This document shows, one piece after another, positions 1 through 64,000 of a stretch of DNA of 64,000 nt (positions are counted from its first letter, which is position 1; every line of letters begins with the position of its first letter). The stretch spans positions 264,360 to 328,359 of the forward strand of contig JAUIJE010000003.1 in NCBI GenBank assembly GCA_030431455.1. Direction: 5' to 3'. The notes beneath the pieces are model-generated. The model was not told where the DNA came from, made no database searches, and saw only the letters and a program-made list of their open reading frames with translations. This DNA comes from a bacterium. Its GTDB lineage: Bacteria > Myxococcota > UBA727 > JAUIJE01. A program made the translations under genes and the position numbers.

Positions 1-99
1 GGTGCCGTCCGACACCAGGTAGCAGGTCTGGGCCCCGGCCGCGGGCGCGAACAAGGCGGACACCATCAACACAACATAGGGGACAGACACCAAACGCAT
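1..99 (-). CDS. N-terminal fragment of a probable secreted protein; the gene runs upstream past the window start (partial)
   Basis: Minus-strand ATG at 97-99 is followed by MRLVSVPYVVLMVSALFAPAAGAQT..., a hydrophobic signal-peptide-like start that runs off the window edge. Confidence 0.3.
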   Translation of the reverse strand, partial: MRLVSVPYVVLMVSALFAPAAGAQTCYLVSDGT

Positions 100-234
100 G
101 CTTCCTCCCGGGCGGGCGCGACACCGCGCGCGACGCTGGCACATCAGGCGGCCGATCGCCTGGAAACGACCCTGGCCGCGTCGGGATGTGGTGGCTAGTG
201 TACCGGAACGTCCCCAGGACGACGAGGAGCGCAC

Positions 235-477
235 ATGAAGGTCGACATCGAATACTGCGTGGTTTGAAACTACAAACCACACGCCGCCCGGGTGGCGGCC
301 GACATCGAGCACACCTTTCCCGACGCCGAGGTCACCTTGGTGCCCGGCGGGCGCGGCGTCTTTGACGTGACCTGCGACGGGCGCCTGGTCTTTTGCAAGC
401 GCACCGCGGATCGCTTCCCCCGCGACGGCGAAGTGCCCGCCCTGCTCTCAAAAAATCCTGGTAAATCAGGAACTTAG
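235..477 (+). CDS. SelW/Rdx-family selenoprotein with selenocysteine encoded by in-frame TGA at 265-267
   Basis: Reading from ATG 235 through the TGA gives MKVDIEYCVV-U-NYKPHAARVAADIEHTFPDAEVTLVPGGRGVFDVTCDGRLVFCKRTADRFPRDGEV. The YC-x-x-U-x-YKP motif and the downstream GG..FEV..DG.L.F.K....FP signature match the SelW/Rdx fold, and the track ORF (292..477) is the same frame downstream of the TGA. Confidence 0.7.
283..299 (+). promoter_or_regulatory. Candidate bacterial SECIS hairpin: 6-bp GC stem with a CGGGU loop, 16-18 nt downstream of the UGA
   Basis: GCCGCC-CGGGT-GGCGGC is a perfect inverted repeat immediately 3' of the in-frame TGA, and its apical loop contains G and U as in bacterial SECIS elements. 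Confidence 0.45.
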
Positions 478-539
478 GCCGGCGGTGAGACGGTACTGCC
501 CGGGTTTTCCGTTTCCCGGGCGTCGGGTGTCAAGATCCC

Positions 540-2501
540 ATGATGAACGCCCGCCTGTTGATCGCCGCTCTGTTCCTGTTCACGACCCCCGCCGCCGCGG
601 TGGTGGTCCACCACGTGCCGATGTCGGACGGCACCTCGCTGTACACCCGCGTCTACCTGCCCGGCGACGACGAGGGCACGCCGCGCCCGGTGATCATGGT
701 GCGCACACCCTACGGCGCGGCCGCGGCGGTGGAGGGCAACCTGTTCGACCTGCTGCAGCCGGACCACGCCTGGCTCAACGCCCGGGGCTACGCGGTGGTG
801 GCCCAGGACGTGCGCGGCACCGGCGAGAGCGACGGCGAGGACGTGCTGCGCTTTTTGCACGACGCCGCCGACACCGACGAGACCCTCGCCTGGGTCGCGG
901 CCCAGGACTGGTCCAACGGGCGCGTGGCCCTCTGGGGTCCATCGGCATTGGGCATCAACGCCCTGCTCGCGCTCCAGCGCGCCCCGCCCGAGCTGTCCTG
1001 CGTGCTCGACCTCGTGGCCACCGCGGACGTGCGCGAGGCGTTCTACCCAGGGGGCGCGTTCCGCGAGGAGATGGCCGCGGGGTGGCTGCCCGAACACTCG
1101 TCGGACACCGCCCTGGACATCTTTCGCCAGCAGGAAGTGGACAGCGCGTTCTGGGACGAAGGCCGTCTCAGCGACGACGAAATCGCCGACACCCCGGTCA
1201 AGACCATGACCATCGCCGGGACCTTTGACGTGTTTGGGCCCATGGGGGCCCGGGTGTTCTCCCGGCTCGCGGCCCTGGGGCGCAACCAGACCGACCACAT
1301 GCTCGTGCTCGGGCCGTGGACCCACTCGGGGTATGTGCCCACCCACCAAGCCGACCTCGCGGGGGCGTTCAACGGTGAGCTCAAGTTCCCGGTGAAGTCC
1401 TTCTTCTTTCCCGGGCAGTACCTCGACCCCGCGGGCCAGTTCTCCGCGTTCATGAACTGGTGTCTCAACGACGCGGGCCGCCCCGGCTGGGCCAACGTGC
1501 GCGTGTTCCGTTTCTGGTTGCGCGATGAGCCGGAGTTCATCACCAACCTCACCACCGACGGCGGCTGGCAAGAGTACGAGACCTGGCCCCCGGCCACGGC
1601 CACCGCCACCCCCATGTTTCTGTATGACGACGGGGGGCTCGGCACCGCCCCCGACCCGGGCGGCCTCGGCCGCCAGCTCATCTCTCACCCCGACGACCCC
1701 GTGCCCACGGTGGGCGGGGCCCGGCTCATCGAGGCCGGCGAGGGCAACGGGGCCGGTCCCCGCAACCAGAACATGCTCATCGCCCGCAACGATGTGCTCA
1801 CCTACGTGTCCGCGCCCGCCACCGGCCAGGTCGAGCTCGTGGGCAACCTGCGCGCGGAGGTGTACGCCGCGACCTCGACCAATGACATTGATGTGCACGT
1901 GAAGTTCGCGGTCCAGCGCGGCGAAGGGCCTACCTACCTGCTCGCGGACGGGGTGCGCCGGGGCCGCTTTCTCGACGGTGAGGACGCCATCGTCCCCCTC
2001 GAGCCCGGCCAAGCCCGGCGCTTCGAGGTCGACATCGGTCCAGTGGCATTCTTGCTCCGGGCCGGCCAACGCTTGGTGGTGATGATCCAGGCCACCAACC
2101 ACGACCGGTTCGACATCAACCCGCAACACGCCGCGCCCATCGCCGATGACCCCGTGGCCTACCCCGCCGCGCTCACCGTCTACGGCGACATGGACCGGCC
2201 GAGCGCGATCTACCTGCCGCTGATCAGTGGAGAGCTGCCCGGGGCCGAGGCCCCCGTCGACCACGCCGACGCCGGGCCGGACCCGATGGGCCCGGTGTGG
2301 GACGGCGGCTTCATCCCCGAGGAGCCCGAGCCCAGCCCCGAGCCCAGCCCCGAGCCCGAGCCCCAAGGGGACGGCAACCCCGCCCCCGCCGGGTGCACCT
2401 GCGTGGTCGCGGGGGTGCCCGCGCCCGCGGGGGGCTTGGCGTTGGTGGTGATCGGGGCGCTGGCCCGTCGACGGCGCCGCCCGGTCACACCGTCGCGCTG
2501 A
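540..2501 (+). CDS. CocE/NonD-family (S15 X-Pro dipeptidyl-peptidase-like) hydrolase with a C-terminal Pro/Glu linker and MYXO-CTERM sorting tail
   Basis: 653-aa ORF with an N-terminal signal-like segment and a GTGESDG nucleophile-elbow-like motif in an alpha/beta hydrolase context typical of the CocE/NonD family. The C-terminus EEPEPSPEPSPEPEPQGDGNPAPAGCTCVVAGVPAPAGGLALVVIGALARRRRRP has Cys, a hydrophobic helix and an Arg cluster, which is the MYXO-CTERM pattern. Confidence 0.7.
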   Translation: MMNARLLIAALFLFTTPAAAVVVHHVPMSDGTSLYTRVYLPGDDEGTPRPVIMVRTPYGAAAAVEGNLFDLLQPDHAWLNARGYAVVAQDVRGTGESDGEDVLRFLHDAADTDETLAWVAAQDWSNGRVALWGPSALGINALLALQRAPPELSCVLDLVATADVREAFYPGGAFREEMAAGWLPEHSSDTALDIFRQQEVDSAFWDEGRLSDDEIADTPVKTMTIAGTFDVFGPMGARVFSRLAALGRNQTDHMLVLGPWTHSGYVPTHQADLAGAFNGELKFPVKSFFFPGQYLDPAGQFSAFMNWCLNDAGRPGWANVRVFRFWLRDEPEFITNLTTDGGWQEYETWPPATATATPMFLYDDGGLGTAPDPGGLGRQLISHPDDPVPTVGGARLIEAGEGNGAGPRNQNMLIARNDVLTYVSAPATGQVELVGNLRAEVYAATSTNDIDVHVKFAVQRGEGPTYLLADGVRRGRFLDGEDAIVPLEPGQARRFEVDIGPVAFLLRAGQRLVVMIQATNHDRFDINPQHAAPIADDPVAYPAALTVYGDMDRPSAIYLPLISGELPGAEAPVDHADAGPDPMGPVWDGGFIPEEPEPSPEPSPEPEPQGDGNPAPAGCTCVVAGVPAPAGGLALVVIGALARRRRRPVTPSR

Positions 2502-3513
2502 CCTCGGCGATGTGCACCAGCGCATCGCCGCGGTGCACCACCGCGCCCTGGAGGTGGCCGATGACGATGCCCGACCGGCCGGCGTTGACCCGGTATTCCT
2601 TGGAGCCGAGGGCGTCGAAGATGTGCGCCACCCCCTGCCCTTTTTCCACGTGGTCGCCGAGCCCCACCACCAGCTGACAAAACCCGCTGCGGGGCGAGCG
2701 CGTCCAGCTCGTCGACGCGGACTGCACGGTGCGGCCGGAGGGCGCGCGACCCGGGGCGCGTTTGATCATGCCCAGGTGGGCGAGCACGCGGAGCACGCCC
2801 AGGGTGCCGAGCTCCACCGCCCGGGACCAGAAGCGGCCCGCCTCGCCGGCCTCGTACACCAGCACCCGGGTCCCGGCTTTGACCGCGGCGTGCCGCAATG
2901 ATCCTGCACGCTCCTTGGCGTCGACCACCACCGGGGCCCCAAACGCCAGGCTCGCGGCCAAGGTCTCGGGGTCGCCGAGGTTGGCGCGGATTTGCGGGAG
3001 GTTGGTGCGGCCGTCCGACGCGGTGTGCAGGTCGATGCCGTAGGCGCAGCCCGACACGACCTCGTTCATGAACAAATACGCCAAGCGCGCGGCCAACGAC
3101 CCAGTCCTGGACCCGGGAAAACACCGGTTGAGGTCTCGCCCGTCGGGCAGGTAGCGCGACTCGTTGATCAGCCCGAACACGTTGACGATGGGCACCGTGA
3201 CCAGGGTGCCGCGCAGCTTGGCCGGGTTCACCTGGGTCAACAGCCGCTGGATGATGGGCACGCCGTTGAGCTCATCGCCGTGAATGGCCGCCGCCACCCA
3301 CACCGCGGGCCCGGGGCGGGCCCCGTGCACCACCGCCACCGGCAGGCTCACCTCGGTGTCGGACGGCAAGCGGGCCACGGGCAGACGCAACCGGCGCAGG
3401 GTCCCGGGCGGGATTTCGTGGTCCCCGATGCGGTGCGGCGGGCGGGACACATCGGGGACGCGCATTTTGGTGGACACGACCCGGGTCCTGGCTGGTTCGA
3501 TCGCGTTGCGCAA
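2485..3513 (-). CDS. Succinylglutamate desuccinylase/aspartoacylase (AstE/AspA) family zinc hydrolase
   Basis: 342-aa ORF with an AAIHGDELNG zinc-binding motif near the N-terminus, characteristic of the AstE/AspA carboxypeptidase-like family. Its 3' end overlaps the peptidase gene convergently by 17 nt. Confidence 0.65.
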   Translation of the reverse strand: MRNAIEPARTRVVSTKMRVPDVSRPPHRIGDHEIPPGTLRRLRLPVARLPSDTEVSLPVAVVHGARPGPAVWVAAAIHGDELNGVPIIQRLLTQVNPAKLRGTLVTVPIVNVFGLINESRYLPDGRDLNRCFPGSRTGSLAARLAYLFMNEVVSGCAYGIDLHTASDGRTNLPQIRANLGDPETLAASLAFGAPVVVDAKERAGSLRHAAVKAGTRVLVYEAGEAGRFWSRAVELGTLGVLRVLAHLGMIKRAPGRAPSGRTVQSASTSWTRSPRSGFCQLVVGLGDHVEKGQGVAHIFDALGSKEYRVNAGRSGIVIGHLQGAVVHRGDALVHIAEVSATV

Positions 3514-3555
3514 CCGGCAGCGGCAGTTTCATTGTTGGGAGCGGTGTGGTGACCA

Positions 3556-3588
3556 CCAAAAAGCGAAGGGCGCCAGCTGGCGCCCTTC
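3556..3588 (-). terminator. Rho-independent terminator downstream of tsf
   Basis: Perfect palindrome GAAGGGCGCC-AGCT-GGCGCCCTTC at 3565-3588 is followed on the minus-strand transcript by GCUUUUUGG (plus-strand A-run at 3558-3562), about 25 nt after the tsf stop. Confidence 0.6.
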
Positions 3589-3611
3589 TCGTCACAACCG
3601 ATGGTCCGCCT

Positions 3612-4538
3612 TCAGTTGGCGGTCATCTTGGCCACTTCCTCGGCCAGGTTGTCCTGCTTCTTTTCGATGCCTTCACCGACCTTGAAGCGGACGAAGCCAC
3701 CGATGCTGATGTCGGTGCCCACTTCTTTGCCCACGTTCTCGACGAGGTTCTTCACCTTCACGTCGGGGTCTTTGATGAACGCTTGGTCGGCGAGGCAGCT
3801 CTCGGCGATGAACTTGTTCACCTTGCCCACCACCATCTTCTCGATGATGTTGTCCGGCTTGCCTTGCTCTTTGGCTTGGGCGACGAAGATCTCTTTTTCG
3901 TTCTGCACCACGTTGGGGTCCAGGTCGTCGCGGGTGATCGCCAACGGGGCCTCGCTGGCCACGTGCATCGCGATGTCCCGGGCAAGATTCTGCACGTTGT
4001 CGTCGCTGGCCTTGCCCTTGTCGGACAGGTTGAGCTTGACCAACACGCCGATCTTGCCGCCGCTGTGCAGGTAGGCGCCGTAGGCGTCACCATCGTCGTA
4101 CCGCTCGAAGCGGCGCACGCTGATCTTCTCGCCGATGGTCGAGATCTTCTCGGTCACCAACGCTTCCACCGACTGGCCGTCGTTCTTCAAGAACGGCTGG
4201 CCCATGAGGTCGTCCATCTTCGCGGGGGCCTTTTTGGCCACGTGCTCGGCGAGGTCGCCCACCAGTCCCTGGAAGTCGTCGTTCTTGGCCACGAAGTCGG
4301 TCTCGCAGTTCACTTCACACAGAGCAGCGACATTGCCCTCGATGAAGGTGCCCACCAGACCTTCGGCGGCCACCCGGCCCGCCTTCTTGGCCGCGGCCGC
4401 GAGGCCTTTTTCCCGCAAGAACTTGATCGCCGCATCGACGTCACCGTTGTTCTCGGTCAGGGCCTTTTTGCAGTCCATCATGCCGGCGCCGGTCTTGTCC
4501 CGAAGTTCTTTCACCATGGCAGCGGTAATCGCCATCAC
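3612..4538 (-). CDS. tsf: Translation elongation factor Ts
   Basis: MAITAAMVKELRDKTGAGMMDCKKAL... is the canonical EF-Ts N-terminal UBA-like region and the 308-aa length fits. The gene lies directly downstream of rpsB, as in the conserved rpsB-tsf operon. Confidence 0.95.
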   Translation of the reverse strand: MMAITAAMVKELRDKTGAGMMDCKKALTENNGDVDAAIKFLREKGLAAAAKKAGRVAAEGLVGTFIEGNVAALCEVNCETDFVAKNDDFQGLVGDLAEHVAKKAPAKMDDLMGQPFLKNDGQSVEALVTEKISTIGEKISVRRFERYDDGDAYGAYLHSGGKIGVLVKLNLSDKGKASDDNVQNLARDIAMHVASEAPLAITRDDLDPNVVQNEKEIFVAQAKEQGKPDNIIEKMVVGKVNKFIAESCLADQAFIKDPDVKVKNLVENVGKEVGTDISIGGFVRFKVGEGIEKKQDNLAEEVAKMTAN

Positions 4539-4647
4539 GCTCTCCTTTTGTCGCGACCGAGGCCGCGCGAACTCAAAAATGAATGTGCATCAAAAACAAA
4601 CCCCCCAAATGAATGGAGGGTCGTCGAAAAAATCGCGGCCAACCCTC

Positions 4648-5541
4648 TTAGGCCGAGACCTCCGCGGGACCCGAATCCGAGTCCGGGGTCACGTCGTTGG
4701 CGGCGCTGGCTTCGCCGCTGGCCTCGCCGTTGCCGGCGCTGGGGTTGTCTTTGGTGGCGCGGATGACGTCGACCTGCGGGCCTTTGCCTTCGCCGCCTTT
4801 GCGCTCTTTGGGGCCCTTGCTCTCGGCCTTGTCGCCTTGGGCGGCGAGGTTGGCTTGGCGGCGCTGGCCACCTTCGATGCAGGCGTTGGCCATCTTGCTC
4901 GCGAACAGACGAATGCTGCGGATGGCGTCGTCGTTGGCGGGGATGACGAAATCAACCCCGTCGGGGTTGCAGTTGGTGTCGACCACCGCGCAGATCGGAA
5001 TGCCCAAGCGGCGGGCTTCTTCGATCGCGATGTGCTCTTTGCGGGGGTCGATGACGAAGACCATCGAGGGCAGGCGATTCATGTCGCGGATGCCGGCGAG
5101 GTTCTTCTCGAGCTTTTCGAGCTCGCGGGTGAGCTTGACCACCTCTTTTTTGGGCAGGCGGTCGAAGGTGCCATCGGTCTTCATCTTTTCGATGGAGCGC
5201 AGACGGTCCACCGACTGCTTGATGGTCTTGAAGTTGGTGAGCATGCCGCCGAGCCAGCGGTTGTTCACGTAGAACTGGCCCCCGCGGTTGGCCTCTTCGG
5301 CGATCACATCTTGGGCTTGCTTCTTGGTGCCGATGAACAGGACTTTGCCGCCCTTCGCCACCGTGTCGGCCATCGCTTTGTACGCGCGCTCGAACAGGCC
5401 GACCGTTTGTTGGAGGTCGATGATGTAAATTCCATTGCGGGCGCCGAAGATGTACTGCTTCATCTTCGGGTTCCAACGACGGGTCTGGTGCCCAAAGTGA
5501 GCCCCCGCCTCCAACATTTCTCGCATCCCGATGTGGGCCAT
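4648..5541 (-). CDS. rpsB: 30S ribosomal protein S2 with an extended acidic/Gly-rich C-terminal tail
   Basis: [46 protein letters not shown]... is the canonical S2 N-terminus. The start at 5541 is chosen at MAHIGM rather than the upstream in-frame extension of the track ORF, and the C-terminal ~70 aa are a low-complexity tail. Confidence 0.93.
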
Positions 5542-5856
5542 GACTTCTTTCCTTCTTCGTCCTTCGCGGACAGTGGGCGGTGATCTCGCCCGAGTGGGTT
5601 GTTCTTCCACGCGACTTAAGGACGAAAAAGTCCCTTCTTACGCGACCCGGTCCGAAGAGCCGGGCACCCGCGGAAGAACCCAGCAGCAGACTGCGTCTGG
5701 GAAGCGCGTGTGCGATGGGAAAGGGCTGTGATCCCAGGGATCAAAAACCGTTTTCCTCTTCGAAAGCAGTGTTTTCCCTAGCAGGAAGAATTCGATGCGA
5801 CAAGCATTCCCAAAGCCGATCACCGAACCGTTTCATTCCGTCGCAAGCGACTGAAA

Positions 5857-6903
5857 TTGCGGCTGATCAACACCTTGAACCGCACTGTTGCCGAGTGTAC
5901 CCCCCGTCCTGTGAGCGCCTTGCCTCTGCTCGTCCTGTGCACCGGCCTCGCCGCGTCCGCCGCCCCCCAGCCGGGGGCGACCAAGGGCCGGCTCCCGGTG
6001 GCCGCGACATTTGCCGCCGGCACCGAGTCGGTGGTGGTGCAGCTGCACGTCGACCTCCGCGGCGCCGGGCTCACCCCCGCCGAGCAGGTCGCGGTGGCGC
6101 GGACCCTGCGGCACGCTCACCACCGCACCCGCCCGATCTTCCCCACCCCGCCGCGCGCCGAGCTCGCCGACCAACTGCTCAGCCTGCACCTCGAGGCGCC
6201 GCCCGCTGAGCTGCAAAACACGCTCAAGGCCCTCAACGCCCTGCTCGCGTTCCGGCTCCGGCTCGACCCCGCGCCGGCGAGCGTGGCCCTCGACCGCGGC
6301 CCAGCGCTGGAGGGGGCGGTCCCGGCGGACCTGCGCGAGCTGACCGCGCGGGTCCTGACCCAAGACCGGGTGATGGTGTTCGTGCAGGGCCCGCTGCCGG
6401 CCGCGCGCGCCCTGGCCCTCGCCTACCGGGCCTTGCCCACCCGATTGCCCCCCGGCGCGCCCCCCGCCCCGGCCGCGAGCGGCCCCCACGTGCCCCTGGC
6501 CGCGGGGCCGGATCGGGTCCGCACCATCGCCGCGGCCTGGCTCGCCGCGGAGATGCTCGGGGCCCGCGCCCAGCTCGGGCCCGCGCGCATCGACCTCACC
6601 GCGCCCGCCGCCTTCGCCGGCCAAGCCCCGGCCGCGCGGGACACCGTCCTGCTGGCGCGGGCCAAGACCCTGGCCCAAGGACCGCCCGCCCCCGATGCCT
6701 TGTTCGAGACCGTGGCCCGGGCGCAGAACCGCCTGGCCCGGCGGTGGCAAGACCCGGTGGCCCTGGGCCGCGACATCGCCCGGGCGCAATGGCGGGCACA
6801 GGACGTCACGCTGTTCACAGTTGTCGACGACCTCTGGCCGCGGCTGTCCCCCGAGGACGTGCGCCGCGGGGCCGAGCTCATCCAAGCGGGGGCCGCGCCA
6901 TGA
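5857..6903 (+). CDS. Hypothetical secreted protein, possibly an M16 (pitrilysin)-like non-catalytic domain protein
   Basis: 348-aa ORF with a signal-like N-terminus (LPLLVLCTGLAASAAP). No HxxEH motif, but there is a DRVMVFVQGPLPAARALALAYRAL segment resembling the conserved element of inactive M16 domains. Its stop overlaps the next start (ATGA). Confidence 0.4.
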   Translation: MRLINTLNRTVAECTPRPVSALPLLVLCTGLAASAAPQPGATKGRLPVAATFAAGTESVVVQLHVDLRGAGLTPAEQVAVARTLRHAHHRTRPIFPTPPRAELADQLLSLHLEAPPAELQNTLKALNALLAFRLRLDPAPASVALDRGPALEGAVPADLRELTARVLTQDRVMVFVQGPLPAARALALAYRALPTRLPPGAPPAPAASGPHVPLAAGPDRVRTIAAAWLAAEMLGARAQLGPARIDLTAPAAFAGQAPAARDTVLLARAKTLAQGPPAPDALFETVARAQNRLARRWQDPVALGRDIARAQWRAQDVTLFTVVDDLWPRLSPEDVRRGAELIQAGAAP

Positions 6904-7922
6904 TCACGTTGGGCCTCGTGCTCGCCCTCGCCAGCGCGCCCCACGCCCCGCGCGACGACGTGCCCCTCGCGACCTGCGCGGTGGCGGTGCCCCGGGGGGA
7001 CATCCCGGTGGGGGACGTGCTGCTCGCGGCCAGCCTCGCCGCGGTGCCGCGCACGCTGACCCAAAAAGCCTTCGTGCGCCGCGGGGGCCGGCTGTGGACC
7101 GCCCCCCGGCCGGATGGGTTTGTCGTCGTGGCCCAGGCCCACGCCCGGTTCACCGAGGACGCGTGTCAGGCCGCGCTCGACGGGGTCGCGCCCGCGGTGG
7201 ATGCAGCGGCATTGGAGCAGGCCCAGGCCGGCTTCCTGGCCCACAAGCGCGACCCCGGGCTGCGGCACAAGGCCGACGTCGCCCGCCGGGTGTTCGGGCC
7301 GGGGCAAAGCTGGGCCGGTCTGTACGCCGACGACGTGGCCGCCCACCGCGTCTCTGCAGAGACATTGGGCAAGCGGTTGTCCGGCCGCGGCCCCCTCGCG
7401 GTGTTCGTCGAGGGGCCGCGCGACGTGAGCTCCACCGTGCGCCAAGGCCTCGCCCCCCCCGACCCCGGGCCGGTGACCTGGCTGCGGCCCGCGCCCCAGC
7501 CCGCGCCCCCCGAGACGGTGCAGGGGGTGGCCTTGCTGTTGCCCCCCGAGGTCGCCGTCGACCGGGACGCGTTCACGTTGTTGGCCCGGGCGTACGAGGC
7601 CGCGCTCGGCGGGGTGGCCGACATCGAGCGCCACCGGGGGGCGGCGGTGCTCGCCGTCGCCCTGGACGCGCCGCGCCCGCGGGCCGAGGTGCTGACCGCC
7701 CTGGCCGAGACCGAGCGGGGGCTCTTGTCGCGGTCGGTGACCCGGCCGTTGTTCGCGGCCGCGGCGGTGCCGCTCGACCCCGTGTACGTGCCCGGGGACC
7801 AAGCGGTGCGGGCGGCGGCGGTTGCCTTGCGCGGCGGCGACGAGGCGGCCCCGATGCGGGGCGCGGAGCGCCTGCTGTGGACACGGGCGTTGTTGTTCGC
7901 CGAAGCGCTCTATTGGTGGTGA
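6900..7922 (+). CDS. Hypothetical protein, M16-like non-catalytic partner, translationally coupled to the upstream gene
   Basis: The start ATG overlaps the upstream stop (ATGA at 6900-6903). The 340-aa protein has a hydrophobic N-terminus and a GPLAVFVEGPRDV segment analogous to the upstream gene, in the paired arrangement typical of M16 subunit pairs. Confidence 0.4.
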   Translation: MITLGLVLALASAPHAPRDDVPLATCAVAVPRGDIPVGDVLLAASLAAVPRTLTQKAFVRRGGRLWTAPRPDGFVVVAQAHARFTEDACQAALDGVAPAVDAAALEQAQAGFLAHKRDPGLRHKADVARRVFGPGQSWAGLYADDVAAHRVSAETLGKRLSGRGPLAVFVEGPRDVSSTVRQGLAPPDPGPVTWLRPAPQPAPPETVQGVALLLPPEVAVDRDAFTLLARAYEAALGGVADIERHRGAAVLAVALDAPRPRAEVLTALAETERGLLSRSVTRPLFAAAAVPLDPVYVPGDQAVRAAAVALRGGDEAAPMRGAERLLWTRALLFAEALYWW

Positions 7923-8059
7923 CCCCGCCGGTGCACACCAAAGGGTGTGCGCGCCGGCGGCGCGGCGGTGTCGCAACCGTGTGAGACGCGCGGACGGGGC
8001 GCACCGAGAAGCGCGGGCGCGGGCTGGAACGGCGGATGCATTGAGCTGACCCAGGAAGG

Positions 8060-8767
8060 GTGGTTCCGATGCTCAGTCTCATTGTGCACTTGGCGGTGGT
8101 GGTCCCCACCGCGAACGGCGCGGCTTTGCCGCCGGAGCGGCGCGCGACGGTGGAGCGCGACCGCAGGGACAGAACCGACGTCGACGACGAGGACGCGCCT
8201 TGGTTCGACCAGGTGCCCACCGCGGTCTGGGCCGGGAGCCTGACCGCGGGGGTGGCCTTCGGGTTGGGCGCGACCCCCACGGTGGGCCTGGCGGTGGCGG
8301 GCGTGTGCGCGGCGGCCGGGCTTTTGGGCTCGGGCTGGCTCGGGTCGAACAAACAGACCGGCCCCACGCTGATGCTCGGCTTCGCCGGGGTCGGCCTCGT
8401 CGCCGCGCTCGGCCCGTGGGTGGGTTTGATCGCCGCGCTCACCACCGCCACGGTGGTGACCCAAAACCCGTGGGTGCTGGCCGCGACCATGGGCGCGGGG
8501 GGCGCCGCGTTGATCCTGGGCGGCGCCGCCGGCTTGGTCGCGAGCTTGCCCCTGTCGCTGTACGTCGCCGCGTACACCTCGCCGTTCGCGCAACGCGCCC
8601 TCGGCACCGACCCGCTGCTGTGGCTGTGGCCGGTCCTGATCGTGCCCCCGGTGGTGATGATGACCTCGACGCTGGCTGCGGCGATGACCGGGGCGGCGGG
8701 GGCCACCGCGGGGGCCACGGTCAGCACCTTGCTGGCCGTCGACCTCGAGCTCGGGGGGCGCGAATGA
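8060..8767 (+). CDS. Gly/Ala-rich multi-pass membrane protein (glycine-zipper-like), paralog 1 of 3
   Basis: About 235 aa; a charged N-terminal segment (RRATVERDRRDRTDVDDEDAPWF) is followed by repeated GxxxG/AxxxA-rich hydrophobic helices. The start may be the ATG at 8069, and the stop overlaps the next start (ATGA at 8764-8767). Confidence 0.5.
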   Translation: MVPMLSLIVHLAVVVPTANGAALPPERRATVERDRRDRTDVDDEDAPWFDQVPTAVWAGSLTAGVAFGLGATPTVGLAVAGVCAAAGLLGSGWLGSNKQTGPTLMLGFAGVGLVAALGPWVGLIAALTTATVVTQNPWVLAATMGAGGAALILGGAAGLVASLPLSLYVAAYTSPFAQRALGTDPLLWLWPVLIVPPVVMMTSTLAAAMTGAAGATAGATVSTLLAVDLELGGRE

Positions 8768-9462
8768 ATGCGAGCGTGGGCTTGGTGTTGATTTTGGCCT
8801 GTGGCGCCCCCGCCTCGACGACGCCCGCCACCGATGCGGTGGTGGGTGACCCCGCCGAGCAGACCCCGCCGGCCCCGGCCCCGCCCCCCCTCGACCCCGG
8901 TCCACCGGGCTGGGTGACCGGGGCCGGCGTCGGTACAGTGGCATTGTTTGCGGGGGTGTGGCCGACGATGGGCATGGCCGCTCTCGGCACCGCGGTGGCG
9001 TGGGGCAGCGTGGCGGTGATCGGCATGCCGGAATCCGCCGCCCGGGATGTGTTGGGGACGGCGTCGATGCCCGCGCTGGTGGTGTGTGCGGTGGCCGGCG
9101 CGGCCCTCCCCATTGCTGCAGGGGCATTGGCCACGGTCGCGGCCTGGGGGTTCGGCGGCAACGGCTGGGCCCCCCTCGGGGCTGCGGCGGGCGCGCTGCT
9201 GTTCGGCGCGGGGGGCTTGGTGGTGGGGGCGGCGTTGGGGGTGCCGGTGGCGATCGCCGGGTCCCTCGTCGGGCTCTTGAGCCTGCTGCAGCTCGGGCTC
9301 ATCGAGGACAGCCCGGGCCTGGGGTTTTTGCCGTTGATCGCGGTGCCGCCGGGCATGGCGATGAGCGCCACCGTCGGGGTCGCGCTCGGGGTGGCGGCCG
9401 GCGCCGCCCTCGGGGGTGGGTTGGCCGCGGAAGTGGCGGCCTGGGGCGCGCGGGCGGAGTGA
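8764..9462 (+). CDS. Gly/Ala-rich membrane lipoprotein (glycine-zipper-like), paralog 2 of 3
   Basis: MNASVGLVLILACGAP has a lipobox (LILAC), then a Pro-rich stretch and Gly/Ala-rich transmembrane helices similar to the flanking genes. Confidence 0.5.
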   Translation: MNASVGLVLILACGAPASTTPATDAVVGDPAEQTPPAPAPPPLDPGPPGWVTGAGVGTVALFAGVWPTMGMAALGTAVAWGSVAVIGMPESAARDVLGTASMPALVVCAVAGAALPIAAGALATVAAWGFGGNGWAPLGAAAGALLFGAGGLVVGAALGVPVAIAGSLVGLLSLLQLGLIEDSPGLGFLPLIAVPPGMAMSATVGVALGVAAGAALGGGLAAEVAAWGARAE

Positions 9463-9489
9463 CGCGCGGACGCGACACGAGGTGAGACG

Positions 9490-10203
9490 ATGATGTGGGC
9501 GTTGTGGATGGCGGGGTGGCTGGGCAGCCAGGGGGCGCCGGAACAGGGGGCACCCCCGGGCGGGCAGGTCCATGATCCCGTCGAGGCCCCCGACGACGAG
9601 GCCGCCGCGGCCGGCCCCCGGGTCGGGCCCGCGACGCTGGCCACGGCGGTGGGGTTGGTGGCGATCGGCACCGGCCCGGTCACCGTCGGCGGGCTGATCG
9701 GGTGTGGCGCGCTGTCGACCCTCGCCTACGACCCGGCCAACGACCTGCGCTTGCCCGCCGCGCAAAAGGTGCCTTTGATCATCGCCGCGGCCTGGCTTCC
9801 GGTGCCCGCCGGCGCCGCCGCGCTCGCCACGGTGCCCGTCGCCGCGGCGCTGTCTGTGGTCGCGGCCTGGTTGATCGCCGACGACGGCGCGGTGGCGCTC
9901 GCGACCGGGATCGGCGCCGCCGTGGCCGGCCCCACCGGCTTTGGGTTGGGCCTTTTGGGCGCGACCCTGCTCGCGATTCCGCTCGCGCTGGTCAGCAGCT
10001 CTCTGGTGCCCGATCCGCTCGGCCTCCGCGGGGGTCCGGTCGGCCCCGACGACGCCATCGGCCCCTTGCTGGGGGTGGCCGCGACCCTCGGGGCCGCCTT
10101 TGGCGTCGTCGTCGGCGCCGCCGCGGGCGGCGCGGTGGGCATCGCGCTGTTCGGCGGGCCCGCCGGCGCGCCGCCCGCTTCTGGCGCGCGCTCCCGCGAA
10201 TAG
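9490..10203 (+). CDS. Gly/Ala-rich multi-pass membrane protein (glycine-zipper-like), paralog 3 of 3
   Basis: 237-aa ORF in the same orientation with similar Gly/Ala-rich helices (GLIGCGALSTLAYDP, GIGAAVAGPTGFGLGLLGATLLAIPLALV). The competing minus-strand ORF 7573..10218 is Arg/Gly-rich junk. Confidence 0.5.
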   Translation: MMWALWMAGWLGSQGAPEQGAPPGGQVHDPVEAPDDEAAAAGPRVGPATLATAVGLVAIGTGPVTVGGLIGCGALSTLAYDPANDLRLPAAQKVPLIIAAAWLPVPAGAAALATVPVAAALSVVAAWLIADDGAVALATGIGAAVAGPTGFGLGLLGATLLAIPLALVSSSLVPDPLGLRGGPVGPDDAIGPLLGVAATLGAAFGVVVGAAAGGAVGIALFGGPAGAPPASGARSRE

Positions 10204-10263
10204 ACCACCCCGTGTCACATCCAGGCCGCGCCCCCCTCTACCTCCCCGAACCCTGACGAGGAG

Positions 10264-11658
10264 GTGAGCATGAAGTCGGCGCTTGGCGTGGCCGTGGCGT
10301 TGTGGGTGTTTTCCCTGGGCTGCCCGGGCCCGGGCCCGGGCCCGGGAAAAGACGCCGGGCCCCCTGCCCCCGACGCCGGCCCCGACGGCGGCGTGGACCA
10401 GCCCGACGCCGGCGCAGACGCGGGGCCGGTGGCGCTGTGGCCGCTGTCCGGCATCGACGCGGACCTACCCGACGACGACCTCGCCCCCCTCGCCGGCCTG
10501 CTCGCGGGCAAAGACGTGATCGGCATCGGCGAAAGCGTACACACCACCGGCGGCGAGCTGCGCATGCGGGCCCGGCTGATTCGATTCCTCGTCGAGTCTC
10601 ACGGGGTGCGCGCCATCGCCCTCGAGAACGAATGGGAAAACACCGAACGGGTCATCGTCCCCTACGTCGAGACCTGTGCGGGCACCCCCGAGGACGCGGC
10701 CCGGGGCATGAACCCCATCTGGTGGGACGTGTCCACCCCCGACTTGATGCAATGGCTTTGTGAGTACAACCAGGCCCACCCCGCAGACCCGGTGCGCGTG
10801 ATGGGGGTCGACATCCGGCAAGCCTGGTACGACCTGCCCGCGCTCACCATGTACCTGCAACAGGCCGCGCCGGGGGTGGCCGATGCCCTCGCCGACGGCC
10901 TCGCCACCTGCCTGGGCGCGGGCTACGCCGATGCCGGCGCATTCTTCGCCGACCCGGCGGTGCAAGGCCACTTCGCGGGCACGCCCACCCCCGAGGCCGA
11001 ACACGAGGCCTGCCTCGACGGGGCCGACGCCGCCTCGGCCTACTTTGAGGCTGAACGCGACGCGCTCATCGCCGCGAGCAGCGAACGAGAGTACGAACGC
11101 GCCCGCCTGCGGGTGGTGGGCATGCGCGCCTTCGACCTGTCCATCTACCACTTGAGCCGGGGTTCGCTCGAGGAGGCCAACCCGCCGCGCGACGCGGCCA
11201 TGGCCGACGTGTTCACCACCTTTCGGCGGCTCGACTTTCCCGGCGCGCGCACCATTGTGTTCGCCCACAACGGGCACATCCTGCATCATTCCGACGAGGT
11301 CCTCGCCGGCCAATGGGTGGGGGTCAAGAACCTCGGCACCCTCGTGCACGAACAGCTCGGCCCCGCCTACGCCGCGGTGGGCCAGCTCAGCCGCACCACC
11401 CACATCAACTGGACCCAGGGCCCGCAGACCCTCGAACACTTCGCGTCCGATGACCTGGAGTTCGTCATCGGCACCCGGGGGCTTGGCTATGCCCTGTTGG
11501 ACCCGGCGGCCGCGGTCGCGCTGGACCCGCCGCTGTGGTCGCCGGACACCGGCTACGACGTGGGGTTCGACACCTTGGTGCCCGACCGCCACTACGACGC
11601 GCTGGTGTTTCACCTGGTGTCGCCGGCCAACGACTACTTCGCGACCCCGGCCCCCTAG
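10264..11658 (+). CDS. Erythromycin esterase (EreA/EreB) family lipoprotein
   Basis: Signal with lipobox (VFSLGCPG) and a Pro/Gly/Asp-rich linker, then VIGIGESVHTTGGELRMRARLIRFLVE and FAHNGHILH motifs typical of the erythromycin esterase family (PF05139). Confidence 0.7.
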   Translation: MSMKSALGVAVALWVFSLGCPGPGPGPGKDAGPPAPDAGPDGGVDQPDAGADAGPVALWPLSGIDADLPDDDLAPLAGLLAGKDVIGIGESVHTTGGELRMRARLIRFLVESHGVRAIALENEWENTERVIVPYVETCAGTPEDAARGMNPIWWDVSTPDLMQWLCEYNQAHPADPVRVMGVDIRQAWYDLPALTMYLQQAAPGVADALADGLATCLGAGYADAGAFFADPAVQGHFAGTPTPEAEHEACLDGADAASAYFEAERDALIAASSEREYERARLRVVGMRAFDLSIYHLSRGSLEEANPPRDAAMADVFTTFRRLDFPGARTIVFAHNGHILHHSDEVLAGQWVGVKNLGTLVHEQLGPAYAAVGQLSRTTHINWTQGPQTLEHFASDDLEFVIGTRGLGYALLDPAAAVALDPPLWSPDTGYDVGFDTLVPDRHYDALVFHLVSPANDYFATPAP

Positions 11659-11676
11659 ATCCAGCTCCGGGAAGCC

Positions 11677-13428
11677 TCAGCCTCCGCTGACCAAGGCTTG
11701 GTCGCCCTCGTCGATCACCCCGTCGTCGTCGAGGTCGTAGAGCGGATCGTAGTGACCGTCCATCCGGCGCGCGTCGGGCATCTGCCCCCCGCGCCGGAGG
11801 GCGACCTCGAGCAGGTCGTGGGCGTCGACCACCCCATCGAAGGTCACGTCCGCGCCGGTTCGGTCGAGCAATCGCGGCGCGGTCCAGCGGGGGTCGACCT
11901 CGACCAAGGCCGGGGCCCGGTCCACGTCGATGGCCACCGTGACCGGCGCCCCGCCGACCGCGACCAAGTGTTCGGTGCTGGTGCCGTCGTCGTGGGTCAA
12001 GCGCACCGGTACCGTGAATGTTTGCCCCCCGAGGTTGGTCAACGTCACCGTCTGGGTCCCGTCGACGTACGCGGTCTCGACCGCGAGGGTGGCGTACCCC
12101 GCTTGGCGCAAAAAGCCGTCCACGATGGGGCCGACGTCGTGACCCAGCAGGGCCAACTCGTCGACGAGGGCTTGTCCGCTGAGGGCCCCGGGGCCCCCGG
12201 CCGCGACCGCGGCCAGGGCGAGGTCAAAGTCGTCCACCCCCGCCTCGACCTCGATGGCCCGGTAGACCGCGGCGGCCTTGTGGTAGGCCACATGCAGGTA
12301 CACCGGGCTGTCCTGGACCGCGGGATCGAATGGCGCAATGTCATTGCCAACCGGGCGGCCGAGCAGATACCACACCGCGTTCATGCGCATGCCCGCGTCG
12401 CGCACCTTGTCGCCCTGCAACGCGCCGAGGGCACGCCAGGCGCTGTATTCGGCGAGCCCCTCCTGCAGCGCGCCCCCTTCGGCGAAGTCCGCGGCCGAGG
12501 TCATGCCCCCCCACCAGCTGTGCGCGAACTCGTGGGCCATGCCCTGCTCGAGCAGGTAGCGGTAGTCGGGGTGTCCCACGATGTACTCGCCGATGTAGAC
12601 GCTGCCGTAGTCGCCGAGGCCCCCGAACGCGAAGTTGGGCGGCACGGTGGTGAGGTAGGCGTGGTCAAAGGGCAACGGCCCGAAGAGGTCTTGGTAGACC
12701 CCGATGGCCTCGCTGGCCACGGTCACGGCTTGTTCCATGTACACGGCATTGTCTCCGGCCTGGTGAAACGCGCCGGTCACCGCGAACGGGGCGTCGACCT
12801 CGACGAGGTCGGCCTGCCCCGCGTACAGGGTCAATCGATCCGCGGCGGCGATGGAAAGCTGGTGGACCAGGGTGCCGTCGGGCTGTGGGGTGGTCGTGTC
12901 CGGGCCGCCCTGGGGCCCGGCGACGTGAAAAGCCGCGGGCGCGTGCACGGACAACGTGGCGTCGAAGTCATCGGCCCCGAACAGATTGACCAGGTACCAG
13001 CCTGCGTTGACGGTGGCGTTGATGAGGATGGTCTCTTGGGCGGACGTCCAGCACATCACCGTGTTGGGGCCGGCGCCGCAGTCCAGCGGTCCGGTCAGCT
13101 GCATGGTCAAGGTCGCGGTCTCGCCCGCGGACAGCGGGGCGGGCAGGTCGACGACCTCGACCTGCCCCGGGTACTGGGGATGGTCCGTGGCCGTCGTCGG
13201 TACCCCGTCGACGAGCCAGGTCGCGGCCTGGGCCCCGGTGGAAAAGGTGTACACCTCCGTGGTCGGGGACAGGGCCTCGAACAGCACCGTGGTCTCGATG
13301 GTGAGCGGGCTTTGCACCACATCCACGGTCACGGTCTGTTGCAGGATGTCGATCCCGGTCTGGGCGGTCGCCGCCGGCGCGGCCAGCGCGCACAGCCCCA
13401 CCAGCGATGCAGTCACAATGCGGGTCAT
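11677..13428 (-). CDS. Secreted M1-family-like zinc metallopeptidase with a C-terminal dockerin-like Ca-binding repeat
   Basis: Start chosen at MTRIVTASLVGLCALAAPAATAQ (signal peptide). MAHEFAHSWWGG...(18 residues)...E matches the gluzincin HEXXH-X18-E arrangement of the M1/LTA4H family, and the C-terminal DLDDDGVIDEGDQALV resembles a dockerin/EF-hand-like repeat. Confidence 0.6.
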   Translation of the reverse strand: MTRIVTASLVGLCALAAPAATAQTGIDILQQTVTVDVVQSPLTIETTVLFEALSPTTEVYTFSTGAQAATWLVDGVPTTATDHPQYPGQVEVVDLPAPLSAGETATLTMQLTGPLDCGAGPNTVMCWTSAQETILINATVNAGWYLVNLFGADDFDATLSVHAPAAFHVAGPQGGPDTTTPQPDGTLVHQLSIAAADRLTLYAGQADLVEVDAPFAVTGAFHQAGDNAVYMEQAVTVASEAIGVYQDLFGPLPFDHAYLTTVPPNFAFGGLGDYGSVYIGEYIVGHPDYRYLLEQGMAHEFAHSWWGGMTSAADFAEGGALQEGLAEYSAWRALGALQGDKVRDAGMRMNAVWYLLGRPVGNDIAPFDPAVQDSPVYLHVAYHKAAAVYRAIEVEAGVDDFDLALAAVAAGGPGALSGQALVDELALLGHDVGPIVDGFLRQAGYATLAVETAYVDGTQTVTLTNLGGQTFTVPVRLTHDDGTSTEHLVAVGGAPVTVAIDVDRAPALVEVDPRWTAPRLLDRTGADVTFDGVVDAHDLLEVALRRGGQMPDARRMDGHYDPLYDLDDDGVIDEGDQALVSGG

Positions 13429-14018
13429 GGCGTGCCCCCTCGGGTGATGGTGCCCCCGGCGCAGCGCGCGCCGAGCACCGCGCCGGTCGCGTCCTTGACC
13501 AGCAGCCGGGTGCACCGAATGGACCGGTCCTCGTCGGAAAACGGCACGGTGAACGCCAACACCGTGGCGTCCTCGGCCACGATCACGTCCCCCGCGGCGG
13601 GGTCTTTTCCCGCCCCGCCGAAGTGAAGCGCGTCCGGGGACCGCACCCACAGCTGGGTGTGGGTCTCGGCCGCGCCGAGCCAACGCGCGGTCTCCACCAC
13701 CTGGGCGTCGTCGAGCCCCGGCCCCACCAACCGCCCGGCCAGACCGAACAGCGGGGGCAAGCCGTGCGCGGCCAGGCGCAGGGTCACGGTCTGCGCGTCC
13801 TCGTCGACGGCGACGAGGTCGAGCGCGAGGTGTGCGCCGGGGGCGGCGTCATCGGGCACAAACCCCGGCGCCCCCGGGCCCGCGTCGGCCGCGACCGGTC
13901 CGGCGTCGGCCGCGAACAATCCGGCATCGGCGGCGCCCCCGTCGCTCTGGCCCGCGTCGATGGGGCATGCGCTGAGCGCGCCCGCGACGGTGATGAACAA
14001 TATCGTGCGTACGGCCAT
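13425..14018 (-). CDS. Hypothetical lipoprotein, translationally coupled to the M1-like peptidase
   Basis: Start at MAVRTILFITVAGALSACP (lipobox LSAC), about 197 aa. Its stop overlaps the peptidase start by 4 nt (ATGA), suggesting an operon. Confidence 0.5.
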   Translation of the reverse strand: MAVRTILFITVAGALSACPIDAGQSDGGAADAGLFAADAGPVAADAGPGAPGFVPDDAAPGAHLALDLVAVDEDAQTVTLRLAAHGLPPLFGLAGRLVGPGLDDAQVVETARWLGAAETHTQLWVRSPDALHFGGAGKDPAAGDVIVAEDATVLAFTVPFSDEDRSIRCTRLLVKDATGAVLGARCAGGTITRGGTP

Positions 14019-14112
14019 GGCCGACCTCCTCGCGGGCCGGGCCCGCAGGGATGGTTGTAGGGGGCCGGGCCGGCCGCCCACTAGGCGATTTGTGCTTTTC
14101 TCGCGTCGCCGC

Positions 14113-14892
14113 TCAGGCCGACAGGCGGCGCACCCGGCTCGGGGCCACCCCCACCCGGTCGCGAAACGCGCGCGAAAACCGCGACAGGTCGGCGAAGCCT
14201 GCGCGCATCGCCGCGTCGGTGACGGAGTGGCCGGCCCCGAGCAGACCGCGGGCCCGGCGCACGCGCACGTCCTGTACATAGACATAGGGCGCGCGCCCGG
14301 TGACGGCGCGAAAGGCGCGCGAAAAGTGCGCGCGGCTCATGCCCGCGGCCTTCGCGATGTCGGCCACGGTGATCGCCTCGGTGTACCCGTCCTCGATGAA
14401 CTGCACCGCGCGGGCGATGCGGCCGTCGTCGCGGGGGGCGCCCGGTCGGGCCCGGTGGTGCTGGTCGAGGTGAAAACCGAGCGCCTCGGTGAGCCCATCC
14501 ACCGCCCGGTCCCGGTCGGCCAAGCCGGTCTCGACCTCCGCGTGCAACAGCCGGCCCACCCACGCGAGGTCCTCGTCCGCGAACAGCGCGGGGTCCTCGA
14601 GGGGGACGGCGCCGGCCTCGGGCCCAAACCAGACCGAACGCGCCTCGGTCGCGGGATCTATCTCGGTCAGGTGCACCACCCCCGCGGGCACGACCATGAC
14701 CTGCCCCGGACCGAGGTCGAAGGTGCGCCCGCCGACGCGGTACCGCACGTGCCCGCGGTGCACCCACGCGATCTCGACCGCGTCGTGGGCGTTGGCGGCA
14801 AAGGGGGCGAGGGCGCCCGCGCCGCGCACGAAGTGGCGGACCCGCACCCGGTCGGACGCGGCCTGGTCGAGGGGAACCGCCCAGTTGGACAT
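14113..14892 (-). CDS. AraC-family transcriptional regulator (cupin sensor plus HTH)
   Basis: MSNWAVPL...VVPAGVVHL is a cupin-like N-domain, and the C-terminal ITVADIAKAAGMSRAHFSRAFRAVTGRAPYVYVQDVRVRRARGLL is the AraC-type HTH signature. The start is chosen downstream of the junk-like in-frame N-terminal extension of the track ORF. Confidence 0.85.
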   Translation of the reverse strand: MSNWAVPLDQAASDRVRVRHFVRGAGALAPFAANAHDAVEIAWVHRGHVRYRVGGRTFDLGPGQVMVVPAGVVHLTEIDPATEARSVWFGPEAGAVPLEDPALFADEDLAWVGRLLHAEVETGLADRDRAVDGLTEALGFHLDQHHRARPGAPRDDGRIARAVQFIEDGYTEAITVADIAKAAGMSRAHFSRAFRAVTGRAPYVYVQDVRVRRARGLLGAGHSVTDAAMRAGFADLSRFSRAFRDRVGVAPSRVRRLSA

Positions 14893-14948
14893 GTCCCGAT
14901 TGTGCGCTGTCGCGGGGCCGAACGCTCCAAAAAACGACTGAAACGGCT

Positions 14949-16418
14949 TCAGTCCCCGTCGGCCACCGCGAAGAACGCCGCCACCCGCGCGTCTTCCCCC
15001 CGCGGGGAGAGCGCCCACGCGAGCCCCAGATTGGGCAACAGGCCGTAGAGCCCGGCGTGGACCGGGACCGGCCGCAGATCCGGCCACAGGGTGAACAACA
15101 ACATCACCGCCGTGCCCACCACCAAGCCGCTGAGCACCCCCCGGGCGGTGAGCCGGCGCACGCACAGGCCCAAGACCACCGCGGGGAAAAACTGCACCAC
15201 CGCGCCGTAGGTCGCGAGCAACAACGTCACCAATGAACCTTGGTAGAGGACCGCGAACGCGTAGCCCGCGGCCATGACCGCCACCACCAGGATGCGAATG
15301 GCCCGCCGCTCGGCATCGGCGGAGAGGGTTCGGCCCCCGGCGGTGATGTAGCCATCCCGCACCGCGATGGACGCGGCCGCGTGCACCATCGCGTCCCCGG
15401 ACGACATCGACGCCGCCAATGCCCCTGCACAGAAAAGCCCCACCACCACGCTGGGCAGGTCCATGTGCATCAGCATATGCGGTAAGATCTGGTCCGGCTG
15501 GTCGGGCGCGGGGGTGAAGAACACCCCACAAAACCCAATGAAGAACAGCGGCACCAAAAAGATCTGGAACGTGGGGTAGAGCACCACCGTCCGGCGCAAT
15601 GTGTCTTCACTCTTCGCGGAGAAACTCTTCATGAACAGGTGGGGCCACAAGCAGAAGCCGAGGATCGACACCGTCACCGCCGAGCCGTAGGCCAAAAAGC
15701 TCCAGGGCTCCCCCGACGAGGACAGGCCGGGCGCGCTCAGCAGCTCGGGCCGCTCGGCCGCGATCTTGGCGAACATCGGCCCCACCCCGCCGTAGAGCTT
15801 GGTGGGCAAATAGAGCCCAAGCCCCCAGGCCAGAACCATCATGAACACGCCCTGCAAGGTGTTGGTCCAGCCCACCCCGAGCACGCCGCTCTTGAGCACG
15901 TACACGAGCACCACCGCATAGGTGAGCAGCGCGCCCGCCCACTCCGGCAGCGCCCCTTCGGTGAGCGCCTCGAGCACGTAGCCCGCGCCCTTCATCTGCA
16001 GCGCGAGGTAGGGCACGAACGCGGCCACGCTCACCACCGCCATCACCCCCGCCAGCCGCACATCGCCGAACCGGCTTGCCACCATTTCCGCCTGGGTCAC
16101 GAACCCGTATCGCCGACCAAGCCGGGCCGCCCGCGGGCCGAGGAAATAGAGCGGCACCATGCCCAGCGCGCCGTAGCCGAGGATGTAAAAGGCCGCCGCG
16201 CCTTTTTTGTATGCCCACCCCGGCCCCCCGAGGAAGGCGAAGGCGGAAAACACCGTGGCCCCGGTGATGAAGTACATCACCACCAGACCCAGCCCCCGGT
16301 CGCCGGCGACGAAGCCCGCGGCCGAGTCGGTGCTCTTTTTGCTCGGCCACATCCCCACAATGAGACTGATCGCGAGGTAGCCAAGGCTCACCGCCAGGAT
16401 CACCGCCCCCCGGGTCAT
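14949..16418 (-). CDS. Sodium:solute symporter (SSF) family transporter
   Basis: About 490 aa with multiple transmembrane segments and SSF-type sequence (MTRGAVILAVSLGYLAISLIVGMWPSKKSTDSAAGFVAGDRGLGLV...). The start overlaps the stop of the upstream small membrane-protein gene (ATGA). Confidence 0.85.
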   Translation of the reverse strand: MTRGAVILAVSLGYLAISLIVGMWPSKKSTDSAAGFVAGDRGLGLVVMYFITGATVFSAFAFLGGPGWAYKKGAAAFYILGYGALGMVPLYFLGPRAARLGRRYGFVTQAEMVASRFGDVRLAGVMAVVSVAAFVPYLALQMKGAGYVLEALTEGALPEWAGALLTYAVVLVYVLKSGVLGVGWTNTLQGVFMMVLAWGLGLYLPTKLYGGVGPMFAKIAAERPELLSAPGLSSSGEPWSFLAYGSAVTVSILGFCLWPHLFMKSFSAKSEDTLRRTVVLYPTFQIFLVPLFFIGFCGVFFTPAPDQPDQILPHMLMHMDLPSVVVGLFCAGALAASMSSGDAMVHAAASIAVRDGYITAGGRTLSADAERRAIRILVVAVMAAGYAFAVLYQGSLVTLLLATYGAVVQFFPAVVLGLCVRRLTARGVLSGLVVGTAVMLLFTLWPDLRPVPVHAGLYGLLPNLGLAWALSPRGEDARVAAFFAVADGD

Positions 16419-16615
16419 GGCCGGCCCCGGGTGAGGTGAAACGCGAGCAGGGCGAAAAAGCTCGCCCCCACCCACCCCACCGTCCACACCAAAGACACCG
16501 GCAAGCCGAACCACGAAAGCCCCGGCCCCGACGCAAACCAGGCGTGCCCGGCGCCCACCACCGCCAGCCAGCACACCCCACAGAACGCCGCGTAGGCGAC
16601 TTCGCGTTTGCCCAT
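16415..16615 (-). CDS. Small two-helix membrane protein (DUF3311-like) coupled to the symporter
   Basis: 66-aa ORF MGKREVAYAAFCGVCWLAVVGAGHAWFASGPGLSWFGLPVSLVWTVGWVGASFFALLAFHLTRGRP. Its position immediately upstream of and overlapping an SSF transporter is the usual DUF3311 context. Confidence 0.5.
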   Translation of the reverse strand: MGKREVAYAAFCGVCWLAVVGAGHAWFASGPGLSWFGLPVSLVWTVGWVGASFFALLAFHLTRGRP

Positions 16616-16698
16616 CGTCGTCGAGTCTCGCCCCCACCGCGGCCGCGAACAAGCCCAAACCAGCCCCCGCCCGCCGCCCTCTTGCTAGGCTCGACCGC

Positions 16699-17892
16699 AT
16701 GCTGCTCGTGACCCTGCTCCTCGCCGGACAGACCCTCAACCTCGGGGCCGACGCCATGCGCACCGGCCAGGACCGCTACCTCGGGGCCGAGCTCGGGGTG
16801 GAAAGCGGCTCGCCCGTCACCGTGCCCGCGGCCACCCGCACCCACGGCATCGTGCGCCTGCGCTACATCGAACGCGCCCTCATCCCCGGGCCCGGCGGCA
16901 TCGACCTCGACCTCAACACCGACACAGCCACATTGTCGTATTTCCACCCCGGCTTGTTCGGGGAGCGGTCCTGGTCACAGACCTATCTCCGGGCCCAGGG
17001 CTTCGCCGCCAACCTCCTCACCGACCACGCCCGGGCCGGGGTCCAGGTCCCGGGCCGGGGGTTCGGCGCCGGCTACCTCCTCGGGGGCACCCACCTCGGG
17101 GCCACCCTGGTCCGCACCGACCTCGCCCGGGTGTATGTCGCGGGCCAGCTCGAGGCCCGGCAGTGGTTTCACTTCGCCATGCCCACCACCAGCCCCGGCC
17201 TCGTGCTCCCCCCCGCCAACCAGGCGCTGGAGCCCACCCTGTTCGCCACCGTCGACGGCGTCGATTGGCAAACCCCCCTGCGCCGTCCCCACGGGGTCCG
17301 CACCTGGGCCCAGGTGGGCGGCATCGCCCGCCTCGGCGCGCGCAACTGGGGACAGCTGAACGGCAACGACGACAAGCGCAATCACATTGGGCCGTGGGGG
17401 GCCCGGGCGGAGGCGGGCATCCAGGGGGGCGCGGTGGCCCCGCAGTTTGTGTTCGTGCGGCCGGTGGTGGAGGTCGGCCTGCGCGGCGGCCTGAGCCAGG
17501 GGCTCGACGACCGCGATCGCTTTCGGGTCGGGGGCGACAACCCCTGGGTGATCCCCCTCGCGGGGGCGGGGTGGGCAGAGTTCCTCGTCGACGACTACGC
17601 GTGGGGCCAAGCCTGCGCGGGCCTGCTGGTGTTTGATCGGGTGGGGCTCGACCTCGGGGGCGAGGTGGCGATGATCAACGACCCCTACCGGCGGGGAGAC
17701 CTGACCGACGTGCGGACATTCTCGGGCGCGTTTTTCCGGGTGGTGGCCCGCCCCATCGACGCGGTGGTGGTCACGTTGCGGGTGGCCCAAAGCCTGTCGC
17801 TGCCGCGCACCGGCGTCGATCCCTATGGGCTGGCCGGGACCAAGGGCTACCTCAACCTGGAGTGGAGAGCGTTGCCCTGGCCCTGGTGGTGA
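16699..17892 (+). CDS. Hypothetical secreted protein, possibly an outer-membrane beta-barrel
   Basis: 397 aa with a signal-like start (MLLVTLLLAGQTLNLGADA), alternating amphipathic beta-like segments and an aromatic C-terminus (LEWRALPWPWW). Composition is normal, unlike the antisense ORF 16975..20307. Confidence 0.5.
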   Translation: MLLVTLLLAGQTLNLGADAMRTGQDRYLGAELGVESGSPVTVPAATRTHGIVRLRYIERALIPGPGGIDLDLNTDTATLSYFHPGLFGERSWSQTYLRAQGFAANLLTDHARAGVQVPGRGFGAGYLLGGTHLGATLVRTDLARVYVAGQLEARQWFHFAMPTTSPGLVLPPANQALEPTLFATVDGVDWQTPLRRPHGVRTWAQVGGIARLGARNWGQLNGNDDKRNHIGPWGARAEAGIQGGAVAPQFVFVRPVVEVGLRGGLSQGLDDRDRFRVGGDNPWVIPLAGAGWAEFLVDDYAWGQACAGLLVFDRVGLDLGGEVAMINDPYRRGDLTDVRTFSGAFFRVVARPIDAVVVTLRVAQSLSLPRTGVDPYGLAGTKGYLNLEWRALPWPWW

Positions 17893-17946
17893 CCGGCGGC
17901 GAACGCCCGGTGTTGGCGGGCCGCGCCTGCGCTGGTACGACAACGT

Positions 17947-19770
17947 GTGGCGGTCAAACTGCAACACGTCGACGCGCAGTTCGCGCGGTTGGTCCGGGAG
18001 CGGGTGAAGGCCGCGGCCGGTGAGGACGGCCGGCTCGAGGGGACCGAAGCACGAACACTCGAGGGCGACATCCAAGCGGTGGCCGCCGAGCTGTCGACCG
18101 CGGGCGGCGAGGTCTCCGTCGACGACGTGGTGCAAGGGGTGCTCGACCGCGCCCGCCAGGCCTGGGAGAAGGTCAACGACCGGGGCGCGGCGTTTTTGGC
18201 CCAGCGCGAGATCGGCCAGCTGCCGAAGTTTGGCGGCCTGCACGCGTTGACCCTGCACGCGTACCGGGCGGCCCAAGAGAGCGTGTTTGTCCTCGACAAA
18301 GACCCGGTGTTCCAAAAATACATGTCCGCCGAGCGCTACACCCTCCGGGTCAAAGGCAGCGACGGCAAGGCGAAGGCGCGCGAGGTCCTGTCCATCGACG
18401 GGCCGGGACAGGGCCCCATGCGCGGTGACGTGGCGGTGTTCGCCGCCATCGCGCTCGCCCCCGACGGCCGGCCGCTGTCGGTGCTCAAAGCCGGCGACAC
18501 CCGGGCCGGCCGCGTGGCCCGCGGCGACGACTACGTGAAGGTCGGGTTCATCGCCGGGCGCATGGACAAGGCGGACAAGAGCCCGCTCGAGATCGCGATG
18601 GAAGAGGTCACCGAGGAGGTCGGGGGCACGGTGCTCAGCTGGGGCAAGCTCGGGGACACCCCGGTGCCGACCATGCCTGGCCGGGTGCCCGACGACGACG
18701 ACGGCGCGATGAGCGTGGGCTCGCGGGAGCGCGACCATGTGTTCGGCGCGGTGATCACCGTCGACCCCGACTACGTTCCCCGGGGGGACGGCGGCGGCCA
18801 TGAGGTGGCCGGTCTCATCCAGGCCCACATCAACACCGCGGAAGAGGCGATCGAAGAGATGGCCGCGGGCAAGATGTCCGACGGGGCCCGGGCCTGGAAC
18901 GCCCTGCGCCGCCAACTCGACAAGAGCGGCTACATCCCCGAATTGAGCATGTACGTCCAGGACATGCCCCCGGCCGTGCAGCAACATTTCGATACGCGGG
19001 GGCTCGGCCCCGCCCAGGACCCCCGGGCCCTGTTGGCGAACGCGCCCGCCCCCAAAAAGACCCCGCCCCCGTCCGCCCCCGCGGTGGTCGAGGCGGGCGC
19101 GGCGGAGATCGACGGGGTGCGGGCCGTATCCAGTTCCATTGTCGAGGTGGGGGCCGGGGCCCAAGTGGTCGACGGCACCTTCGAACACCTCGCGGGCCAC
19201 GGCCCCGCGGCCCGGCCGGTGGGCAAGCCCTACCCGTCCCAAGCGCTGGCGGTGCCCTTCGACGCGGCCAAGACCGTGGTGTTCTATCTCGACGCCGCGC
19301 GCGGGCCGATGGTGCGCTTCACCGACGCGGAGCGCGGCAACATGGGGGTGAAGGTGGCCGAGGACGGGGCCGCCGACGCGGCCTACCGCGCCAAAGACGT
19401 GAGCGAGTTCCGGGTGCCGGTGGGCGATGCCCAAGGCGAGGCCGCGCTCTCGGCCCAGGCCCGCCGGGCGGTGACCGCGGGGCTCGACGCCGTGGGCTGG
19501 TCCGGGGCGGCGGTCAAGACCCTGGGGGCGTCCACCGACGCGTCCGCGGGACAGACCGACATGCGGTTTCATTTTTTCAGCGCCGAAGTCGCGCCCCCGC
19601 CGGGGGGCGAGGGGTTTGTCCCGCTGACCGACGCGTTGACCCAGATTCGGGCCGCGGGCCAAGGGGACGCGGGGGCCGAAAATGCGCTCCTCCGGCTCGC
19701 CCGGGACCTCGGCTATGTGCCCACCCTGGGCATGTTTGTCGACGACGTGACCGCGCTGCTCACGCCCTGA
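17947..19770 (+). CDS. Hypothetical protein (607 aa), weak Nudix-like segment
   Basis: Non-repetitive ORF with normal codon composition. The central segment GFIAGRMDKADKSPLEIAMEEVTEEVGG loosely resembles a degenerate Nudix box; no confident family assignment. Confidence 0.5.
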   Translation: MAVKLQHVDAQFARLVRERVKAAAGEDGRLEGTEARTLEGDIQAVAAELSTAGGEVSVDDVVQGVLDRARQAWEKVNDRGAAFLAQREIGQLPKFGGLHALTLHAYRAAQESVFVLDKDPVFQKYMSAERYTLRVKGSDGKAKAREVLSIDGPGQGPMRGDVAVFAAIALAPDGRPLSVLKAGDTRAGRVARGDDYVKVGFIAGRMDKADKSPLEIAMEEVTEEVGGTVLSWGKLGDTPVPTMPGRVPDDDDGAMSVGSRERDHVFGAVITVDPDYVPRGDGGGHEVAGLIQAHINTAEEAIEEMAAGKMSDGARAWNALRRQLDKSGYIPELSMYVQDMPPAVQQHFDTRGLGPAQDPRALLANAPAPKKTPPPSAPAVVEAGAAEIDGVRAVSSSIVEVGAGAQVVDGTFEHLAGHGPAARPVGKPYPSQALAVPFDAAKTVVFYLDAARGPMVRFTDAERGNMGVKVAEDGAADAAYRAKDVSEFRVPVGDAQGEAALSAQARRAVTAGLDAVGWSGAAVKTLGASTDASAGQTDMRFHFFSAEVAPPPGGEGFVPLTDALTQIRAAGQGDAGAENALLRLARDLGYVPTLGMFVDDVTALLTP

Positions 19771-19793
19771 ACCCCCCGGGGGGCGGGCCGGGT

Positions 19794-21548
19794 TCAGGGA
19801 TGGGCGAGGTCGAGCACGCGGTCTGCGGGCACGTGGCGCACCGCCAACTGGCGCCCATCGGGAAACAGCGCCGCGACCCACTCCGCGCCGGTGTACGGAC
19901 CCAAACCGAAACGAACCGCGAGCGGGTTCTGTGAGCCGCGGCTGCTTCCCCCGCGAATGTCTCTGAACTGCACGACGTCGCCGGCCTTGACCACCACCCG
20001 GGCGGCCACCGCCCCGGTGCCTCCCAGTCCGGGCTCGTCGGTGATGCGCACCTCGAGCCAGTGGTTGGTCCCGATGTCTGTGACATTGCGAAACACGGTG
20101 ACGCGGGACCCGTCGGTGGTGGCCCGCACCACGTCGATGCGGCCATCGTGGTCGAGGTCGGCAAAGACCGCGGCCACGTTGTGGGCCGCCCCCGCGGCCG
20201 GGTTGTGCACCCACCGGCTCTCGGTGAACGTGGGGGGCGTGTCTTGGTTGTGGGTGTACAGCCGGTCGAGCCGGTTGTCCTCTTGGGCGACGAAGATGTC
20301 CGGCCACCCGTCGAGGTTGAAGTCCTCGAACCCCAAGCCCCAGCTGTAGTCCGCCAATGTCCCTGCCTGCTCGGAGATGTTGGTGAACACCCCGTCCGGC
20401 CCGCCGAGGTAGAGCGGGTTGTGCCCGATGTCAGCGACGTAGTAGTCGAGAAACCCGTCCCGGTTGATGTCGGCCGCGTCGATGCCCATGGGGTTGCCGA
20501 TGTTGTGCGCGTGCAGACCGGAGGCGGCGGACACGTCGGCAAAGGCGCCGCCGTGGTTGCGGAGCAGCACGCGGTTTTCGAAGCGGTCCCCGCGGTCGTT
20601 CCACACCATCAAGTCTTGGTCCCCGTCATTGTCGTAGTCCGTCCACAGGGCGGCGCAGGGATTCCCGGTCGGTGAGGGGCGAAAGCCGGTCGCCTCGGTG
20701 GCGTCGGTGAACGTGCCGTCCCCCTGGTTGCGCAACAAATAGCCTTTGCCGATCTGTTCGAGCGAGGAGTACGACGAGACCAGGTCGGCCCAGCCGTCGC
20801 CATCGATGTCCCCGAACGACACAATCTTGCTGGACGTCCCCGGCTGGTCGACCGCGGGCCCCCCCGCGCCCGCGTTTGCGGTGCCATTGTAGAACGTCCC
20901 GTCCCCGAGGTTCAGCAACAGGAGGTCCCGGGGCCGGGCCCCCACGTACACATCGATGTCCCCGTCGTGGTCCACGTCGGCGGCGGCGATGCTGTACCCG
21001 TCGAGCTGGGAAAAAATCGCGCTCAACCCCGCGGGGGCGGTGTGGTCGATGAACACCCCGCCGAGGTTGTGCCACAGCTTCGAGGGTGTCTCCCGTCCGT
21101 TGATCACGAACAGGTCATCCCAGCCGTCGTTGTCGATGTCCACCAACGCCAACCCCACTCCATGGGCATTGCCTTGGCTCACCGCGGTGCCAAGACCGAA
21201 CGCCGCCCCCGCCTCCTCCAGCCGCACCTCCCCCGCGGGCACCCGCTCGGCCGCCGGCACCGCTTGGGCCACAAACCCCAGGCTCGGCGCGCCCGCCAAC
21301 TCGATCGCGGCCCACAAAAACGGCGCCGCGAACGTGCCTGCGTCCCCCGCGTCGACGTCGACCCCGACCACCCCCGCGTCCGGCCCCGTGGTCCCGGGGC
21401 CTGCGTCCCCGCCCGGCGCGCGCGCCCCCCCGTCGGCCACCCCACCGCCGGCAACCGGACACGCCACCTGCGCCATCGCCAGCACCGCGAGCGAGCCGAG
21501 ACGACAAAGTTGGACAGGATGTGTTCTCGTCACCGTGCGCTCCTCCAC
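19794..21548 (-). CDS. CRTAC1-family protein with FG-GAP/VCBS repeats and a C-terminal ASPIC/UnbV domain; secreted or lipoprotein
   Basis: Repeated DxDxDGxxD motifs (DIDNDGWDDLFV, DVDHDGDIDVYV, DIDGDGWADLV, DYDNDGDQDLMV, DINRDGFLDYYV, DFNLDGWPDIFV, DLDHDGRIDVV) and a C-terminal GTGAVAARVVVKAGDVVQFRDIRGGSSRGSQNPLAVRFGLG resembling the ASPIC/UnbV signature. Confidence 0.75.
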   Translation of the reverse strand: MEERTVTRTHPVQLCRLGSLAVLAMAQVACPVAGGGVADGGARAPGGDAGPGTTGPDAGVVGVDVDAGDAGTFAAPFLWAAIELAGAPSLGFVAQAVPAAERVPAGEVRLEEAGAAFGLGTAVSQGNAHGVGLALVDIDNDGWDDLFVINGRETPSKLWHNLGGVFIDHTAPAGLSAIFSQLDGYSIAAADVDHDGDIDVYVGARPRDLLLLNLGDGTFYNGTANAGAGGPAVDQPGTSSKIVSFGDIDGDGWADLVSSYSSLEQIGKGYLLRNQGDGTFTDATEATGFRPSPTGNPCAALWTDYDNDGDQDLMVWNDRGDRFENRVLLRNHGGAFADVSAASGLHAHNIGNPMGIDAADINRDGFLDYYVADIGHNPLYLGGPDGVFTNISEQAGTLADYSWGLGFEDFNLDGWPDIFVAQEDNRLDRLYTHNQDTPPTFTESRWVHNPAAGAAHNVAAVFADLDHDGRIDVVRATTDGSRVTVFRNVTDIGTNHWLEVRITDEPGLGGTGAVAARVVVKAGDVVQFRDIRGGSSRGSQNPLAVRFGLGPYTGAEWVAALFPDGRQLAVRHVPADRVLDLAHP

Positions 21549-21604
21549 GAGTGTACCGGCCCGCCCCCCTCGACAACCAGCGCCCCCGGTGAAACCCCTG
21601 CGCC

Positions 21605-22432
21605 ATGCTTGCCGTGCTGTCCCCCGCCAAATCGCTCGATCTGTCCCCCGCTCCTGTCCGGGTGCCGACCACCCAGCCGCCGCTGCTCGATCACGCCGCG
21701 TCGCTGATGAAGACCACGCGCAACCTGACCCAGACCAAGATCCGCGAACTGATGAACCTGAGCGAAGAGTTGGCCAGGCTCAACCACGAGCGCTACCGGT
21801 CCTTCAGCTTGCCGTTCACCGACGACAACGCCTACCCCGCGGCGGTCACCTTCAACGGCGAGGTCTACCGCGGCCTGGACGCCCGCACGTTGGGAAAGCA
21901 GGACCTGGCGTGGGCCCAAGACCACCTCGCGATCCTGTCGGGCCTGTACGGGTTGCTTCGCCCCAACGATCTGATGCAGCCCTACCGTTTGGAGATGGGC
22001 ACCAAGCTCGCCACCCGCCGGGGCAAGAACCTCTACGCGTTTTGGGGCACCACCATCACCGAGGCCCTCAACGCCATGCTCGACGACCACGATGCCAAGG
22101 TGTTGGTCAACCTCGCCAGCAACGAGTATTTCAAGTCGGTCAAGACAAAGTCATTGCAGGGCGAGGTCGTCACCTGCGTGTTCGAAGACTGGAAGACCCA
22201 CAAGGACGAGGGCAAGGTCATCAGCTTCATGGCCAAACACGCCCGGGGCCTGATGGCGCGCTACATCATCCAGCAGCGCGTGGATCGGCCGGAGGGCCTG
22301 CGGGACTTCAACCTCGAGCGCTACACCTTCCGGAAAGACCGGTCCCAACCAGGGACATTGGTGTTCTCCCGCAAGTTCGTGCCCGTGGCCCAGAAAAAAG
22401 CCGCGGCCAAGAAGAGCCGGGCCAAGGCCTAG
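21605..22432 (+). CDS. yaaA: Peroxide stress protein YaaA (UPF0246/DUF328)
   Basis: The N-terminus MLAVLSPAKSLDL matches the conserved YaaA start (MLxxxSPAKxLD), with the typical ~260-aa length and a Lys-rich C-terminal tail. Confidence 0.8.
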   Translation: MLAVLSPAKSLDLSPAPVRVPTTQPPLLDHAASLMKTTRNLTQTKIRELMNLSEELARLNHERYRSFSLPFTDDNAYPAAVTFNGEVYRGLDARTLGKQDLAWAQDHLAILSGLYGLLRPNDLMQPYRLEMGTKLATRRGKNLYAFWGTTITEALNAMLDDHDAKVLVNLASNEYFKSVKTKSLQGEVVTCVFEDWKTHKDEGKVISFMAKHARGLMARYIIQQRVDRPEGLRDFNLERYTFRKDRSQPGTLVFSRKFVPVAQKKAAAKKSRAKA

Positions 22433-22533
22433 CTCCAGCGAAGAGGCGCCCGCTCGGGGGCTCGTCGTGACCTGCGAGCGCCGCGTGCTTGGCTTGAGAG
22501 GCGCGGGATGCGCTCTGGCCCAGCCGCCGCCGG

Positions 22534-23181
22534 CTAGGCCGCCATGGCCTCGTCGAAGCGGGCGTCGAACGCCTGGAGCTCCGCCTGCACATCCCGCCGG
22601 GCCAGCGCCGCCTCGACCTGTTCGGCCTCGGCCTTTTTGCCCCGCAGACCAGACAAGGCGGCGGTGAGCACCCGCCAGTTGGTGCCCTTGAACGCGGCGT
22701 CGAACGCCTGGCGCACCCGCTTGGCCTCCGCGGTCAGGGCCTTGCCTTCGCGGGAGGCAAAGCCACCCGCGGCGAGGTGTCGCGAGAGCATGCGCGCCAA
22801 CAGATAGGTCTCCAGCGCGTCGGTGGGCACGCCGCGCACCGCGCCGAGGATGCGCACGACCTTCCGCACCGGGAAGAGCAGGAGTTTCCACGGGATGCCG
22901 AGCAAGAACCCAATGATACTGCCCGTATCGTACAAGGGCTTGAGGTGCTGAACCGACACGTCGTGTTGCGCGGCTTTGATCGTTTGGGACAAGGCGGTGC
23001 GGTTGGCCCGGTCCTTCACGATGTCGTCGAGGAACGGCACCGGCACGAAGCGCGCCCCCGCCGCCACCGCGGACAGGGCGAACACCTCCCGGGGCACGGC
23101 CACGGTGGCGGACGAAGAGGCGGCGGGCAAGGTGGGCTGGTCGGTCATGTCCGCATCATAGGCAGGCCCGAGCCTGGTCAA
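22534..23181 (-). CDS. Hypothetical protein
   Basis: 215-aa ORF with normal composition, convergent with yaaA. No recognisable motif, and the start is uncertain (an alternative is MTDQPTL). Confidence 0.4.
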   Translation of the reverse strand: MTRLGPAYDADMTDQPTLPAASSSATVAVPREVFALSAVAAGARFVPVPFLDDIVKDRANRTALSQTIKAAQHDVSVQHLKPLYDTGSIIGFLLGIPWKLLLFPVRKVVRILGAVRGVPTDALETYLLARMLSRHLAAGGFASREGKALTAEAKRVRQAFDAAFKGTNWRVLTAALSGLRGKKAEAEQVEAALARRDVQAELQAFDARFDEAMAA

Positions 23182-23273
23182 CCGGGGGCGAGACCGCGCT
23201 CACACCGCGCGTTGCCGCCGCCGGCGCCGCGTGACACGGTGTCATCGGGGACACCACCGCCCACGGGGGCGAC

Positions 23274-24131
23274 ATGCGCATCGGCATCGGGATTTTGTTG
23301 GTTCTGGTCACGGCCTGCGGCCGGACCGAGGTCGACGACCAATCGACCTCCCGCTGCGAGACCGACGACGACGGCGCGGTGGAATGTGCCTACCTCTCGC
23401 GCAACGTGTGGACCGGCCTCGGCGACCTGCACCCGCGGGAAGTGCACCACCAGGTCCCGGTGGGCACGCCCCCCGAGGAAGGGTTCCCGGTGGTGATCGC
23501 GTTTTCCGGCTCGGGCGCGTCGGGCTCACTGTCGTTCGCGGGGTGGCCGGGCATGCCCTTCGGGGGGCTGCACCAAGCGGAGATGGTGCGCGACCTCCTC
23601 GACGCCGGCTTCGCGGTGCTGTGCCCCGAGTCGCACCTCAACGGCGCCACCTACTGGGACAGCAACATTTACGGGTACTCGAGTGTGTGGGAACTGAGCG
23701 AGGACCGACAGTTCGTAGACGACATCCTCGACGAAATCGATGCAGGCTCATTTGGCCCGCTCAACCCTCAGGAGGTCTTCGCCACCGGCATCTCCAGCGG
23801 CGGGTACATGACCTCGCGCTTGGCCGTGACCCGGCCCGACAAGTTCGCCGCGGTGGCCATCGCCAGCGCGTCCTATGCCTGGTGCTACTCGGCGGTGTGT
23901 TGGGTGCCGGAGATCGAGGCCGACCACCCCCCCACCATGTTCCTGCATGGGGAGCGCGACCTGGTGGTGCCGGTCTCGAGCATGCTGCCCTACGCGGACG
24001 CCCTGGACGATGCCGGGGTCGAGGTCGAGGTCGTCATCGACCCCGAGGCGGCCCACGGCTGGATTCCCGCGTCCGGGCCCGAAGTGGTGGGCTGGTTTTC
24101 GCGGTTTGCCCACGCAAAAGCCGAGCCCTGA
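23274..24131 (+). CDS. Alpha/beta-hydrolase esterase lipoprotein (esterase/PHB-depolymerase-like)
   Basis: Lipobox (LVLVTACG) and a GISSGG nucleophile elbow (GxSxG). The C-terminal MFLHGERDLVVP...EAAHGW supplies the acid and His of the triad. Confidence 0.7.
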   Translation: MRIGIGILLVLVTACGRTEVDDQSTSRCETDDDGAVECAYLSRNVWTGLGDLHPREVHHQVPVGTPPEEGFPVVIAFSGSGASGSLSFAGWPGMPFGGLHQAEMVRDLLDAGFAVLCPESHLNGATYWDSNIYGYSSVWELSEDRQFVDDILDEIDAGSFGPLNPQEVFATGISSGGYMTSRLAVTRPDKFAAVAIASASYAWCYSAVCWVPEIEADHPPTMFLHGERDLVVPVSSMLPYADALDDAGVEVEVVIDPEAAHGWIPASGPEVVGWFSRFAHAKAEP

Positions 24132-24138
24132 GGCTCGG
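24121..24138. terminator. Hairpin CCGAGCC-CTGA-GGCTCGG between convergent genes, a possible bidirectional terminator
   Basis: Perfect 7-bp inverted repeat whose loop contains the esterase stop codon. It lies ~55 nt downstream of the rpmB stop, with a short U-stretch on the minus-strand transcript. Confidence 0.3.
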
Positions 24139-24193
24139 CTGCCACCATCGTGATCGCTTCCGGGGGGCGCTGCCCGGCCCGGACGGCGGACGG

Positions 24194-24409
24194 CTACTTG
24201 GCTTGGTCGCGCAGGAACTGGCTGAGCGACTTCTTGTTGAGCGTGCGCAGGTCGGACGTGGAGATGCGAACCCGCACCCAGCGGCCGGTCTCGACGTCAA
24301 AGATGCGCTTGGTCTGCAGGTTGACGTTCCAGCGCTTCTTGGTCTTGATGTTGGAGTGCGAGACCTGGTGGCCGTTCATCCAGCGCTTGTTGGAAATCTT
24401 CTTCGGCAT
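24194..24409 (-). CDS. rpmB: 50S ribosomal protein L28
   Basis: The C-terminal 71 aa of the track ORF (MPKKISNKRWMNGHQVSHSNIKTKKRWNVNLQTKRIFDVETGRWVRVRISTSDLRTLNKK...) match the L28 pattern (SH.N.KTKRRF.PNLQ...RWV.LRVST..LRT). The upstream in-frame extension is junk-like. Confidence 0.85.
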   Translation of the reverse strand: MPKKISNKRWMNGHQVSHSNIKTKKRWNVNLQTKRIFDVETGRWVRVRISTSDLRTLNKKSLSQFLRDQAK

Positions 24410-24684
24410 GATGTGTTCCTTGAACCGATCTATGTAGGTCGATGTAGCTAGCAGGTGATTTCGTGGTTGGCGAGACCGTTGGGTCAAAACCAACGAATTC
24501 CCGCCCGCGGGCCCGCGCCCGGCCACGCCCGCGCGGCGCCTTGATCGCTTGATTTTCGCTTTCTTTTCAAGAGCTTGGCGTGCGGCGCCGCAACTCGAGG
24601 CCGCGGGGCCCGGATCCAGAGAAGCAAGACGTCGCGCCGCCAGAATGGCCGCCCAGGAGGCGGCACGAGAAAGGCTTGCCCTTC

Positions 24685-24705
24685 GGGGGCGGGGGTGGGG
24701 GTGGG
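24685..24705 (+). other. G-quadruplex-forming motif G5-C-G5-T-G5-T-G3 overlapping a 7-bp inverted repeat (GTGGGTG-CGCC-CACCCAC, 24701-24718)
   Basis: Four consecutive G-runs with 1-nt loops, seen directly in the sequence, in the long divergent intergenic region between rpmB and the DM13-like gene. Confidence 0.4.
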
Positions 24706-24730
24706 TGCGCCCACCCACTGAGGGCGGGCC

Positions 24731-24806
24731 TGCGATCATATTTCGCCCCGGCCCCACGAGGCCCGGCCCGTGATCGGTTTCGCCCCGGGCCCCACGAGGG
24801 GCGGCC
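24731..24806. repeat. Two full imperfect tandem copies (plus a partial third) of a ~38-bp unit: tgatc(a/g)..tttcgccccgg(g)ccccacgagg(c/g)(c/g)cggcc
   Basis: tgcgatcatatttcgccccggccccacgaggcccggcc is followed by cgtgatcggtttcgccccgggccccacgaggggcggcc and then tctgatccgctcggcc. The array is intergenic, ~320 nt upstream of rpmB and ~210 nt upstream of the divergent gene. Confidence 0.5.
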
Positions 24807-25015
24807 TCTGATCCGCTCGGCCCGCGGCCGGCGCGCGGCGTGGCCCCGCCGCGCGCGTCGCGCCATGTCATGTCACTGCACGTCGCGGGCCCGGCCGGCC
24901 GATGCAACAGGCCAAACGAATCCGGGCAACGATTCTTGACCGGGGTCACCGTCCGGGATCGGACCGGTTACGCAAATCCCGCCGGCCTCGTTGTACGGGC
25001 AAGGAGGACTTGAAC

Positions 25016-25444
25016 ATGATGCGTGCACTCATTCTCTCGGCGTTGGTGGTGGTGGTTTCGGCGTGTGGCATGCCGGTGGAGGACATCGACCAGGACTCGT
25101 TGCAGACCGAGTGCGGGTCGGACCACCCGCTGGTGGGTAGCTCGGGGAGCTTCGAGACCCACTTTCACGGCGTGGCCGGGACCGTGACCGCGGTGGACGA
25201 CTGCACGATCCAGATTGAGAACTTCACCTACGACGGCACCGGGCTGGATGTGCGCATCATCGGCAGCCCCGACCAAGACTGGAACAATGGAATTGCGCTC
25301 ACAAATGACCTGCGGCAGTCGGGGGGCTACGACAAGGAATCCCTGACCTTGTCCCTTCCCGAAGGCGTCACCCTGGATGATGTGCAAACGCTGTCGGTGT
25401 GGTGTGTCACCGTCAGCGAAAACTTCGGCGACGCCGCGCTCTGA
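25016..25444 (+). CDS. Small lipoprotein, DM13-like domain
   Basis: MMRALILSALVVVVSACGMP has a lipobox. HGVAGTVTAVDDCTIQIENFTYDGTGLDVRIIGSPD matches my recollection of the DM13 pattern (H.VSG.a.i.d..ti.i.nF.ydG.GPDv). The start is 38 codons into the track ORF. Confidence 0.5.
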   Translation: MMRALILSALVVVVSACGMPVEDIDQDSLQTECGSDHPLVGSSGSFETHFHGVAGTVTAVDDCTIQIENFTYDGTGLDVRIIGSPDQDWNNGIALTNDLRQSGGYDKESLTLSLPEGVTLDDVQTLSVWCVTVSENFGDAAL

Positions 25445-25491
25445 CCCACCCGGGTGCGCGGGTCCCTTCCCCCCGCGCACCCGGGCGCCGG

Positions 25492-26313
25492 TCACCGCGC
25501 CAACCGCGCCTGGACCTCGTCGACCACCGCGGGCATATCGCGCCCCATGGTCTCGACCACCACGTCGGCCAAACCGTACAAGGGCGCGCGCCGCCAATAG
25601 AGCTGCTCGAGCTCTTCCCGGGCTTCGCTGCGGCCGTCCATCGGGCGCTCGTCGCCTTGGGCCACGACCCGGTCCCAATGTGCCTGGGGCGGCGCCTTGA
25701 GCCACACCGTCTGGGTCCGCCCCCGCAACAGGGCCAAGGCGTCATCGTCGGTGACAATCCCGCCCGACACCGCCACCACCACCCGCGGGTCTTCGTCGAG
25801 CAGGGCCCGGAGCACCGACCGCTCCAGCTCGCGGTAGTGGACCTCGCCGTGTATCTCGAAGATCGAACTCAACCGCATGCCCGCTTGCTCCTCGACCAGC
25901 CGGTCGAGCTCCACGAACCGGCGGCCCAGCGCCGACGCCAGCGCCGGCCCCACGGTGGACTTCCCCGCCCCCCGCAAGCCCAGCAACACCACCGCGCGCT
26001 CCTGCGCTTGGCGCAACGGGGCGAGCACCGGCTCGGCCTCGGGACGGCTCAGACCGCAGAACCTCTCCAATGCTTCTGCATCACCAGCCTCGGCCCACGG
26101 CAACAGCAGCGCCAACAACGGCACGGCGAGACCGTCGGCGAGCTCCTGCAGCGACCCCAGCGAGGGGTTGGCCCGGCCCTTCTCCACCTCGGTGACAAAA
26201 CGCGCCGAGAGCTGGGCCCGCTCGGCCAATGCCTTCTGGCTCAGGCCGCGGGCCACGCGCAGGCGTTGCACCTGCTGCCCAAGCCTGGCCTTGCGTGCGT
26301 CGGGGTCCGCCAC
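25492..26313 (-). CDS. aroK: XRE-family HTH domain fused to shikimate kinase
   Basis: N-terminal LGQQVQRLRVARGLSQKALAERAQLSARFVTEVEKGRANPSLGSLQELADGL is an XRE/Cro-type HTH. Then the P-loop LLGLRGAGKSTVG and the RRFVELDRLVEEQAGMRLSSIFEIHGEVHYRELERSVL shikimate-kinase core. Confidence 0.8.
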   Translation of the reverse strand: MADPDARKARLGQQVQRLRVARGLSQKALAERAQLSARFVTEVEKGRANPSLGSLQELADGLAVPLLALLLPWAEAGDAEALERFCGLSRPEAEPVLAPLRQAQERAVVLLGLRGAGKSTVGPALASALGRRFVELDRLVEEQAGMRLSSIFEIHGEVHYRELERSVLRALLDEDPRVVVAVSGGIVTDDDALALLRGRTQTVWLKAPPQAHWDRVVAQGDERPMDGRSEAREELEQLYWRRAPLYGLADVVVETMGRDMPAVVDEVQARLAR

Positions 26314-26320
26314 GTCTCGC

Positions 26321-26887
26321 CTACTCGGCGGCGTCTCCGGCGGCTTTGATCTTGGCCTGCGCCTGGTCGTAGCCGTCCTCGTCGACGCGTTTCATGAAGT
26401 TGAGCTCGTCCTCGTAGTCGCGGGTGGCTTTGACCTTCCCGTCGCGCACCAGCGAGGTGGTCATGACCATGCGCGCGCCGTTGTCACGATCCCAACAGGC
26501 GAAGCGTTTGGCGGTGCCGTCCTCGGGGGCGGTGTTGACCACCGCGGTGGGCGGTCCTTGGGGGGGCAAGGCCTCGGTCTCGAGGTCTGACGAGCCAGTC
26601 CCGAACGAAAAGCTCCCCGAGGTCTCGCTCGAGGTGCTGCTGCTGCCCCCGAGATGGAACGAGAACAGGCCGCTGTCGTCGTCCTTTTCCGACGGCAGCT
26701 CAAAACCCTCGTCGCGGTAGTACCCGGCCGCCTCCTGGGCCAGCTCGGCACACGAGTAGGTGTACTCCTTTTTGGACAAGAGCGCTTTGCGGGTGTCGAT
26801 CATCGCCTGCTCTTTGGCCGACACGCAGCCGACCAACGGCGACAGCGACAGCGACAACAACAGCGCGAGGGGGGGCTTGACGGTCAT
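26321..26887 (-). CDS. Hypothetical lipoprotein
   Basis: Start at MTVKPPLALLLSLSLSPLVGCVS (lipobox LVGC), about 188 aa, Ser/Gly-rich middle. The track ORF's N-terminal 42 aa are Arg-rich junk and were excluded. Confidence 0.5.
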   Translation of the reverse strand: MTVKPPLALLLSLSLSPLVGCVSAKEQAMIDTRKALLSKKEYTYSCAELAQEAAGYYRDEGFELPSEKDDDSGLFSFHLGGSSSTSSETSGSFSFGTGSSDLETEALPPQGPPTAVVNTAPEDGTAKRFACWDRDNGARMVMTTSLVRDGKVKATRDYEDELNFMKRVDEDGYDQAQAKIKAAGDAAE

Positions 26888-26952
26888 GCGGCGTCCTCCA
26901 GACTCATCGGGTAGGTCATCTGACGCCAAAAAACAAAGCGAGTTCCCTCGAA

Positions 26953-29400
26953 TCAACCGCCCCCGTTGATGCAGGCCCCCGTGAAGCCGCCTTCGTTGTT
27001 GTCCTCGAGGCATTCGTTGTGCTGGCCCTGGCCGGTGCCATCGTCGTCGACCACCACCCGCACCGCCAGGGACGCGCCCTCGCTCAGGGTGTAGGTCAGC
27101 TCGAAGGACTCCTGGGCCCCGGGCAGCAGCCCCACCGTGGTCTGGGCCACCCCCAGCAACGTCGGGGGCGTGTCGGCGTCGTTGAACACCGCGATGTTCA
27201 CCCCCGGGCCGACCTGCCGGCTGCCCTGGTTTTTGACGTTGAAGCGCACCACCAGCTCATCGATGAAGCAGCCGCCGCGGACCTCGCTGACGATGAGGTC
27301 GGGGGCCCAAAACACGCCCTCGCCCTGGGTGTTCTGCCGGAAGTTGTTGAGGGGTGCCTGCTCCCAGTTGCGCAACGTCGGCCCGGTGACGGTGCCGTCC
27401 TCGGTGATGTTGGTGACGTGGTAGGCGTGCTGGTTCCAGATGCGCCGGGTGAACACCCAGTTGTCGAGGGCGTCGGCCCAAATCTCAACCCCCGGGGTGC
27501 CGCCCTGGTACGCGTTCTCGGCGATGACGACCTCGGCGTTGCCGTCGTTGTCGACGTCGGCGATGACCGCCATCTCCAGCCGGGTGTGGCTGCCGTGGGT
27601 GTCGTCGCGGTACAGCTCCTGCCCGTCGGTGCCGCGCAAGATCCGAAAGGAGGTCTCGTCGGCGTACACCACCTCCGCGGCCCCGTCCCCCTCAAAGTCG
27701 AACACGCTCGACGCGGTCACCCGGCTCGAACAGTCCTCGTTGGGCACGGCCCAGAGCACCCCCACATCCAGGCACTCGGCGGGGAGCGGGTCTTGGCAAT
27801 CCAGGTCCACGACGACGTAGAAGTCGCCCGCCGCGGTGCCGACCTCGGCGCGGCCGTCCCCGTCGAAGTCGGCGACGGTGGGCGGACCCGATTCGTTGTT
27901 TGCGCAATTGTCGACCGGGATCGGCACCCGGTCGAGCAGCTGCCCGTCGTGCTCAAAAAAGAACACCTCGCCCCGCCGCACCACCGCGACCTCCCCTTGC
28001 GGATCGTCGTCGAAGTTGGCCGCGCTGGTGTACCCGTCGCACGGCAAGTCACCCCCGCACCCCGAGCCTTGGGTGGTGTAGGGGTAGGTCCACTTGGGCA
28101 TGCCGTCGATGCCGTAGGCGGTGTTCCCGGCCAACACCTCCATTTCCCCGTCGAGGTCCAGGTCCGCGGCCGACGACACCGGGCCCAAAAAGGCGTTGTT
28201 GCCGATGCCCCCCGCGCCCCCCGATGTGACCACCCCGTCGAACACCAGGTCCCCGGTCAGGCCGTTCAGCACCACGTTGCCCACGATGACCTCGGGCACG
28301 CCGTCGCCGGTGAGGTCGGTGAGCGCGGGCTGGGTGCCCCCGCGGGTGTGTACGTTCCACGTGGGATAAGTCTCATTGTGCCAAAGCTCGGTCCAGCTGC
28401 TCCCGTCGTCGCTGGCCCGCTTGAACGCCACCGTGCCCTGGGTCTGGCCGCCGTTCATGGTGATGGCCACGATCTCCATCACCCCATCCCCGTCGAGGTC
28501 CCCGAGGGCGAGGCCCCCGGAGTTGTCCATCGGGGGCTCGGTGATCGACGCCAGGGTGGTCATGCTGCCATCGGGGTTGCACGCCCCCGACACCACCCGC
28601 AGGGTCCCGGGTTGGTTGCAACAGCCGTCGCCTTCGTAGTCGTAGGTGAGAAAAACCACCTCAGGCACGTCGAACCGATCGGTGCTGCCGTCGCCGTTGT
28701 CGTCGGTGAGGTTGCCCACCACCGGGGCCATCACAATGTCGTTGCGGTTGGGGGTCACGGTGATGCCCTGGTTGGTCCAGCGGCAGTCGACCTCAGGCTC
28801 GAACAGGCCCGGGGGGGGCACGTATTCGCAGGTCCCGATCAGGGCCTCAGGGATGCAGATGCCGAGGTCGGGCTCACAGACCTCATCGTCTTCACAATCG
28901 GACTGGAGCACACACTCGACATCGGTGGACACACAAGACTGTGCATAGCAGATGTCTCCCGCGCCGCAGCACTGCTCCAGCGCCGGGCCGCAGCGCACGG
29001 TGTCGCAGGGGGCCCGGCACTGTCCGTCGAGGCACGCGGCCTCCCCCGGGCAACAATCGCCGCCTTGGCCGCACAGGGTTTGGGGGGTGCAGTCGCCGAC
29101 CTCGACGCAGGAGCCGTCGATACACACTTCTTCACTTTCGCACCCCTCGCCCCCCGCGCACGCGGCGCATAGGTTGGCGTAGCAATGGCCCGACCCACAA
29201 TCGTCCCCGTCGTCGCACGGATCGCCGATCTCCCCGGTGGGGCCCGCGTCCACCCCGGGGCCGGGCCCCTCCCCGCAGGTGCCGTCGGCGCGGCACACCC
29301 CGTCGGTGCAATCCCCGTCCGACACACACGCCGGGGCGGGGCAGCTGCACCCCGACACCAAAAATCCCGCCAGCAACAGCCACAATCTTGCGTGGGTCAT
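26953..29400 (-). CDS. Large lipoprotein with N-terminal Cys-rich modules, FG-GAP/VCBS repeats and a C-terminal CARDB-like domain
   Basis: Start MTHARLWLLLAGFLVSGCSC (lipobox). Then about 25 Cys in Cx3-6C spacing, repeated DxDGDG motifs (DLDGDGVMEIV, DLTGDGVPEVIV, DLDLDGEMEVL, DFDGDGRAEV, DFEGDGAAEVV, DVDNDGNAEVVI), and the C-terminal VVRFNVKNQGSRQVGPGVNIAVF. Confidence 0.7.
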   Translation of the reverse strand: MTHARLWLLLAGFLVSGCSCPAPACVSDGDCTDGVCRADGTCGEGPGPGVDAGPTGEIGDPCDDGDDCGSGHCYANLCAACAGGEGCESEEVCIDGSCVEVGDCTPQTLCGQGGDCCPGEAACLDGQCRAPCDTVRCGPALEQCCGAGDICYAQSCVSTDVECVLQSDCEDDEVCEPDLGICIPEALIGTCEYVPPPGLFEPEVDCRWTNQGITVTPNRNDIVMAPVVGNLTDDNGDGSTDRFDVPEVVFLTYDYEGDGCCNQPGTLRVVSGACNPDGSMTTLASITEPPMDNSGGLALGDLDGDGVMEIVAITMNGGQTQGTVAFKRASDDGSSWTELWHNETYPTWNVHTRGGTQPALTDLTGDGVPEVIVGNVVLNGLTGDLVFDGVVTSGGAGGIGNNAFLGPVSSAADLDLDGEMEVLAGNTAYGIDGMPKWTYPYTTQGSGCGGDLPCDGYTSAANFDDDPQGEVAVVRRGEVFFFEHDGQLLDRVPIPVDNCANNESGPPTVADFDGDGRAEVGTAAGDFYVVVDLDCQDPLPAECLDVGVLWAVPNEDCSSRVTASSVFDFEGDGAAEVVYADETSFRILRGTDGQELYRDDTHGSHTRLEMAVIADVDNDGNAEVVIAENAYQGGTPGVEIWADALDNWVFTRRIWNQHAYHVTNITEDGTVTGPTLRNWEQAPLNNFRQNTQGEGVFWAPDLIVSEVRGGCFIDELVVRFNVKNQGSRQVGPGVNIAVFNDADTPPTLLGVAQTTVGLLPGAQESFELTYTLSEGASLAVRVVVDDDGTGQGQHNECLEDNNEGGFTGACINGGG

Positions 29401-29525
29401 GGCCGGATCTTGGCACCCGCCGAAGACCCCCGCAAACCACCGCGGTGGATCTTCAGCGCGCTCACAGCGGATCACGTGCCCCGTCGCCCCCGCCCGGCGT
29501 GGCCCAAAACACTAGGCTCTGTTCC

Positions 29526-30704
29526 ATGACCGCACGCTTTTTCCTTCAGGTGTTGATCGCGCTCTCGGTGATGGTGGGCGCGTCGATGTACGTCGGCGTT
29601 CGCCTGCTCGGGCCCTTCCTCGGGTTCTCCACGTGGGTGGTGGTGGGCGCGCTGCTGTTCCCGTTTTTTCTGATGACCTCGGTGGTCTCGCGGCAGGTGC
29701 TCAAGCGCCGCGCCCCCGACGTCGATGTGTTCTCCTGGATCGTCTATGTGTCCATGGGCGCGGCCGCGTTTCTGCTCGTGGGCACGGTGTTGCGCGACGT
29801 GGCGCTCGGGGTCGGCTACGCGGTGGCCTGGGCGTTTGATCTGGTGGGCCGCCCCATCTGGCCCGACGAGGGCACCGGGCAGCTGATCGCCCAAGCCTCC
29901 GCCGGGGCCGTGCTCGGGCTCTCCGCGCTCGCCACCGCGGTCGGCCTCTACGAAGCCCGGCGCCGTCCGGCGGTGCAGCGCGTCGACGTGCCCGTGCCCG
30001 ATTTGCCCGAGGCCCTCGAGGGCTTCTCCATCGCCCAGCTCTCCGACGTGCACATCGGCCCCACCCTCAAGCGCGGGTTTTTGCAGCGGGTGGTCGAGGC
30101 CACCTCCGCCCTCGGCGCCGACGTGGTGGCCATCACCGGCGACCTCATCGACGGGCAGGTCAAAGACCTCGCCCCCCACGTCGCGCCCTTGGCCGACCTC
30201 GCCGCCCGCCACGGGGTCTACTTCGTGACCGGCAACCACGAGTACTACAGCGGGGCCGACGCCTGGATCGCCCACGTGCAGTCCCTGGGCATCGACGTCC
30301 TGCAGAACGAGCACCGGGTGCTCGAGCACGACGGCGCGCAGGTGGTGCTCGGCGGGGTGCACGACTACAGCGCCGCCCACGTGCACCGCGCCCATCGGTC
30401 GGACCCGGGGGCCGCCTTCGCCGGCGCCCCCGACGACGCCCCCCGGGTGTTGCTCGCGCACCAACCGCGCTCGGCCGAGGCGGCCGCGGCCGAGGCGGTG
30501 ACGCTGATGCTGTCGGGCCACACCCACGGCGGGCAGTTCTTTCCCTGGAACTTTTTTGTGCCCCTGCAACAACCCTTCGTGGCCGGCCTGCACGAGCTCG
30601 GCGCCACCAAGGTCTGGGTCAGCCGCGGCACCGGCTACTGGGGCCCGCCCATCCGGCTGTTCGCCCCCAGTGAAATCTCATTGCTGCGCCTGGTGCGCGC
30701 CTGA
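29526..30704 (+). CDS. Membrane-anchored calcineurin-like metallophosphoesterase (YkuE-like)
   Basis: Three or four N-terminal transmembrane helices, then the metallophosphoesterase motifs (SDVHIG, ITGDLID, GNHEY, GHTHGGQ). Confidence 0.8.
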   Translation: MTARFFLQVLIALSVMVGASMYVGVRLLGPFLGFSTWVVVGALLFPFFLMTSVVSRQVLKRRAPDVDVFSWIVYVSMGAAAFLLVGTVLRDVALGVGYAVAWAFDLVGRPIWPDEGTGQLIAQASAGAVLGLSALATAVGLYEARRRPAVQRVDVPVPDLPEALEGFSIAQLSDVHIGPTLKRGFLQRVVEATSALGADVVAITGDLIDGQVKDLAPHVAPLADLAARHGVYFVTGNHEYYSGADAWIAHVQSLGIDVLQNEHRVLEHDGAQVVLGGVHDYSAAHVHRAHRSDPGAAFAGAPDDAPRVLLAHQPRSAEAAAAEAVTLMLSGHTHGGQFFPWNFFVPLQQPFVAGLHELGATKVWVSRGTGYWGPPIRLFAPSEISLLRLVRA

Positions 30705-30745
30705 CCGACGCTGACGCCGCGCCCCGGGGGTGCTAACCGGCGGGC

Positions 30746-33217
30746 ATGAAGAGTTCATGGACGGTGCACAAGTTCGGCGGCACCTCGGTGGGCACCCCCG
30801 AGCGGGTGGCCAAGGTGGCGGACATCGTGCGCGGGTTGCCCGGCCGGCGCGCGGTGGTGGTCTCGGCCTTCGCCGGGGTCACCGACGGGCTGTTGTCGCT
30901 GCTCGCGCTGTCCGCGGCCCACGACGTCGAGGCCAAGCAGTCCTTTGGCCGGTTGGTGCAACGCCACCAAGACGCGGCCCGGGCCTTGTTGCCTGCGGGC
31001 GCGGCCCAGAGCGGGTACCTCGACACCCTCGAGCGCGAGGCCCGCGACGTCGAGGACGTGGTGCGTTCAGCGTTTTTGTTGCGCCACGCGGCCGAGGACG
31101 CGGTGGAGTTCGTGGCCGGCCACGGCGAGCTGTGGAGTGCGCGGCTGTTGGCCGCCCACCTCGAGGCCCAGGGCCAAACGGCGGCGTTCATCGATGCGCG
31201 CACCTTCCTCACCGTCGAGCAAACCGGACAAGGCCCGACCCCGGATTGGGAAAAGAGCCACGCCGGGCTCGCCCCCCTCGTCGAGGGCGCGGACGTGGTG
31301 GTGATCACCGGCTTCATCGCGCGCACCGCGGACGGCCGGAGCACGACCCTCAAGCGCAACGGCAGCGACCTGTCCGCGTCCATCGTGGGCAACCTCCTCG
31401 ACGCGGCCGCGGTCACGATCTGGACCGACGTCGACGGGGTGCTCACCGCCGACCCGCGCAAGGTCCCCGAAGCGGTGGTCACGCCCCACTTGAGCTACGC
31501 CGAAGCGGCCGAGCTCGCCTACTTCGGGGCCAAGGTGTTGCACCCGCACACCATGGCCCCAGCGATCGAGAAGTCGATCCCCATTCTGATCAAGAACACC
31601 CTGCGCCCCGGGGCCGAAGGGTCGCGCATCGGGCCCGCGGCGGCCGAGCACGACGCCGAGCGTCCGGTGCGCGGCTTCGCCTCCGTCGACGACGTGGCCC
31701 TGATCAACGTCGAGGGCAAGGGCATGATGGGTGTGCCCGGGGTGGCCGAGCGGCTGTTCCGGGCGCTGTCCGATGGGGGCATCAACGTCATCTTGATCAG
31801 CCAGGCCAGCTCCGAGCACTCCATCTGCGTGGCCGTGCCCCAGCTCCAGGCCGAGAGCGCAAAAGCATTGGCCGAGCGGGCCTTTCTGGCCGAGCTTCGC
31901 CTCGGGCACATCGAAGCCATCGACGCGGTGGGCCCGTGCAGCATTCTCGCCGCGGTGGGCGACGCCATGGGTCACGTGCCCGGGGTGGCCGGCCGCTTCC
32001 TCGGCGCGCTGGGCAAAGCCGGGGTCAACGCCATGGCCGTGGCCCAGGGCAGCTCCGAGCGCAACATCTCGGTGGTGGTCAAAGAAGCCGACGCCGAAAT
32101 GGGACTGCGCGCAGCCCACGCGGCGTTTTACCTCTCTGACCAAACCATCTCGGTGGGCATCGTCGGCCCCGGCCTCATCGGCCGCACCCTCCTGACCCAG
32201 ATTCACGAGCAGCGCACCGCCCTGCGGGAGCAACTCAACATCGATCTGCGGGTGCGCGCCATCGTCGACAGCAAACACATGTTGCTCAGCGACGACCACA
32301 TCGACCTCTCGTCCTGGCGCGCGGCCCTGGACCAGGCCGAGCCCATCGACGCCGACCGCTTCCTGCATCACCTCGCCGCCCCCCACATCCCCCACCGGGT
32401 GATCGTGGACTGCACCGCGTCGGACTCGGTGGCCGCCCGCACCCCGGTGTGGCTCGGCCACGGCCTGCACGTGGTCACCCCCAACAAGAAGGCCCGGGCC
32501 GGGGCCCGCGCCCTCGTCACCGCCATCGACGACGCCCGCGAGCGCACCGGGGCCCACTATTTTTACGAAGCCACCGTCGGGGCCGGCCTGCCCGTGCTCT
32601 CGACCCTGCGCGAACTCAAAAAGACCGGCGACGCCATCGCCTCCATCGAAGGCATCCTCTCCGGCACCCTGTCGTATCTGTTCAACACCTACGACGGGGC
32701 CACATCGTTCTCGGCCCTGGTGGCCCAAGCCCGCGAACAGGGCTTCACCGAGCCCGACCCCCGCGACGACCTCTCGGGCATGGACGTGGCCCGCAAGGTC
32801 ACCATCCTCGGCCGCGAGATGGGGCTCGACCTCGACATCGGCGACGTGGCGGTCGAGTCCCTGGTGCCCGCCAGCCTGCGGGACGCGCCTGATGCAGAGA
32901 CATTCCTATCGGGCCTGGCCGCGTTCGACGACGAGATGAAAGCCCGCTACGACGCCGCCCAAAAAGAAGGCGGGGTGTTGCGCTACGTGGGGCGCATCTC
33001 CGCCGATGGCCAGGGCTCGGTCAAGCTCATGACCCTGCCCGCCGCCCACGCCTTCGCGCGGGTCACGGGCAGCGACAACATCATTGCCTTCACCACCAAG
33101 CGGTACCGCAGCCAGCCCTTGATTGTGCAGGGCCCGGGCGCGGGGCCCGAGGTCACCGCCGGCGGGGTGTTCGCCGACCTACTCCGCCTCGCCGCCCACC
33201 TCGGCAGCCGAAGCTGA
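30746..33217 (+). CDS. thrA: Bifunctional aspartokinase / homoserine dehydrogenase
   Basis: MKSSWTVHKFGGTSVGTPERV is the aspartokinase N-terminus. ACT-like regions follow, then the NAD-binding ISVGIVGPGLIGRTLL and homoserine dehydrogenase core; the 823-aa length fits ThrA-type fusions. Confidence 0.9.
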   Translation: MKSSWTVHKFGGTSVGTPERVAKVADIVRGLPGRRAVVVSAFAGVTDGLLSLLALSAAHDVEAKQSFGRLVQRHQDAARALLPAGAAQSGYLDTLEREARDVEDVVRSAFLLRHAAEDAVEFVAGHGELWSARLLAAHLEAQGQTAAFIDARTFLTVEQTGQGPTPDWEKSHAGLAPLVEGADVVVITGFIARTADGRSTTLKRNGSDLSASIVGNLLDAAAVTIWTDVDGVLTADPRKVPEAVVTPHLSYAEAAELAYFGAKVLHPHTMAPAIEKSIPILIKNTLRPGAEGSRIGPAAAEHDAERPVRGFASVDDVALINVEGKGMMGVPGVAERLFRALSDGGINVILISQASSEHSICVAVPQLQAESAKALAERAFLAELRLGHIEAIDAVGPCSILAAVGDAMGHVPGVAGRFLGALGKAGVNAMAVAQGSSERNISVVVKEADAEMGLRAAHAAFYLSDQTISVGIVGPGLIGRTLLTQIHEQRTALREQLNIDLRVRAIVDSKHMLLSDDHIDLSSWRAALDQAEPIDADRFLHHLAAPHIPHRVIVDCTASDSVAARTPVWLGHGLHVVTPNKKARAGARALVTAIDDARERTGAHYFYEATVGAGLPVLSTLRELKKTGDAIASIEGILSGTLSYLFNTYDGATSFSALVAQAREQGFTEPDPRDDLSGMDVARKVTILGREMGLDLDIGDVAVESLVPASLRDAPDAETFLSGLAAFDDEMKARYDAAQKEGGVLRYVGRISADGQGSVKLMTLPAAHAFARVTGSDNIIAFTTKRYRSQPLIVQGPGAGPEVTAGGVFADLLRLAAHLGSRS

Positions 33218-34165
33218 GCTTTCCCCGTCGTCGGGGGGCGCGGGTTGGCTCGCGGGTTGACTGGCGGGCGCGTCGTCGGCCGCGGGTTGGCTCGCGGGGG
33301 CCGCGGCCTCGGCCGAGGCGGGGGCGGGGTATTTGTCGCCGGTCTTGGTCGGGTCTGGGAACAGCACCTCTTGGGCCACCACCGCCGGGCCCGCTTCGAA
33401 GCTGCGCACCTTCGCGGTGTGGATGTCCATGCCCCCGTCGCCCATCGCCACGTGCAAGCTGTCGAAATAGGTGTAGCTGCCCCGGTCGACGACCGCGCCG
33501 TAGGTGGCGAACCCCTCGATGGGCTCGCCCTGGTCCCGCACCGTGTAGTGCAGGTACTTCAGGTGGTGGGTCTGGCTGTCGATCCACAGCACGTACTGGT
33601 CGATGTCCTTTTGGGGCTCAGGAGAGCTCCACGTCGCGTACACGAGGTCGTAGGTCCGGCCGTCGCGCTCGACCTGCCCCGCGTGGGCCACGACGTCCGC
33701 TTCGTGAATGCGGGCGGGAATCTCGAGGAAGTAGATCATGGTCGGGACCCAAAACCGGATCGTCTCGTCTTCCCCAAACGCGACCGTGCCGTCGGGATCG
33801 TTTTTGTAGGTCACCCAGTTCTGGATGCCCCACCCCGCCAGCCGCTGATCGCCGTCGAGGAACGTCACCCGGCCATTGTCACTGCAGGTCTGCCACCGCA
33901 GCTGCAGCCGATCGACCCCGCCCGGCCAGGCCTTGGCGAAAGACATCAGGCCATGGAACTCGTCGGTGTAGATCATCGCCGCGGTCTTTTGGGCACAAAA
34001 CCCCGCCGCCCGGTGGGCGGTGCGCATCGCGTTCAACACCGCCTGGCCCCGGCTGACTTCGTCGTCGGACAGCCCGTCGATGGCCGCTTCCGGCCGGATG
34101 TCTTTGAGGCCGCAGGCGGCGGACGCGAGCAAGAGCAACGAAAGGGCGACATGTCGACAAAGCAT
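33179..34165 (-). CDS. Hypothetical lipoprotein with a Pro/Ala/Ser-rich C-terminal tail
   Basis: MLCRHVALSLLLLASAACG (lipobox) and a 328-aa globular body with normal composition. Its 3' end overlaps thrA convergently by 39 nt. Confidence 0.55.
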   Translation of the reverse strand: MLCRHVALSLLLLASAACGLKDIRPEAAIDGLSDDEVSRGQAVLNAMRTAHRAAGFCAQKTAAMIYTDEFHGLMSFAKAWPGGVDRLQLRWQTCSDNGRVTFLDGDQRLAGWGIQNWVTYKNDPDGTVAFGEDETIRFWVPTMIYFLEIPARIHEADVVAHAGQVERDGRTYDLVYATWSSPEPQKDIDQYVLWIDSQTHHLKYLHYTVRDQGEPIEGFATYGAVVDRGSYTYFDSLHVAMGDGGMDIHTAKVRSFEAGPAVVAQEVLFPDPTKTGDKYPAPASAEAAAPASQPAADDAPASQPASQPAPPDDGESSASAAEVGGEAE

Positions 34166-34291
34166 GCGCTTGGTTCGCCCAAAGGGCCCGGATCGTCAAG
34201 TATTCTCGGCGGTTCCGCACCGGCCCGCGCCCGCCCGCCCGCGGTGCGTGCTGCACAGACATTGCCCACGTTGCCCTACCTGGTGGGCACG

Positions 34292-34924
34292 TCAGGTCAG
34301 GGCCTTGCGCACGTCCCGCAAGAAGTCGCGCACCACCCCCGGCGGGGCCGCCAAGCAGCGCCGGCTGCTCGGTTGCTCGACGACCACGGACAAAAACCGC
34401 CCGCGCCGGTCGAACACCGCGCCCCCTTTGGGCAAGGGCAAGTCGAACGTCCACGCCCGGGCCCCCTTTTTGGCCAGGCCGCCGAGCGACCCTTGCACCC
34501 CGTCGTCGGACACGAACACCCCCGCGGTCCAGGCGCCCCGGCGGGGCGCCCGCGGGGCCACCGGCGCGGTGGCGTAGGGGGCGTTTTCTCGTCGAGGAAC
34601 CGCGAGCATCAACAGCCCGCGATCGAACGCGACCGCCCGCGCGGCCACCGGGGGATCGTCGCCGACCACGACGCTGGCCGCGCCCGGTCCCCGATCCGCC
34701 ACCGTCAACACCAAGCCGCGGCTGGCGAGCATGATCCCGGTGCGTGAGACACCGTCGAGGGTCACGGTGGCGATCGCCGGCCCGAGCTGGACGAGCAGCT
34801 GCGCCAAAGAAGGCAAACGGGACGCAGACTTAGCCGCGACGTCGGACGAGCCGATGGACAGGGGGAATGAAATGCCGGCGAGCGCCGTCCAAGCGCTGTG
34901 GACCAAGAACCGACGACGCGTCAT
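34292..34924 (-). CDS. Hypothetical Tat-exported protein
   Basis: Start MTRRRFLVHSAWTALAGISFP fits the twin-arginine consensus (T-R-R-x-F-L), about 210 aa. The remaining upstream part of the 531-aa track ORF is antisense to the DUF3108 gene and was rejected. Confidence 0.45.
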   Translation of the reverse strand: MTRRRFLVHSAWTALAGISFPLSIGSSDVAAKSASRLPSLAQLLVQLGPAIATVTLDGVSRTGIMLASRGLVLTVADRGPGAASVVVGDDPPVAARAVAFDRGLLMLAVPRRENAPYATAPVAPRAPRRGAWTAGVFVSDDGVQGSLGGLAKKGARAWTFDLPLPKGGAVFDRRGRFLSVVVEQPSSRRCLAAPPGVVRDFLRDVRKALT

Positions 34925-34945
34925 CGCGCTATGATAGGGCAGACC

Positions 34946-35944
34946 ATGAAGCCGCGAACAACTTCTGTTCTTCTCGGTTGGTCGTTGGTGGTCGCGTTCT
35001 CTGCGGGGGCGCCGGCCCGGGCCGACGACGACAACCGCCGGGGTGCGCCCTTGGCGGTGCGGTCGGATCTGTCCCAGGTGGTCAAAGAGAAGCGCCGGCG
35101 GACCCCGCGGCCCTTGGACCGAGGCTGCGCGGTGGAGGCGTTGCGCCCCCTCGACGGGCGCCTGCCCTATGGCCCGGGCGAACGGCTCGAGTACGACATC
35201 GCGATGTTTGGCCTGCCCACCGGCGACATCGCGCTGTCCGTCGGGGACCGCATCGGGACCGGCGATCGCAGCGTCGTGCCGGTGTACGCCGAGGGGTCGA
35301 CGTCGCCCCTGGTGGCGTTCATGGGCGGCATCGACGCGCAGATGGTGTCCTACCTCGACGTGAACACCCAGTTGCCGCGCAAGATGGCCAGCCGCGTGCA
35401 CGTCAACCGCCCGCTTCACGACGAGGTCATGATTCGCGAGGACGCGCTGTTTGTGCCCGACGACGTACAAAGTCACCTCACCTACCGGGTGGGCGACAAA
35501 GACAAGGAGTGGGACGCGCGGCGCGCGGGCTCCACCGACGTGCTCGATGTGCTCAGCGTGCTCTACTACGCGCGCAGCCGCGACTTCGCGGAGGGCACGC
35601 GGTTTTGTTTTGAGGTCTTTCACCGCCGCTGGCTGTGGCGTGTGAGCGGGGTCATCGGCCCCGCGGGGGACGTCGAGGTCCCCTTCGGCGAGCGGCGTGC
35701 GCGCCGCATCGACGCGGTGGTTCGCCGGGTCTACAAAAAGCGGCCGCTCAAGCCGGGGGAAAAGCCGCCCGCCGCGTACTCCCGCGCGATGCGGGTGTGG
35801 GTCTCGGACGACGACGAGCGCTTGCCCCTGCTGCTCAGCACCGACAACGAGACCGTGGGCGAGGTCCAGCTCCGGCTGACCGCCCACACCCGCGGTCGAC
35901 CGCTGCCGGCCAAAGCCCGAACAGCGCTGTCCGCTCCCCGATAA
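34946..35944 (+). CDS. DUF3108-like secreted protein
   Basis: Start MKPRTTSVLLGWSLVVAFSAGAPARADD (signal peptide). The body (ERLEYDIAMFGLPTGDIALSVGDR..., YLDVNTQLP...) resembles DUF3108 beta-rich proteins; about 330 aa. Confidence 0.5.
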   Translation: MKPRTTSVLLGWSLVVAFSAGAPARADDDNRRGAPLAVRSDLSQVVKEKRRRTPRPLDRGCAVEALRPLDGRLPYGPGERLEYDIAMFGLPTGDIALSVGDRIGTGDRSVVPVYAEGSTSPLVAFMGGIDAQMVSYLDVNTQLPRKMASRVHVNRPLHDEVMIREDALFVPDDVQSHLTYRVGDKDKEWDARRAGSTDVLDVLSVLYYARSRDFAEGTRFCFEVFHRRWLWRVSGVIGPAGDVEVPFGERRARRIDAVVRRVYKKRPLKPGEKPPAAYSRAMRVWVSDDDERLPLLLSTDNETVGEVQLRLTAHTRGRPLPAKARTALSAPR

Positions 35945-36065
35945 CCTCCCCGTGGGGCACGCGGCCGCCGCGCCTTGCCGGAGGGCGAGCGCGCCGGACG
36001 CGTGCTAGGTTGTTGGCAACGCCGCGTGGTGGACCGCAGGTCTGCGCCCGGCGGGGAGCGTGACC

Positions 36066-38552
36066 ATGCGTGCTGTTGTTTCGTCGTCGATTCTTGTCCT
36101 CTTGTTGACCGGGTGCTGGGAATTTGACGGGCCGGTCGAGCCCGAGCCGCAGCCCGAAGGCACCTCCGGCGTGTCCGGTCGGCTGCTGGTGCTCGGTGGC
36201 GAATCCACCGGCGACGACGCCCTCATCGCCCAACAACGCGAAAACCTCGCCGCGGCCTTCGCCACCGACGACGACGACACCCCCGCCCCGGCCATCCACC
36301 CGTCCCACCGCCCCTACACCCTCGGCGACCTCGCCCCCGAGCTCCCCCGCGCCCCCGAGTGGCGGCCGGGCGAGCTCATCATCGGGTACGAGACCGGTCG
36401 CTTCACCAAACACGCCCTCACCGCCATTCTCAACGACCTCATCGACGACACCGCGCACCACGCGCTCGACGCCCAGGTGACGCTCTGCACCGCCCGCCGG
36501 TTCTGTCTGGTCAAGGTCGGTCACGGGCCGTTCGACGACGAGGGACGCCCCCAAAAGCCCGCCTCCCTCGAGGCCACCCAGGCCCTCGAGACCCTGCTGC
36601 ACCCAAAACGCCCCGACGGCGTGCGCTACATCGCGGCCAACTACCTCAAGTACGCCACCCGGGTGCCCAACGACCCGCTCTATGTGATCCAAGACTGGCA
36701 CTACAGCTTCCCCGGCCTCCCCGCGGCCTGGGACATCTCCACCGGAGACCCCAACCTCGTGATCGCGGTCGTCGACAGTGGCATTGTCGTCTCCCACCCC
36801 GAGCTCATCAACCGCACCGTGCCCGGGGCCGACATCATCGAGGACGCCAACGTGGCCAACGATGGCGACGGCCGCGACCTCAACCCCAACGACGACGCCG
36901 GCCAGTACCATGGCACCCACGTCGCCGGCACCATCGGGGCCGAGACCAACAACGGCAACGGCGCCTCGGGCGTGACCTGGCAAGGGAGCATTCAAGCCGT
37001 GCGCGTGCTCGGCCAAGGCTTGTCCGGCTCAACCTTCGACGTGTTGTCCGGTCTGTACTGGGCCATCGGCGACCCCGACGTCGACGACGTGCCCCCCAAC
37101 GCCACCCCCGCCAAGGTGGTCAACCTCAGCCTCGGCGGCCCCCTCGGGGGCAACGACTACACCTCGTGGGCCGAGGAGGTCGAATACATCATCGACACCG
37201 CCCCCGATCAGTACGGCAACCCCATCATCATCGCCGCCGCGGGCAACGAGAACCAAAACGCCGACAACATCACCCCCGCCTCGCTGCCCCAGATCATCAC
37301 CGTCGGCGCCCACCGCTATGACGGGCTGCGCACCACCTACTCCAACTGGGGCAACTCCGTCGACATCATGGCCCCGGGCGGCCAAATGGAGGTCGACCAA
37401 AATGGCGACGCCTACCCCGACGGCATCCTGTCACTTTGGGCCAATGAGTATGACTTCGAAGAGGGCACCTCGATGGCCACGCCCCACGTCTCCGGGATCG
37501 CGGGGCTGATTCTCGCGGTGGATCCCAACATCGACCAGAACGCGATGAAGACCTTGCTCCGCTCCACCGCCGACCCCGCCGGGGTGTGCGCGGAGGGCTG
37601 CGGCACCGGCCACATCGACGCCTCCGCCGCGCTGCTCGCCGCGGGCGGGGTCAGCTCGCCCACGCCCCAGCTCGCCGCCGACCGCACCCGGCTCATCTTC
37701 GGCGTCGACCAAAGCTACCGGGAGGTCAATGTGCTCAACATCGGCGAGGGCCTGCTCGAGTACAACGTCGAGGTCATCGGGGCCCAGGCCGCGCTGTTCA
37801 GTGCCGAGATCGCCACCGGCTCCCTGCAGACCGGCCAGGTCTATCCCTTGGGGGTGAGCCTCTCGCGCAATGGGTTCGTCGCCGGCAGCGCCAACCTCAA
37901 GCTCAGCGGCTACGGCGACGCGGCGGGCCAAGAGGTGTACATCGACCTCGCGTTCTCCGACGAGCAAGCCAACAACGGCAACAATCTCATTGTCGCCCAA
38001 GTGGGGGCCTACACCCGGCTCGAAAACGGCACGTACCAGTCGCTGGTCCCGCCGGTGTTGGCCCGCGCCGACGATGGGTTCTCCTACGAGATCACCGGCC
38101 TGTTCCCTGGGGACGTGTTCGTGCTCGCGGTGGGCGACGACAACAACGACGGCACCTTCGACACCGACAACGAGAGCTTCGGGGCGTGGCCCGTGGGCTC
38201 CAACCCGCAGTTCATCACCGTCGAGGAGGACACCATGTACACCGAGGTCAACTTTGGCCTGCGCGGCGGGTACACGGACAAAGAAGACGGGTACGTGGGG
38301 TCGAGCTGCCAAGTCGACGGGGACTGTTCGTTTGCCTCCGACGGCACCTGCATCACCGAGTGGCAAGGCGGGTATTGCTCGCGGGTGTGCGACGACGGCT
38401 TCTGTGGGCCGGGCGCGTCGTGTGAAATCCTCGACTGCGGGGGCACGCCCTGCAACGTCTGCCTCGCCACCTGCGCGGGCGCGTCCAGCTGCCGCACCGG
38501 GGATGGCTACACCTGCGACCCGTTCAACACCTGCACCCCCGTGGGCTTCTGA
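36066..38552 (+). CDS. Subtilisin-like (S8) serine protease lipoprotein with a C-terminal Cys-rich domain
   Basis: Lipobox (LLLTGCW). Catalytic Asp (VAVVDSGIVVSHPEL), His (HGTHVAGTIGAETNNGNGASGV) and Ser (GTSMATPHVSGIAGLIL) motifs. The C-terminal ~90 aa contain 14 Cys. A GTG at 36060 is an alternative start. Confidence 0.85.
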   Translation: MRAVVSSSILVLLLTGCWEFDGPVEPEPQPEGTSGVSGRLLVLGGESTGDDALIAQQRENLAAAFATDDDDTPAPAIHPSHRPYTLGDLAPELPRAPEWRPGELIIGYETGRFTKHALTAILNDLIDDTAHHALDAQVTLCTARRFCLVKVGHGPFDDEGRPQKPASLEATQALETLLHPKRPDGVRYIAANYLKYATRVPNDPLYVIQDWHYSFPGLPAAWDISTGDPNLVIAVVDSGIVVSHPELINRTVPGADIIEDANVANDGDGRDLNPNDDAGQYHGTHVAGTIGAETNNGNGASGVTWQGSIQAVRVLGQGLSGSTFDVLSGLYWAIGDPDVDDVPPNATPAKVVNLSLGGPLGGNDYTSWAEEVEYIIDTAPDQYGNPIIIAAAGNENQNADNITPASLPQIITVGAHRYDGLRTTYSNWGNSVDIMAPGGQMEVDQNGDAYPDGILSLWANEYDFEEGTSMATPHVSGIAGLILAVDPNIDQNAMKTLLRSTADPAGVCAEGCGTGHIDASAALLAAGGVSSPTPQLAADRTRLIFGVDQSYREVNVLNIGEGLLEYNVEVIGAQAALFSAEIATGSLQTGQVYPLGVSLSRNGFVAGSANLKLSGYGDAAGQEVYIDLAFSDEQANNGNNLIVAQVGAYTRLENGTYQSLVPPVLARADDGFSYEITGLFPGDVFVLAVGDDNNDGTFDTDNESFGAWPVGSNPQFITVEEDTMYTEVNFGLRGGYTDKEDGYVGSSCQVDGDCSFASDGTCITEWQGGYCSRVCDDGFCGPGASCEILDCGGTPCNVCLATCAGASSCRTGDGYTCDPFNTCTPVGF

Positions 38553-38762
38553 CCGCGTCGGCGCGCGCCCCCTGCGACCGCGCAAACGCAGTTCCATTGG
38601 GCGATGGGTGGGCGGCGCCCCACCCGCGCGCCGCCCTCGGCTGAGCGACGGGGGGACAGATATTTGATGGGGTCCGCGGCGGCCCGATCGCGTCCCCACG
38701 CGGCCTGACCGCGGGCAAGGTTCTTGAACACCCTGCACGTTCATGTCGGAAAAGGAACGCGC

Positions 38763-39623
38763 ATGTTGTCATTGGTCGCCGCCACCCTCGCCCTCACCCT
38801 CTCCCACCAAACCGTCCGCGAACAGGCGGACGTGGCCGGCAATGAGCTCAGCGTACGCCCCACCCACAATGAGATTCTCCCCGCCAACGGGCGCATCTGG
38901 GCCACCGACCTGTTCAACGATTCGACCCTCACCGTGACCGGGACGGTGATCGCGCCCGACGCCACCACCGAGACGACCCTGAGCCGGCACTGCACCGAAG
39001 ACCACCGCAGCTGCTACCACGGGCTGGCCCTCACCGACCTCGAGGAGGGCGAAGACCTCACCCTCGAGCTGCAACCCTCCCAAGGGCTGTTGTCGCGCGT
39101 CGACGTCACCGTGGGCCCCGAGGACACCACCCCCCCGCCCGCGCTCGAGATCGAGCCCCCCCATGTCTCCGCCTACGTCGACGAGGGCAGCGGCGCGCTG
39201 TTGTACTTCGAGCTCACCATGTTCTTCTCCGCCAGCATTGACAATGACATTGCGATGGTCGAGTTCGTGGAGGTCAACGACGATGGAACCCAAACCCCGC
39301 TGGGCTACCGCATCGTGCAAGACTCTCAGGCCCGCGCGATCCAGACCGTGCGCAGCGACGGGGACGAGCAGGCCTGTTTCGCGGTCAACGCCTACGACCT
39401 GGCCGGCAACCGCACCACCACAGAGACCGACGCCCTGTGCCGGGGCCTCACCATCGACGACGCCGACGACGTGTTTGAGCTGAGCGAAGAACAGGGGGTC
39501 GCGCTTCTGTGGCTGCCCGGATGCAGTCACATCGACGCCACCACCGGGAGCGCGCCGGTGGGCCTGGCCGCACTCCTGGGGCTCGGGCTTTGCTGGGGGC
39601 GCAGCCGGCGCCGCCGCGACTGA
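38763..39623 (+). CDS. Secreted hypothetical protein with a MYXO-CTERM sorting tail
   Basis: Signal (MLSLVAATLALTLS). The C-terminus PGCSHIDATTGSAPVGLAALLGLGLCWGRSRRRRD has Cys, a hydrophobic helix and an Arg cluster. Confidence 0.6.
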   Translation: MLSLVAATLALTLSHQTVREQADVAGNELSVRPTHNEILPANGRIWATDLFNDSTLTVTGTVIAPDATTETTLSRHCTEDHRSCYHGLALTDLEEGEDLTLELQPSQGLLSRVDVTVGPEDTTPPPALEIEPPHVSAYVDEGSGALLYFELTMFFSASIDNDIAMVEFVEVNDDGTQTPLGYRIVQDSQARAIQTVRSDGDEQACFAVNAYDLAGNRTTTETDALCRGLTIDDADDVFELSEEQGVALLWLPGCSHIDATTGSAPVGLAALLGLGLCWGRSRRRRD

Positions 39624-39629
39624 GCGCGG

Positions 39630-40514
39630 CTACAGCAGCTGAAACTGTTTTTGCACCGCCGGCTCGCGGGAGGCGGGGGTGTAGCCCCGGGGCCGGCGGG
39701 CGTCGGGCCGGCGACGACGGGGGGCGGCGGGGATCGCCTGCGCCGGGGTCGAGAGGTCGACGGGCAAGAACGCGTCGCGGTGACGCTGCTCCCGCGCCTT
39801 GAACGTCGACAGCGGCACCTCGGGCACCACCGCCGCCAGCCGCTCGATCTCCGCCCACAACGCGAACAGCGGGGCGGCCCGGGTGGCGGTCTTTTTCGCC
39901 AACAGCGCCTCGACGGTGCGCAAGGCCTCGTCGTACACCCGGACCAGCACCGTCTCGTCGCCCGCGTACAGCGAGCCGAAGGCGGTGGCGAAACGCGACG
40001 GGGCCTTGGGCGCGCGCGGGTCACACACCAACTCGGCCAACAGTGACAAGCCGAACAACGACCGCACTTCGGTGAGCGTCTTTTTGGGGCCTAGCCCCGC
40101 GGGCACCTGCCCGGTGTACCCCACGTGCGCGTACGCGCTGAAGCGCCGGGCCAGATCCACGTCCCCCGCGGGCACCGTCCCCGAGGTGGGAAAGAGGGGG
40201 ACAACCTGCGACGCTGTACCCCCGATGGCGCACATGTCGCCGCCGATGTCGAACAACACCGGGTGCTCGGTGCCGATGTCGAGCCGGGCCGAATCGATGC
40301 CTCGACGCAGCGATCGCGCGACAAAATTGACCGCTTCTTTGGGCTCCAGCGGACCGCCCGCGAACGCAGACAACGCGACCACGTAGCCGGGGGCGCGCAG
40401 CTTTTGGGCCAGGCCCAGGTGCCCGTCCACGTCGACCACCAGCTCGGCCACCCCGGCGATAAGTCGGCTTGATCGCACAGCAAACCAACGGGGCAAAGCG
40501 TTCGGCGACGACAT
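39630..40514 (-). CDS. Hypothetical protein
   Basis: 294-aa ORF with ordinary composition. FDIGGDMCAIGGTASQVV is faintly ASKHA-kinase-like, with no confident assignment. Confidence 0.4.
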   Translation of the reverse strand: MSSPNALPRWFAVRSSRLIAGVAELVVDVDGHLGLAQKLRAPGYVVALSAFAGGPLEPKEAVNFVARSLRRGIDSARLDIGTEHPVLFDIGGDMCAIGGTASQVVPLFPTSGTVPAGDVDLARRFSAYAHVGYTGQVPAGLGPKKTLTEVRSLFGLSLLAELVCDPRAPKAPSRFATAFGSLYAGDETVLVRVYDEALRTVEALLAKKTATRAAPLFALWAEIERLAAVVPEVPLSTFKAREQRHRDAFLPVDLSTPAQAIPAAPRRRRPDARRPRGYTPASREPAVQKQFQLL

Positions 40515-40643
40515 GCGCAGAGAAGATCAGACTCCGATCTGTCCGTCCAGTCTTTTGTGGGCGTCGTCACCCGACCGGGAAACCGGCACCGATCTTGCGC
40601 CGTACTGTTCATGGATTTGCGCGCCCCCTTCAGGTGACGTGTA

Positions 40644-43100
40644 ATGAATGTGAGCAAACGTGGAGTCTCTATGACGTTCTCGGCCCCTGTCTCGACCGGA
40701 AAGATCCTCGCCGCTTCGCTGGTCGCGGGGGTGTTCATCGCCGGGCCGGCCTGTGTTCCCGCCATCAACCCCTGCGATCCCAACGCGCCCGAATCGGTGC
40801 AACAGCGCGCCCGCATCGCGGGGGTGGTGCACGACCAGGCCGACCGCCCAGTCCCGGGGGTGCAGTTGTTTTTGACCCAAACCGGGCAGAGCACCGAGAG
40901 CGGGCCCGACGGCACGTTCGCGTTTGTCGACGTGCTGCCCCAGGACGCGGGCTACGACGTCGCCTCGGTGGTGAACGCGCCGTTGCAAGGGGGACAGGTG
41001 CACCTCCCCCCGCTGGCCTGCGGCGAAGACGTCGAGGACTTGGTGGTCCGGGTCGCGGTGCCGCCCCCCGCGCCCGAGGTCGAGATCGTGCGGGCCACGT
41101 CGAAGGATCGGTTGTTCGTGGCCTTCGGCGCGACCAAGAGCCAAGCCGTGCCCGCCGAGAGCACGGACTCGAACACCACCCCGCAGGAGTTTGTGGATGC
41201 GTGTCAGGGGGGCGACACGGTGCAGTATCATGTGGAGCTGCGCGAGCCGTTTGGCACCTGGCAGCGCGCCCTGGTGCGGACCCGGCCGGTGTTTGATGAG
41301 GACGAGGCAGAAATTGTGGACAGCGCCGACCTCGCGTTCGGGGATGCCTGCGGGCGGGTGGGGTGTGGTTTTTTCGCCTACGCGTTCGAGGACCTGGTGC
41401 GCAAAGACAACGCCCGGTGCGCCGAGGTGGTGGGCTGGCTCGACGAGAACGGTGAGCGGTCCGGGCTCGAAGCCTACGGCCAATACGAGGTGCGGGTCCG
41501 GGCCGACCTGGTGGTGGAGAACAAGCTGCGGGCCCAGACCATCCCCGGGCTGGTGGTGTCCGATGCCAGCGCCCAACCCGAAGAGTTGACGTTGACCCCG
41601 ACCACGGTCATGCCCGTGACCATGTCCGAGGACCCGGACACCAACGCGGGTCTGCTCGACGACGTGGAGATCCAAGCGTTGGTGCCGGTGAGCGCGGACC
41701 GGTTCGCCGCCATCAACGGCCAAGGCCTGGCCGTGATCGGCGCGGGGGAAGGCGACGTGGGGGTGGCGGCGGACATCTTCGGCGGGGTCGCGTTCGACGC
41801 CCAGAGCAGTGAAGCCGGCGACGCGGAGGTCACCAGCGGCGGGCTCGGGGGCGCGGCCCAAGCGTTGGCGATTTTGCCCGCGGGGCGGTGGGTCCGGGTG
41901 TGGAAACGCCTGCCCGATGTCGACGGCACGTCGACGTCGATGATCGACAAGGTGTTCGTCGGGCTCAACCCCGAGGAGGCCCCGGCCAACAACAGCCCGG
42001 AGCAGCCGGTGTTCAACGTCGACATGGGCATGGACCAGATCGCCAACGACTTCTTGGGTTTCCGGTGGATGACCGCCCCCGACGGCGACCCCTTGGGCGC
42101 CGGCTACAACCCCCCCGACGCGTACCTGCTCGCCTTCTCCCGGGGCATCGCGCTGGTGGAGTACGCCGACGGCGAGAGCTTGACCAGCGGCGTGACCACC
42201 GGCGACGACGGCAATGGCCTGCCCGGGGGCAACCCCGGGGCGGGGGACGACTACTACATGACCGAAGGCGACGACGGCGGGTTGCTCGACCCCCGCGACG
42301 TGCTCGGCGGCGACTATCTTTGCAGTGGCATGGTGAACGCGATGGGCACCAACGGTGAAGACGGCGAAGGGCAGACCCACGGCGCTTGTCTCGATTTGCG
42401 GCTGTATGATCCCAACGCCCGGCTGTCCGACGTCGAGATCCTGCGCGGGGATGTGGGCGCGTCCGCGGTTTCGGAGACGTTCCATGTGATGGCCGACGTC
42501 AACAGCGACACGGTGTACGTGATCCGGAGCGATGATTTGCTTGGGGCGGGCATGGGCAGCGACCCCGAGGCCAAGGCGGTGGACTTCATTCAGCCCGTCC
42601 GGGTGGGGTTCAACCCGGTGGCGCTGCAATCCAGTGTCATTTTGGAGTGCGGCGACGGCCCCGAGGTGCGGCACAGCGCCCTGTATGTGGCCAACGCGGG
42701 CAGCGCCGACCTCAGCGTGCTGGTGGTGGACGGCAGCCTCACGACCTCGTCGGTGCAGGAGCACGCGGTGGTTCCGCTCCCCACCGCCCCGGCGCGGTTC
42801 TTCGCCGACCCGGGGGGGCCGACCTGCGACGACCCGTACCTGTGGGTGGTGGGCGACGACGGGCGCATGTTCCCCGTCGACGTGCGGGCGGGCCACTTTG
42901 GGCTCCCGGTGTGCGGCACCCAGGAATGCGCGGTGGAGACCCGCAACCGGGCCCAGGCCGGCGCGGTGGGGCGACGAGGGGGCGGGCCAGGCCGGGTGAT
43001 GATCGGCGGCAGCGGCATGCTCGGCGAAGTCGGGTTCTTGCGGCCCCAACGGCTGAACCCCTTCGAGGAGCTCGGCTCGTTCGACCTCGATTTGCGCTGA
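40644..43100 (+). CDS. Large secreted protein with an N-terminal carboxypeptidase-regulatory-like domain and C-terminal YVTN-type beta-propeller repeats
   Basis: Signal peptide, then GVVHDQADRPVPGVQLFLTQTGQSTESGPDGTFAFVDV (CarbopepD_reg-like). The C-terminal YVANAGSADLSVLVVDG and YLWVVGDDGRMFPVDV resemble YVTN/lactonase-type propeller blades. The antisense ORF 40527..43169 is junk-like. Confidence 0.6.
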   Translation: MNVSKRGVSMTFSAPVSTGKILAASLVAGVFIAGPACVPAINPCDPNAPESVQQRARIAGVVHDQADRPVPGVQLFLTQTGQSTESGPDGTFAFVDVLPQDAGYDVASVVNAPLQGGQVHLPPLACGEDVEDLVVRVAVPPPAPEVEIVRATSKDRLFVAFGATKSQAVPAESTDSNTTPQEFVDACQGGDTVQYHVELREPFGTWQRALVRTRPVFDEDEAEIVDSADLAFGDACGRVGCGFFAYAFEDLVRKDNARCAEVVGWLDENGERSGLEAYGQYEVRVRADLVVENKLRAQTIPGLVVSDASAQPEELTLTPTTVMPVTMSEDPDTNAGLLDDVEIQALVPVSADRFAAINGQGLAVIGAGEGDVGVAADIFGGVAFDAQSSEAGDAEVTSGGLGGAAQALAILPAGRWVRVWKRLPDVDGTSTSMIDKVFVGLNPEEAPANNSPEQPVFNVDMGMDQIANDFLGFRWMTAPDGDPLGAGYNPPDAYLLAFSRGIALVEYADGESLTSGVTTGDDGNGLPGGNPGAGDDYYMTEGDDGGLLDPRDVLGGDYLCSGMVNAMGTNGEDGEGQTHGACLDLRLYDPNARLSDVEILRGDVGASAVSETFHVMADVNSDTVYVIRSDDLLGAGMGSDPEAKAVDFIQPVRVGFNPVALQSSVILECGDGPEVRHSALYVANAGSADLSVLVVDGSLTTSSVQEHAVVPLPTAPARFFADPGGPTCDDPYLWVVGDDGRMFPVDVRAGHFGLPVCGTQECAVETRNRAQAGAVGRRGGGPGRVMIGGSGMLGEVGFLRPQRLNPFEELGSFDLDLR

Positions 43101-43150
43101 ACGGTCCCGGGCTGCCCCGTCGGTTGCCCCGCGCCAACCGACCGGCGACA

Positions 43151-45118
43151 ATGGCGTCCATGAGAGCAAGTGGGCTCTGGGCGGTGGTGCTCGTGTTGGT
43201 CTGGAGCGGCTGTCCCCGTGAACTGGACGGGCTGCGCTGCGACGATCAAGGCGGCTGCGCCGACGGTTACGTCTGCCTCGACGGGTTCTGCATCATTCCG
43301 GACATGCCCGGGGATGGCGACGGCGACGGAGACGGAGACGGAGACGGCCCCCCCGACGGCGGGACCGACGACGCCGGGGCGTCAGGCGACGGGGATGGGG
43401 ATGGAGACGGGGATGGTGATGGAGACGGGGACGGAGATGGAGATGGGGACGGAGATGGAGATGGGGACGGGGATGGTGATGGAGACGGGGACGGAGATGG
43501 TGATGGGGACGGAGATGGTGATGGGGACGGAGACGGGGACGGGGACTGCGCGCCGGACGTCTTTGCCGACGACATGTGCGATTGTGGTTGTGGAACCGCA
43601 GACCCTGCGTGCGGCGATGTGGGTTCAGATGCCTGCGATGTGAACCACTGTCCCGACGGGCTGGCCGCAGACTACGCGGACAACAGCCAATGCCAGGCGG
43701 CGCCCCCCCCGGAATGGACCTGCAACCCCATTTTTTACGGTCGCACCGACGGCTGCGACTGCGGGTGTGCGGTGCTCGACCCCGACTGCGAAGGAACCGG
43801 GTTCGGCGCGTGCCAGTACCATTTCTGTGTCGAGGGCGATGACGAGGACCCGAGCGGCACCGACCCCACCGACCCAACCCAATGTCTCGGGCCGGGGGTG
43901 CCCGGCTGGACCTGCAACGATGACTATTTCGGGGACGGCGATTGTGATTGCGGGTGTCACTACCCCGATCCGGACTGTCCCGCCCCGGCCAAACTGCAAG
44001 ATTGTCTTTACCAAGGGTGTGAACCCGACATGTACATGGACCTGAGCTACGTCGACCCCGACGACGTGTTGCTCTGTCTTGCCGAGGACCCGTTCTTCGC
44101 CGCGGGCTGGACCGCGCGCTGGCCCCTCGACCTCGACGTGTCCGGCCTGAGCGAACCGGTGCTCGACGTGCCCGTCGCGGTTCGGCTCGACCCCGGCCTC
44201 GTGGCCGGCTTCGACGCGGTGCGGCCGGCGGTCGACCTGCGGTTTGTGCAGGACGGGGCCGAGCTGCCCTTCGAGGTCGAGGTCGCGACCCCCACCCGCC
44301 TGTTGGTCTGGGTCCGGCTCGCCCACGCCGACCCCGGGGTCACCCAACGTTTCTTCATGTACGGGGACAACCCGGCCTTGGACACGAGCTACGACAGCTC
44401 CCCCGCGCAGGTGTGGTCCCACGGCTACGAAGCCGTGTGGCACTTCAACGACCTCGCCGACTCGGTGCACACCAACCCCGAGCTCGCGATCGACTTTGCC
44501 GGCGCCGGCGCGCTCACCGGCGACCTCGGCCTCGGCCCCGCCGTCGAGCTCGACAACACCGGCGGGGGCAACATCACCTACACCGACGGGAGCGCCCTCG
44601 ACCTGCTCGTGGGCACCGCCCACCCCGGGGTGGTCGCCCTCGCCGCCACCACCCCGGACGGGGGCCACCAAAAGATCATCGACGTCGCCCACGGGGCCAA
44701 CAGCCTCGACTCACGCTTGTCACTGCTGATCAACAACGCCGACCAAGCGGTGTGTTACCTGCGGGACGCCGCGTACAACTCCGACGCGCTGTTCTCCAAC
44801 GGCACCGTCGCCGACGGCACCCCCCGGGTGTTCGCGGCCTACAGCGATCTCACCGCCGACACCAGCTGGCTTTACGTGGACGGGGCGCTCGCCACCGACC
44901 CGCTCGACAGCGTGCTCACCGCGGGCACCACCTCGACCCAGCCCCCCTGGGGCGCGGCCATCGGCAGCGAAGAAGATCTCACCACCGCCACCTTCAACGG
45001 CGTCATCGACGAGGTCCGTCTCAGCCACGTGGCCCGGAGCGCGTCTTGGGTCTGGCTCGAGGCCCGCACCCTGCGCGGCGCCGCGGTGGTCGTCGGCGCG
45101 GTCGTCAACGCCCCGTGA
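43151..45118 (+). CDS. Lipoprotein with a (Gly-Asp)n linker, three CDCGC...DPxC Cys modules and a C-terminal DUF2341/LamG-like domain
   Basis: Lipobox (VLVWSGCP) and ~45 GD dipeptide repeats. Modules MCDCGCGTADPACGD, GCDCGCAVLDPDCEG and GDCDCGCHYPDPDCP. The C-terminal ~350 aa (VRLAHADPGV...FNGVIDEVRLSHVARSASWVWLE) fit a concanavalin/LamG-like fold. Confidence 0.65.
   Translation: MASMRASGLWAVVLVLVWSGCPRELDGLRCDDQGGCADGYVCLDGFCIIPDMPGDGDGDGDGDGDGPPDGGTDDAGASGDGDGDGDGDGDGDGDGDGDGDGDGDGDGDGDGDGDGDGDGDGDGDGDGDGDGDCAPDVFADDMCDCGCGTADPACGDVGSDACDVNHCPDGLAADYADNSQCQAAPPPEWTCNPIFYGRTDGCDCGCAVLDPDCEGTGFGACQYHFCVEGDDEDPSGTDPTDPTQCLGPGVPGWTCNDDYFGDGDCDCGCHYPDPDCPAPAKLQDCLYQGCEPDMYMDLSYVDPDDVLLCLAEDPFFAAGWTARWPLDLDVSGLSEPVLDVPVAVRLDPGLVAGFDAVRPAVDLRFVQDGAELPFEVEVATPTRLLVWVRLAHADPGVTQRFFMYGDNPALDTSYDSSPAQVWSHGYEAVWHFNDLADSVHTNPELAIDFAGAGALTGDLGLGPAVELDNTGGGNITYTDGSALDLLVGTAHPGVVALAATTPDGGHQKIIDVAHGANSLDSRLSLLINNADQAVCYLRDAAYNSDALFSNGTVADGTPRVFAAYSDLTADTSWLYVDGALATDPLDSVLTAGTTSTQPPWGAAIGSEEDLTTATFNGVIDEVRLSHVARSASWVWLEARTLRGAAVVVGAVVNAP
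43309..43546 (+). repeat. Coding hexanucleotide microsatellite (GGN-GAY)n encoding (Gly-Asp)n
   Basis: ggcgac/ggggat/ggagac units repeated more than 40 times, with a short interruption (PPDGGTDDAGAS). Confidence 0.9.
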
Positions 45119-45198
45119 CCTCGCCCCCGCGATTCGACCTCGACGCGCGGGCCGCACAACGCTAATACGGCGGGGTTCACCCCGACGAGGAGTCGCCC

Positions 45199-46245
45199 AT
45201 GGTCTGGTTCGAAGTGTTCATTCCCGCCAAAGACCAAAGCAAAACCAACGTGACCTTGACCATCGAGGCCCCCAACTGGATCGGTGCCCTGCGCAGCGGC
45301 CTGTCCAACATCGGCGAGGGCCAGGACGCGATGTCCAACGTCATGTGCGACATCAAGCCCGACAACTCCATCCACGTCACCAACCCCAACACCAAGCGCG
45401 TGTTCCGCCTGCGCGAGGTGCCCGCCCCCAGCGACACCGCCCCCCCGGCCGCGGCCGCGCCCGCCCCGGTGCAAGCCGCCCCGCCCCAGGCCGCCACCGA
45501 GCCGATGGTCCCGCCCATCCGGGCCGCCCCCCACGTCTCGCCCACCGCGGCCACTGTCCCCTCCGGCACCCCCCGCCCGGCCCCCACCCCCACCCCCAAA
45601 CGCAAGGCGCCCCCCCCGTCGCGCGAGGTCCAACAGTTCTCTGACGCACCCCGGCCCGCGACCCGGGAAGAGAGCCCGGTGAAAAAGACCGACCCCCAGA
45701 TCGGCCGCACCGACCTCGGCGAGGTCAACATCGACGACGTCATCGCGGATGTGTTCGACGCCACCCAAGACCTGCAAATGGAGGCGACCATCGACCCCAA
45801 GCGGGTCGCCGAGGTCTGCCTCGACCTCGCGATGCAGAAAGTCCCGGCCGAGTCCGGCACCTTCTACACCGCCGACATCAACAACAACGTGCTCGCCTTC
45901 ACCGCGGTGCGGGGCCCCAAGGCGGACGCGATCCTCAAAAAGGGCCTGAGCGTGCCCGTCGGCCAAGGCATCGTGGGCTTCTGCGCCCAGGAAGGCGTGT
46001 GCCTGGTCATCGACCAAATGAAACACGACCAGCGGTACTTCTCGGCCATCGCCGACGCGGTGGGGTACCAGCCGGACAACACCCTCTGCGCCACCTGCGA
46101 AGCCGACGGCCGGCTGTACGGCGCCATCCAGCTCATCAACGCCAAGCGGGGGGGATTCACCGCGGCGGAAATGGAGATCGTTCGCTACATCGGTCTCACC
46201 GCAGCTGGTATGCTGTCGAGAGCGGCCGATCAGAGAGCGGAGTGA
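45199..46245 (+). CDS. GAF-domain protein with a novel N-terminal domain and Pro/Ala-rich linker
   Basis: The C-terminal ~160 aa (VLAFTAVRGPKADAILKKGLSVPVGQGIVGFCAQEGVCLVIDQMKHDQRYF...LCATCEADGRLYGAIQLIN) fit the GAF fold. The N-terminal ~80 aa and the linker are of unknown function. Confidence 0.6.
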   Translation: MVWFEVFIPAKDQSKTNVTLTIEAPNWIGALRSGLSNIGEGQDAMSNVMCDIKPDNSIHVTNPNTKRVFRLREVPAPSDTAPPAAAAPAPVQAAPPQAATEPMVPPIRAAPHVSPTAATVPSGTPRPAPTPTPKRKAPPPSREVQQFSDAPRPATREESPVKKTDPQIGRTDLGEVNIDDVIADVFDATQDLQMEATIDPKRVAEVCLDLAMQKVPAESGTFYTADINNNVLAFTAVRGPKADAILKKGLSVPVGQGIVGFCAQEGVCLVIDQMKHDQRYFSAIADAVGYQPDNTLCATCEADGRLYGAIQLINAKRGGFTAAEMEIVRYIGLTAAGMLSRAADQRAE

Positions 46246-46260
46246 GCCGCCGCAAGGAGT

Positions 46261-47616
46261 GTGGGGCGTTTGCCTGAATCTGGCGGGGTTCCTTTAGAAT
46301 CTGTGACCCTAGAGTTGTTGGCGCTTGGCGTCGCACTTCTGTGTTCAGCGTTCTTTTCTGGTTCGGAGACCGCGCTCACCGCGCTGTCCGACGCCAAGGC
46401 CCGCATGCTCATGGAGCAGCGACCGCGGCGCAACCGGCTGCTCGCCTATTGGCTCAACCGGCCCAACCAGATGCTGACCACGGTCCTGATCGGCAACAAC
46501 GTGGTCAACACGTTCACCGCCGCCCTCGCCACCTTGGTCACCCAGCGGGTGTTCGCCGAGACCGTGCTGTCCCTCGCGGTGGGGGTCACGACCATCGCCA
46601 TCCTCGTGGTCGGCGAGATCACCCCCAAGACCTTCGCCAAGCACAACGCCGAGCGCGTCGCCCCCGCGGTGATGTACGTGCTCGTGCCGCTCTATTTCGC
46701 GATTCTGCCCGGGACCTGGCTGTTCACAAAGCTGTCGCAGTTCATGGTCAAGCTCTTCGGGGGCAAGGTCACGCGGTCCGGCCCGTTCATCACGGAGGAG
46801 TACATCAGCTACATGGTCCAATTGGGCCAAAAGGAAGGTGTGCTCGAGGAGCACGAAGAGGAGCTCATCTCTTCGGTGCTGGAGTTCGGCGATACCGTGG
46901 TCAAGGAGATCATGGTCCCCCGCACCGACATCGACGGCATCCCCGTCGAGGCCAGCCTGCCGGAGATCATCGAGCGGGTGCGCGCCTCGGGCCACACCCG
47001 GATGCCGGTGTACCAAGAGAGCATCGACGACGTGCGCGGCTTTTTCCACAGCCGCGAGTTGCTCCATGTCAACGCGGAGGACGCGGCGTCGTTCAAGCTC
47101 GAGGAGCACCTCCACGATGCGATCTTCGTGCCCGAGCTGATGAAGATCTCCGAGCTGATGAAGATCTTTCAGCGGCGCAAGTCCCACCTCGCGGTGGTGG
47201 TCGACGAGTACGGCGGCTGCGCCGGCATCGTGTCCCTCGAGGACGTCATCGAGGAGCTGGTGGGCGAAATCCGCGACGAGTACGACGAGGACGAAGAGGA
47301 AGAGCTCAAGCGCATCGACAAAGACCGGTTCGTGGCCATGGGCAAAGCCAATGTCTTTGATCTCGGCGAGGCGTTGGGCATCAAGTTCCCCGAGGCGGGC
47401 GACTTCGAGACCCTGGGCGGGTTTTTGATCCACCGCCAAGGCAAGATGCCCGCGGTGGGGGACCGCATCAGTTTTTCCGGGTGGTTGTTTGTGGTCACCG
47501 ACGCGGACCAGCGCAAGGTCGAGCGGTGCGAGATCGTGCGCATCGGCTCGGTGGCGCCGGCGCGGTTGCCCACCGGTCCCCAAAAGCGCGTGCCCCCGGT
47601 GCGGCTGGTCAAATAG
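46261..47616 (+). CDS. CNNM/CorC-family transporter (DUF21, CBS pair, CorC_HlyC domains)
   Basis: N-terminal DUF21 transmembrane domain (LCSAFFSGSETALTAL), CBS pair region (IMVPRTDIDGIPVEASL...), and the C-terminal CorC_HlyC (GGFLIHRQGKMPAVGDRISFSGWLFVVTDADQRKVERCEIVRI). Confidence 0.85.
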   Translation: MGRLPESGGVPLESVTLELLALGVALLCSAFFSGSETALTALSDAKARMLMEQRPRRNRLLAYWLNRPNQMLTTVLIGNNVVNTFTAALATLVTQRVFAETVLSLAVGVTTIAILVVGEITPKTFAKHNAERVAPAVMYVLVPLYFAILPGTWLFTKLSQFMVKLFGGKVTRSGPFITEEYISYMVQLGQKEGVLEEHEEELISSVLEFGDTVVKEIMVPRTDIDGIPVEASLPEIIERVRASGHTRMPVYQESIDDVRGFFHSRELLHVNAEDAASFKLEEHLHDAIFVPELMKISELMKIFQRRKSHLAVVVDEYGGCAGIVSLEDVIEELVGEIRDEYDEDEEEELKRIDKDRFVAMGKANVFDLGEALGIKFPEAGDFETLGGFLIHRQGKMPAVGDRISFSGWLFVVTDADQRKVERCEIVRIGSVAPARLPTGPQKRVPPVRLVK

Positions 47617-48072
47617 GTGCTCAGCGCCAAAAAGGCGGTGTTCTCGGTTGTGGCCGGGCTGATCCTGGCCGCGATGGCCTGGGTGATGACCAAATCGGTG
47701 GGCGACCCCACCACGTTGTATGTGCGCGCGCCACGGGACGTGTCGGTGTTTCTCGACGACCGGCGGCTGTCGGCGTGCAACGGCCAAGAGGGGTGTTCGC
47801 CCCCCGAAGAGCAAAAGTCCCTGAGCCAATACGTGTGGGGAATCTACGTCGGGTACAACTACATTGTGGAGGCCCGGCGCGATGGCGAGGTGGTGGCCCG
47901 GGTGCAGTTCGAGGCTGAGCCCGGGGAGGCACCGTCGATCTTGCTCGACTTCGAGGACGACTGGGTGGAGGCGGCCCCGCCCGTCGACGCGGCGGGGGCC
48001 CAGCACAACCTCGAGAAGGTCGACGTGAACTTCCGGCGTGACTTCGAAGGCAACGTCCACGTCGTGCCGTGA
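47617..48072 (+). CDS. Single-pass membrane protein, paralog A of a tandem pair
   Basis: N-terminal transmembrane helix (AVFSVVAGLILAAMAWVM), then a ~120-aa beta-rich domain (TTLYVRAPRDVSVFLDD...YIVEARRDGEVVARVQFEAEPGEAPSILLD). About 55% identical to the next gene; GTG start. Confidence 0.55.
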   Translation: MLSAKKAVFSVVAGLILAAMAWVMTKSVGDPTTLYVRAPRDVSVFLDDRRLSACNGQEGCSPPEEQKSLSQYVWGIYVGYNYIVEARRDGEVVARVQFEAEPGEAPSILLDFEDDWVEAAPPVDAAGAQHNLEKVDVNFRRDFEGNVHVVP

Positions 48073-48122
48073 GGCACCGCCCCCGGCGGAGCGCCCCCGC
48101 GCGATCCCGTCCCGCGCCCTGA

Positions 48123-48575
48123 TTGGGTATGCTGGGGGTGATGTTCAGTGCCAAAAAAGTCGTGTTTGCGGTGGTGTCGAGCCTGATCATCTCGGCCATG
48201 GGGTGGCTGATGATGAAGTCCACCGGCGAGCCCACCACGCTGTACCTGCGCACGCCCACCGATGTGGTGGTGTTCCTCGATGACAAGCAGCTGCGCCCCT
48301 GCACGGGCAAGACCGGCTGCGTGCCCCCCGAAGAGGGCGAGTGGATCCAGTATCGTTGGGGCATCTTCTCGGACACCAGGTACATTGTGGAGGCCCGGCG
48401 GGGGGGCACGGTGGTGGGCCGGGTCCAGATCGAGGCCACGCCGGGCGAGGCGCCGTCGGTGTTGCTCGACGACGAGGGCGACTGGGTCGAAGCCGCGCCC
48501 CCCGAGCGCCCCAAGATGCCCGACCTCGGCGCGCTGGGGGTGGATTTGGGCCTAGACGGCCCAAACGGCTCGTAG
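48123..48575 (+). CDS. Single-pass membrane protein, paralog B of a tandem pair
   Basis: Same architecture as paralog A (VVFAVVSSLIISAMGWLMM...TTLYLRTPTDVVVFLDD...YIVEARRGGTVVGRVQIEATPGEAPSVLLD). The true start is probably the ATG at 48141. Confidence 0.55.
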   Translation: MGMLGVMFSAKKVVFAVVSSLIISAMGWLMMKSTGEPTTLYLRTPTDVVVFLDDKQLRPCTGKTGCVPPEEGEWIQYRWGIFSDTRYIVEARRGGTVVGRVQIEATPGEAPSVLLDDEGDWVEAAPPERPKMPDLGALGVDLGLDGPNGS

Positions 48576-48590
48576 CCAGACGCGAGCCGG

Positions 48591-51500
48591 CTAGGGCAGA
48601 GACAGCGCGAAGACCGAACCGCTCTCGTCCCCCACCAGCACCGAGGGCGTGCCCTCGACGAGCCCGCACCACATCGCGGTGGTGTGCGCGGGGAGGGCGG
48701 CCGCCCCCACCGCCCGCGCCTGCTCGAGGTCAAACAGCTCCAGTCGCGTCGCGGTCCGGACGATGAGCAGGTCCTTCCAGATGCTGGCGTCCACCACCTT
48801 CGCGCTGACGCCGAGGCGGCGTTCGCCCCCGCGGAACACCGCCACCCCGTCGGTGCCTGCCACCGCCACCCAGGGCGCGTCCCCCCGAGAGACAATGCGG
48901 GATGCCGACCGCGGCCAGGGAAGCGGGGTGCTCAGGGGGCTTCCCTCTCCCTGGCGGGCAAAGGCCACCACCCGCACGACCCGCCGGGCCCCCGCCATCA
49001 CCCCCCCCAACCCATAGACGTGCTCGTCGGTGGCGGCGGCGTCCAACCACTCCACCCCGGTCACGGCAAAGCTTCGCCCCGGGCCCTCCTGGTCGATGTC
49101 AATCTCTCGAATCTCCGTCATCCCGGCAGCGAAAACCGTCCGGGGCCCGATGCGGTGCAACCGTTCAAAGAACCCCACAGGGTCCTCGCCGGCCCCCAGG
49201 AGCTCGACGTTGTCCGGCACCTGCTGGTCGAAGCCGATGGAAGCGACCGCGCCACCGTCGAGCGCCACCAATTGGTAGAGCATCATCGCTCCGAACCCAT
49301 CTTCCACCAGCTCGGCCCGGTCGCCCTGGATTCGGTAGAGCTTGGCCTCGGCCTGCTCACGCCCCAACGCCAGCCACCGACCATCAGGGGACAGCGACGC
49401 GAGCTCCGCAAAGTCCGCGCCCTCGGGGATGGTGCCCACCGACGACCAGGCCCGCCCCTTCACCCTCAGCAGCGTGGTCTGCGCGGTGCCGACCACCACC
49501 CCGGTCCCCGCCGGACCGAACCGGATGGCCTGCACCGGGTCTTGGTCCCCCTGATGTCGCGGCTCGAACCGCAATGTATCTGTATCCGCCGACACCAGCA
49601 GCTCCGGTTGCGCGCTCGTCCCCACCGATTCGGCCAACGCCAGCGCCACCGACCAGCGGCGGGCGTCCTCGTCGCCGAGGGAAGCTGGCGGCCCGTGATG
49701 AAGGGCCTCGGCCGCGCCGGGAAACGAGTCCTGAGTCAGACCATCCAGCGCCCAATGTTGCTGTTTGGAATCGCCCGCCAAGTGCTTCAGCAGCGCGCCC
49801 TGGGCCCCCTCGTGGCCGGCCGCGGCCAGGCGGGCACAGACCCAGGCCGAGGCGCGGCGCTCCTCGACCCCGGGGGCGGTGATGAACAGCCGGGCCAACG
49901 CGAAGCTCTCGTCGGCCTCGAGGACCTCGGCGGCCAGGGCCAGGCCGCTGTCCGCGGGCCAAGAGGAAAGCAACGGCTCGGCCGCGACCAGGCGCAACCA
50001 GGCGGACAGGTGGGCGCCGAGCACCGCGCGCTCGGGTGGGGTCCAGTCGCGACCCCCGCTGCGCCGAAGTTGGGCGACCACCGATGCCTGGTGGCGCAGG
50101 GCCACCGCCAACGCGGCGGGGTCAATCGCGCTCGCGGCCCGCACCACGGACGCGGACAGGTCGCGGGCGCGGGCCCGGGTCAAAAATGTGGAAAGCGGGT
50201 CGTCGTCGTCGAGAGCGGTCTCCGACCACAGCTTGGCCTCCAGCGCGGCCTGGGCCGGTTCTGCTTCGATCTGGAGCCAGTCGGTGATGGGCGATGGCGG
50301 TGCGCCGGCGGCGATCGTTCGGCTGCGGGGATGGGTCGGGTGGCGGGCGAGGCTGAGCAGGGCCGCGTCACGTGAGGGGCCGGTGGCGGCCAGCCATGCC
50401 GAGAGCCGGTCCGCGACCTGCGCGAAGGGGAGTTCGGAGATGGCCCGAACCACCGCCGCGCCCATCTCCGCCGAGGTCGAACGGTCTTCGACCGCTAGGC
50501 ACAGTTGGTCGATGAACGCCCCGCGGCCGGCCGCTTCGGTATGTGCCACCCGCTTGATCAGGTGCGGAACCTGGGTGGCCTCGAGGGGCGCGTCACCCGA
50601 GAGGGCAGCGAGCACGAGGTCGACGATGGCCGCGTCCTCTTCGTCGGTGCGGGGACGCCCCCACCGGTAGGGCAGCTCGTGCCCCTGCGCCAGCTCTTGG
50701 GCTTCGCGCCAAATTGTGGCCCAGCCACCGCGGAGGTCGACGCCCGCGCCCACCACATCGAGCGGGCCGGGCGCAGGCAGGCTGCCTCCGGGAGACCAAG
50801 CCGGCGCCCAGACCTGGCCCACCAGCAGCCCCACCTCGAGCACTTGCCGGGCGACGTCGGTTTGGTCGCGCGACTCGCGGCGGGCGATCACGTCGGCGAG
50901 CATGCGTTCGCGCGCGTCGGACGCGCAGGCCTGCGCGGTGTCTCCGTCGAGCAGCGCCACGGCCGCGCCGTACAGGTCGCCCCGCCACCGCCCTCTGCAC
51001 TGGGGGTGCGCGGCGATGGACCGGAGGAGCGCGACGTTGCCCGACGACGTGAGCGCGCGCTGCAGAGCGTGCCCCCAGCCCGATCGGGCCCGGCCGAGCA
51101 TCGAGATCACCAGGTCGGTCTCGTCGAGATGGGCCAGGGCGAGCAAGAGCTCCGCCTCAGCGAGATGGGGCACCGACCACTTGCCCATCGCGGCAGCGTC
51201 GAGCGCGGCCTCGGCACTTTTTTGGGCCGCGCGAAAGTCGCTCTGCTGGTTTTGCAGCAAGGCCAGGGTGGCGTGCAGATCGTGCCGAAATGCTCGGCTG
51301 CTTCCGTCACGCGGAATGGTGTCGAGCAGCTCTTGCACCTCGGACATCGCCCGATGTGGCTGCATCGAACGATGCAGTTTGACCGCGCGCTCGACCCGGG
51401 TGCTCCAGCGGGCCGGACCGGCTTTTTCGTGTTCGGCGGCCGCGGCGAACCAGGACAATGACGCAGGGGTGCCGCGTCGCGGGTCGGTGGCGATGGGCGC

Positions 51501-52256
51501 CGAGTCCGCGATGCGCGCCGCTTGTAAAAGGCGCGGGCCCATCGGCCGGCGCGCGAAGCGACACAACGACAGGTACGCGAGGCATGCCGCGGTGGTCAGG
51601 CCCGCGGGCACCTCGTCGCCCTGGCGGCTGAGGCGCCCGGCGAGGGAATGCAGGGTGCCGGTCAGGTTTTCGTCGTGGGCGCCGAACGCCAGCGCCTCCA
51701 GCCCCAGCAACTGCCAGAACAGGCGCGCACCTTCGCGTCCCCGCGCGCCCCCCTGCTTGGCTTCGCCAAAGTACATCGCAAGATGAAAGAGGCTGGCCGC
51801 GGCCGCGGGAGACTCGGGGCCGTGCTCGGTTTGAATGTGCTCGTCGAGGTCGAGAAGTTGTTCGAGCGCCTGGTCGGGGTCGGCTGACCACTCGACCCGG
51901 CGGGCGGCCCGTTCGACCTCGTCGTAGCCCGGTCCGGTCAGCCCCCATTCGAAACGATGCGAACGGGGCCGGGCGGCGGTGGTGATGGTGCGGCGCCGCG
52001 GCGCGGCCGGGGTGCGGGGAAGGGACACGCCCTGCGCCTGCAACCACAGATGGACAAACCGCCCGTCGTCGCGGGCGGCGAGGGACGCGGCCACCTCATC
52101 GGGCCACGCGGAGGCGGCGCACGAAAGGTGACTCCACCTCAGGGTGGTGAACGAGGCCTTGCGCTCGACGCGCAGAAAGCGGCCTTGGTCAGGCGTGATG
52201 CCCCCGCCACAACGGGGGCACGGCCAACGGAGGGCGGGAAGGGTCTTCTCCTGCAT
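48591..52256 (-). CDS. 1221-aa hypothetical protein: N-terminal zinc-ribbon-like Cys/His cluster, central alpha-helical (HEAT/ARM-like) repeats, C-terminal WD40-like beta-propeller
   Basis: Start MQEKTLPALRWPCPRCGGG...HLSC. The central region is long and Ala/Leu-rich and helical. The C-terminal LSPDGRWLALG, WVAVAGTDGVAVF and GDESGSVFALSL look like propeller blades. No Walker A motif was found. The 128-aa in-frame extension of the track ORF is junk-like and excluded. Confidence 0.6.
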   Translation of the reverse strand: MQEKTLPALRWPCPRCGGGITPDQGRFLRVERKASFTTLRWSHLSCAASAWPDEVAASLAARDDGRFVHLWLQAQGVSLPRTPAAPRRRTITTAARPRSHRFEWGLTGPGYDEVERAARRVEWSADPDQALEQLLDLDEHIQTEHGPESPAAAASLFHLAMYFGEAKQGGARGREGARLFWQLLGLEALAFGAHDENLTGTLHSLAGRLSRQGDEVPAGLTTAACLAYLSLCRFARRPMGPRLLQAARIADSAPIATDPRRGTPASLSWFAAAAEHEKAGPARWSTRVERAVKLHRSMQPHRAMSEVQELLDTIPRDGSSRAFRHDLHATLALLQNQQSDFRAAQKSAEAALDAAAMGKWSVPHLAEAELLLALAHLDETDLVISMLGRARSGWGHALQRALTSSGNVALLRSIAAHPQCRGRWRGDLYGAAVALLDGDTAQACASDARERMLADVIARRESRDQTDVARQVLEVGLLVGQVWAPAWSPGGSLPAPGPLDVVGAGVDLRGGWATIWREAQELAQGHELPYRWGRPRTDEEDAAIVDLVLAALSGDAPLEATQVPHLIKRVAHTEAAGRGAFIDQLCLAVEDRSTSAEMGAAVVRAISELPFAQVADRLSAWLAATGPSRDAALLSLARHPTHPRSRTIAAGAPPSPITDWLQIEAEPAQAALEAKLWSETALDDDDPLSTFLTRARARDLSASVVRAASAIDPAALAVALRHQASVVAQLRRSGGRDWTPPERAVLGAHLSAWLRLVAAEPLLSSWPADSGLALAAEVLEADESFALARLFITAPGVEERRASAWVCARLAAAGHEGAQGALLKHLAGDSKQQHWALDGLTQDSFPGAAEALHHGPPASLGDEDARRWSVALALAESVGTSAQPELLVSADTDTLRFEPRHQGDQDPVQAIRFGPAGTGVVVGTAQTTLLRVKGRAWSSVGTIPEGADFAELASLSPDGRWLALGREQAEAKLYRIQGDRAELVEDGFGAMMLYQLVALDGGAVASIGFDQQVPDNVELLGAGEDPVGFFERLHRIGPRTVFAAGMTEIREIDIDQEGPGRSFAVTGVEWLDAAATDEHVYGLGGVMAGARRVVRVVAFARQGEGSPLSTPLPWPRSASRIVSRGDAPWVAVAGTDGVAVFRGGERRLGVSAKVVDASIWKDLLIVRTATRLELFDLEQARAVGAAALPAHTTAMWCGLVEGTPSVLVGDESGSVFALSLP

Positions 52257-52387
52257 GGCGGAACGATAGAGCCCCCACCGCGCGCGGGATTGAAACCTGG
52301 CTGAAGGCCGACACCGCTTGGCCGTCGCTCCGCCCGGCGGATGGGCCAGGCTGAGGGCGGGGGCTGGCCGCCCGCCCCGGGCCACGG

Positions 52388-52684
52388 TCAACCCTCCGGG
52401 TCCGGCTCCTCGGCAGACCAGGTCCGCACCCCCACGGGGGCGGCCGAGCCTTCGATGCCCACCGAGGACGACGAGGGCACGGGAACCTCCGCGGGTGGTG
52501 GCAATGCTTGTGCACTCGTCCGCCGGGCCCGCCACCCCCGATGGGCCGCGAGCAGCCAACCGCCGATGCGTTGCAGCCAAGCCCGGGCGCCCCCCGCGAG
52601 AATGAGCAGGAAGCTCAGAATGCCGACGGTGATCACCCAAGAGGGTGAGCTCAGCGGGGCCTCGTCGGGGGGCGGCGGACCCAT
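52388..52684 (-). CDS. Possible small membrane protein between the substrate-binding protein and the 1221-aa protein gene
   Basis: 98-aa ORF with one clear transmembrane helix (WVITVGILSFLLILAGGARAWL), in the same orientation as its neighbours, starting 8 nt after the upstream stop. Composition is otherwise weak. Confidence 0.3.
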   Translation of the reverse strand: MGPPPPDEAPLSSPSWVITVGILSFLLILAGGARAWLQRIGGWLLAAHRGWRARRTSAQALPPPAEVPVPSSSSVGIEGSAAPVGVRTWSAEEPDPEG

Positions 52685-52691
52685 GCCAATG

Positions 52692-54410
52692 TTACTTTGT
52701 GTTTTCCGCGGGGACGAGGTCCCAGGTCGCGACGTTCCACGCCACCGGGGTCTGGGTCCCGGTGGGGGAAAAACCGACCAGCTCTTCTTTGGCCAGCGCC
52801 TCCACCGGACGGAAAAAGACCGGCACCGCGGGCAGCTCCTCGGCGTACACCTCTTGCACCTCGTGCATCATCCGGGTGCGCTCCTTCTCGTCGATCTCGT
52901 TGGGCACCCGGGGCAAGATGGAGCTCACCTTGGGGTTGCGCCAGCCGGGGTAGTTCTGTCCTTGCCAGTTGTTGTTGGCTGACGGGATCATGTCCTCCTG
53001 CCACAGGGTGTTGCCCCACGCGGTGGGGTCCATGGACCAGGAGTAGAACGTCATGTGCGGGGCTTTGCGGTACCGCAAGATGTCCCCGAAGAACGCTTTG
53101 GCGTTCTTGTTGTCGAGGTTGAGCTGCACCCCGATCTTGGCCAAGTCCGCGGCCATGATCGCCTGCATGCTGCGGATATCGGGAATACCGGCCACGGAGT
53201 TGAGGGTGAGGATGAGTTTTTGGCGGCCCTTTTTGCGCGGCTTGCCTTCCCCCTTGAACGCCCAGCCGGCCTCGTCGAGGAGCTTGCCCGCGGCGTCGAG
53301 GTCGAAGGGGTAGGTCTTGACCCCCGGGTGATAGCCCCAGTGGCGCGGGGGCAGGAACGTGTGGGCGATGGTGTACTTGCCCCCGTACAGCTTCTCGAGG
53401 ATGCCCTTGCGGTTGATGCCGTGGGCGATGGCCTGGCGCACGCGCTTGTCCGCGAGGATGGGGTCGTCGAGGTTGAAGTCGATGTGGGCCCAGACCAGAC
53501 CGGGGGCGATGTGGTGGCGGTAGACCCAGGGGGCGTTCTGCATCACCGCGTCGATTTCCGAGCTGGTCATGGGGGTCGAGGGCAAGACCCCGTCGATGTC
53601 GCCGGCGATGAGCGCGGCTTGGATCGCCGAGGTGTCTTTCATGAACCGCACCACGATCTCGTCGATGTGGGCGGGGGGGACGTAGGTGGGGTTCTTTTCG
53701 AGCACGATGTGCTGGCCCGGCAGCCACTCTTTGAACAGGTAAGGACCATTGGCGAGGGGTTTTTGGCCGAACACGTCCTGCTTCATGTTGGCGGTGCCCC
53801 CGCCGGGCTTGCGGTACCGCGGCTCGAGCACGTGCTGGGGCAGGCAATGGTGGTTTTCCCACTGGTGGTAGAACGCGAAGGGCTCCTTCCAGGTCACGAC
53901 CAGGGTCTTCTTGTCGTCGCCTTGGACCTCCATGCTCTCGATGCGCTCGGGGAGGTCGCGGTTGATGATCTCCTGGGTGGGATCCATTTGCATGTTCCAC
54001 GCGAACACGCAGTCCTCGGCGGTGACGGGCACGCCGTCCTGCCAGCTGGCGGTCTTTTTGATGTGCCAGATGACGCGCATCTTTTGGTGGCCGTCTTCGG
54101 CTTCGAAGATGCTCACGTCGCCGTTGTCGGTGGTGGGCACGCGCTCGGCGAGGTCGGGCACGATCTCCCAGCGGTCGTCGTGCATGGTGAGTTCGCGCAG
54201 GCCAAAAAAGATGACCTCGCGGGCCACCGCGGTCTCGGCGAACATCGGGTTGAGCGTGTCCGGCTCCGAGCCCAGCGCGAGCACCAGGCGCTTTTTCGCG
54301 GGGGGGGCGACGGGGCCTTTTTTCCCGTCGTCCTCGGGCGATTTTGTGCACGAGACGAGCACGAGCCCGACGAGCAACCAGCGGCATTGACACGATACGC
54401 GCCCGTTCAT
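52692..54410 (-). CDS. ABC transporter substrate-binding lipoprotein, family 5 (oligopeptide/dipeptide/nickel type)
   Basis: Lipobox (LVLVSCT), ~570-aa length, and family-5 substrate-binding protein sequence throughout (GPYLFKEWLPGQHIVLEKNPTY..., LNLDNKNAKAFFGDI...). No permease or ATPase genes are adjacent. Confidence 0.85.
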   Translation of the reverse strand: MNGRVSCQCRWLLVGLVLVSCTKSPEDDGKKGPVAPPAKKRLVLALGSEPDTLNPMFAETAVAREVIFFGLRELTMHDDRWEIVPDLAERVPTTDNGDVSIFEAEDGHQKMRVIWHIKKTASWQDGVPVTAEDCVFAWNMQMDPTQEIINRDLPERIESMEVQGDDKKTLVVTWKEPFAFYHQWENHHCLPQHVLEPRYRKPGGGTANMKQDVFGQKPLANGPYLFKEWLPGQHIVLEKNPTYVPPAHIDEIVVRFMKDTSAIQAALIAGDIDGVLPSTPMTSSEIDAVMQNAPWVYRHHIAPGLVWAHIDFNLDDPILADKRVRQAIAHGINRKGILEKLYGGKYTIAHTFLPPRHWGYHPGVKTYPFDLDAAGKLLDEAGWAFKGEGKPRKKGRQKLILTLNSVAGIPDIRSMQAIMAADLAKIGVQLNLDNKNAKAFFGDILRYRKAPHMTFYSWSMDPTAWGNTLWQEDMIPSANNNWQGQNYPGWRNPKVSSILPRVPNEIDEKERTRMMHEVQEVYAEELPAVPVFFRPVEALAKEELVGFSPTGTQTPVAWNVATWDLVPAENTK

Positions 54411-54542
54411 GGGGAAGCTGTTACCACGCGACGTCGGGGGCGCAAAAACCGGCCCCGGCCCCCCCGTCGCCCATCAGGTGCAGTCATCGCGTCACCATCC
54501 TGAAATCGTTGTCCTTTCGGGCCGTCCAGGTAAGCTTCCCGC

Positions 54543-56003
54543 GTGGGACGTGACCCGTCATTTGCCGACAATCGCGCCGCCGGCCCCTGGGTGGTCGACC
54601 TCGACGGCACCTTGATCAAGACCGATCTGCTGGTCGAAAGCGCGCTGTTGTTGCTCAAACACAACCCGCTGTACCTGTTCTTGCTTCCCCTGTGGCTGGC
54701 CCGGGGCAAATCCGTGCTCAAGCAGGAGATCGCGCGCCGGGTCGACGTCGACCCCGCCCGCCTGCCCTACCGCGATGACGTGATCGCGTTCTTGCAGCAG
54801 GAGCGCGACCAGGGGCGCGTGCTCATCCTCGCCACCGCCAGCCACCAGAAGTACGCCGACGCGGTGGCTGCCCACCTCGGGCTGTTCGAGCGCGCCCTCG
54901 GCACCAGCGAGACCCACAACCTCAAAGGCAGCGGCAAGCTATCCACCCTGCAACAAGAGCTCGACGGGCCCTTCGGCTATCTCGGGGACAGCACCGCCGA
55001 CCGCCCCCTGTTCGAGCAGGCCGCGGCGTCGGTGCTCGTCGGCCGCTTGTCCCAAAATCCCGAACGGCACTTCAAGGGTGTCGCCTTCGCCCGCACCTTC
55101 CCCGAGAAGAAGCGCGGCGTGCGCCCGCTGATCAAGGCCCTCCGCCCCCACCAATGGGCCAAGAACGTCCTGATTTTTGTGCCCCTCGTCCTCGCCCACC
55201 GCATCTTCGACGTGCCCGCCCTCGTCGAGGCCGGCTTGGCGTTCGCGTCGTTTTCGCTTTGTGCGTCGAGCGTCTACGTGGTCAACGACCTGCTCGACCT
55301 GCCCTCGGACCGCGTTCACCACCGCAAAAAGACCCGCCCGTTCGCGTCCGGCGACCTGCCCGTGCTCACCGGCATGTGGCTCGCCCCCGCGTTGCTCGGG
55401 GCCGCGTTTGTGCTCGCCGCCCTCGCCCTGTCCGTCGAGTTCCTCCTCGTGCTCGCCGCCTACTATGTGGTCACCACCCTCTACTCGGTGGTGCTCAAGC
55501 GCATCGTGCTCATCGACGTGCTCGTGCTCGCCGGGCTCTACACCCTGCGCATCGGGGCCGGGGCCGCCGCCACCCACACCCCGATTTCGCACTGGCTGTT
55601 CACGTTTTCGCTGTTCTTCTTTTTGAACCTCGCGTTCGTCAAGCGCTTCATCGAGCTCGACACCCTGCAAAAGCGCGGCGACGCCAGCGCCGAGGGCCGC
55701 GGCTACCGCGTCGCCGACCACGGCCGGGTCAGCCAGCTCGGCACCGCCGCCGGCTACGCGTCCATCCTCGTGCTCGCCCTGTACATCAACAGCCCGAGCG
55801 TGACCCGGCTGTACCCGTCGCCCACGCTCTTGTGGGGCCTGCTCCCGCCGTTTTTGTATTGGGTCAACCGCGTGTGGATCATCGCCGGGCGCGGGGAGAT
55901 GCACGACGACCCCATCGTGTTCGCGCTCAAGGACAAGGTCAGCTACGCGGTGGTGGCGAGCCTGGCCGCGGTGCTGCTCGCGGCCAAGCTGTGGACGGTG
56001 TGA
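54543..56003 (+). CDS. HAD-like phosphatase fused to a UbiA-family prenyltransferase (decaprenyl-phosphate phosphoribosyltransferase-like)
   Basis: N-terminal HAD motif I (VVDLDGTL) plus motif II/III context (ILATASH, GDSTADRPLF). The C-terminal 8-TM UbiA domain has NDLLDLPSDRVHHRKKTRPFASG (NDxxDxxxD) and a second Asp-rich motif. Confidence 0.75.
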   Translation: MGRDPSFADNRAAGPWVVDLDGTLIKTDLLVESALLLLKHNPLYLFLLPLWLARGKSVLKQEIARRVDVDPARLPYRDDVIAFLQQERDQGRVLILATASHQKYADAVAAHLGLFERALGTSETHNLKGSGKLSTLQQELDGPFGYLGDSTADRPLFEQAAASVLVGRLSQNPERHFKGVAFARTFPEKKRGVRPLIKALRPHQWAKNVLIFVPLVLAHRIFDVPALVEAGLAFASFSLCASSVYVVNDLLDLPSDRVHHRKKTRPFASGDLPVLTGMWLAPALLGAAFVLAALALSVEFLLVLAAYYVVTTLYSVVLKRIVLIDVLVLAGLYTLRIGAGAAATHTPISHWLFTFSLFFFLNLAFVKRFIELDTLQKRGDASAEGRGYRVADHGRVSQLGTAAGYASILVLALYINSPSVTRLYPSPTLLWGLLPPFLYWVNRVWIIAGRGEMHDDPIVFALKDKVSYAVVASLAAVLLAAKLWTV

Positions 56004-56018
56004 GCCCACCGCACCGGG

Positions 56019-56044
56019 CTTGTGCTCCGCCCCACCTCCTCTAG
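56019..56044 (+). repeat. Copy 1 of a perfect 26-bp direct repeat, cttgtgctccgccccacctcctctag
   Basis: Identical 26-mer at 56019-56044 and 56172-56197 in the 232-bp intergenic region between the UbiA-fusion and SDR genes. Confidence 0.9.
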
Positions 56045-56171
56045 CTTTCCGAGGGGAATGTCCCATTCCCCTCCCCCGCTTGCGCCTCGCAAGCTCGGCG
56101 TTCACGGGGCCCCCACCCCAATGTCGCTGCTCCAGGGGCCTCCGGCCCGTCGCAGCGGTGTGGCATTCGCT

Positions 56172-56197
56172 CTTGTGCTCCGCCCCACCTCCTCTAG
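56172..56197 (+). repeat. Copy 2 of the 26-bp direct repeat, 38 nt upstream of the SDR start
   Basis: Same 26-mer as copy 1. Confidence 0.9.
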
Positions 56198-56234
56198 ACT
56201 CACGGCCACGTTCGGCTGCGACCAGGAGCTTTGT

Positions 56235-56969
56235 ATGACCCACATCGTGATCTACGGGGCGACGTCCGCCATCGGCCAGGCCACCGCCCGGGCCTTCGCC
56301 GACGAGGGCGCCCACTTCTTCCTCGTGGGCCGGGACCTCGCCCGCACCGACCAGGTCGCGCAAGACCTGCAGAGCCGCGGGGCCCAAGCCACCGCCTGCG
56401 TGCTCGATGTGCTCGACTTCGATGCCCACCAGGCCACCGTCGAGCAGGCGCGCCAAAGCCTCGGCCAAGTGGACATCGTGCTGTTCTGCCACGGGGTGCT
56501 CGGCGACCAAGCGGAAGCGGAGAAGGACTACGCCGCGGCCGAGCGCATTCTCCAGGTGAACTTCCTGAGCGTGGTCAGCCTCGGCGGGATGTGGGCCAAT
56601 GTCCTTGAAGAACAGGGCCACGGCACCCTCGCCGCGGTGTCGTCGGTGGCCGGGGACCGGGGCCGGCAAAGCAATTACATGTACGGCACCGCCAAAGGCG
56701 CGGTGAGCATCTTCCTGTCCGGTCTGCGCAACCGCCTGTTCAACAAGGGGGTGCACGTGTGCGACATCAAGCCCGGGTTTGTGTCCACCCCGATGACCGC
56801 CCACCTCGACCAAGGCCCGCTGTTCGCCGACGCCGACAAGGTGGGGCGTCAGATCAAAGAAGCGATCCGCGGCCGCAAAGACGAAGCCTACGTGCCCGGC
56901 TTCTGGCGACCGATCATGGGGGCGATCCGGGCCGTGCCCGAACCCCTGTTCAAGCGCATGAAGCTATAG
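56235..56969 (+). CDS. SDR-family oxidoreductase resembling decaprenylphospho-2-keto-pentose reductase (DprE2-like)
   Basis: The Rossmann start IVIYGATSAIGQATARAF and the catalytic YxxxK (YMYGTAKGAV) are present. It is co-linear with my recollection of mycobacterial DprE2, including the short 244-aa length and C-terminal ...PGFWRPIMGAIRAVPEPLFKRMKL. Confidence 0.75.
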   Translation: MTHIVIYGATSAIGQATARAFADEGAHFFLVGRDLARTDQVAQDLQSRGAQATACVLDVLDFDAHQATVEQARQSLGQVDIVLFCHGVLGDQAEAEKDYAAAERILQVNFLSVVSLGGMWANVLEEQGHGTLAAVSSVAGDRGRQSNYMYGTAKGAVSIFLSGLRNRLFNKGVHVCDIKPGFVSTPMTAHLDQGPLFADADKVGRQIKEAIRGRKDEAYVPGFWRPIMGAIRAVPEPLFKRMKL

Positions 56970-56997
56970 CTGCGTCCCGCAACCGGGACCGCGGGGG

Positions 56998-58434
56998 TCA
57001 GGGGCAGTCGGGCTCGGCCGCGCCGAGGTCGAACACCGCGGCCGCGGCCCACTGGGAGGGGTCGAACGCCTCGCCGCTCGACCACACCGCCGGGTCCCGC
57101 TCGAACGTCGCCGATTGGTAGCTCGGGTGGGCCACGCTGCCGTCCGCGGTGCCGTAGGCGTCGCGCACCAGGCCGGTGTCGTCCTCGATGAACAGCCGTT
57201 CGGTGCCGAACAGCTGGGCCGGGGCGTTGTTCATCTCGAGCACGGTGTCGCACAGCGCGGCGGGGTCGGGGACGGCGGACAAAAAGCCCACCGGGTCGGT
57301 GGTGGCGATGAGGCCCCCCCCCGGGGGAATGGTCACCGCGCCCTCGACGATGGTGCTGAACGAGGTGTTGGCCCCGTCGACGATGCGAAAGATCCAGTTC
57401 TGTACGCTGATGGGCGCGTCGCCTTGGTTGACCACGCGGTAGGCGACGATGCCGGTGCCGGTGTCGGTGTGGGCGAGGTACCGCAATGTGATGGGATGGC
57501 CGCCGCCGGAGCAGGCCGCGCCGTCGTCAAAAATGGACGCGCCCTGGTCTTGGGCCTCGCAGGCGCTGTCGAAGGGAATGGTCCCGCCGCATCCGCACAC
57601 CGGCCCCTGCACCGCGGCGAAGCAGCCGTCGTGCTGGGCCGCGCACACCCCGTCGATGCCGCAGGTGCGCGGGGGAAACCGGCAGTACTCGTCGTCGGCG
57701 CAGCCCTCGTTGTCGGTGCACGCCACCGCGTCTCCGCAGGCGCCGTCGACGGCGTCGAACCCCGCGAGGTTGGCATCGAGCTGCGAGCCGTAGGTGCGCC
57801 CGTCGCAACCGCACACCTCTGCGCCACCGAAGGCCAAGGTGTCGTCCACCTCGTTGCAGGTGCCGTTCTCCACCGCGCAGCCGCCGACAAAGCAGAACAG
57901 CCCCACCCCGCAGCCCCCGTCGGACCCGTCGCGCAGACACTCGCTCCCGGCGGCATCGACGCAGCCGTTGCCCACCCCGAGCTGCCCGAGGGTGGCATCG
58001 CAGCGTTGGCCGGGCGCACATTGGAACGCGGGGTTCACGTCGTACAGGCACTCGCCAGTGTCACTGCACACCGCGGTGTGACACCCGAGGTCGGGACAGT
58101 CGCAGGGCGCACAGCCGTCGTCGTCACGGTCCGGGGCCTTGGGGTCACAAAATTGGGTGTCGCCGCACAGGCCGGCCACCGCCTCCTCGACGACGCAGTC
58201 GCCGTTGGGGTCACAAAAGCCCGTGGCCATGCAAGCGAACGGGCAATCGCCGTCGCACGCCCCGTTGTCCGGGAGCTCGTCGACGCAAAAGCCCGCCCCG
58301 AGGTCACACCGGGGGGTCACAAACGGGCAATCGTCGTCGGTGACACAGTCGAACTCCGCCTGCAGAATGTTGACGCACCCGGGCAAACCCGTCGTCACCA
58401 AAAGCCCCATCACCACCAGCCGCCACCGATTCAT
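56998..58434 (-). CDS. Cys-rich lipoprotein with a Kazal-like motif and a C-terminal lamin-tail-like domain
   Basis: Lipobox (LVTTGLPGC), about 60 Cys, and CGCDGRTYGSQ resembling the Kazal core (CGSDGxTY). The C-terminal ~130 aa (GIVAYRVVNQGDAPISVQNWIFRIVDG...) are LTD-like. Confidence 0.6.
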   Translation of the reverse strand: MNRWRLVVMGLLVTTGLPGCVNILQAEFDCVTDDDCPFVTPRCDLGAGFCVDELPDNGACDGDCPFACMATGFCDPNGDCVVEEAVAGLCGDTQFCDPKAPDRDDDGCAPCDCPDLGCHTAVCSDTGECLYDVNPAFQCAPGQRCDATLGQLGVGNGCVDAAGSECLRDGSDGGCGVGLFCFVGGCAVENGTCNEVDDTLAFGGAEVCGCDGRTYGSQLDANLAGFDAVDGACGDAVACTDNEGCADDEYCRFPPRTCGIDGVCAAQHDGCFAAVQGPVCGCGGTIPFDSACEAQDQGASIFDDGAACSGGGHPITLRYLAHTDTGTGIVAYRVVNQGDAPISVQNWIFRIVDGANTSFSTIVEGAVTIPPGGGLIATTDPVGFLSAVPDPAALCDTVLEMNNAPAQLFGTERLFIEDDTGLVRDAYGTADGSVAHPSYQSATFERDPAVWSSGEAFDPSQWAAAAVFDLGAAEPDCP

Positions 58435-58436
58435 GC

Positions 58437-59354
58437 CTATTCACCCATCACGAAGGAAAGGCCCACCAGGCCACCGCCCACGGCCAACCCCCCGCCCAAC
58501 AACACCACCGCCCCCGCGCCGCTCGCCATCGCGCCGATGTAAGCCACATTGGGGGGCAACAAGCGCTGCTCGACCGGACCGAGCTGGGTGTCGAACACGA
58601 ACGCCCCCAGCGCCGCTGCCCCCCCGCCGACCACGCCCACCGCCATCGCGCTGAGCCCGCTGATCAACCACACGTTCAGGCCGCCCCCCCCGCCGGCCGC
58701 GGCCGAGGCGAAGCGCGGGGACGAAGACGAGGGCGGCAACGCCGCGCCCTCGGGCAGCAGCGGGCCGACCAAACGATCGATGCTCGGCTCGACCTCGTGG
58801 GCGAGGTCCTCGATGCGTTCGGTGCGGAGGTCCTCGCGGCCCACCGAGCGGCCGGCCTCCGCGTCGTACAGGTTGAGCTGGACGATGTAGATCGAGCCCA
58901 GACGACCCACTTGGCCAAAGATCACAAAGTCCGCGCCCATCGCCCCGGCGACCTCGGCCAAGCAGCTCGACTCTTCGCAGCCCACCGCCTGGCGTTGGCC
59001 CTCGAGCTCGACCAACCGGGCGATGTCGGCGGCGGTCATCACGTTGAGCTGCGGGTGGCGCGAGAGCGCGTCCGCGACGAGGCCCTCGACCAGCTTGGCC
59101 GGTCCCGATTCGACGTCGATGGCGGTGAGGTTCATCACCAACACCTGGTGGGTCTCGACGGGGGGGGCCGGATCGGGGCCCGCCTCCTCGGCGGGGACCG
59201 GGTCCGCCGCGGGCGCGCGCTCGTCGTCGTCGGGCGCGGCGGGGGTCCCTTCGTCCGCGGCCGCCGCGGGCTCGGCCGCCTCGGTGGCCCCCGCGGGCGC
59301 GTCATCGACCCAGCCCGCGCTCAACAACAGCGCGGCGCACATTGCCCAGCTCAT
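58437..59354 (-). CDS. Hypothetical secreted protein or lipoprotein with a C-terminal Gly/Ala-rich membrane anchor
   Basis: Start MSWAMCAALLLSAGW, an acidic Pro/Ala-rich region, a globular middle (LVELEGQRQAVGCEESSCLAEVAGAMGADFVIFGQVGRLGSIYIVQLNLYD), and a C-terminal GGGAAALGAFVF...GGGLVGLSFVMGE hydrophobic helix. Its stop abuts the downstream gene start. Confidence 0.5.
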   Translation of the reverse strand: MSWAMCAALLLSAGWVDDAPAGATEAAEPAAAADEGTPAAPDDDERAPAADPVPAEEAGPDPAPPVETHQVLVMNLTAIDVESGPAKLVEGLVADALSRHPQLNVMTAADIARLVELEGQRQAVGCEESSCLAEVAGAMGADFVIFGQVGRLGSIYIVQLNLYDAEAGRSVGREDLRTERIEDLAHEVEPSIDRLVGPLLPEGAALPPSSSSPRFASAAAGGGGGLNVWLISGLSAMAVGVVGGGAAALGAFVFDTQLGPVEQRLLPPNVAYIGAMASGAGAVVLLGGGLAVGGGLVGLSFVMGE

Positions 59355-59499
59355 CCAGCCTCCCGGGCCAAAACCTACCACGCGCGTCGAGCACCGCACG
59401 ATTTTGACCCCTTTGCGCCGCGGTGGTTCACGCCGTGCCATTTCCGCAGGGCCGATCCCGCGCGCGCCCGCGTTTCGCCCCACACGAGGAGGAGCGCGG

Positions 59500-60846
59500 A
59501 TGATGCGGGCACAGTGGGTTTTGGTGGCGGTGGTCGTGGCGGTGGCGCCGGTCGTCGGGTGCGCGGGCGCGGCCGCGGGCAACGGCGACGGCGACGGGGA
59601 TGGCGACGGAGACTGGCCGCCTGACGGCGGCTTGGAAGAACCGTCGGACGGCGGAGCCGCCGACTCCGGTTCTTCAGGCGACGGCGACGGCGATGGCGAT
59701 GGCGATGGCGATGGCGACGGAGACGGAAGCTGCGCGGGCCGGTGCGGGGCGCCGTTCGATGACGCCGCCCTGTGTCAGTGCAACCCCGGTTGCGCCGGCT
59801 TTGGCGACTGTTGCGATGACCACGCGGCGCTGTGTGGCGGCGGAGACTGGCCGCCTGACGGCGGCTTGGAAGAACCGTCGGACGGCGGAGCCGCCGACTC
59901 CGGTTCTTCAGGCGACGGGGACGGGGACGGCGACACCAGCTGTGCGGGCCGGTGCGGGGACAGCTACGATCCGGCCCTCGCGTGCCAATGCAACCCCGCC
60001 TGCGCCGACTTCGGCAACTGCTGCGACGACTATGCGCCGCTGTGCACAGATTCGACCGCGTCCTGTGCCGGCCGGTGCGGGGACAGCTACGATCCGGCCC
60101 TCGCCTGCCAATGCAACCCCGCCTGCGCCGACTTCGGAAACTGCTGCGATGACTACGACACCCAGTGCACGGCGCCGGGGCCCGAATGCGGGGCGCCCTT
60201 GCTGGTCCAGGGCCAGGTCCACACCAGCATCGCGGACCTGGCCGTGAGCAACGGCGCCCTGTCCGGCTACGACGTGGTGCACAAGATCGACATCGACCCG
60301 GTGGAGGACGGCTGCGTGGGCGAGGTCAGGCTCGCGGTGCAGTTTCATCCCCAGGGGTGCTTGCTCAGTCTGGACTTTTTTGTGGACAGCGGCGGCAACG
60401 GCTACCTCGACGACATCTTCCTCGACGCGGACAGCTTCTGCCCCGGCTTCCTAGACGCCCAAGAGGGCACGTACCATTTGGCCTACGAAGGCAACTACGG
60501 CAACGGTTTTGCCCGCCAGGTCGCGCTGTGGCCGACGGGGCTGCCCGCGACGGTGCCCGACGCGCAGGCCGACGCGTCCTGCCTCGCGGACGTGGTGGTG
60601 GGTTTTCCCGACCTGGACCTGCCCTTGGCGCGCGACGCCAGCGACGCCATCTTGTGGACCAACCTGCACGACCTCACCTTGTCCGGCGGGCTTGTCACCG
60701 AAGGGGACCAAAGCGCCCACTGCCGCCAAGCCACCGCGTGTCCGGCCGGGACCGTCGACGGGGGCCAGGCGATGTGCTTCTCCCCGCCCTACTGCGACAG
60801 CGGGTTTGTGTACGACTACGCGACCGCGACCTGCGGGCCGAGCTGA
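59500..60846 (+). CDS. Lipoprotein with (Gly-Asp)n linkers, three tandem somatomedin-B-like domains and a C-terminal domain of unknown function
   Basis: AGGAGG RBS 8 nt upstream and a lipobox (VVGCAG). Three copies of C-x-GRCG-x8-10-CQCNP-x-C-x2-FG-x-CCDDY-x3-C, which is the 8-Cys somatomedin-B pattern. Confidence 0.7.
   Translation: MMRAQWVLVAVVVAVAPVVGCAGAAAGNGDGDGDGDGDWPPDGGLEEPSDGGAADSGSSGDGDGDGDGDGDGDGDGSCAGRCGAPFDDAALCQCNPGCAGFGDCCDDHAALCGGGDWPPDGGLEEPSDGGAADSGSSGDGDGDGDTSCAGRCGDSYDPALACQCNPACADFGNCCDDYAPLCTDSTASCAGRCGDSYDPALACQCNPACADFGNCCDDYDTQCTAPGPECGAPLLVQGQVHTSIADLAVSNGALSGYDVVHKIDIDPVEDGCVGEVRLAVQFHPQGCLLSLDFFVDSGGNGYLDDIFLDADSFCPGFLDAQEGTYHLAYEGNYGNGFARQVALWPTGLPATVPDAQADASCLADVVVGFPDLDLPLARDASDAILWTNLHDLTLSGGLVTEGDQSAHCRQATACPAGTVDGGQAMCFSPPYCDSGFVYDYATATCGPS
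59608..59685 (+). repeat. Perfect 78-bp direct repeat inside the CDS, copy 1 (copy 2 at 59843-59920), encoding DWPPDGGLEEPSDGGAADSGSSGDG
   Basis: ggagactggccgcctgacggcggcttggaagaaccgtcggacggcggagccgccgactccggttcttcaggcgacgg occurs twice, 235 bp apart, each followed by GD repeats and an SMB module. Confidence 0.85.
59940..60165 (+). repeat. Near-identical ~105-bp tandem duplication encoding SMB-like domains 2 and 3
   Basis: The DNA encoding CAGRCGDSYDPALACQCNPACADFGNCCDDY is repeated with only a few substitutions. Confidence 0.8.
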
Positions 60847-61113
60847 CCGCGTCGCGCCTGCATTGGCATTGTCAAGGCCGCGGCGATGGCCGGGACGCGC
60901 CCGGCCCGGTTCCGCCCCCCGGCGATCGCCGCCGCTAACACGGCGCGTTGTGACAAAAGACCGCATTGCTGCGCGTTTCTCGACGACACTTGCGCCCCCC
61001 CAGGGCCCAACGATACAACGTCGGTCACGGTCCCCGACCATGCACGCCCCCCTCCGCTCCTGCCTTGTGCGCTGCCCCCGCTGGTTCTGGGCCGCCGGGG
61101 GGAGGGCCCGGGG

Positions 61114-62703
61114 ATGACCCGCCACCAAGCAACGCGCGGCGCCGCCCTGGTGGGGTTGGCGGTGGCCCCGTCGTCCGTGCTCGCGGCGGGGGCGTGGTTG
61201 TCGGTGTGGCCGGCGGTGCCGCGCGCCCTCGGGCTGCTGGGCTTGATGGTGCTCGGGCTCGCCCTCACCGCGCTGCCGGTTCTCGTCGGGGGCGCGGGGC
61301 CGCTGCGCCGTCTCTACAATGCCCATGCAAGCGCGTGGCGGGCCCTGGGCCTCGGGATCTGGCTCGCGCTCATCGCCCTCGCCGGCCACTGGGCCGGGCC
61401 CGAGGACGTGACCGCCGACGTCAAGGTGCGGGCGGCGACCGGCGCGGTGTTCGCCAGCGTGGCCGACCGCGTCGACGCCGACCAGTTCGCCCACGCCCTT
61501 TTGTACGCGGACAGCCGCGGCCAGGCCCGGCTCGCGGGGGTGGACGCCTTTTACGATCCCGGGCTCGGCCGGCTCCTGCCCCGCCGGGCCGCGGTGGAGC
61601 GCGAACCGGCGGTGACCGGCGCGCCCGATGACCCCGCCCTCCGCGCCGCCGCCGCCCGGCTTGCAGAATCATTGTCAACCACCGAGACCGCGGCCGCCTT
61701 CGCCACCCCGCCGCCCCGGATCGCGCCCCTGCGGCTGTGGGTGATGCACGAGGTCGACGCCCGGTTTGCCCCCACCGCGGCGACGTGGCGGGCCCTGGAC
61801 TTTGTCGCCGCCGGCTTGTGCGCGCTCGCCTTGGCGTGGGCGTTTTCTCCGTCGGTGGCGTGGCTCGGGTTGTTGTTCCTGCTCGCGGGCCTCGGCGCGC
61901 TGCGCTTCGCCGCCCCCGGGCTCACCCTCGACGGGGTGTGCGCGCTGGTGGGGGCGCTTTGTTTTCTGCGGCGGGGGCACGGCGCCGCCGCCGGCGTGTG
62001 TCTGGCCGCGGGGGTGCTGCTCGATCCGGTGGCGGGCTGGTTTGTGGTGCCGGTGGCGGTGGCGCGGGCGGCCCGGCGGGGACACCCAGGCACATTGGCC
62101 CGGGTGGGCCCGGCCGCGCTCATCACCCTCGTCGGGTTGTGGGGGGTGTGCGCGGCCGGGCTCGGGCCCGGCCACGCCAAGGCGGCCCTGGGGGGCGCCT
62201 ACGCGTCGCTGGTCGCGCCGGAGACCACGGGGTGGGGTCTGGGCGGCCTGGTCGGCAGCGGCCCGTACGGCCTCTTGGGGCCCGCCCAGCGGGCATTGGC
62301 GCTCTTGAGCGTGACCCTGGTGTGGGTCTACGGGTGGCGCACCCGGCGACCGGCGTGGCAGACGATGTGGCTCGGCTGGTTGCCGCTGTTCGCGTTTTCC
62401 GCGGTCAGCCTCGACGATCTCGCGTTCCGGGTGTTGTTCCTCGCGCCCTGGGCCGCCTCCTTGCGCACCCCCGGCCGGGTGTGGATGGGGGTGGTGCTGC
62501 TGTTGCCGGAGCTTCTTTCCTACGCGCCCGGGGCGGCCTCTGGCCTCTCTGCGCTCGACCCGGGCTGGGCCCTGTTGCTGTTGTGGCTCGTGGCGGCCGG
62601 ACCCGTGGCCGCGGCCGCGCTGCAGCGACGGTATTGGGCGCGGCCGCACCGCATCGCCGAACGCAGCCGCAAAATCATGTCCGCGCCCGGCGGCGGCCCC
62701 TGA
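61114..62703 (+). CDS. Polytopic integral membrane protein of unknown function
   Basis: Start MTRHQATRGAALVGLAVAP, about 530 aa with 10-12 predicted transmembrane helices rich in Leu/Ala/Gly/Trp. The stop overlaps the Nudix start (TGATG). Confidence 0.55.
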   Translation: MTRHQATRGAALVGLAVAPSSVLAAGAWLSVWPAVPRALGLLGLMVLGLALTALPVLVGGAGPLRRLYNAHASAWRALGLGIWLALIALAGHWAGPEDVTADVKVRAATGAVFASVADRVDADQFAHALLYADSRGQARLAGVDAFYDPGLGRLLPRRAAVEREPAVTGAPDDPALRAAAARLAESLSTTETAAAFATPPPRIAPLRLWVMHEVDARFAPTAATWRALDFVAAGLCALALAWAFSPSVAWLGLLFLLAGLGALRFAAPGLTLDGVCALVGALCFLRRGHGAAAGVCLAAGVLLDPVAGWFVVPVAVARAARRGHPGTLARVGPAALITLVGLWGVCAAGLGPGHAKAALGGAYASLVAPETTGWGLGGLVGSGPYGLLGPAQRALALLSVTLVWVYGWRTRRPAWQTMWLGWLPLFAFSAVSLDDLAFRVLFLAPWAASLRTPGRVWMGVVLLLPELLSYAPGAASGLSALDPGWALLLLWLVAAGPVAAAALQRRYWARPHRIAERSRKIMSAPGGGP

Positions 62704-63173
62704 TGGCCAAGCGCAGCGCGGGCCTGCTGCTGTACCGCCGACGCGACGAGCTCGAGGTGTTGCTCGCCCACCCCGGGGGGCCGTTCTTTGCCAAAAAGGA
62801 CGCCGGGGCGTGGACGGTGTTCAAGGGCGAGCTCGACGAGGGCGAGGACCCGTGGGCGTGCGCGCGCCGTGAGTTCGAAGAAGAGAGCGGACACCCCGCG
62901 CCCGACGCAGTCCCATTGGATCTGGGCGAGATCAAGCAAAAAGGGGGCAAGGTGGTGCGCGCGTTCGCGGTGCCGGGCGATTTCGATCCAAACACATTGT
63001 CGAGCAACACCTTCGAGATGGCCTGGCCCCCGCGCTCGGGGAAGATCCAGTCGTTCCCCGAGGTGGATCGGGCCGCGTGGTTCTCGCTCGGGGCGGCCGC
63101 GGACAAGATCAACCCTGCCCAGGTGCCGTTTTTGGACCGGTTGCGGGAGCGGGTCGACGTCGACGACGGGTGA
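62703..63173 (+). CDS. NUDIX hydrolase
   Basis: MAKRSAGLLLYRR...GGPFFAKKDAGAWTVFKGELDEGEDPWACARREFEEESG contains the Nudix box (G-x5-E-x7-REFEEESG); about 155 aa. Confidence 0.8.
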   Translation: MAKRSAGLLLYRRRDELEVLLAHPGGPFFAKKDAGAWTVFKGELDEGEDPWACARREFEEESGHPAPDAVPLDLGEIKQKGGKVVRAFAVPGDFDPNTLSSNTFEMAWPPRSGKIQSFPEVDRAAWFSLGAAADKINPAQVPFLDRLRERVDVDDG

Positions 63174-63197
63174 CCGGGATGCGGCGCCGCGCGTGGG

Positions 63198-64000
63198 TCA
63201 CAAACAGATGCAGTCACCGCCGATGCACTTGCCCCCGTAGGTGCCGCACTGCTGGTTGCAGGTCGACAACGTACAGTCCCCACTGGGCGGGGGCGGCGGC
63301 GGCGGTGGCGGCGAGAACACCAACGACACCCCCAGGGCCTCGTCGACGTACTGGACCGCCGAGAACACGTCCCGGTTTTTGAACCACGCCCACTGGTAAC
63401 CGGAGTGCACCCCAAACAGTTTGCTCCCGGCAAACCACGGCCCCCCGCTGTCCCCGGGATCGGCGTACTCGTTCTTCATGCTCACCAACCGGTGGTATCC
63501 CTGGGACGACGTGTTCGTCTTCCGCACTTCGTCGCAGCGCTTTCCGGTGGTCTTGCCCAACCGGCACAATGTCATTCCTTCCACCGCGAACCCGAGACTG
63601 CTGGCCGGCCGGGTGTGGTTGACATTGTCGTAGAAGTCGCTGGACAGCGTGTTGCCGTTGTTGGTGTGCCACTGGAGGTCGCCCCACATGCCCTTGTGTT
63701 CCGCCTTGAACGTCGCGTGGCCCCCTTCCCCGCCGGCCCAGTTCTGCTGCCACTCGGTGCTGTTGGGGCAATGCCCGGCGGTGAGGTAGCCCTGGCTGGC
63801 CCCCTTCTTCACCATGAACGCGGCGGTGCAGGCGAGCATCTTCCCGCCCCCGTAGAGCGCCTCGCGACCGGCGGGAAGCTCTTGTGTCAAAGCCACCCGC
63901 ACGTTGTCCCCGAGCGCGGGCACCGTGCGCAAAAGCTCGTCCCGCGGCACCCGGCGCCCCGCCTTGCTTGGCACCATTTCGACCTCGACGTCGCCGGTCT
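63198..64000 (-). CDS. S1E (streptogrisin/alpha-lytic protease) family serine protease with a C-terminal Pro9 linker and small Cys-rich domain; 5' end outside the window (partial)
   Basis: The mature-domain start LYGGGKMLACTAAFMV...YLTAGHC fits the streptogrisin pattern (GG...C..GF.V...Y.LTAGHC), and GDSGGPWF is the catalytic Ser motif. Only ~37 aa lie upstream of the mature domain in-window, so the signal and pro-region are beyond the edge. C-terminal PPPPPPPPP then GDCTLSTCNQQCGTYGGKCIGGDCICL. Confidence 0.8.
   Translation of the reverse strand, partial: TGDVEVEMVPSKAGRRVPRDELLRTVPALGDNVRVALTQELPAGREALYGGGKMLACTAAFMVKKGASQGYLTAGHCPNSTEWQQNWAGGEGGHATFKAEHKGMWGDLQWHTNNGNTLSSDFYDNVNHTRPASSLGFAVEGMTLCRLGKTTGKRCDEVRKTNTSSQGYHRLVSMKNEYADPGDSGGPWFAGSKLFGVHSGYQWAWFKNRDVFSAVQYVDEALGVSLVFSPPPPPPPPPSGDCTLSTCNQQCGTYGGKCIGGDCICL

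What the first reader, a model, noticed from the sequence alone, without database searches (positions are those of the whole stretch)
235..300. SelW/Rdx-family selenoprotein gene with in-frame TGA and a downstream SECIS-like hairpin
ATG at 235 opens a frame that reads MKVDIEYCVV, then TGA at 265-267, then NYKPHAARV..., joining the annotated ORF 292-477 in the same frame. The C-x-x-U motif inside Y-C-x-x-U-x-Y-K-P and the downstream GG..F.V..DG.L.F.K....FP signature are the hallmarks of SelW-like thioredoxin-fold selenoproteins. A perfect GC hairpin (GCCGCC-CGGGU-GGCGGC, 283-299) sits at the spacing where bacterial SECIS elements act. Standard gene callers would truncate this gene to the 61-aa downstream ORF or miss it.
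Basis: partly seen in the sequence, partly recalled or inferred. Interest (0 to 1): 0.7.

Follow-up and report, generated by a model that had tools for sequence, protein, structure and literature searches.

The report
Uncalled SelW-like selenoprotein gene with SECIS
This is an ordinary but unannotated member of the well-known bacterial SelW-like (Rdx) selenoprotein family: an 80-codon gene whose in-frame TGA most likely encodes selenocysteine, followed by the hairpin this family uses to recode that stop codon.

Summary
ATG 235 opens one frame through TGA 265-267 to TAG 475-477. A GAGGAG ribosome-binding site lies 5 nt upstream of the ATG.

With Sec written as Cys, the 80-aa product scores 72.4 bits on Pfam Rdx, against 42.0 for the 61-aa ORF. 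It scores 95.9 bits on NCBIfam NF041051, "SelT/SelW/SelH family (seleno)protein" (cut-off 88).

Homologs carry TGA or Cys at the same codon. In a metagenome scan that allowed TGA, TGC or TGT there, all 120 matches I read had TGA.

The hairpin at 283-299 is not significant on its own in 70% GC DNA. It does sit in the same register as a family-wide hairpin. That hairpin covaries (0 of 500 shuffles reach it), exceeds synonymous-codon resampling by about 16 sd, and is mostly lost in Cys forms (Fisher p = 2e-5).

Identical DNA occurs in two independent read sets, where no gene was called.

One point is unverified. No selA, selB, selD or tRNA-Sec lies in the 64-kb window, and I could not reach the rest of the genome.

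Neighbouring genes carry Myxococcota markers. This is a new member of a known kind, of low interest.

The parts
100..234 (.). Divergent intergenic region between a minus-strand gene (start codon at window 97-99) and the SelW-like gene. It presumably holds both promoters.
   Evidence: Gene calls on L004/L005 place the neighbour's start at window 99. No sigma-70 consensus match was found, so the promoter is inferred, not shown.
224..229 (+). Shine-Dalgarno-like GAGGAG, 5 nt upstream of ATG 235.
   Evidence: Read directly from the sequence. No comparable motif precedes GTG 292.
235..477 (+). SelW-like / Rdx-family selenoprotein coding sequence: 80 codons plus TAG, with codon 11 = TGA read as Sec.
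   Evidence: Pfam Rdx 72.4 bits, NF041051 95.9 bits, TIGR02174 58.1 bits. Sequence homology to solved Rdx structures 2fa8, 2ljk, 2obk and 2npb.
256..267 (+). Redox motif Cys8-Val-Val-Sec11 (TGC GTG GTT TGA).
   Evidence: The same column holds TGA or Cys in homologs.
265..267 (+). In-frame TGA, the proposed selenocysteine codon.
   Evidence: The sequence is identical in two independent Logan read sets, with 0 mismatches over 5273 and 4317 bases.
283..299 (+). Proposed bacterial SECIS hairpin: 6 G-C pairs (283-288 with 294-299) and loop CGGGU (289-293). There are 15 nt between the TGA and the stem, and 21 nt between the TGA and the loop.
   Evidence: It is the MFE structure. It is in the same register as the family hairpin, which RNAalifold predicts independently. 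That family hairpin shows covariation, an excess over synonymous recoding, and depletion in Cys forms.
292..477 (+). The 61-aa GTG ORF that a standard ORF finder reports. It is a truncated view of the same gene, not a separate part.
   Evidence: It matches only positions 19-70 of the Rdx profile, at 42 bits.

Best explanation
Window 235-477 (+) encodes an 80-residue SelW-like (Rdx family) thiol/selenol oxidoreductase whose 11th codon, TGA 265-267, is translated as selenocysteine. This gives the active site Cys8-x-x-Sec11 at the start of helix 1 of a thioredoxin-like fold.

Proposed recoding mechanism (inferred by analogy with the established bacterial SelB mechanism): the mRNA hairpin at 283-299, which is itself coding sequence for Ala-Ala-Arg-Val-Ala-Ala, is bound through its small G-containing apical loop by the elongation factor SelB carrying Sec-tRNA(Sec). 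SelB delivers the tRNA when the ribosome reaches the UGA 15 nt upstream of the stem.

Proposed protein function (inferred from the family; the substrate is unknown): a redox cycle through a Cys8-Sec11 selenenylsulfide.

What is shown here: the reading frame, family membership, the Sec/Cys pair at the homologous codon, and the family-wide conservation of the hairpin in this register with selection at the RNA level. What is inferred: actual Sec insertion in this organism, SelB binding, and the redox role.
For: 1. One frame runs ATG 235 ... TGA 265 ... TAG 475, with GAGGAG 5 nt before the ATG.
2. Pfam Rdx scores 72.4 bits for the full read-through product and 42.0 bits for the 61-aa ORF. NF041051 'SelT/SelW/SelH family (seleno)protein' scores 95.9 bits (cut-off 88). 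TIGR02174 CXXU_selWTH scores 58.1 bits (cut-off 34.2).
3. PDB sequence hits are all Rdx/SelW proteins covering residues 2-67.
4. The same codon is TGA in L001 and L003 and TGC in L002. All 120 metagenome matches I read for a pattern allowing TGA, TGC or TGT carry TGA and continue into an Rdx-like ORF.
5. A search with only the part downstream of the TGA returns full-length homologs that carry YCxx[C/W] upstream. The W stands for TGA in the one case I checked (L130).
6. Hairpin across 116 Sec forms: 87.2% of cells are paired, against 70.6% in shuffles. There are 108 double-sided changes against 30.6 expected. The covariation score is 0.49 against 0.19 (0 of 500 shuffles reach it) and 0.06-0.15 for slid registers.
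7. RNAalifold finds the same helix.
8. Observed paired cells number 607, against 461.8 +/- 9.1 under synonymous-codon resampling.
9. At least 5 of 6 pairs form in 105 of 116 Sec forms but in only 1 of 7 Cys forms (Fisher p = 1.9e-5).
10. The window's loop CGGGU is shared with L096, L109 and L130. L130 has compensatory stem changes relative to the window.
11. The TGA is not a sequencing error, because two Logan read sets are identical to the window.
12. TGA is an ordinary stop codon here, for example at the ends of EF-Ts and the CocE/NonD hydrolase. TGA=Trp and TGA=Gly genetic codes are therefore excluded.
13. SelW-like proteins are an established, very abundant CxxU bacterial selenoprotein family in which Sec forms outnumber Cys forms (PMC1088965, PMC2398784, PMC1794560).
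Against: - No tRNA of any kind, no Rfam family, and no selA, selB or selD homolog lies in the 64-kb window. I could not reach the rest of the genome, so Sec decoding in this organism is unproven.
- No second selenoprotein candidate was found in the window.
- Taken alone, the hairpin is no more stable than expected for this peptide and GC content.
- The gene's GC3 (0.76) is below that of neighbouring genes (0.86-0.92), so recent horizontal acquisition is possible.
- The loop has G where the family consensus has U at loop position 3.
Confidence: 0.87

Rival explanations
1. The gene is a pseudogene or fossil. It was inherited or horizontally acquired as a SelW-like selenoprotein gene, but now sits in a genome that has lost, or never had, the Sec-decoding machinery. 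Translation then stops at TGA 265 after 10 residues and no functional Rdx protein is made.
For: The Sec machinery was not found in the window and the rest of the genome could not be tested. The gene's GC3 of 0.76 is lower than that of its neighbours. The odd AT-rich C-terminal tail is absent from homologs. Selenoprotein loss is frequent in bacteria (PMC1794560).
Against: The gene shows no decay. The start codon, ribosome-binding site, every nearly invariant family residue (Y7, C8, Y13, P15, A17, G41, F43, K55, F61, P62) and a perfect 6-bp hairpin in the family register are all intact. There is no frameshift and no second stop. Sec decoding is known within Myxococcota, in Anaeromyxobacter.
Confidence: 0.08
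2. The real gene is only the 61-aa ORF from GTG 292 (or a short leader peptide plus that ORF). On this view the upstream match and the hairpin are coincidental, and the TGA is a true stop.
For: A mechanical ORF finder lists 292-477. The 61-aa product alone still passes the Pfam Rdx cut-off at 42 bits.
Against: The 61-aa product lacks strand 1 and the C-x-x-U/C redox motif that defines the family, matching only profile positions 19-70. GTG 292 has no ribosome-binding site and lies inside the hairpin. Adding the upstream 19 residues raises the score by 30 bits. Homologs found through the downstream part alone carry the same upstream motif. Truncated 45-60-aa database entries are the expected gene-caller artefact for TGA forms.
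Confidence: 0.03
3. The TGA is decoded, but not as Sec. Candidates are near-cognate read-through (Trp or Cys) or an alternative genetic code, with the hairpin acting only as a generic read-through stimulator. Alternatively, the hairpin is a minus-strand terminator.
For: Database homologs appear with W or G at this position. The consensus scan flags 299-283 as terminator-like on the minus strand.
Against: TGA ends bona fide genes in this window, so the code is standard. The W in the one database homolog I checked is a TGA in the DNA. The family is curated as a selenoprotein family with Sec/Cys pairs (PMC2398784). No minus-strand gene ends at 299-283, the site lies inside a plus-strand coding region, and the terminator count is not above shuffles in any meaningful way (2 found against 0.5 +/- 0.8).
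Confidence: 0.02

Closest known systems
Bacterial SelW-like selenoproteins (CxxU; Pfam Rdx PF10262, formerly pfam05169; TIGR02174 CXXU_selWTH; NCBIfam NF041051 SelTWH_Campy), described by Kryukov, Zhang and Gladyshev
   Same: Length of about 70-80 aa. N-terminal (I/V)-x-Y-C-x-x-U-x-Y-x-P motif. The GG-x-F-(D/E)-V ... DG-x-L-(I/V)-(F/Y)-S-K ... RFP signature. A TGA aligned with Cys in a minority of homologs. A 5-6-bp hairpin starting 15 nt after the UGA, with a small G-containing loop (PMC1088965, PMC2398784).
   Different: Only details differ. The host is a roughly 70% GC, probably myxobacterial, genome. Cys replaces the usual Ser in F-S-K (C54), and there is an extra Cys47. A 9-residue AT-rich C-terminal tail is absent from homologs. 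The loop is CGGGU (3 of 116 sequences) rather than the common AGUUU, GGUCU or CGUGY.
E. coli fdhF/fdnG-type bacterial SECIS recognised by SelB
   Same: The hairpin lies within the coding sequence immediately 3' of the UGA, with a small apical loop containing G. The proposed mechanism is the same. That mechanism comes from established knowledge and was not tested here.
   Different: There is no sequence similarity. The spacer from the UGA to the stem is 15 nt, against 11 nt for the minimal fdhF element (from my own knowledge). The window's stem has no bulged U. SelB binding is untested.
Mammalian selenoprotein W (PDB 2NPB) and other eukaryotic Rdx proteins (SelT, SelH, MIEN1/C17orf37, PDB 2LJK)
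   Same: Homologous thioredoxin-like Rdx domain with CxxU or CxxC at the same position (2ljk E = 3.7e-7, 2npb E = 1.4e-4).
   Different: Eukaryotic members use a kink-turn SECIS in the 3' UTR together with SBP2 and eEFSec. Sequence identity is low.
Cys-containing bacterial Rdx proteins (Atu0228, PDB 2FA8; SAV_2001, PDB 3DEX; L002, L129, L131-L135)
   Same: Same domain and same CxxC position. Atu0228 is the best PDB sequence hit (E = 1.4e-7).
   Different: They carry TGC or TGT instead of TGA. They mostly lack the hairpin in the family register, with a mean of 3.7 of 6 pairs against 5.2 of 6 in Sec forms.

Membership tests
Rdx / SelT-SelW-SelH family (PF10262, TIGR02174, NF041051) | Profile match above the curated cut-off over the whole domain | tested here: met
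   PF10262 scores 72.4 bits (cut-off 22.6) over profile positions 1-70 of 74. TIGR02174 scores 58.1 bits (cut-off 34.2). NF041051 scores 95.9 bits (cut-off 88). In the query, Sec was written as Cys.
Rdx / SelT-SelW-SelH family | CxxC or CxxU redox motif directly after the first beta-strand | tested here: met
   The motif is Cys8-Val-Val-[TGA]11. It aligns with CxxC in Atu0228 and MIEN1 and with CxxC, or CxxW where W stands for TGA, in database homologs.
Rdx / SelT-SelW-SelH family | Thioredoxin-like beta-alpha-beta-beta-beta-alpha fold | not tested
   The fold is inferred only from sequence homology to solved Rdx structures 2fa8, 2ljk, 2oka, 3dex, 2obk and 2npb.
Bacterial selenoprotein gene | In-frame UGA at a position occupied by Cys in homologs, with conservation on both sides | tested here: met
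   TGA in L001, L003, L130 and 120 metagenome loci. Cys in L002, L129 and L131-L135. Conservation upstream and downstream is shown.
Bacterial selenoprotein gene | SECIS: a stem-loop just 3' of the UGA with a small apical loop containing G | tested here: met
   A 6-bp stem at 283-299 with the 5-nt loop CGGGU, 21 nt from the UGA to the loop. The register matches the covarying family hairpin, which is depleted in Cys forms. [quoted passage not shown] The hairpin alone is not statistically unusual.
Bacterial selenoprotein gene | Sec-decoding machinery (selA, selB, selC/tRNA-Sec, selD) present in the same genome | not testable with these tools
   All are absent from the 64-kb window: 0 tRNAs, no Rfam hit, and tblastn with E. 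coli SelA, SelB and SelD gives nothing below E = 0.4.
Bacterial selenoprotein gene | Selenium actually incorporated into the product | not testable with these tools
   This needs 75Se labelling or mass spectrometry.

The most novel reading that the evidence does not exclude
The most novel reading that the evidence does not exclude is this: the source myxobacterium lacks a canonical selA/selB/selC/selD set, yet keeps an intact SelW-like gene with its UGA and hairpin. That would mean either a non-canonical route of UGA recoding at this hairpin, or a very recent transfer of the gene caught before decay. A milder version is that this SelW-like gene is the only selenoprotein sustaining the whole Sec trait in an aerobic, high-GC myxobacterium.
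Probability: 0.06. Interest if true: 0.5.

Novelty: new member of a known kind. Interest (0 to 1): 0.18.

Why it matters
The main consequence is for annotation. Gene callers skipped this gene in two assemblies of this organism. The protein databases are also full of artefacts from the same family. Of the 150 best homolog clusters, 108 lack the N-terminal motif, consistent with truncated calls, and 25 carry Trp at the Sec position, from TGA read as Trp in the one case I checked against DNA.

If the call is correct, it marks this probable myxobacterium as a selenocysteine user. It also adds one more instance to the most abundant prokaryotic selenoprotein family, whose biochemical substrate is still unknown. 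It does not open a new question.

The family-level result is a clean demonstration of a coding-sequence SECIS, but it is consistent with published bacterial SECIS models. That result is a covarying hairpin in a fixed register that is under RNA-level selection and is lost in Cys forms.

Tried and rejected
- The word-indexed protein search with the full-length product (Sec written as Cys) found nothing.
I replaced them with a degenerate DNA pattern.
- The Rfam scan of the whole window gave no hit. ARAGORN found no tRNA.
- tblastn of E. coli SelA, SelB and SelD against the window and L001-L005 gave nothing below E = 0.4.
- A scan for other in-frame TGAs flanked by coding-like GC3 found only 17890 (+) and 43384 (-). 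Both look like gene ends followed by another gene in the same frame, so I rejected them as selenoprotein candidates without further tests.
- I tried to reach the 736,849-bp NCBI source contig through exact-protein look-ups, but only 6-kb Logan contigs came back.
- The small hairpin GUUUG/CAAAC around the UGA (262-277) is not conserved in homologs, so I dropped it.
- The minus-strand 'terminator' call on 299-283 was rejected, because the site lies inside a plus-strand coding region and no minus-strand gene ends there.

Full report
**1. Observation**

Reading window 1-900 and translating 235-480 confirms the finding base for base. ATG 235-237 opens MKVDIEYCVV. TGA lies at 265-267. The same frame continues NYKPHAARVAADIEHTFPDAEVTLVPGGRGVFDVTCDGRLVFCKRTADRFPRDGEVPALLSKNPGKSGT to TAG 475-477.

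The mechanical ORF list shows only the GTG-started 61-aa ORF 292-477, which is in the same frame. A Shine-Dalgarno-like GAGGAG (224-229) lies 5 nt before ATG 235. Nothing comparable precedes GTG 292, which sits inside the hairpin. The hairpin GCCGCC-CGGGU-GGCGGC at 283-299 is real and is the MFE structure of 262-330.

**2. The protein**

With the TGA written as Cys, the 80-aa product matches three curated models.
- Pfam Rdx (PF10262): 72.4 bits, E = 3.5e-20, profile positions 1-70 of 74.
- TIGR02174 "CXXU_selWTH": 58.1 bits.
- NCBIfam equivalog NF041051 "SelT/SelW/SelH family (seleno)protein": 95.9 bits, cut-off 88.

The 61-aa ORF alone reaches 42.0 bits and covers only profile positions 19-70. 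The 19 residues that a gene caller drops therefore add 30 bits, and they contain the defining C-x-x-U motif.

Against PDB sequences the product hits only Rdx/SelW proteins over residues 2-67. These are Atu0228 (2fa8, E = 1.4e-7), MIEN1/C17orf37 (2ljk), 2oka, 3dex, 2obk and mouse SelW (2npb).

**3. Sec/Cys pair at the homologous codon**

A genome scan found three relatives.
- L001, a Thermodesulfobacteriota MAG, reads MNILIEYCAV-TGA-NYLPQ.
- L003, an Acetobacteraceae MAG, reads MKVDIEYCGR-TGA-GYEPR.
- L002, an Alphaproteobacteria MAG, reads MKVDIEYCVP-TGC-GYLPR.

I then scanned metagenome contigs with a pattern that allowed TGA, TGC or TGT at that codon (ATHGARTAYTGYNNNNNNTGHRRYTAYNNNCC). All 120 matches I read carry TGA, and they continue into an Rdx-like ORF.

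The upstream motif in that set is forced by the pattern, so I checked it another way. An exhaustive HMMER search with only the 69 residues after the TGA returned 233 clusters. I classified the best 150.
- 12 have Y-C-x-x-C.
- 25 have Y-C-x-x-W.
- 1 has G at the Sec position.
- 108 lack the N-terminal motif; many start a few residues after the Sec position, as truncated calls would.
- 4 are long multidomain proteins.

For P0017, the W form most similar to the window at its N-terminus, the DNA (L130) has TGA at the W codon. That database W is therefore a TGA translated with a TGA=Trp code.

This matches the literature. SelW-like is a CxxU family and the most abundant prokaryotic selenoprotein family in the Sargasso Sea and GOS data (427 Sec forms against 56 Cys forms in GOS). 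Sec is thought to be its original state (PMC1088965, PMC2398784, PMC1794560).

**4. The hairpin**

Taken alone, the window's hairpin is not evidence. Its fold z-score against dinucleotide shuffles is -0.51. I recoded the same peptide with this window's codon usage. In 25% of recodings all six pairs still form, and in 39% the fold is at least as stable.

The family comparison changes the picture. The 54 nt starting at the UGA align without gaps in 116 distinct Sec forms. A hairpin occupies the same columns as in the window (19-24 with 30-35) in nearly all of them, and its stem letters vary. Examples are GCCGCC/GGCGGC, GCCGUC/GACGGC, CCCUC/GAGGG, CUUCC/GGAAG and UUUGAC/GUCAAA.

Pair counting on that structure gives:

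| Measure | Observed | Shuffles |
|---|---|---|
| Cells paired | 87.2% | 70.6% |
| Cells changed on both sides | 108 | 30.6 |
| Covariation score | 0.49 | 0.19 |

None of 500 shuffles reaches the observed values. Registers slid by 1 to 3 columns score only 0.06-0.15.

Three further tests agree.
- RNAalifold independently predicts the same helix.
- Because this is coding sequence, I resampled synonymous codons within GC3-matched pools. That gives 461.8 +/- 9.1 paired cells, against 607 observed, about 16 sd. The pairing is therefore selected at the RNA level and not only through the peptide A-x-x-L-A-A.
- I fetched DNA for six Cys forms (L129, L131-L135) and added L002. The seven Cys forms average 3.7 of 6 pairs, which is about the resampling null, while Sec forms average 5.2. 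At least 5 pairs form in 1 of 7 Cys forms and in 105 of 116 Sec forms (Fisher p = 1.9e-5).

The loop has G at position 2 in 102 of 116 sequences. The window's loop CGGGU also occurs in L096, L109 and L130, and L130 differs from the window by compensatory stem changes.

[quoted passage not shown] From my own knowledge, the spacing of 21 nt from UGA to loop lies within the 16-37 nt range of the Zhang and Gladyshev bacterial SECIS model.

**5. Not an error, not another code**

Two Logan assemblies from separate runs (ERR3420974, ERR3428548) are identical to the window over 5273 and 4317 bases, including the TGA. No gene was called between the flanking genes in either assembly.

TGA terminates bona fide genes here, including EF-Ts and the CocE/NonD hydrolase. 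The organism therefore uses the standard code.

**6. Context and organism**

The gene sits between two neighbours.
- Upstream is a divergently transcribed gene with a local match to the gliding-motility lipoprotein CglD.
- Downstream, on the same strand at 540-2501, is a CocE/NonD-family hydrolase that ends in a MYXO-CTERM sorting domain (TIGR03901, 22.2 bits against a cut-off of 20).

Further on are an AstE/AspA-like gene, tsf and rpsB. Sec decoding is documented in that lineage, in Anaeromyxobacter. Nothing links the neighbours functionally to the selenoprotein.

**7. What is missing**

The window holds no tRNA, no Rfam family and no SelA, SelB or SelD homolog. A GC3-based screen found no other convincing in-frame-TGA gene.

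The source is a 736,849-bp NCBI contig that I could not retrieve. The refutation test "no Sec machinery in the genome" therefore remains open.

The gene's GC3 (0.76) is somewhat below that of its neighbours (0.86-0.92), and its last 10 codons are AT-rich. A recently acquired, not yet decayed fossil cannot be excluded. I give that reading about 8%.

Against decay, the gene has an intact start codon, ribosome-binding site and hairpin, and it keeps every nearly invariant family residue.

**8. Verdict**

This is a typical, previously uncalled member of the known bacterial SelW-like selenoprotein family, with that family's SECIS hairpin. The mechanism (SelB-dependent recoding, and a Cys-Sec redox centre with an unknown substrate) is inferred from the family and was not tested here.

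Novelty: new member of a known kind. Interest: low, mainly as an annotation correction and as a marker of selenium use in this organism.

Noticed in passing
window 445-477: The last 10 or so codons of the gene (SKNPGKSGT*) are AT-rich in a 70% GC window. They contain a hairpin TCCTG-GTAAAT-CAGGA (456-471), preceded on the plus strand by the A-rich stretch AAAAAA (450-455). The consensus scan flags the hairpin as terminator-like on the minus strand. Homologs end before this tail.
   Followed up: no
window 540-2501 (+), product residues 617-647: The adjacent CocE/NonD-family hydrolase ends in a PEPS-repeat linker and a MYXO-CTERM sorting domain (TIGR03901, 22.2 bits against a cut-off of 20). The divergent upstream gene (L005 1-1620, minus strand) has a local match to the gliding lipoprotein CglD. 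Both point to Myxococcota.
   Followed up: partly
database proteins P0006, P0017, P0022 and others; L130 196-429: Of the 150 best homolog clusters, 25 carry Trp and 1 carries Gly at the Sec position, and 108 lack the N-terminal motif, consistent with truncated calls. DNA for P0017 (L130) shows TGA at the W codon, so that W is a TGA translated with a TGA=Trp code.
   Followed up: partly
L002 10001-10219: This Cys form (TGC), from an Alphaproteobacteria MAG, still keeps 5 of 6 pairs of the SECIS-register hairpin (GCCCUC...GAAGGC). TGA-containing relatives such as L034 and L056 have the same stem. It looks like a recent Sec-to-Cys replacement with a fossil SECIS.
   Followed up: partly
L003, L017, L048, L062, L088, L098 (alignment A3): In a sub-family with U-G-Y-E-P-R-A after the Sec codon, the hairpin is shifted a few bases 5' (CCGCGCGCC...GGCGCGG). 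This accounts for most of the unpaired cells in the fixed-register count.
   Followed up: no
window 17890 (+) and 43384 (-): These are the only other in-frame TGAs flanked on both sides by coding-like GC3. Both look like a gene end followed by another ORF in the same frame, not Sec sites. The ORFs 16435-17892 and 17893-19770 have no Pfam or NCBIfam match.
   Followed up: partly
window 5782-8072: Overlapping long ORFs with high GC3 on both strands (5782-6903 +, 5833-6903 -, 6423-8072 -) leave the coding strand ambiguous. The 6423-8069 (-) product has no family match.
   Followed up: no

Follow-up and report, generated by a model that had tools for sequence, protein, structure and literature searches.

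A tandem trio of putative Gly/Ala-rich envelope membrane proteins behind a conserved gene pair in a deep-branching myxobacterium

Genes of the locus and their coding status

The window, i.e. the whole stretch of 64,000 nucleotides of contig JAUIJE010000003.1 that was analysed, originates from a deep-branching myxobacterium. Three consecutive genes for hydrophobic proteins, designated p1, p2 and p3, are preceded by the overlapping genes up1 and up2 and followed by an esterase-family gene. The features of the region are listed below.

5911..6903, + strand: up1, 330 aa, signal-like N-terminus, first gene of the conserved module (gene call)
6900..7922, + strand: up2, 340 aa, signal-like N-terminus, possibly a degenerate M16 (pitrilysin)-fold
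8069..8767, + strand: p1, Gly/Ala-rich hydrophobic protein, 232 aa (ORF; 235 aa if GTG 8060 is used)
8764..9462, + strand: p2, Gly/Ala-rich hydrophobic protein, 232 aa, lipobox-like signal, Pro-rich linker
9490..10203, + strand: p3, Gly/Ala/Pro-rich hydrophobic protein, 237 aa, Trp-rich start (ORF)
10264..11658, + strand: erythromycin-esterase-family lipoprotein (Pfam PF05139, E 1.7e-32; lipobox VFSLGC)
7573..10218, - strand: antisense 881-aa ORF, not a gene, a by-product of high G+C

The trio was previously described in a sequence-only reading as three plus-strand ORFs of about 235, 233 and 237 aa. The coordinates and the strand were confirmed, and the lengths were determined to be 235 (232 from ATG 8069), 232 and 237 aa. 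ATG 8069 of p1, with GGAAGGG 8 nt upstream of it, is better placed than GTG 8060. The stop codon of p1 and the start codon of p2 share ATGA at 8764-8767, as had been noted, and no alternative in-frame start of p2 was found upstream of ATG 8764. In the case of p3, GAGGTGA is located 5 nt upstream of the ATG. The stop of up1 overlaps the start of up2.

The GC3 values across the three plus-strand frames were 0.87-0.96 (0.91-0.96 for p1 and about 0.92 for p3). The codon log-odds of these frames ranged from +0.37 to +0.49 bits/codon, with +0.49 for p1 and +0.41 for p3, whereas every other frame resulted in a value of +0.14 or lower. The corresponding value of up1 was +0.39. The GC3 phase shifts at the p1/p2 boundary exactly where the plus-strand genes demand it, and an outside gene caller independently gave the same three genes. 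The protein-level conservation with the relative described below, including synonymous changes, also falls in the plus-strand frames. Codon usage, GC3 and conservation in a related genome, all of which could have spoken for another frame, were thus in favour of the plus strand for all three genes. p1, p2 and p3 are real plus-strand genes.

The opposite possibility, that the plus-strand ORFs are spurious and true coding lies in the long antisense frame or elsewhere, draws on the 881-aa ORF spanning the region and sharing its third-codon phase with p1. However, the GC-rich third position is common to this ORF and the plus-strand genes only across p1, and the codon log-odds of the antisense frames, at most 0.14, were below those of the sense frames everywhere. 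With the GC3 phase change, the plus-frame conservation and the outside gene call added, the antisense possibility is effectively refuted, and the ORF had been rightly dismissed as junk.

No further copies of the trio genes were detected in the window by tblastn. The intergenic stretch before the first membrane gene contained no sigma-70-like promoter, its terminator-like sites were at chance level, and its alignment with the related locus revealed no conserved element. The esterase-family gene starts 60 nt past p3 on the same strand and is not part of the arrangement in the relative; a search for terminator-like sites in the gap that separates it from p3 yielded none.

The single-copy relative and homology among the three proteins

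Among billions of proteins searched, the sole relative found was a 239-aa protein encoded in single copy on a 2.8-kb contig (L083). In the full HMMER search, p2 had one real homologue, P0005 (E 7.4e-10, 36% identity, residues 16-221), and neither p1 nor p3 was recovered. A 632-aa RCC1-like repeat protein, P0004, scored E 4.7e-10 in the same search and was rejected, as its nine short stretches are summed weak repeat matches. The word-index protein searches with p1, p3 and up2 retrieved only the query itself and the L083 copy, and in the case of p3 only the query. p2 is the closest counterpart of the single-copy gene.

The genes of L083 are ordered as up1, up2 and one membrane gene, and up1 and up2 overlap as they do in the window. 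The membrane gene is directly followed by a convergent symporter gene, the orthologue of 14949-16418 in the window. The C-terminal 109 aa of up1 were 52% identical with the partial first gene of L083, and up2 was 58% identical with the product of L083 positions 342-1367 (E 1.7e-111). The linkage of a membrane gene to up1/up2 was thereby demonstrated in two organisms. Judged by gene order, the conserved unit is larger than the trio and consists of five same-strand genes: up1, up2, p1, p2 and p3. Because the module occurs in two organisms only, the co-occurrence is weak evidence of a functional linkage. The genome-collection scan with the esterase query gave nothing. The scan with rpsB yielded 80 loci, none with any module gene; the best rpsB match among them, from an uncultured Myxococcales bacterium, was only 72% identical. 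Metagenome scans with the up2 alignment and with the alignment of p2 and the L083 protein also gave nothing. Relatives are contained in the samples SRR22103514, SRR33155361 and SRR33155351.

The three proteins had been regarded as paralogues. Composition-adjusted BLASTP was not significant for any pair of the trio (E 0.21, 13 and 0.68). In Smith-Waterman comparisons against local-composition shuffles, the z values were 2.5-4.2 for p1-p2, 2.9-4.0 for p2-p3 and about 0 for p1-p3. The relationship of p1 and p2 emerged through the intermediate: p1 matched the profile of p2 and the L083 protein with an hhalign probability of 94.3% (E 9.9e-8, 176 columns) and the L083 protein itself in BLASTP with 30% identity across 151 aa (E 1.3e-6). 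The comparisons demonstrate that p1 and p2 are homologous. The paralogy claim therefore stood for p1 and p2 via the L083 intermediate, whereas p3 was borderline and the p1-p3 comparison nil.

The position of p3 leaves room for another explanation: p3, or in the extreme case the whole set, could be alike only by convergent high-G+C composition, the locus then being a duplicated pair with an unrelated neighbour. The non-significant BLASTP results, the p1-p3 z value and the failure of the p2 HMMER search to recover p1 and p3 are in agreement with convergence, as is the finding of no p3 homologue elsewhere in the searches. When p3 was compared with the three-sequence profile, the hhalign probability was only 14.7% (E 1.8e-3, 94 columns). 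With the profile of p2 and the L083 protein, however, p3 reached 53.5% (E 1.3e-4) over 177 collinear columns, and the p2-p3 alignments were full-length and collinear, with z values of 2.9-5.8 over all shuffle comparisons. The length of p3 is within 5 residues of the other copies, its part order is the same, and the gene is adjacent on the same strand; the tether motif DPVE, the AAW..(N/D)G motif of the helix 2-3 turn and the terminal Glu are shared by p3 as well. The homology of p1 and p2 was established independently. Convergence was considered unlikely on these grounds, and p3 as a third paralogue, a reading based on its length, its position, its architecture and on profile scores that are weak, is plausible but unproven.

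The identities between the trio copies were 24-30%, compared with 37% between p2 and the L083 protein. As the copies are more diverged from each other than p2 is from its foreign orthologue, the duplication is probably ancient and the copies were lost elsewhere, or else they diverged fast after it; by these identities, the trio does not look like a recent expansion. Tandem duplication, as originally proposed, is in accordance with the single L083 copy at the same position after up1/up2, but the unit is larger than the trio and the membership of p3 is only indirect.

Membrane character, lipobox-like signal and conserved loop motif

The amino acid composition of the trio was A 18-24%, G 12-17%, L 12-14% and V 10-12%. 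The copies have a common layout: a short N-terminal targeting/anchor segment, a 30-40-residue acidic or Pro-rich tether and then four hydrophobic blocks, which measure 33-44 residues and each contain a conserved proline. The C-terminal Glu is present in all four proteins (p1, p2, p3 and the L083 protein). The N-terminus of p1 contains a hydrophobic stretch and then the highly charged segment ERRATVERDRRDRTDVDDED before its four blocks, and p3 begins with MMWALWMAGW. The charged start of p1, the LILAC and Pro-rich stretch of p2 and the Trp-rich start of p3 had all been correctly described from the translations.

The Kyte-Doolittle 19-residue windows of the trio peaked at 1.4-2.3. The summed apparent insertion energies were 0.8-5, compared with 0.1-4.4 for the helices of the neighbouring SSF transporter. 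The AF2 model of p2, of low confidence (pLDDT 59.5), contained four long helices of roughly 40 residues, at 49-87, 90-131, 135-176 and 196-231. These data show that the trio proteins are hydrophobic and helical, and they agree with the earlier description of very hydrophobic, putatively membrane-embedded proteins. p1, p2 and p3 are most likely polytopic, alpha-helical envelope proteins. K/R are nearly absent from their acidic loops (two K/R in all of p2), and hence the topology is not derivable from the positive-inside rule.

The trio had also been called GxxxG/AxxxA-rich and a glycine zipper. The hydrophobic cores were compared with 2000 same-composition shuffles. The z values of GxxxG were -0.07, 0.8, 2.6 and 1.9 for p1, p2, p3 and the L083 protein, respectively. 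In the same order, the triple (G/A/S)xxxGxxxG-type motif gave -0.7, 1.7, 2.25 and 2.2, and the small-xxx-small motif 2.3, -1.0, 1.3 and 2.75. The GxxxG/AxxxA pattern is mostly a consequence of composition. An internal repeat within each protein was not supported (half-versus-half Smith-Waterman z -1.0 to 2.0). The glycine-zipper Pfam models PF13488 (Gly-zipper_Omp), PF13441 (Gly-zipper_YMGG), PF13436 (Gly-zipper_OmpA) and PF05433 (Glycine zipper 2TM/Rick_17kDa_Anti) matched neither the trio nor the L083 protein in hmmscan at E up to 1. Of the zipper description, the Gly/Ala-rich composition was retained; no family model applied, and the motif was only weakly above shuffles.

Two features of p2 were localised further:

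8788..8802, + strand: lipobox-like LILAC of p2, residues 9-13, with Cys13
9271..9351, + strand: best-conserved family motif GLLSLLQLGLIEDSPGLGFLPLIAVPP, p2 residues 170-196

The lipobox was defined as an uncharged h-region followed by [LIVMFWSTAG]2-[LIVMFYSTAGCQ]-[AGS]-C within the first 35-40 residues. The core pattern was present in p2 (ASVGLVLILAC, ending at Cys13) and is followed by the Pro-rich stretch, and the n-region, the first 7 residues MNASVGL, contained none of the K/R expected of a lipoprotein. Alignment with the L083 protein showed Cys13 and the Ala before it to be invariant; the strict pattern failed in the L083 protein owing to Arg13. Going by this alignment, acylation of the conserved Cys is probable for p2 and for its only known orthologue; if p2 is acylated, the tether would be on the periplasmic side. 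p1 and p3 gave no match to the lipobox (PROSITE PS51257-type pattern).

The family motif has the consensus LLxLLQLGxIxDSPGLGFLPL..PP, with the invariant columns G170-L191, P195 and P196, and in the p2 model it is located largely in the helix 3-4 loop (residues 177-195). Within residues 154-196, 28 of the 43 positions of p2 are identical to L083 (65%). For eleven of these 28 residues the codons differ between the two genes (Ser, for example, is AGC in one and TCC in the other), which shows that purifying selection acts on the loop motif. p1 holds a weaker version of the motif, DPLLWLWPVLIVPP. The strain variant L084 was 99.3% identical, and its 8 substitutions in 1123 nt were too few for a selection test.

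The architecture of p2 resembles that of SlyB/PCP and YfgH. Two preprints present SlyB and YfgH as glycine-zipper outer-membrane lipoproteins that act in envelope stress (bioRxiv 10.64898/2025.12.22.696046; 10.64898/2026.06.08.730324). The trio could be outer-membrane stabilisers of this type, lipoproteins with glycine-zipper helices that enter the outer membrane and, under envelope stress, oligomerise round lipids or proteins of that membrane, the copies being specialised variants. In p2 the parts follow one another as in these proteins, from the lipobox-like N-terminal signal through a flexible tether to apolar helices rich in Gly and Ala, and the trio proteins are likewise small envelope proteins without an enzymatic domain. 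Acidic loops nearly without K/R are unusual for the inner membrane, and p3 and the L083 protein showed a mild excess of GxxxG triples (z about 2.2). In contrast to SlyB and YfgH, the trio has four long hydrophobic blocks of 33-44 residues instead of one two-helix hairpin with a folded periplasmic domain, two of the three copies (p1 and p3) are without a lipobox, and the GxxxG spacing is barely above composition, with the enrichment absent in p1 and weak in p2. Moreover, none of the glycine-zipper Pfam models matched even at E up to 1. The hydrophobicity of the trio equals that of ordinary inner-membrane helices, and Sec would therefore probably integrate the proteins into the inner membrane. 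A SlyB/YfgH-type function was estimated as quite unlikely.

The upstream pair, the proposed module and its meaning

The trio had no match in Pfam, NCBIfam, PADLOC, PHROGs or PDB. Scans of the L083 homologue and of up1/up2 against the same four family libraries likewise yielded no useful match. The NCBIfam matches 'acetolactate synthase' (E 0.1) and 'SCO5555' (E 0.049) were noise. Foldseek with the p2 model returned designed helical bundles and ABC-transporter helices, all with E > 1 and meaningless. The PDB sequence searches with profiles of the membrane-protein family, up2 and up1 gave nothing usable; a ribose-binding protein, the one PDB profile match of up2, was discarded (E 0.58). As no family, structure or characterised relative was found, the earlier view that no known function is assignable was upheld.

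up1 and up2 had no Pfam match, M16 included, at E up to 1, and up1 had no NCBIfam or PDB sequence match. Mutual similarity of up1 and up2 was not detectable. The AF2 model of up2 was poor (pLDDT 45.5); in Foldseek with this low-confidence model all of the top 50 PDB matches were M16 chains, with E of at least 1.5e-3 and TM of about 0.18, among them TTHA1264/1265, bc1 core proteins, MPP and IDE. The motif search found HxxEH/HExxH in none of up1, up2 and the L083 orthologue of up2. Going by the modelled fold of up2, up1/up2 may be a secreted, catalytically dead M16-like pair lacking the zinc motif. Like the paired bacterial M16 proteins, up1 and up2 are adjacent overlapping genes with products of similar size. 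The 'core' subunits of cytochrome bc1 are M16-derived and catalytically inert; up1/up2 are likewise without HxxEH and associated with membrane-protein genes. up1 and up2 differ from typical M16 subunits in being about 100 residues shorter and in having no Pfam M16 match. A physical association of up1/up2 with the membrane proteins is something we purely infer.

The explanation we propose is a five-gene module in which the trio are envelope membrane proteins, forming a tandem array tied to up1/up2. All membrane-gene copies would descend from one ancestral gene behind the conserved secreted pair, and the trio would have expanded, or been retained, as a lineage-specific tandem array. p2 would be lipid-anchored via the conserved Cys with a periplasmic tether. 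Helix faces of small residues may hold the three diverged copies together as a hetero-oligomeric bundle in the membrane, with the conserved DSPGLGFLPL..PP loop as a possible exposed contact site and up1/up2 as the likely periplasmic partner. The explanation as a whole was given an even chance of being correct.

A membrane-active toxin or bacteriocin was also considered, one copy being a glycine-zipper pore and the diverged copies polymorphic variants or immunity proteins. Membrane-damaging effectors such as a T7SS LXG-T2 effector are reported to contain glycine-zipper motifs (PMC12955049). The trio shares Gly-rich apolar helices with such toxins, and its distribution is extremely narrow, its tandem copies have diverged fast (24-30% identity) and the two known carriers differ in the number of copies. 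Caulobacter CdzC/CdzD are another example of a glycine-zipper membrane-active toxin. In contrast to these systems, no delivery domain or secretion genes were seen in the annotated first 30 kb of the window: the 17 gene products scanned across 540-30701 contained no secretion-system or toxin Pfam domains, and no LXG/PAAR/Rhs element or ABC exporter was seen there. PADLOC and PHROGs gave no match, the closest neighbours are secreted hydrolases, and the conserved partners are of another kind, two secreted 330-340-aa proteins and no exporter. Toxins and their immunity proteins usually differ in architecture, and all copies here have the same one. A toxin function was therefore regarded as very unlikely.

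A bolder form of the proposed module would be an undescribed envelope complex, in which a dead M16-fold up1/up2 clamshell docks via the DSPGLGFLPL..PP loop onto a lipid-anchored p1/p2/p3 bundle; or else the trio would constitute a new lipoprotein class, alpha-helical and multi-hairpin, in the outer membrane. We rate this as a long shot. If true, the inert M16 'core' subunits resting on the membrane portion of cytochrome bc1 would have an analogue in the bacterial periplasm, and if the up1/up2 linkage reflects a physical complex, a function would be provided for a pseudo-peptidase pair. If p2 is a true multi-hairpin alpha-helical outer-membrane lipoprotein, it would extend the very small set of outer-membrane proteins known to be helical. 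The locus also illustrates that tandem paralogues with biased composition can evade pairwise detection; it took a single intermediate sequence to recover the relationship. To the many uncharacterised envelope proteins of high-G+C bacteria, the trio adds a very small orphan family with four known members from two uncultured or poorly sampled Myxococcota lineages.

Coding status of the plus-strand genes

An ORF scan recovered three plus-strand genes of Gly/Ala-rich hydrophobic proteins, p1, p2 and p3, at the place where the sequence-only reading had located them:

8060-8767, +, p1, ORF; the gene caller start at ATG 8069, with GGAAGGG 8 nt upstream, results in 232 aa
8764-9462, +, p2, ORF of 232 aa
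9490-10203, +, p3, ORF of 237 aa, its start preceded by GAGGTGA

The stop codon of p1 overlaps the p2 start codon in ATGA, as described earlier, and the translations contained all of the features noted before: the charged segment of p1, LILAC and the Pro-rich stretch of p2, and the Trp-rich beginning of p3.

The G+C content of the window is about 70%, and 6001-10000 is its richest stretch (75-77%). The minus-strand rpsB-tsf pair (3612-5541) has a G+C of about 0.59-0.62, compared with 0.75-0.78 immediately downstream. The third-position G+C was 0.91-0.96 in the p1 frame; the GC-rich third position changes phase at the p1/p2 boundary, and the frame that p2 and p3 share has 0.87-0.94. An antisense ORF of 881 aa (7573-10218) is in phase with it over p1 only. 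With codon-usage log-odds trained on six neighbouring genes with Pfam domains, the plus frames of p1, p2 and p3 scored +0.49, +0.37 and +0.41 bits per codon, respectively, and any other frame +0.14 at most. An outside gene caller predicted the identical three genes on two identical 11-kb contigs. The one conserved block shared with a foreign homologue has 28 identical residues out of 43, and 11 of these 28 differ in codon (including Ser AGC versus TCC), a mark of purifying selection on the plus-frame protein. The antisense ORF was ruled out as a real gene by GC3 phase, codon log-odds, gene call and plus-frame selection, so its dismissal as junk stands; the GC3 and codon statistics, named earlier as a possible refutation, were best in the plus frames of all three genes.

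Relationships among the three proteins

The trio had been described as paralogous, with pairwise alignment as a check. Composition-corrected BLASTP among the three was not significant (E 0.21, 13, 0.68). When Smith-Waterman scores were compared with shuffles preserving local composition, full-length, collinear alignments were favoured for p1-p2 (z 2.5-4.2) and p2-p3 (z 2.9-4.0), whereas no p1-p3 similarity was found by this method (z ~0).

When p2 was run in a full HMMER search against 1.84 billion representative proteins, P0005 came out as the one real relative (239 aa, E 7.4e-10, 36% identity over residues 16-221); it is encoded by the single membrane gene of L083, a foreign contig of 2.8 kb with a G+C of 0.70. 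P0004, a 632-aa RCC1-like repeat protein reaching E 4.7e-10 from nine short stretches, was judged a repeat-summation HMMER artefact on biased sequence. Word-index searches, two genome scans and two metagenome scans gave no further relatives. The best rpsB match among 185,579 species genomes, from an uncultured Myxococcales bacterium, was just 72% identical, indicating that the host belongs to a poorly sampled Myxococcota lineage.

P0005 also matched p1 (30% over 151 aa, E 1.3e-6), and the profile of p2 and P0005 matched p1 with 94.3% probability (E 9.9e-8, 176 columns), which indicates that p1 and p2 are homologous. With p3 the same profile gave 53.5% (E 1.3e-4, 177 collinear columns) and the three-sequence profile only 14.7% (E 1.8e-3, 94 columns). 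The paralogy claim therefore holds for p1 and p2 and was overstated for p3, for which these values are no demonstration. The likeness of p3 could come from compositional convergence, which is unlikely: p3 resembles the other members in length and order of parts and shares with them the DPVE motif in the tether and the AAW..(D/N)G turn, and the C-terminal Glu is common to p1, p2, p3 and P0005. Thus, p3 is a probable diverged paralogue.

The glycine-zipper motif was likewise overstated. Compared with shuffles of the same composition, the z values of p1, p2, p3 and the L083 protein were -0.07, 0.8, 2.6 and 1.9 for GxxxG pairs and 2.3, -1.0, 1.3 and 2.75 for small-xxx-small pairs, respectively. 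Glycine-zipper Pfam models gave no match, even at E up to 1. The label appears to reflect composition more than a specific motif.

Upstream partners and copy number

Two genes directly upstream of p1 were missed when the trio was taken as the whole system:

5911-6903, +, up1, 330 aa, signal-like N-terminus, overlaps up2
6900-7922, +, up2, 340 aa, signal-like N-terminus, overlaps up1

Their orthologues occupy L083 1-1367 with the same overlap, gene 1 corresponding to the up1 C-terminal part (52% identity) and gene 2 to up2 (58%, E 1.7e-111), and are followed by one membrane gene. The common gene order points to a conserved module of up1, up2 and a membrane gene. Neither up1 nor up2 matched a protein family. 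The AF2 model of up2 was poor (pLDDT 45.5); its best 50 Foldseek matches were all M16-family chains (TTHA1264/1265, bc1 core proteins, MPP, IDE; best E 1.5e-3, TM ~0.18). This pitrilysin-fold likeness serves as a lead and does not amount to a classification. The HxxEH zinc motif is absent from both proteins, which may be paired pseudo-peptidases.

On L083, the membrane gene is followed after 8 nt (gap 2219-2226) by a convergent gene that shares 72% identity with the window symporter (14949-16418). In the window, the stretch from the first membrane gene to the symporter is about 6 kb longer:

8768-14948, extra genes: p2, p3, erythromycin-esterase-family lipoprotein, M1 peptidase, 191-197-aa ORF, AraC regulator
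10264-11658, +, the erythromycin-esterase-family protein (PF05139, E 1.7e-32; lipobox VFSLGC; PGPGPGPG tether)

By this comparison, the difference is an insertion or deletion between the two lineages. The esterase gene starts 60 nt past p3 on the same strand, and since no terminator-like site lies between them, it may be transcribed together with the trio.

The membrane-gene copy number is one in L083 versus three in the window. The identity among p1, p2 and p3 (24-30%) is lower than that of p2 and P0005 (37%), which speaks for an old duplication followed by loss in the L083 lineage, or for rapid divergence. Narrow distribution and variable copy number would also fit a glycine-zipper toxin accompanied by immunity copies; the gene context does not, making this reading very improbable. 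No secretion system or toxin machinery was found among the Pfam-scanned genes between 540 and 30701, which encode mostly secreted hydrolases and FG-GAP proteins.

Many products of this Pfam-scanned part are predicted to be secreted hydrolases or adhesin-like proteins: an S15 X-Pro dipeptidyl-peptidase, an AstE/AspA-type deacylase, an S9/DLH hydrolase, a metallophosphoesterase, an M1 peptidase whose end is weakly dockerin-like and two FG-GAP/ASPIC proteins. Several ORFs of 400-600 aa, including 16699-17892 and 17947-19770, had no Pfam match.

A contig of a strain variant from another sample was 99.3% identical to window 7710-8832, with 8 substitutions: three in up2, all synonymous; two synonymous and F46L in p1; and two in the signal/tether region of p2, both non-synonymous (I10F, P21A).

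Membrane character and proposed role

Each trio protein begins with a short hydrophobic segment, followed by an acidic or Pro-rich part (30-40 residues), four apolar blocks (33-44 residues each) and a short charged tail. The apolar blocks contain invariant prolines (P67, P116, P161, P190 and P195/196 in p2), and no internal repeat was detected in p1, p2 or p3. For the best 19-residue windows, apparent insertion energies (0.8-5) were comparable with the values for the sodium:solute symporter nearby (0.1-4.4), so membrane integration is plausible. Basic residues are almost lacking (two in p2), and the positive-inside rule therefore yields no topology.

The low-confidence AF2 model of p2 from the four-sequence alignment (pLDDT 59.5) has four helices of about 40 residues (49-87, 90-131, 135-176, 196-231) and gave no meaningful Foldseek match. 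The best-conserved motif, LLxLLQLGxIxDSPGLGFLPL..PP, falls mostly in the modelled loop between helices 3 and 4, which suggests an exposed functional site.

The core lipobox pattern was matched in p2, and its Cys is kept in P0005; the p2 n-region lacks K/R, and P0005 fails the strict pattern. Probably, p2 is lipid-anchored. Such an architecture fits a SlyB/YfgH-like outer-membrane stabiliser, but the family tests fail, and this role is rather unlikely for the trio.

The best supported reading is that the trio are polytopic helical envelope membrane proteins. On this reading they belong, with the secreted and probably inert M16-like proteins up1 and up2, to one module. The diverged copies would form a hetero-oligomeric helix bundle via small-residue faces, and the conserved loop would contact a periplasmic partner, most simply up1/up2. 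The earlier observation was essentially correct and its interpretation reasonable, apart from the overstated paralogy and zipper motif and the missed partners. Nothing in the evidence so far is mechanistically surprising, and the trio is an orphan family among Gly/Ala-rich membrane (lipo)proteins.

What the first reader, a model, noticed from the sequence alone, without database searches (positions are those of the whole stretch)
54543..56969. HAD-phosphatase::UbiA-prenyltransferase fusion next to a DprE2-like short-chain reductase: a possible polyprenyl-phospho-pentose donor pathway outside actinobacteria
The UbiA domain carries the NDxxDxxxD motif and resembles decaprenyl-phosphate phosphoribosyltransferases. 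Its N-terminus is a full HAD phosphatase (DLDGTL...), which could replace the separate phospho-ribose phosphatase of the mycobacterial DPA pathway. The adjacent 244-aa SDR is co-linear with DprE2 from N- to C-terminus as far as I can judge from memory of that family. No DprE1-like FAD oxidase is in the window. Together these would make a lipid-linked arabinose- or ribose-type sugar donor for a cell-envelope glycan.
Basis: partly seen in the sequence, partly recalled or inferred. Interest (0 to 1): 0.6.

Follow-up and report, generated by a model that had tools for sequence, protein, structure and literature searches.

The report
Lipid-linked pentose donor genes, oxidase missing
Two adjacent genes encode a known type of fused enzyme that makes a lipid-linked ribose sugar donor and a reductase that normally helps turn it into arabinose; this is an ordinary new example of a widespread pathway, unusual only because the partner oxidase gene is not next to them.

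Summary
Gene 54543-56003 (+) encodes a 486-aa HAD phosphatase::UbiA fusion. Gene 56235-56969 (+) encodes a 244-aa SDR whose nearest solved relative is M. tuberculosis DprE2. The 64-kb window holds no DprE1-like oxidase.

This fusion architecture was characterised biochemically in Citrobacter youngae ORF15 (Kelly et al. 2024, PMC11127046). There it acts as a polyprenyl-phosphoribofuranose synthase with a built-in 5'-phosphatase. DprE1/DprE2 homologues making D-arabinofuranose donors are already known in Pseudomonas aeruginosa.

The fusion matches NCBIfam PRK08238 over its full length, and the search returned more than 7,800 homologues. In 168 related loci, 82 carry fusion + DprE1-like + SDR, and 35 carry the fusion alone. 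Only two loci, both among the window's closest relatives, carry the SDR without the oxidase, as the window does. A sister lineage with the same upstream synteny has the reverse: the oxidase without the SDR.

The missing oxidase is therefore most likely encoded elsewhere in the genome, but I could not check this. No GT-C transferase or flippase was identified in the window, and the target glycan is unknown. Verdict: a new member of a known kind, low interest.

The parts
54543..56003 (+). Gene for a bifunctional polyprenyl-phosphate 5-phosphoribosyltransferase (UbiA-type, C-terminal) fused to a HAD-family 5'-phosphoribose phosphatase (N-terminal); 486 aa
   Evidence: Pfam HAD + UbiA. NCBIfam NF006088/PRK08238 matches full length at 620 bits against a cut-off of 351. 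The AF2 model has pLDDT 94.3.
54585..55103 (+). HAD phosphatase domain (about residues 15-187), with motif I D19xD21xT23, motif II T98, motif III K132 and motif IV D153
   Evidence: These residues are invariant or at least 90% conserved in the family. The model shows a Rossmann-like alternation of strands and helices plus a helical cap. Foldseek matches SerB-type HAD phosphatases.
55119..55991 (+). UbiA-fold membrane domain (about residues 193-483), with N248-D249-xx-D252-xxx-D256-R257 and K367-R368-xx-E371
   Evidence: Best PDB sequence hit is Rv3806c 8j8j, E 2e-26. Best fold match is 8j8j_A with target TM-score 0.85, rmsd 2.9 A and 28% identity, against 0.65-0.73 for other UbiA enzymes. The motif residues are conserved.
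56004..56234 (.). 231-bp spacer between the two genes. It holds an exact 26-bp direct repeat (56019-56044 and 56172-56197) and a perfect 10-bp hairpin (56051-56073).
   Evidence: The spacer is longer than in relatives L002 (87 bp) and L167 (73 bp). It contains no remnant of a DprE1-like gene. No promoter or terminator consensus was found.
56235..56969 (+). Gene for a DprE2-type classical SDR (244 aa), the predicted polyprenyl-phospho-2'-keto-pentofuranose reductase
   Evidence: NCBIfam PRK07102 scores 298 bits (cut-off 267); the DprE2 model scores 196 bits (cut-off 250). Best PDB hit is DprE2, E 9e-35. It keeps 56 of 59 positions that are at least 90% conserved among SDRs paired with DprE1-like oxidases, including N109, S137, Y150 and K154.
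61114..62703 (+). Multi-pass membrane protein (529 aa from M at 61114). It is only tentatively linked to the two genes, and it is not shown to be a glycosyltransferase.
   Evidence: It has weak but above-shuffle similarity (47 bits; shuffles 18.3 +/- 1.9) to the 622-aa membrane protein that directly follows the SDR in relatives L002/L167. No Pfam, NCBIfam or PDB match. Only 2 weak hits in 1.84 billion representatives. The AF2 model is unusable, pLDDT 46.8.

Best explanation
The two genes form the front end of a lipid-linked pentofuranose donor pathway of the kind described by Kelly et al. 2024. The proposed steps are as follows. (1) At the cytoplasmic face of the membrane, the UbiA-fold domain transfers ribofuranose-5-phosphate from PRPP to a polyprenyl phosphate, probably undecaprenyl phosphate. 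(2) The fused HAD domain removes the 5'-phosphate, giving polyprenyl-phospho-ribofuranose. (3) A DprE1-type FAD oxidase oxidises C2'. That oxidase is not in this window and is presumed to be encoded elsewhere in the genome. (4) The adjacent DprE2-type SDR reduces the 2'-keto intermediate with NAD(P)H to polyprenyl-phospho-D-arabinofuranose. (5) A flippase and a GT-C transferase, neither identified here, would then attach the pentose to an unknown envelope glycan or protein outside the cytoplasm. The domain identities and family memberships are shown by sequence and fold. The catalytic activities are inferred from characterised homologues. The existence of the oxidase, the flippase and the transferase in this organism, and hence arabinose as the final product, is inferred only.
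For: Fusion identity: full-length match to NF006088; intact HAD and Asp-rich motifs; a high-confidence model whose membrane domain best matches Rv3806c. An enzyme with the same architecture was shown biochemically to make polyprenyl-P-Ribf (PMC11127046). SDR identity: the best solved relative is DprE2, by 18 orders of magnitude. The Hyalangium SDR that sits beside a DprE1-like oxidase belongs to the same NCBIfam family. The catalytic residues are conserved. Functional linkage: among 168 related loci, 82 have fusion + DprE1-like + SDR, and 68 of those are colinear with gaps under 300 bp. Oxidase probably elsewhere: in the NJ tree the window's fusion is sister to L169, which shares the divergent SBP_bac_5 gene upstream (51% identity). 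L169 has the opposite partial arrangement, fusion + DprE1-like with no SDR. A third syntenic relative, L173, has neither gene within the fetched flanks. So this lineage has the oxidase and has rearranged the locus. Arabinose use in the clade: the relative L002 follows its SDR with an AftB-like GT-C (NCBIfam E 6e-18; PDB 9dlf E 2e-14). In P. aeruginosa both DprE1 and DprE2 are required for arabinosylation.
Against: No DprE1-like gene occurs in 64 kb. A search with the sister lineage's DprE1-like protein listed 120 top hits. None came from the window's 736,849-bp contig, and none had its 'ncbi,lgn, unnamed' source signature. This is weak negative evidence, because the list stops at about 55% identity. 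The relatives L002/L167 have a long, apparently complete operon (fusion, SDR, membrane proteins including an AftB-like one) without an oxidase, which is odd if an oxidase is needed. No flippase or recognisable GT-C is in the window. The SDR misses NCBI's curated DprE2 cut-off (196 vs 250 bits), so equivalence to DprE2 rests on homology and context, not on a passed equivalog test.
Confidence: 0.6

Rival explanations
1. The organism makes only a ribofuranose donor, or the pathway is decaying. The fusion is functional, but the SDR is an orphan left over after loss of the oxidase, has no substrate, and is on its way to being lost.
For: 35 of the loci with adequate flanks carry the fusion with neither epimerase gene, so ribose-only systems are common. 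The syntenic relative L173 has neither gene within the fetched flanks. The locus is clearly in flux in this lineage. Kelly et al. note that gain or loss of epimerase genes switches the pentose.
Against: The SDR keeps 56 of 59 family-conserved positions and the whole catalytic tetrad, and its three changes are conservative. Third-position GC of the stop-to-stop frame that contains it (56004-56969) is 0.85, typical of a coding frame here. The same SDR-only arrangement persists in two other relatives at about 55% identity (L002, L167), which implies long-term retention under selection.
Confidence: 0.15
2. In this small clade (window, L002, L167) the DprE2-type SDR works without a DprE1-type oxidase. 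It would act either as a stand-alone epimerase using tightly bound NAD+/NADH, or with a non-homologous oxidase.
For: The three SDR-only loci form one clade in the SDR tree. L002 and L167 have operons without an oxidase: fusion, SDR and a 622-aa membrane protein in both, and in L002 also an AftB-like GT-C and further membrane proteins. Seventeen positions are shared by the three SDRs and rare (<10%) in DprE1-partnered SDRs, several of them in residues 184-199, after the PGF motif. There is a precedent for a single SDR epimerising a polyprenyl-P-pentofuranose: ORF13 of C. youngae O2 at C3.
Against: ORF13 is a GalE-like SDR, not a DprE2-like one. Clade-specific substitutions are expected from shared ancestry alone, and only three sequences are available. 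Overall divergence of the SDR from DprE1-partnered SDRs (44-56% identity) is no greater than that of the fusion protein. The sister lineage L169 keeps a DprE1-like gene. Both enzymes are required in P. aeruginosa and mycobacteria.
Confidence: 0.15
3. The genes are unrelated to sugar donors. The UbiA domain prenylates an aromatic or haem substrate (quinone or haem O synthesis), and the SDR is a generic ketoreductase.
For: Source annotations call relatives '4-hydroxybenzoate polyprenyltransferase'. Pfam only reports the generic UbiA and adh_short families.
Against: The ubiA_proteo model scores 26.6 bits against a cut-off of 275, and the haem O synthase model 41 bits against 210. The DPPRS models score 110-148 bits, and Rv3806c is the best sequence and fold match. 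The SDR's best hit is DprE2. Colinear linkage with DprE1-like oxidases is seen in 68 loci.
Confidence: 0.02

Closest known systems
Citrobacter youngae O1 ORF15, polyprenyl phosphoribofuranose synthase (PRP-PPPRS), and its three-component pentofuranose glycosylation system (Kelly et al. 2024, PMC11127046)
   Same: Same architecture: an N-terminal HAD-family phosphoribose phosphatase fused to a C-terminal UbiA-fold phosphoribosyltransferase. The Asp of the HAD motif and the Asp-rich and Arg/Glu residues of the transferase are conserved in the window protein (D19; N248/D249/D252/D256; R368/E371), near the positions mutated in ORF15 (D18; D247/D248/D251; R366/E369). An auxiliary epimerase gene lies beside it.
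   Different: I could not align the ORF15 sequence directly, so residue correspondence is by position and family conservation only. In C. youngae the partners are a MATE flippase, a GT136 GT-C and, in O2, a GalE-like SDR (ORF13). The window has a DprE2-like SDR and no recognisable flippase or GT-C.
Pseudomonas aeruginosa PA7/Pa5196 D-arabinofuranose cluster PsPA7_6245-6249 (bioRxiv 10.1101/2020.04.19.049825 and the work it cites)
   Same: It is a non-actinobacterial pathway using a DPPR-synthase homologue, DprE1 and DprE2 to make a lipid-linked D-Araf donor. DprE1 and DprE2 are both required and interact.
   Different: In P. aeruginosa the phosphatase is a separate protein, DprE1 and DprE2 are adjacent, and a GtrA-like protein is in the cluster. 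Here the phosphatase is fused, and the oxidase and the GtrA-like gene are absent from the window.
Mycobacterium tuberculosis DPA pathway: Rv3806c (DPPRS), Rv3807c (phosphatase), DprE1 (Rv3790), DprE2 (Rv3791)
   Same: The UbiA domain's best solved relative is Rv3806c (28% identity, target TM-score 0.85). The SDR's best solved relative is DprE2, aligned end to end. The reaction logic is the same: PRPP to lipid-P-ribose-5-P, to lipid-P-ribose, to the 2'-keto form, to lipid-P-arabinose.
   Different: Neither window protein reaches NCBI's curated cut-off for the actinobacterial equivalogs (148 vs 207; 196 vs 250). The phosphatase is HAD-type and fused rather than a separate, unrelated Rv3807c. The lipid is probably undecaprenyl rather than decaprenyl (inference). 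DprE1 is not linked.
NCBIfam NF006088 (PRK08238, 'UbiA family prenyltransferase') and NF005489 (PRK07102, 'SDR family oxidoreductase')
   Same: Both window proteins pass the curated cut-offs over the full model length. These are the generic names under which this gene pair is annotated in many genomes.
   Different: The family names carry no functional information. The functional reading comes from the 2024 biochemical work and from gene context.

Membership tests
PRP-PPPRS fusion (NCBIfam NF006088/PRK08238; C. youngae ORF15 type) | Full-length match to the family profile above the curated cut-off | tested here: met
   620.1 bits against a cut-off of 351; residues 11-482 match profile positions 9-480 of 482.
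PRP-PPPRS fusion (NCBIfam NF006088/PRK08238; C. youngae ORF15 type) | N-terminal HAD domain with catalytic motifs (DxDxT, Thr/Ser, Lys, Asp) | tested here: met
   D19/D21/T23, T98, K132 and D153 are present and invariant or at least 90% conserved. Pfam HAD E 1e-9. The fold matches SerB-type HAD phosphatases.
PRP-PPPRS fusion (NCBIfam NF006088/PRK08238; C. youngae ORF15 type) | C-terminal UbiA-fold membrane domain closest to DPPRS, with two charged active-site motifs | tested here: met
   8j8j is the best sequence match (E 2e-26) and the best fold match (target TM-score 0.85). NDxxDxxxDR and KRxxE are conserved.
PRP-PPPRS fusion (NCBIfam NF006088/PRK08238; C. youngae ORF15 type) | Direct alignment to ORF15 at the residues shown essential by mutagenesis (D18, D247, D248, D251, R366, E369) | not tested
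Only the numbering from the paper and family conservation could be compared.
PRP-PPPRS fusion (NCBIfam NF006088/PRK08238; C. youngae ORF15 type) | Makes polyprenyl-P-ribofuranose from PRPP and polyprenyl phosphate | not testable with these tools
   This needs the in vitro assay with farnesyl-P or undecaprenyl-P described in PMC11127046.
Actinobacterial decaprenyl-phosphate phosphoribosyltransferase (NF008976/NF008977/NF008978) | Score above the curated equivalog cut-off | tested here: not met
   147.8 vs 207, 140 vs 234 and 109.4 vs 474 bits. The protein is a homologue, not an equivalog, and it carries an extra HAD domain.
DprE2 (NF053786, decaprenylphospho-2'-keto-pentose reductase) | Score above the curated equivalog cut-off | tested here: not met
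   196.4 bits against a cut-off of 250. The Hyalangium SDR next to a DprE1-like gene scores the same way, 197.5 bits.
DprE2-type SDR outside actinobacteria (NF005489/PRK07102) | Score above the cut-off; end-to-end colinearity with DprE2; catalytic Asn-Ser-Tyr-Lys present | tested here: met
   297.7 bits against 267. Residues 4-242 align to DprE2 residues 12-252, E 9e-35. N109, S137, Y150 and K154 are conserved.
DprE2-type SDR outside actinobacteria (NF005489/PRK07102) | Genetic linkage to a DprE1-type FAD oxidase | tested here: not met
   None in the 64-kb window. Linkage is the rule elsewhere: 82 of the 121 loci that could be classified.
Three-component extracytoplasmic pentofuranose glycosylation system (PPPRS + flippase + GT-C) | A flippase candidate (MATE, GtrA/SMR or similar) near the synthase | tested here: not met
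   No such Pfam family appears among about 50 window ORFs. One may be encoded elsewhere.
Three-component extracytoplasmic pentofuranose glycosylation system (PPPRS + flippase + GT-C) | A GT-C glycosyltransferase that uses the lipid-linked donor | tested here: inconclusive
   No Pfam, NCBIfam or PDB match, and no tblastn hit with the AftB-like protein of L002. The membrane protein at 61114-62703 is weakly similar to a cluster-associated membrane protein of L002/L167, but its fold could not be modelled.
Aromatic or haem prenyltransferases (UbiA, MenA, CyoE/CtaB) | Score above the curated cut-offs | tested here: not met
   ubiA_proteo 26.6 vs 275; cyoE_ctaB 41.4 vs 210.

The most novel reading that the evidence does not exclude
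A small clade of bacteria (this window plus the L002/L167 lineage) has dispensed with the DprE1 flavoenzyme. It would convert polyprenyl-phospho-ribofuranose to arabinofuranose (or another pentofuranose) using the DprE2-type SDR alone, as a redox-neutral epimerase, or using a non-homologous oxidase.
Probability: 0.15. Interest if true: 0.55.

Novelty: new member of a known kind. Interest (0 to 1): 0.2.

Why it matters
If the main reading holds, this adds one more uncultured, high-GC bacterium to the long list of organisms predicted to decorate an envelope glycan or protein with a pentofuranose through a lipid-linked donor. It has some annotation value: the fusion is still widely mislabelled '4-hydroxybenzoate polyprenyltransferase' or 'UbiA family prenyltransferase', and the reductase 'SDR family oxidoreductase'. 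The only point of wider interest is the rare reductase-without-oxidase arrangement. If these organisms truly lack a DprE1-type oxidase, that would point to an alternative route to lipid-linked arabinose. This matters because DprE1 and DprE2 are tuberculosis drug targets. The present evidence favours the plain explanation, an unlinked oxidase gene.

Tried and rejected
1. Identifying the source genome. The exact proteins are on record from an NCBI contig of 736,849 bp and from Logan runs ERR3420974/ERR3428548, but only short Logan contigs could be fetched. The genome is not among the GTDB representatives scanned; the best hit there is 50% identical. RpsB and EF-Ts sit in single-member, unnamed clusters. 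Taxonomy is therefore unresolved; a Myxococcota-like Gram-negative is only an inference from relatives.

2. Finding the missing DprE1 in the same genome. I searched with the sister lineage's DprE1-like protein. None of the 120 listed hits shares the window's contig length or source signature. Amino-acid composition did not discriminate candidates. The result is inconclusive.

3. Looking for a remnant of a deleted DprE1 gene in the 231-bp spacer. None was found.

4. Testing the membrane protein at 61114-62703 as a GT-C. There were no family or PDB hits. The word-index search found only the protein itself. The exhaustive HMMER search found 2 weak hits. The single-sequence AF2 model had pLDDT 46.8, so I ran no fold search on it.

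5. The quinone or haem prenyltransferase reading was rejected on profile scores and fold.

6. A search of Pfam and NCBIfam for hidden oxidoreductases among the unannotated proteins of L002 and L169 found nothing.

7. My second literature search, with generic terms, was useless.
Full report
**What is in the sequence.** The window is about 70% GC throughout, and real genes stand out by third-position GC near 0.9. At the finding's coordinates there are two co-directional genes.

Gene A is 54543-56003 (+), with a GTG start, and encodes 486 aa. It carries Pfam HAD (residues 18-158) and UbiA (219-442).

Gene B is 56235-56969 (+), with an ATG start, and encodes 244 aa. It is a classical short-chain dehydrogenase (adh_short, E 1.5e-39). 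The longer ORF from 56022 listed is only an upstream extension of the frame. The 244-aa product is the one on record in the protein collection, and it matches the family's N-terminus.

**Identity of gene A.**
- It matches NCBIfam NF006088 (PRK08238) end to end at 620 bits, against a cut-off of 351.
- The three actinobacterial decaprenyl-phosphate phosphoribosyltransferase models are the next best (110-148 bits) but fall below their cut-offs.
- Haem O synthase and 4-hydroxybenzoate prenyltransferase models score only 20-41 bits.
- Its best solved relative by sequence is M. tuberculosis Rv3806c (8j8j, E 2e-26).
- An AlphaFold2 model built on 41 homologues has mean pLDDT 94.3.
- The membrane domain of that model superposes best on 8j8j (target TM-score 0.85, rmsd 2.9 A, 28% identity). 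Other UbiA enzymes reach 0.65-0.73 at 15-17% identity.
- The N-terminal domain matches SerB-type HAD phosphatases.
- The HAD motifs (D19xD21xT23, T98, K132, D153) are invariant or at least 90% conserved across the family. So are the transferase motifs (N248-D249-xx-D252-xxx-D256-R257; K367-R368-xx-E371). The window protein departs from strongly conserved residues at only two positions, 141 and 362.

**Identity of gene B.**
- It passes NCBIfam NF005489 (PRK07102: 298 bits, cut-off 267).
- Its second-best model is DprE2 (NF053786: 196 bits, cut-off 250).
- Against the PDB its best hit is M. tuberculosis DprE2, aligned from residue 4 to 242 at E 9e-35. The next SDR is at 4e-17.
- The SDR that sits directly beside a DprE1-like oxidase in Hyalangium versicolor has the same profile: PRK07102 at 322 bits and DprE2 at 197 bits. 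The Hyalangium oxidase hits the DprE1 model at 379 bits.
- PRK07102 is therefore the family that plays the DprE2 role outside actinobacteria.
- The window SDR keeps 56 of the 59 positions that are at least 90% conserved among 79 such oxidase-partnered SDRs. These include N109, S137, Y150 and K154.

**What is already known.** Kelly et al. 2024 (PMC11127046) showed biochemically that C. youngae ORF15 makes polyprenyl-phospho-ribofuranose from PRPP. ORF15 is an N-terminal HAD phosphoribose phosphatase fused to a C-terminal UbiA-family phosphoribosyltransferase. It works with a flippase and a GT-C transferase. Auxiliary epimerases set the final pentose: a GalE-like SDR for xylofuranose, or DprE1/DprE2 homologues for arabinofuranose. 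[quoted passage not shown] In P. aeruginosa Pa5196/PA7, homologues of Rv3806c, DprE1 and DprE2 are all required for pilin arabinosylation, and DprE1 and DprE2 interact.

**How common the fusion is, and in what company.**
- The fusion has more than 7,800 homologues at E<=1e-10 in the word-indexed search, which was capped at 8,000 candidates.
- Among species-representative genomes, 429 relatives were confirmed. The best 80 come from Caballeronia, Paraburkholderia, Xanthomonas, Stenotrophomonas, Salinisphaera, Competibacteraceae, Parvibaculum, Planctomycetota, Myxococcales, Bdellovibrionota, Chlorobiota and others. None is an actinobacterium.
- I combined these with 80 metagenome loci and the contexts of the closest relatives, then classified 168 non-redundant loci.

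| Arrangement | Loci |
|---|---|
| Fusion + DprE1-like + DprE2-like SDR | 82 (68 colinear, gaps under 300 bp) |
| Fusion alone, adequate flanks | 35 |
| Oxidase only | 2 (L040, L169) |
| SDR only | 2 (L002, L167) |
| Flanks too short to call | 47 |

The window's SDR-only arrangement is therefore rare.

**The local evolutionary picture.** In a neighbour-joining tree of the SDRs, the three SDR-only sequences (window, L002, L167) form one clade, next to Hyalangium. In the fusion tree the window is sister to L169, and these two group with L002/L167 and then Hyalangium.

L169 and L173 share the window's upstream synteny: a divergently transcribed SBP_bac_5 gene, 51-52% identical. Each has a different state downstream of the fusion:
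- The window has the SDR only.
- L169 has a DprE1-like oxidase only.
- L173 has neither within the fetched flanks, about 10 kb on each side.

Under the canonical mechanism, a lone oxidase or a lone reductase is useless. The simplest reading is that this lineage has scattered the epimerase genes, and that the window's oxidase is encoded elsewhere. L002 supports arabinose use in the clade. Its operon continues with a GT-C related to the arabinofuranosyltransferase AftB (NCBIfam E 6e-18; PDB 9dlf E 2e-14).

**What remains open.**
- I could not reach the rest of the source genome.
- A search seeded with L169's oxidase did not reveal a candidate from the same contig. The list, however, ends at about 55% identity, which is where such a protein might lie.
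- The window contains no oxidase remnant, no recognisable flippase and no recognisable GT-C.
- The multi-pass membrane protein at 61114-62703 is weakly similar to the protein that follows the SDR in L002/L167 (47 bits against 18.3 +/- 1.9 for shuffles). It is otherwise almost an orphan, and it could not be modelled. Its involvement is speculative.
- The L002/L167 operons look complete yet lack an oxidase. The three SDR-only proteins share 17 residues that are rare in partnered SDRs. I therefore keep a 15% reading in which this clade does not need DprE1. A decaying or ribose-only pathway gets another 15%.

**Verdict.** The gene identities are secure, and the mechanism of the first two steps is well supported by a characterised homologue of the same architecture. 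The arabinose end-product is plausible but depends on an unseen oxidase. This is a new member of a known kind with an atypical split gene arrangement. Interest is low (0.2).

Noticed in passing
window 56004-56234: The spacer between the fusion gene and the SDR holds an exact 26-bp direct repeat (CTTGTGCTCCGCCCCACCTCCTCTAG at 56019-56044 and 56172-56197; none expected by chance). It flanks a perfect 10-bp hairpin (56051-56073). Two independent short-read assemblies (Logan contigs L001 and L005) break at about 56074/56075, just after the hairpin. This could be a regulatory element, a small repeat element or a rearrangement scar.
   Followed up: partly
window 47617-48072 and 48123-48575: Two tandem paralogous genes encode 151- and 150-aa proteins with an N-terminal hydrophobic segment. 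They are 64% identical over 122 aa. They were not scanned against any family library.
   Followed up: partly
window 59023-60846: A secreted-looking protein carries three Somatomedin B domains (Pfam E 3e-30) and long Gly-Asp repeats. This is a mostly eukaryotic domain in a bacterial genome. It sits among other Cys-rich secreted proteins (56998-58434 and 58437-59582, minus strand) that have no family match.
   Followed up: no
window 61114-62703: A 529-aa Ala/Gly/Leu-rich multi-pass membrane protein is nearly an orphan, with only two weak hits among 1.84 billion representative proteins.
   Followed up: yes
L171 9087-10010; L175 5203-6126; JGI contig: In another lineage, an LPG_synthase_TM gene (the MprF flippase-like domain) lies directly upstream of the fusion and overlaps its start by about 10 bases. 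It is followed by fusion, DprE1-like and SDR, with a GT2-GtrA fusion and a PMT_2 GT-C nearby. It is a candidate flippase for the lipid-linked pentose and differs from the MATE and GtrA/SMR types discussed in the literature.
   Followed up: no
L169 10001-12875; L040 10001-12749: These loci have the fusion followed by a DprE1-like oxidase, with no DprE2-type SDR within the fetched flanks (about 8.5-10 kb on each side). This is the mirror image of the window's arrangement.
   Followed up: partly
L002 10318-16593: Downstream of the SDR in the closest relatives lie three large membrane proteins (622, 666 and 615 aa) and a 182-aa protein, followed by a DUF2079 protein. Only the 666-aa one is recognisable, as AftB-like. 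The others have no Pfam, NCBIfam or PDB match and may be uncharacterised glycosyltransferases.
   Followed up: partly
window 52692-54410 (-): The divergently transcribed SBP_bac_5 solute-binding protein gene upstream of the fusion is conserved in position in L169/L170 and L173 (51-52% identity). This unexplained linkage between a peptide/nickel-type binding protein and the pentose-donor gene is restricted to this lineage.
   Followed up: partly
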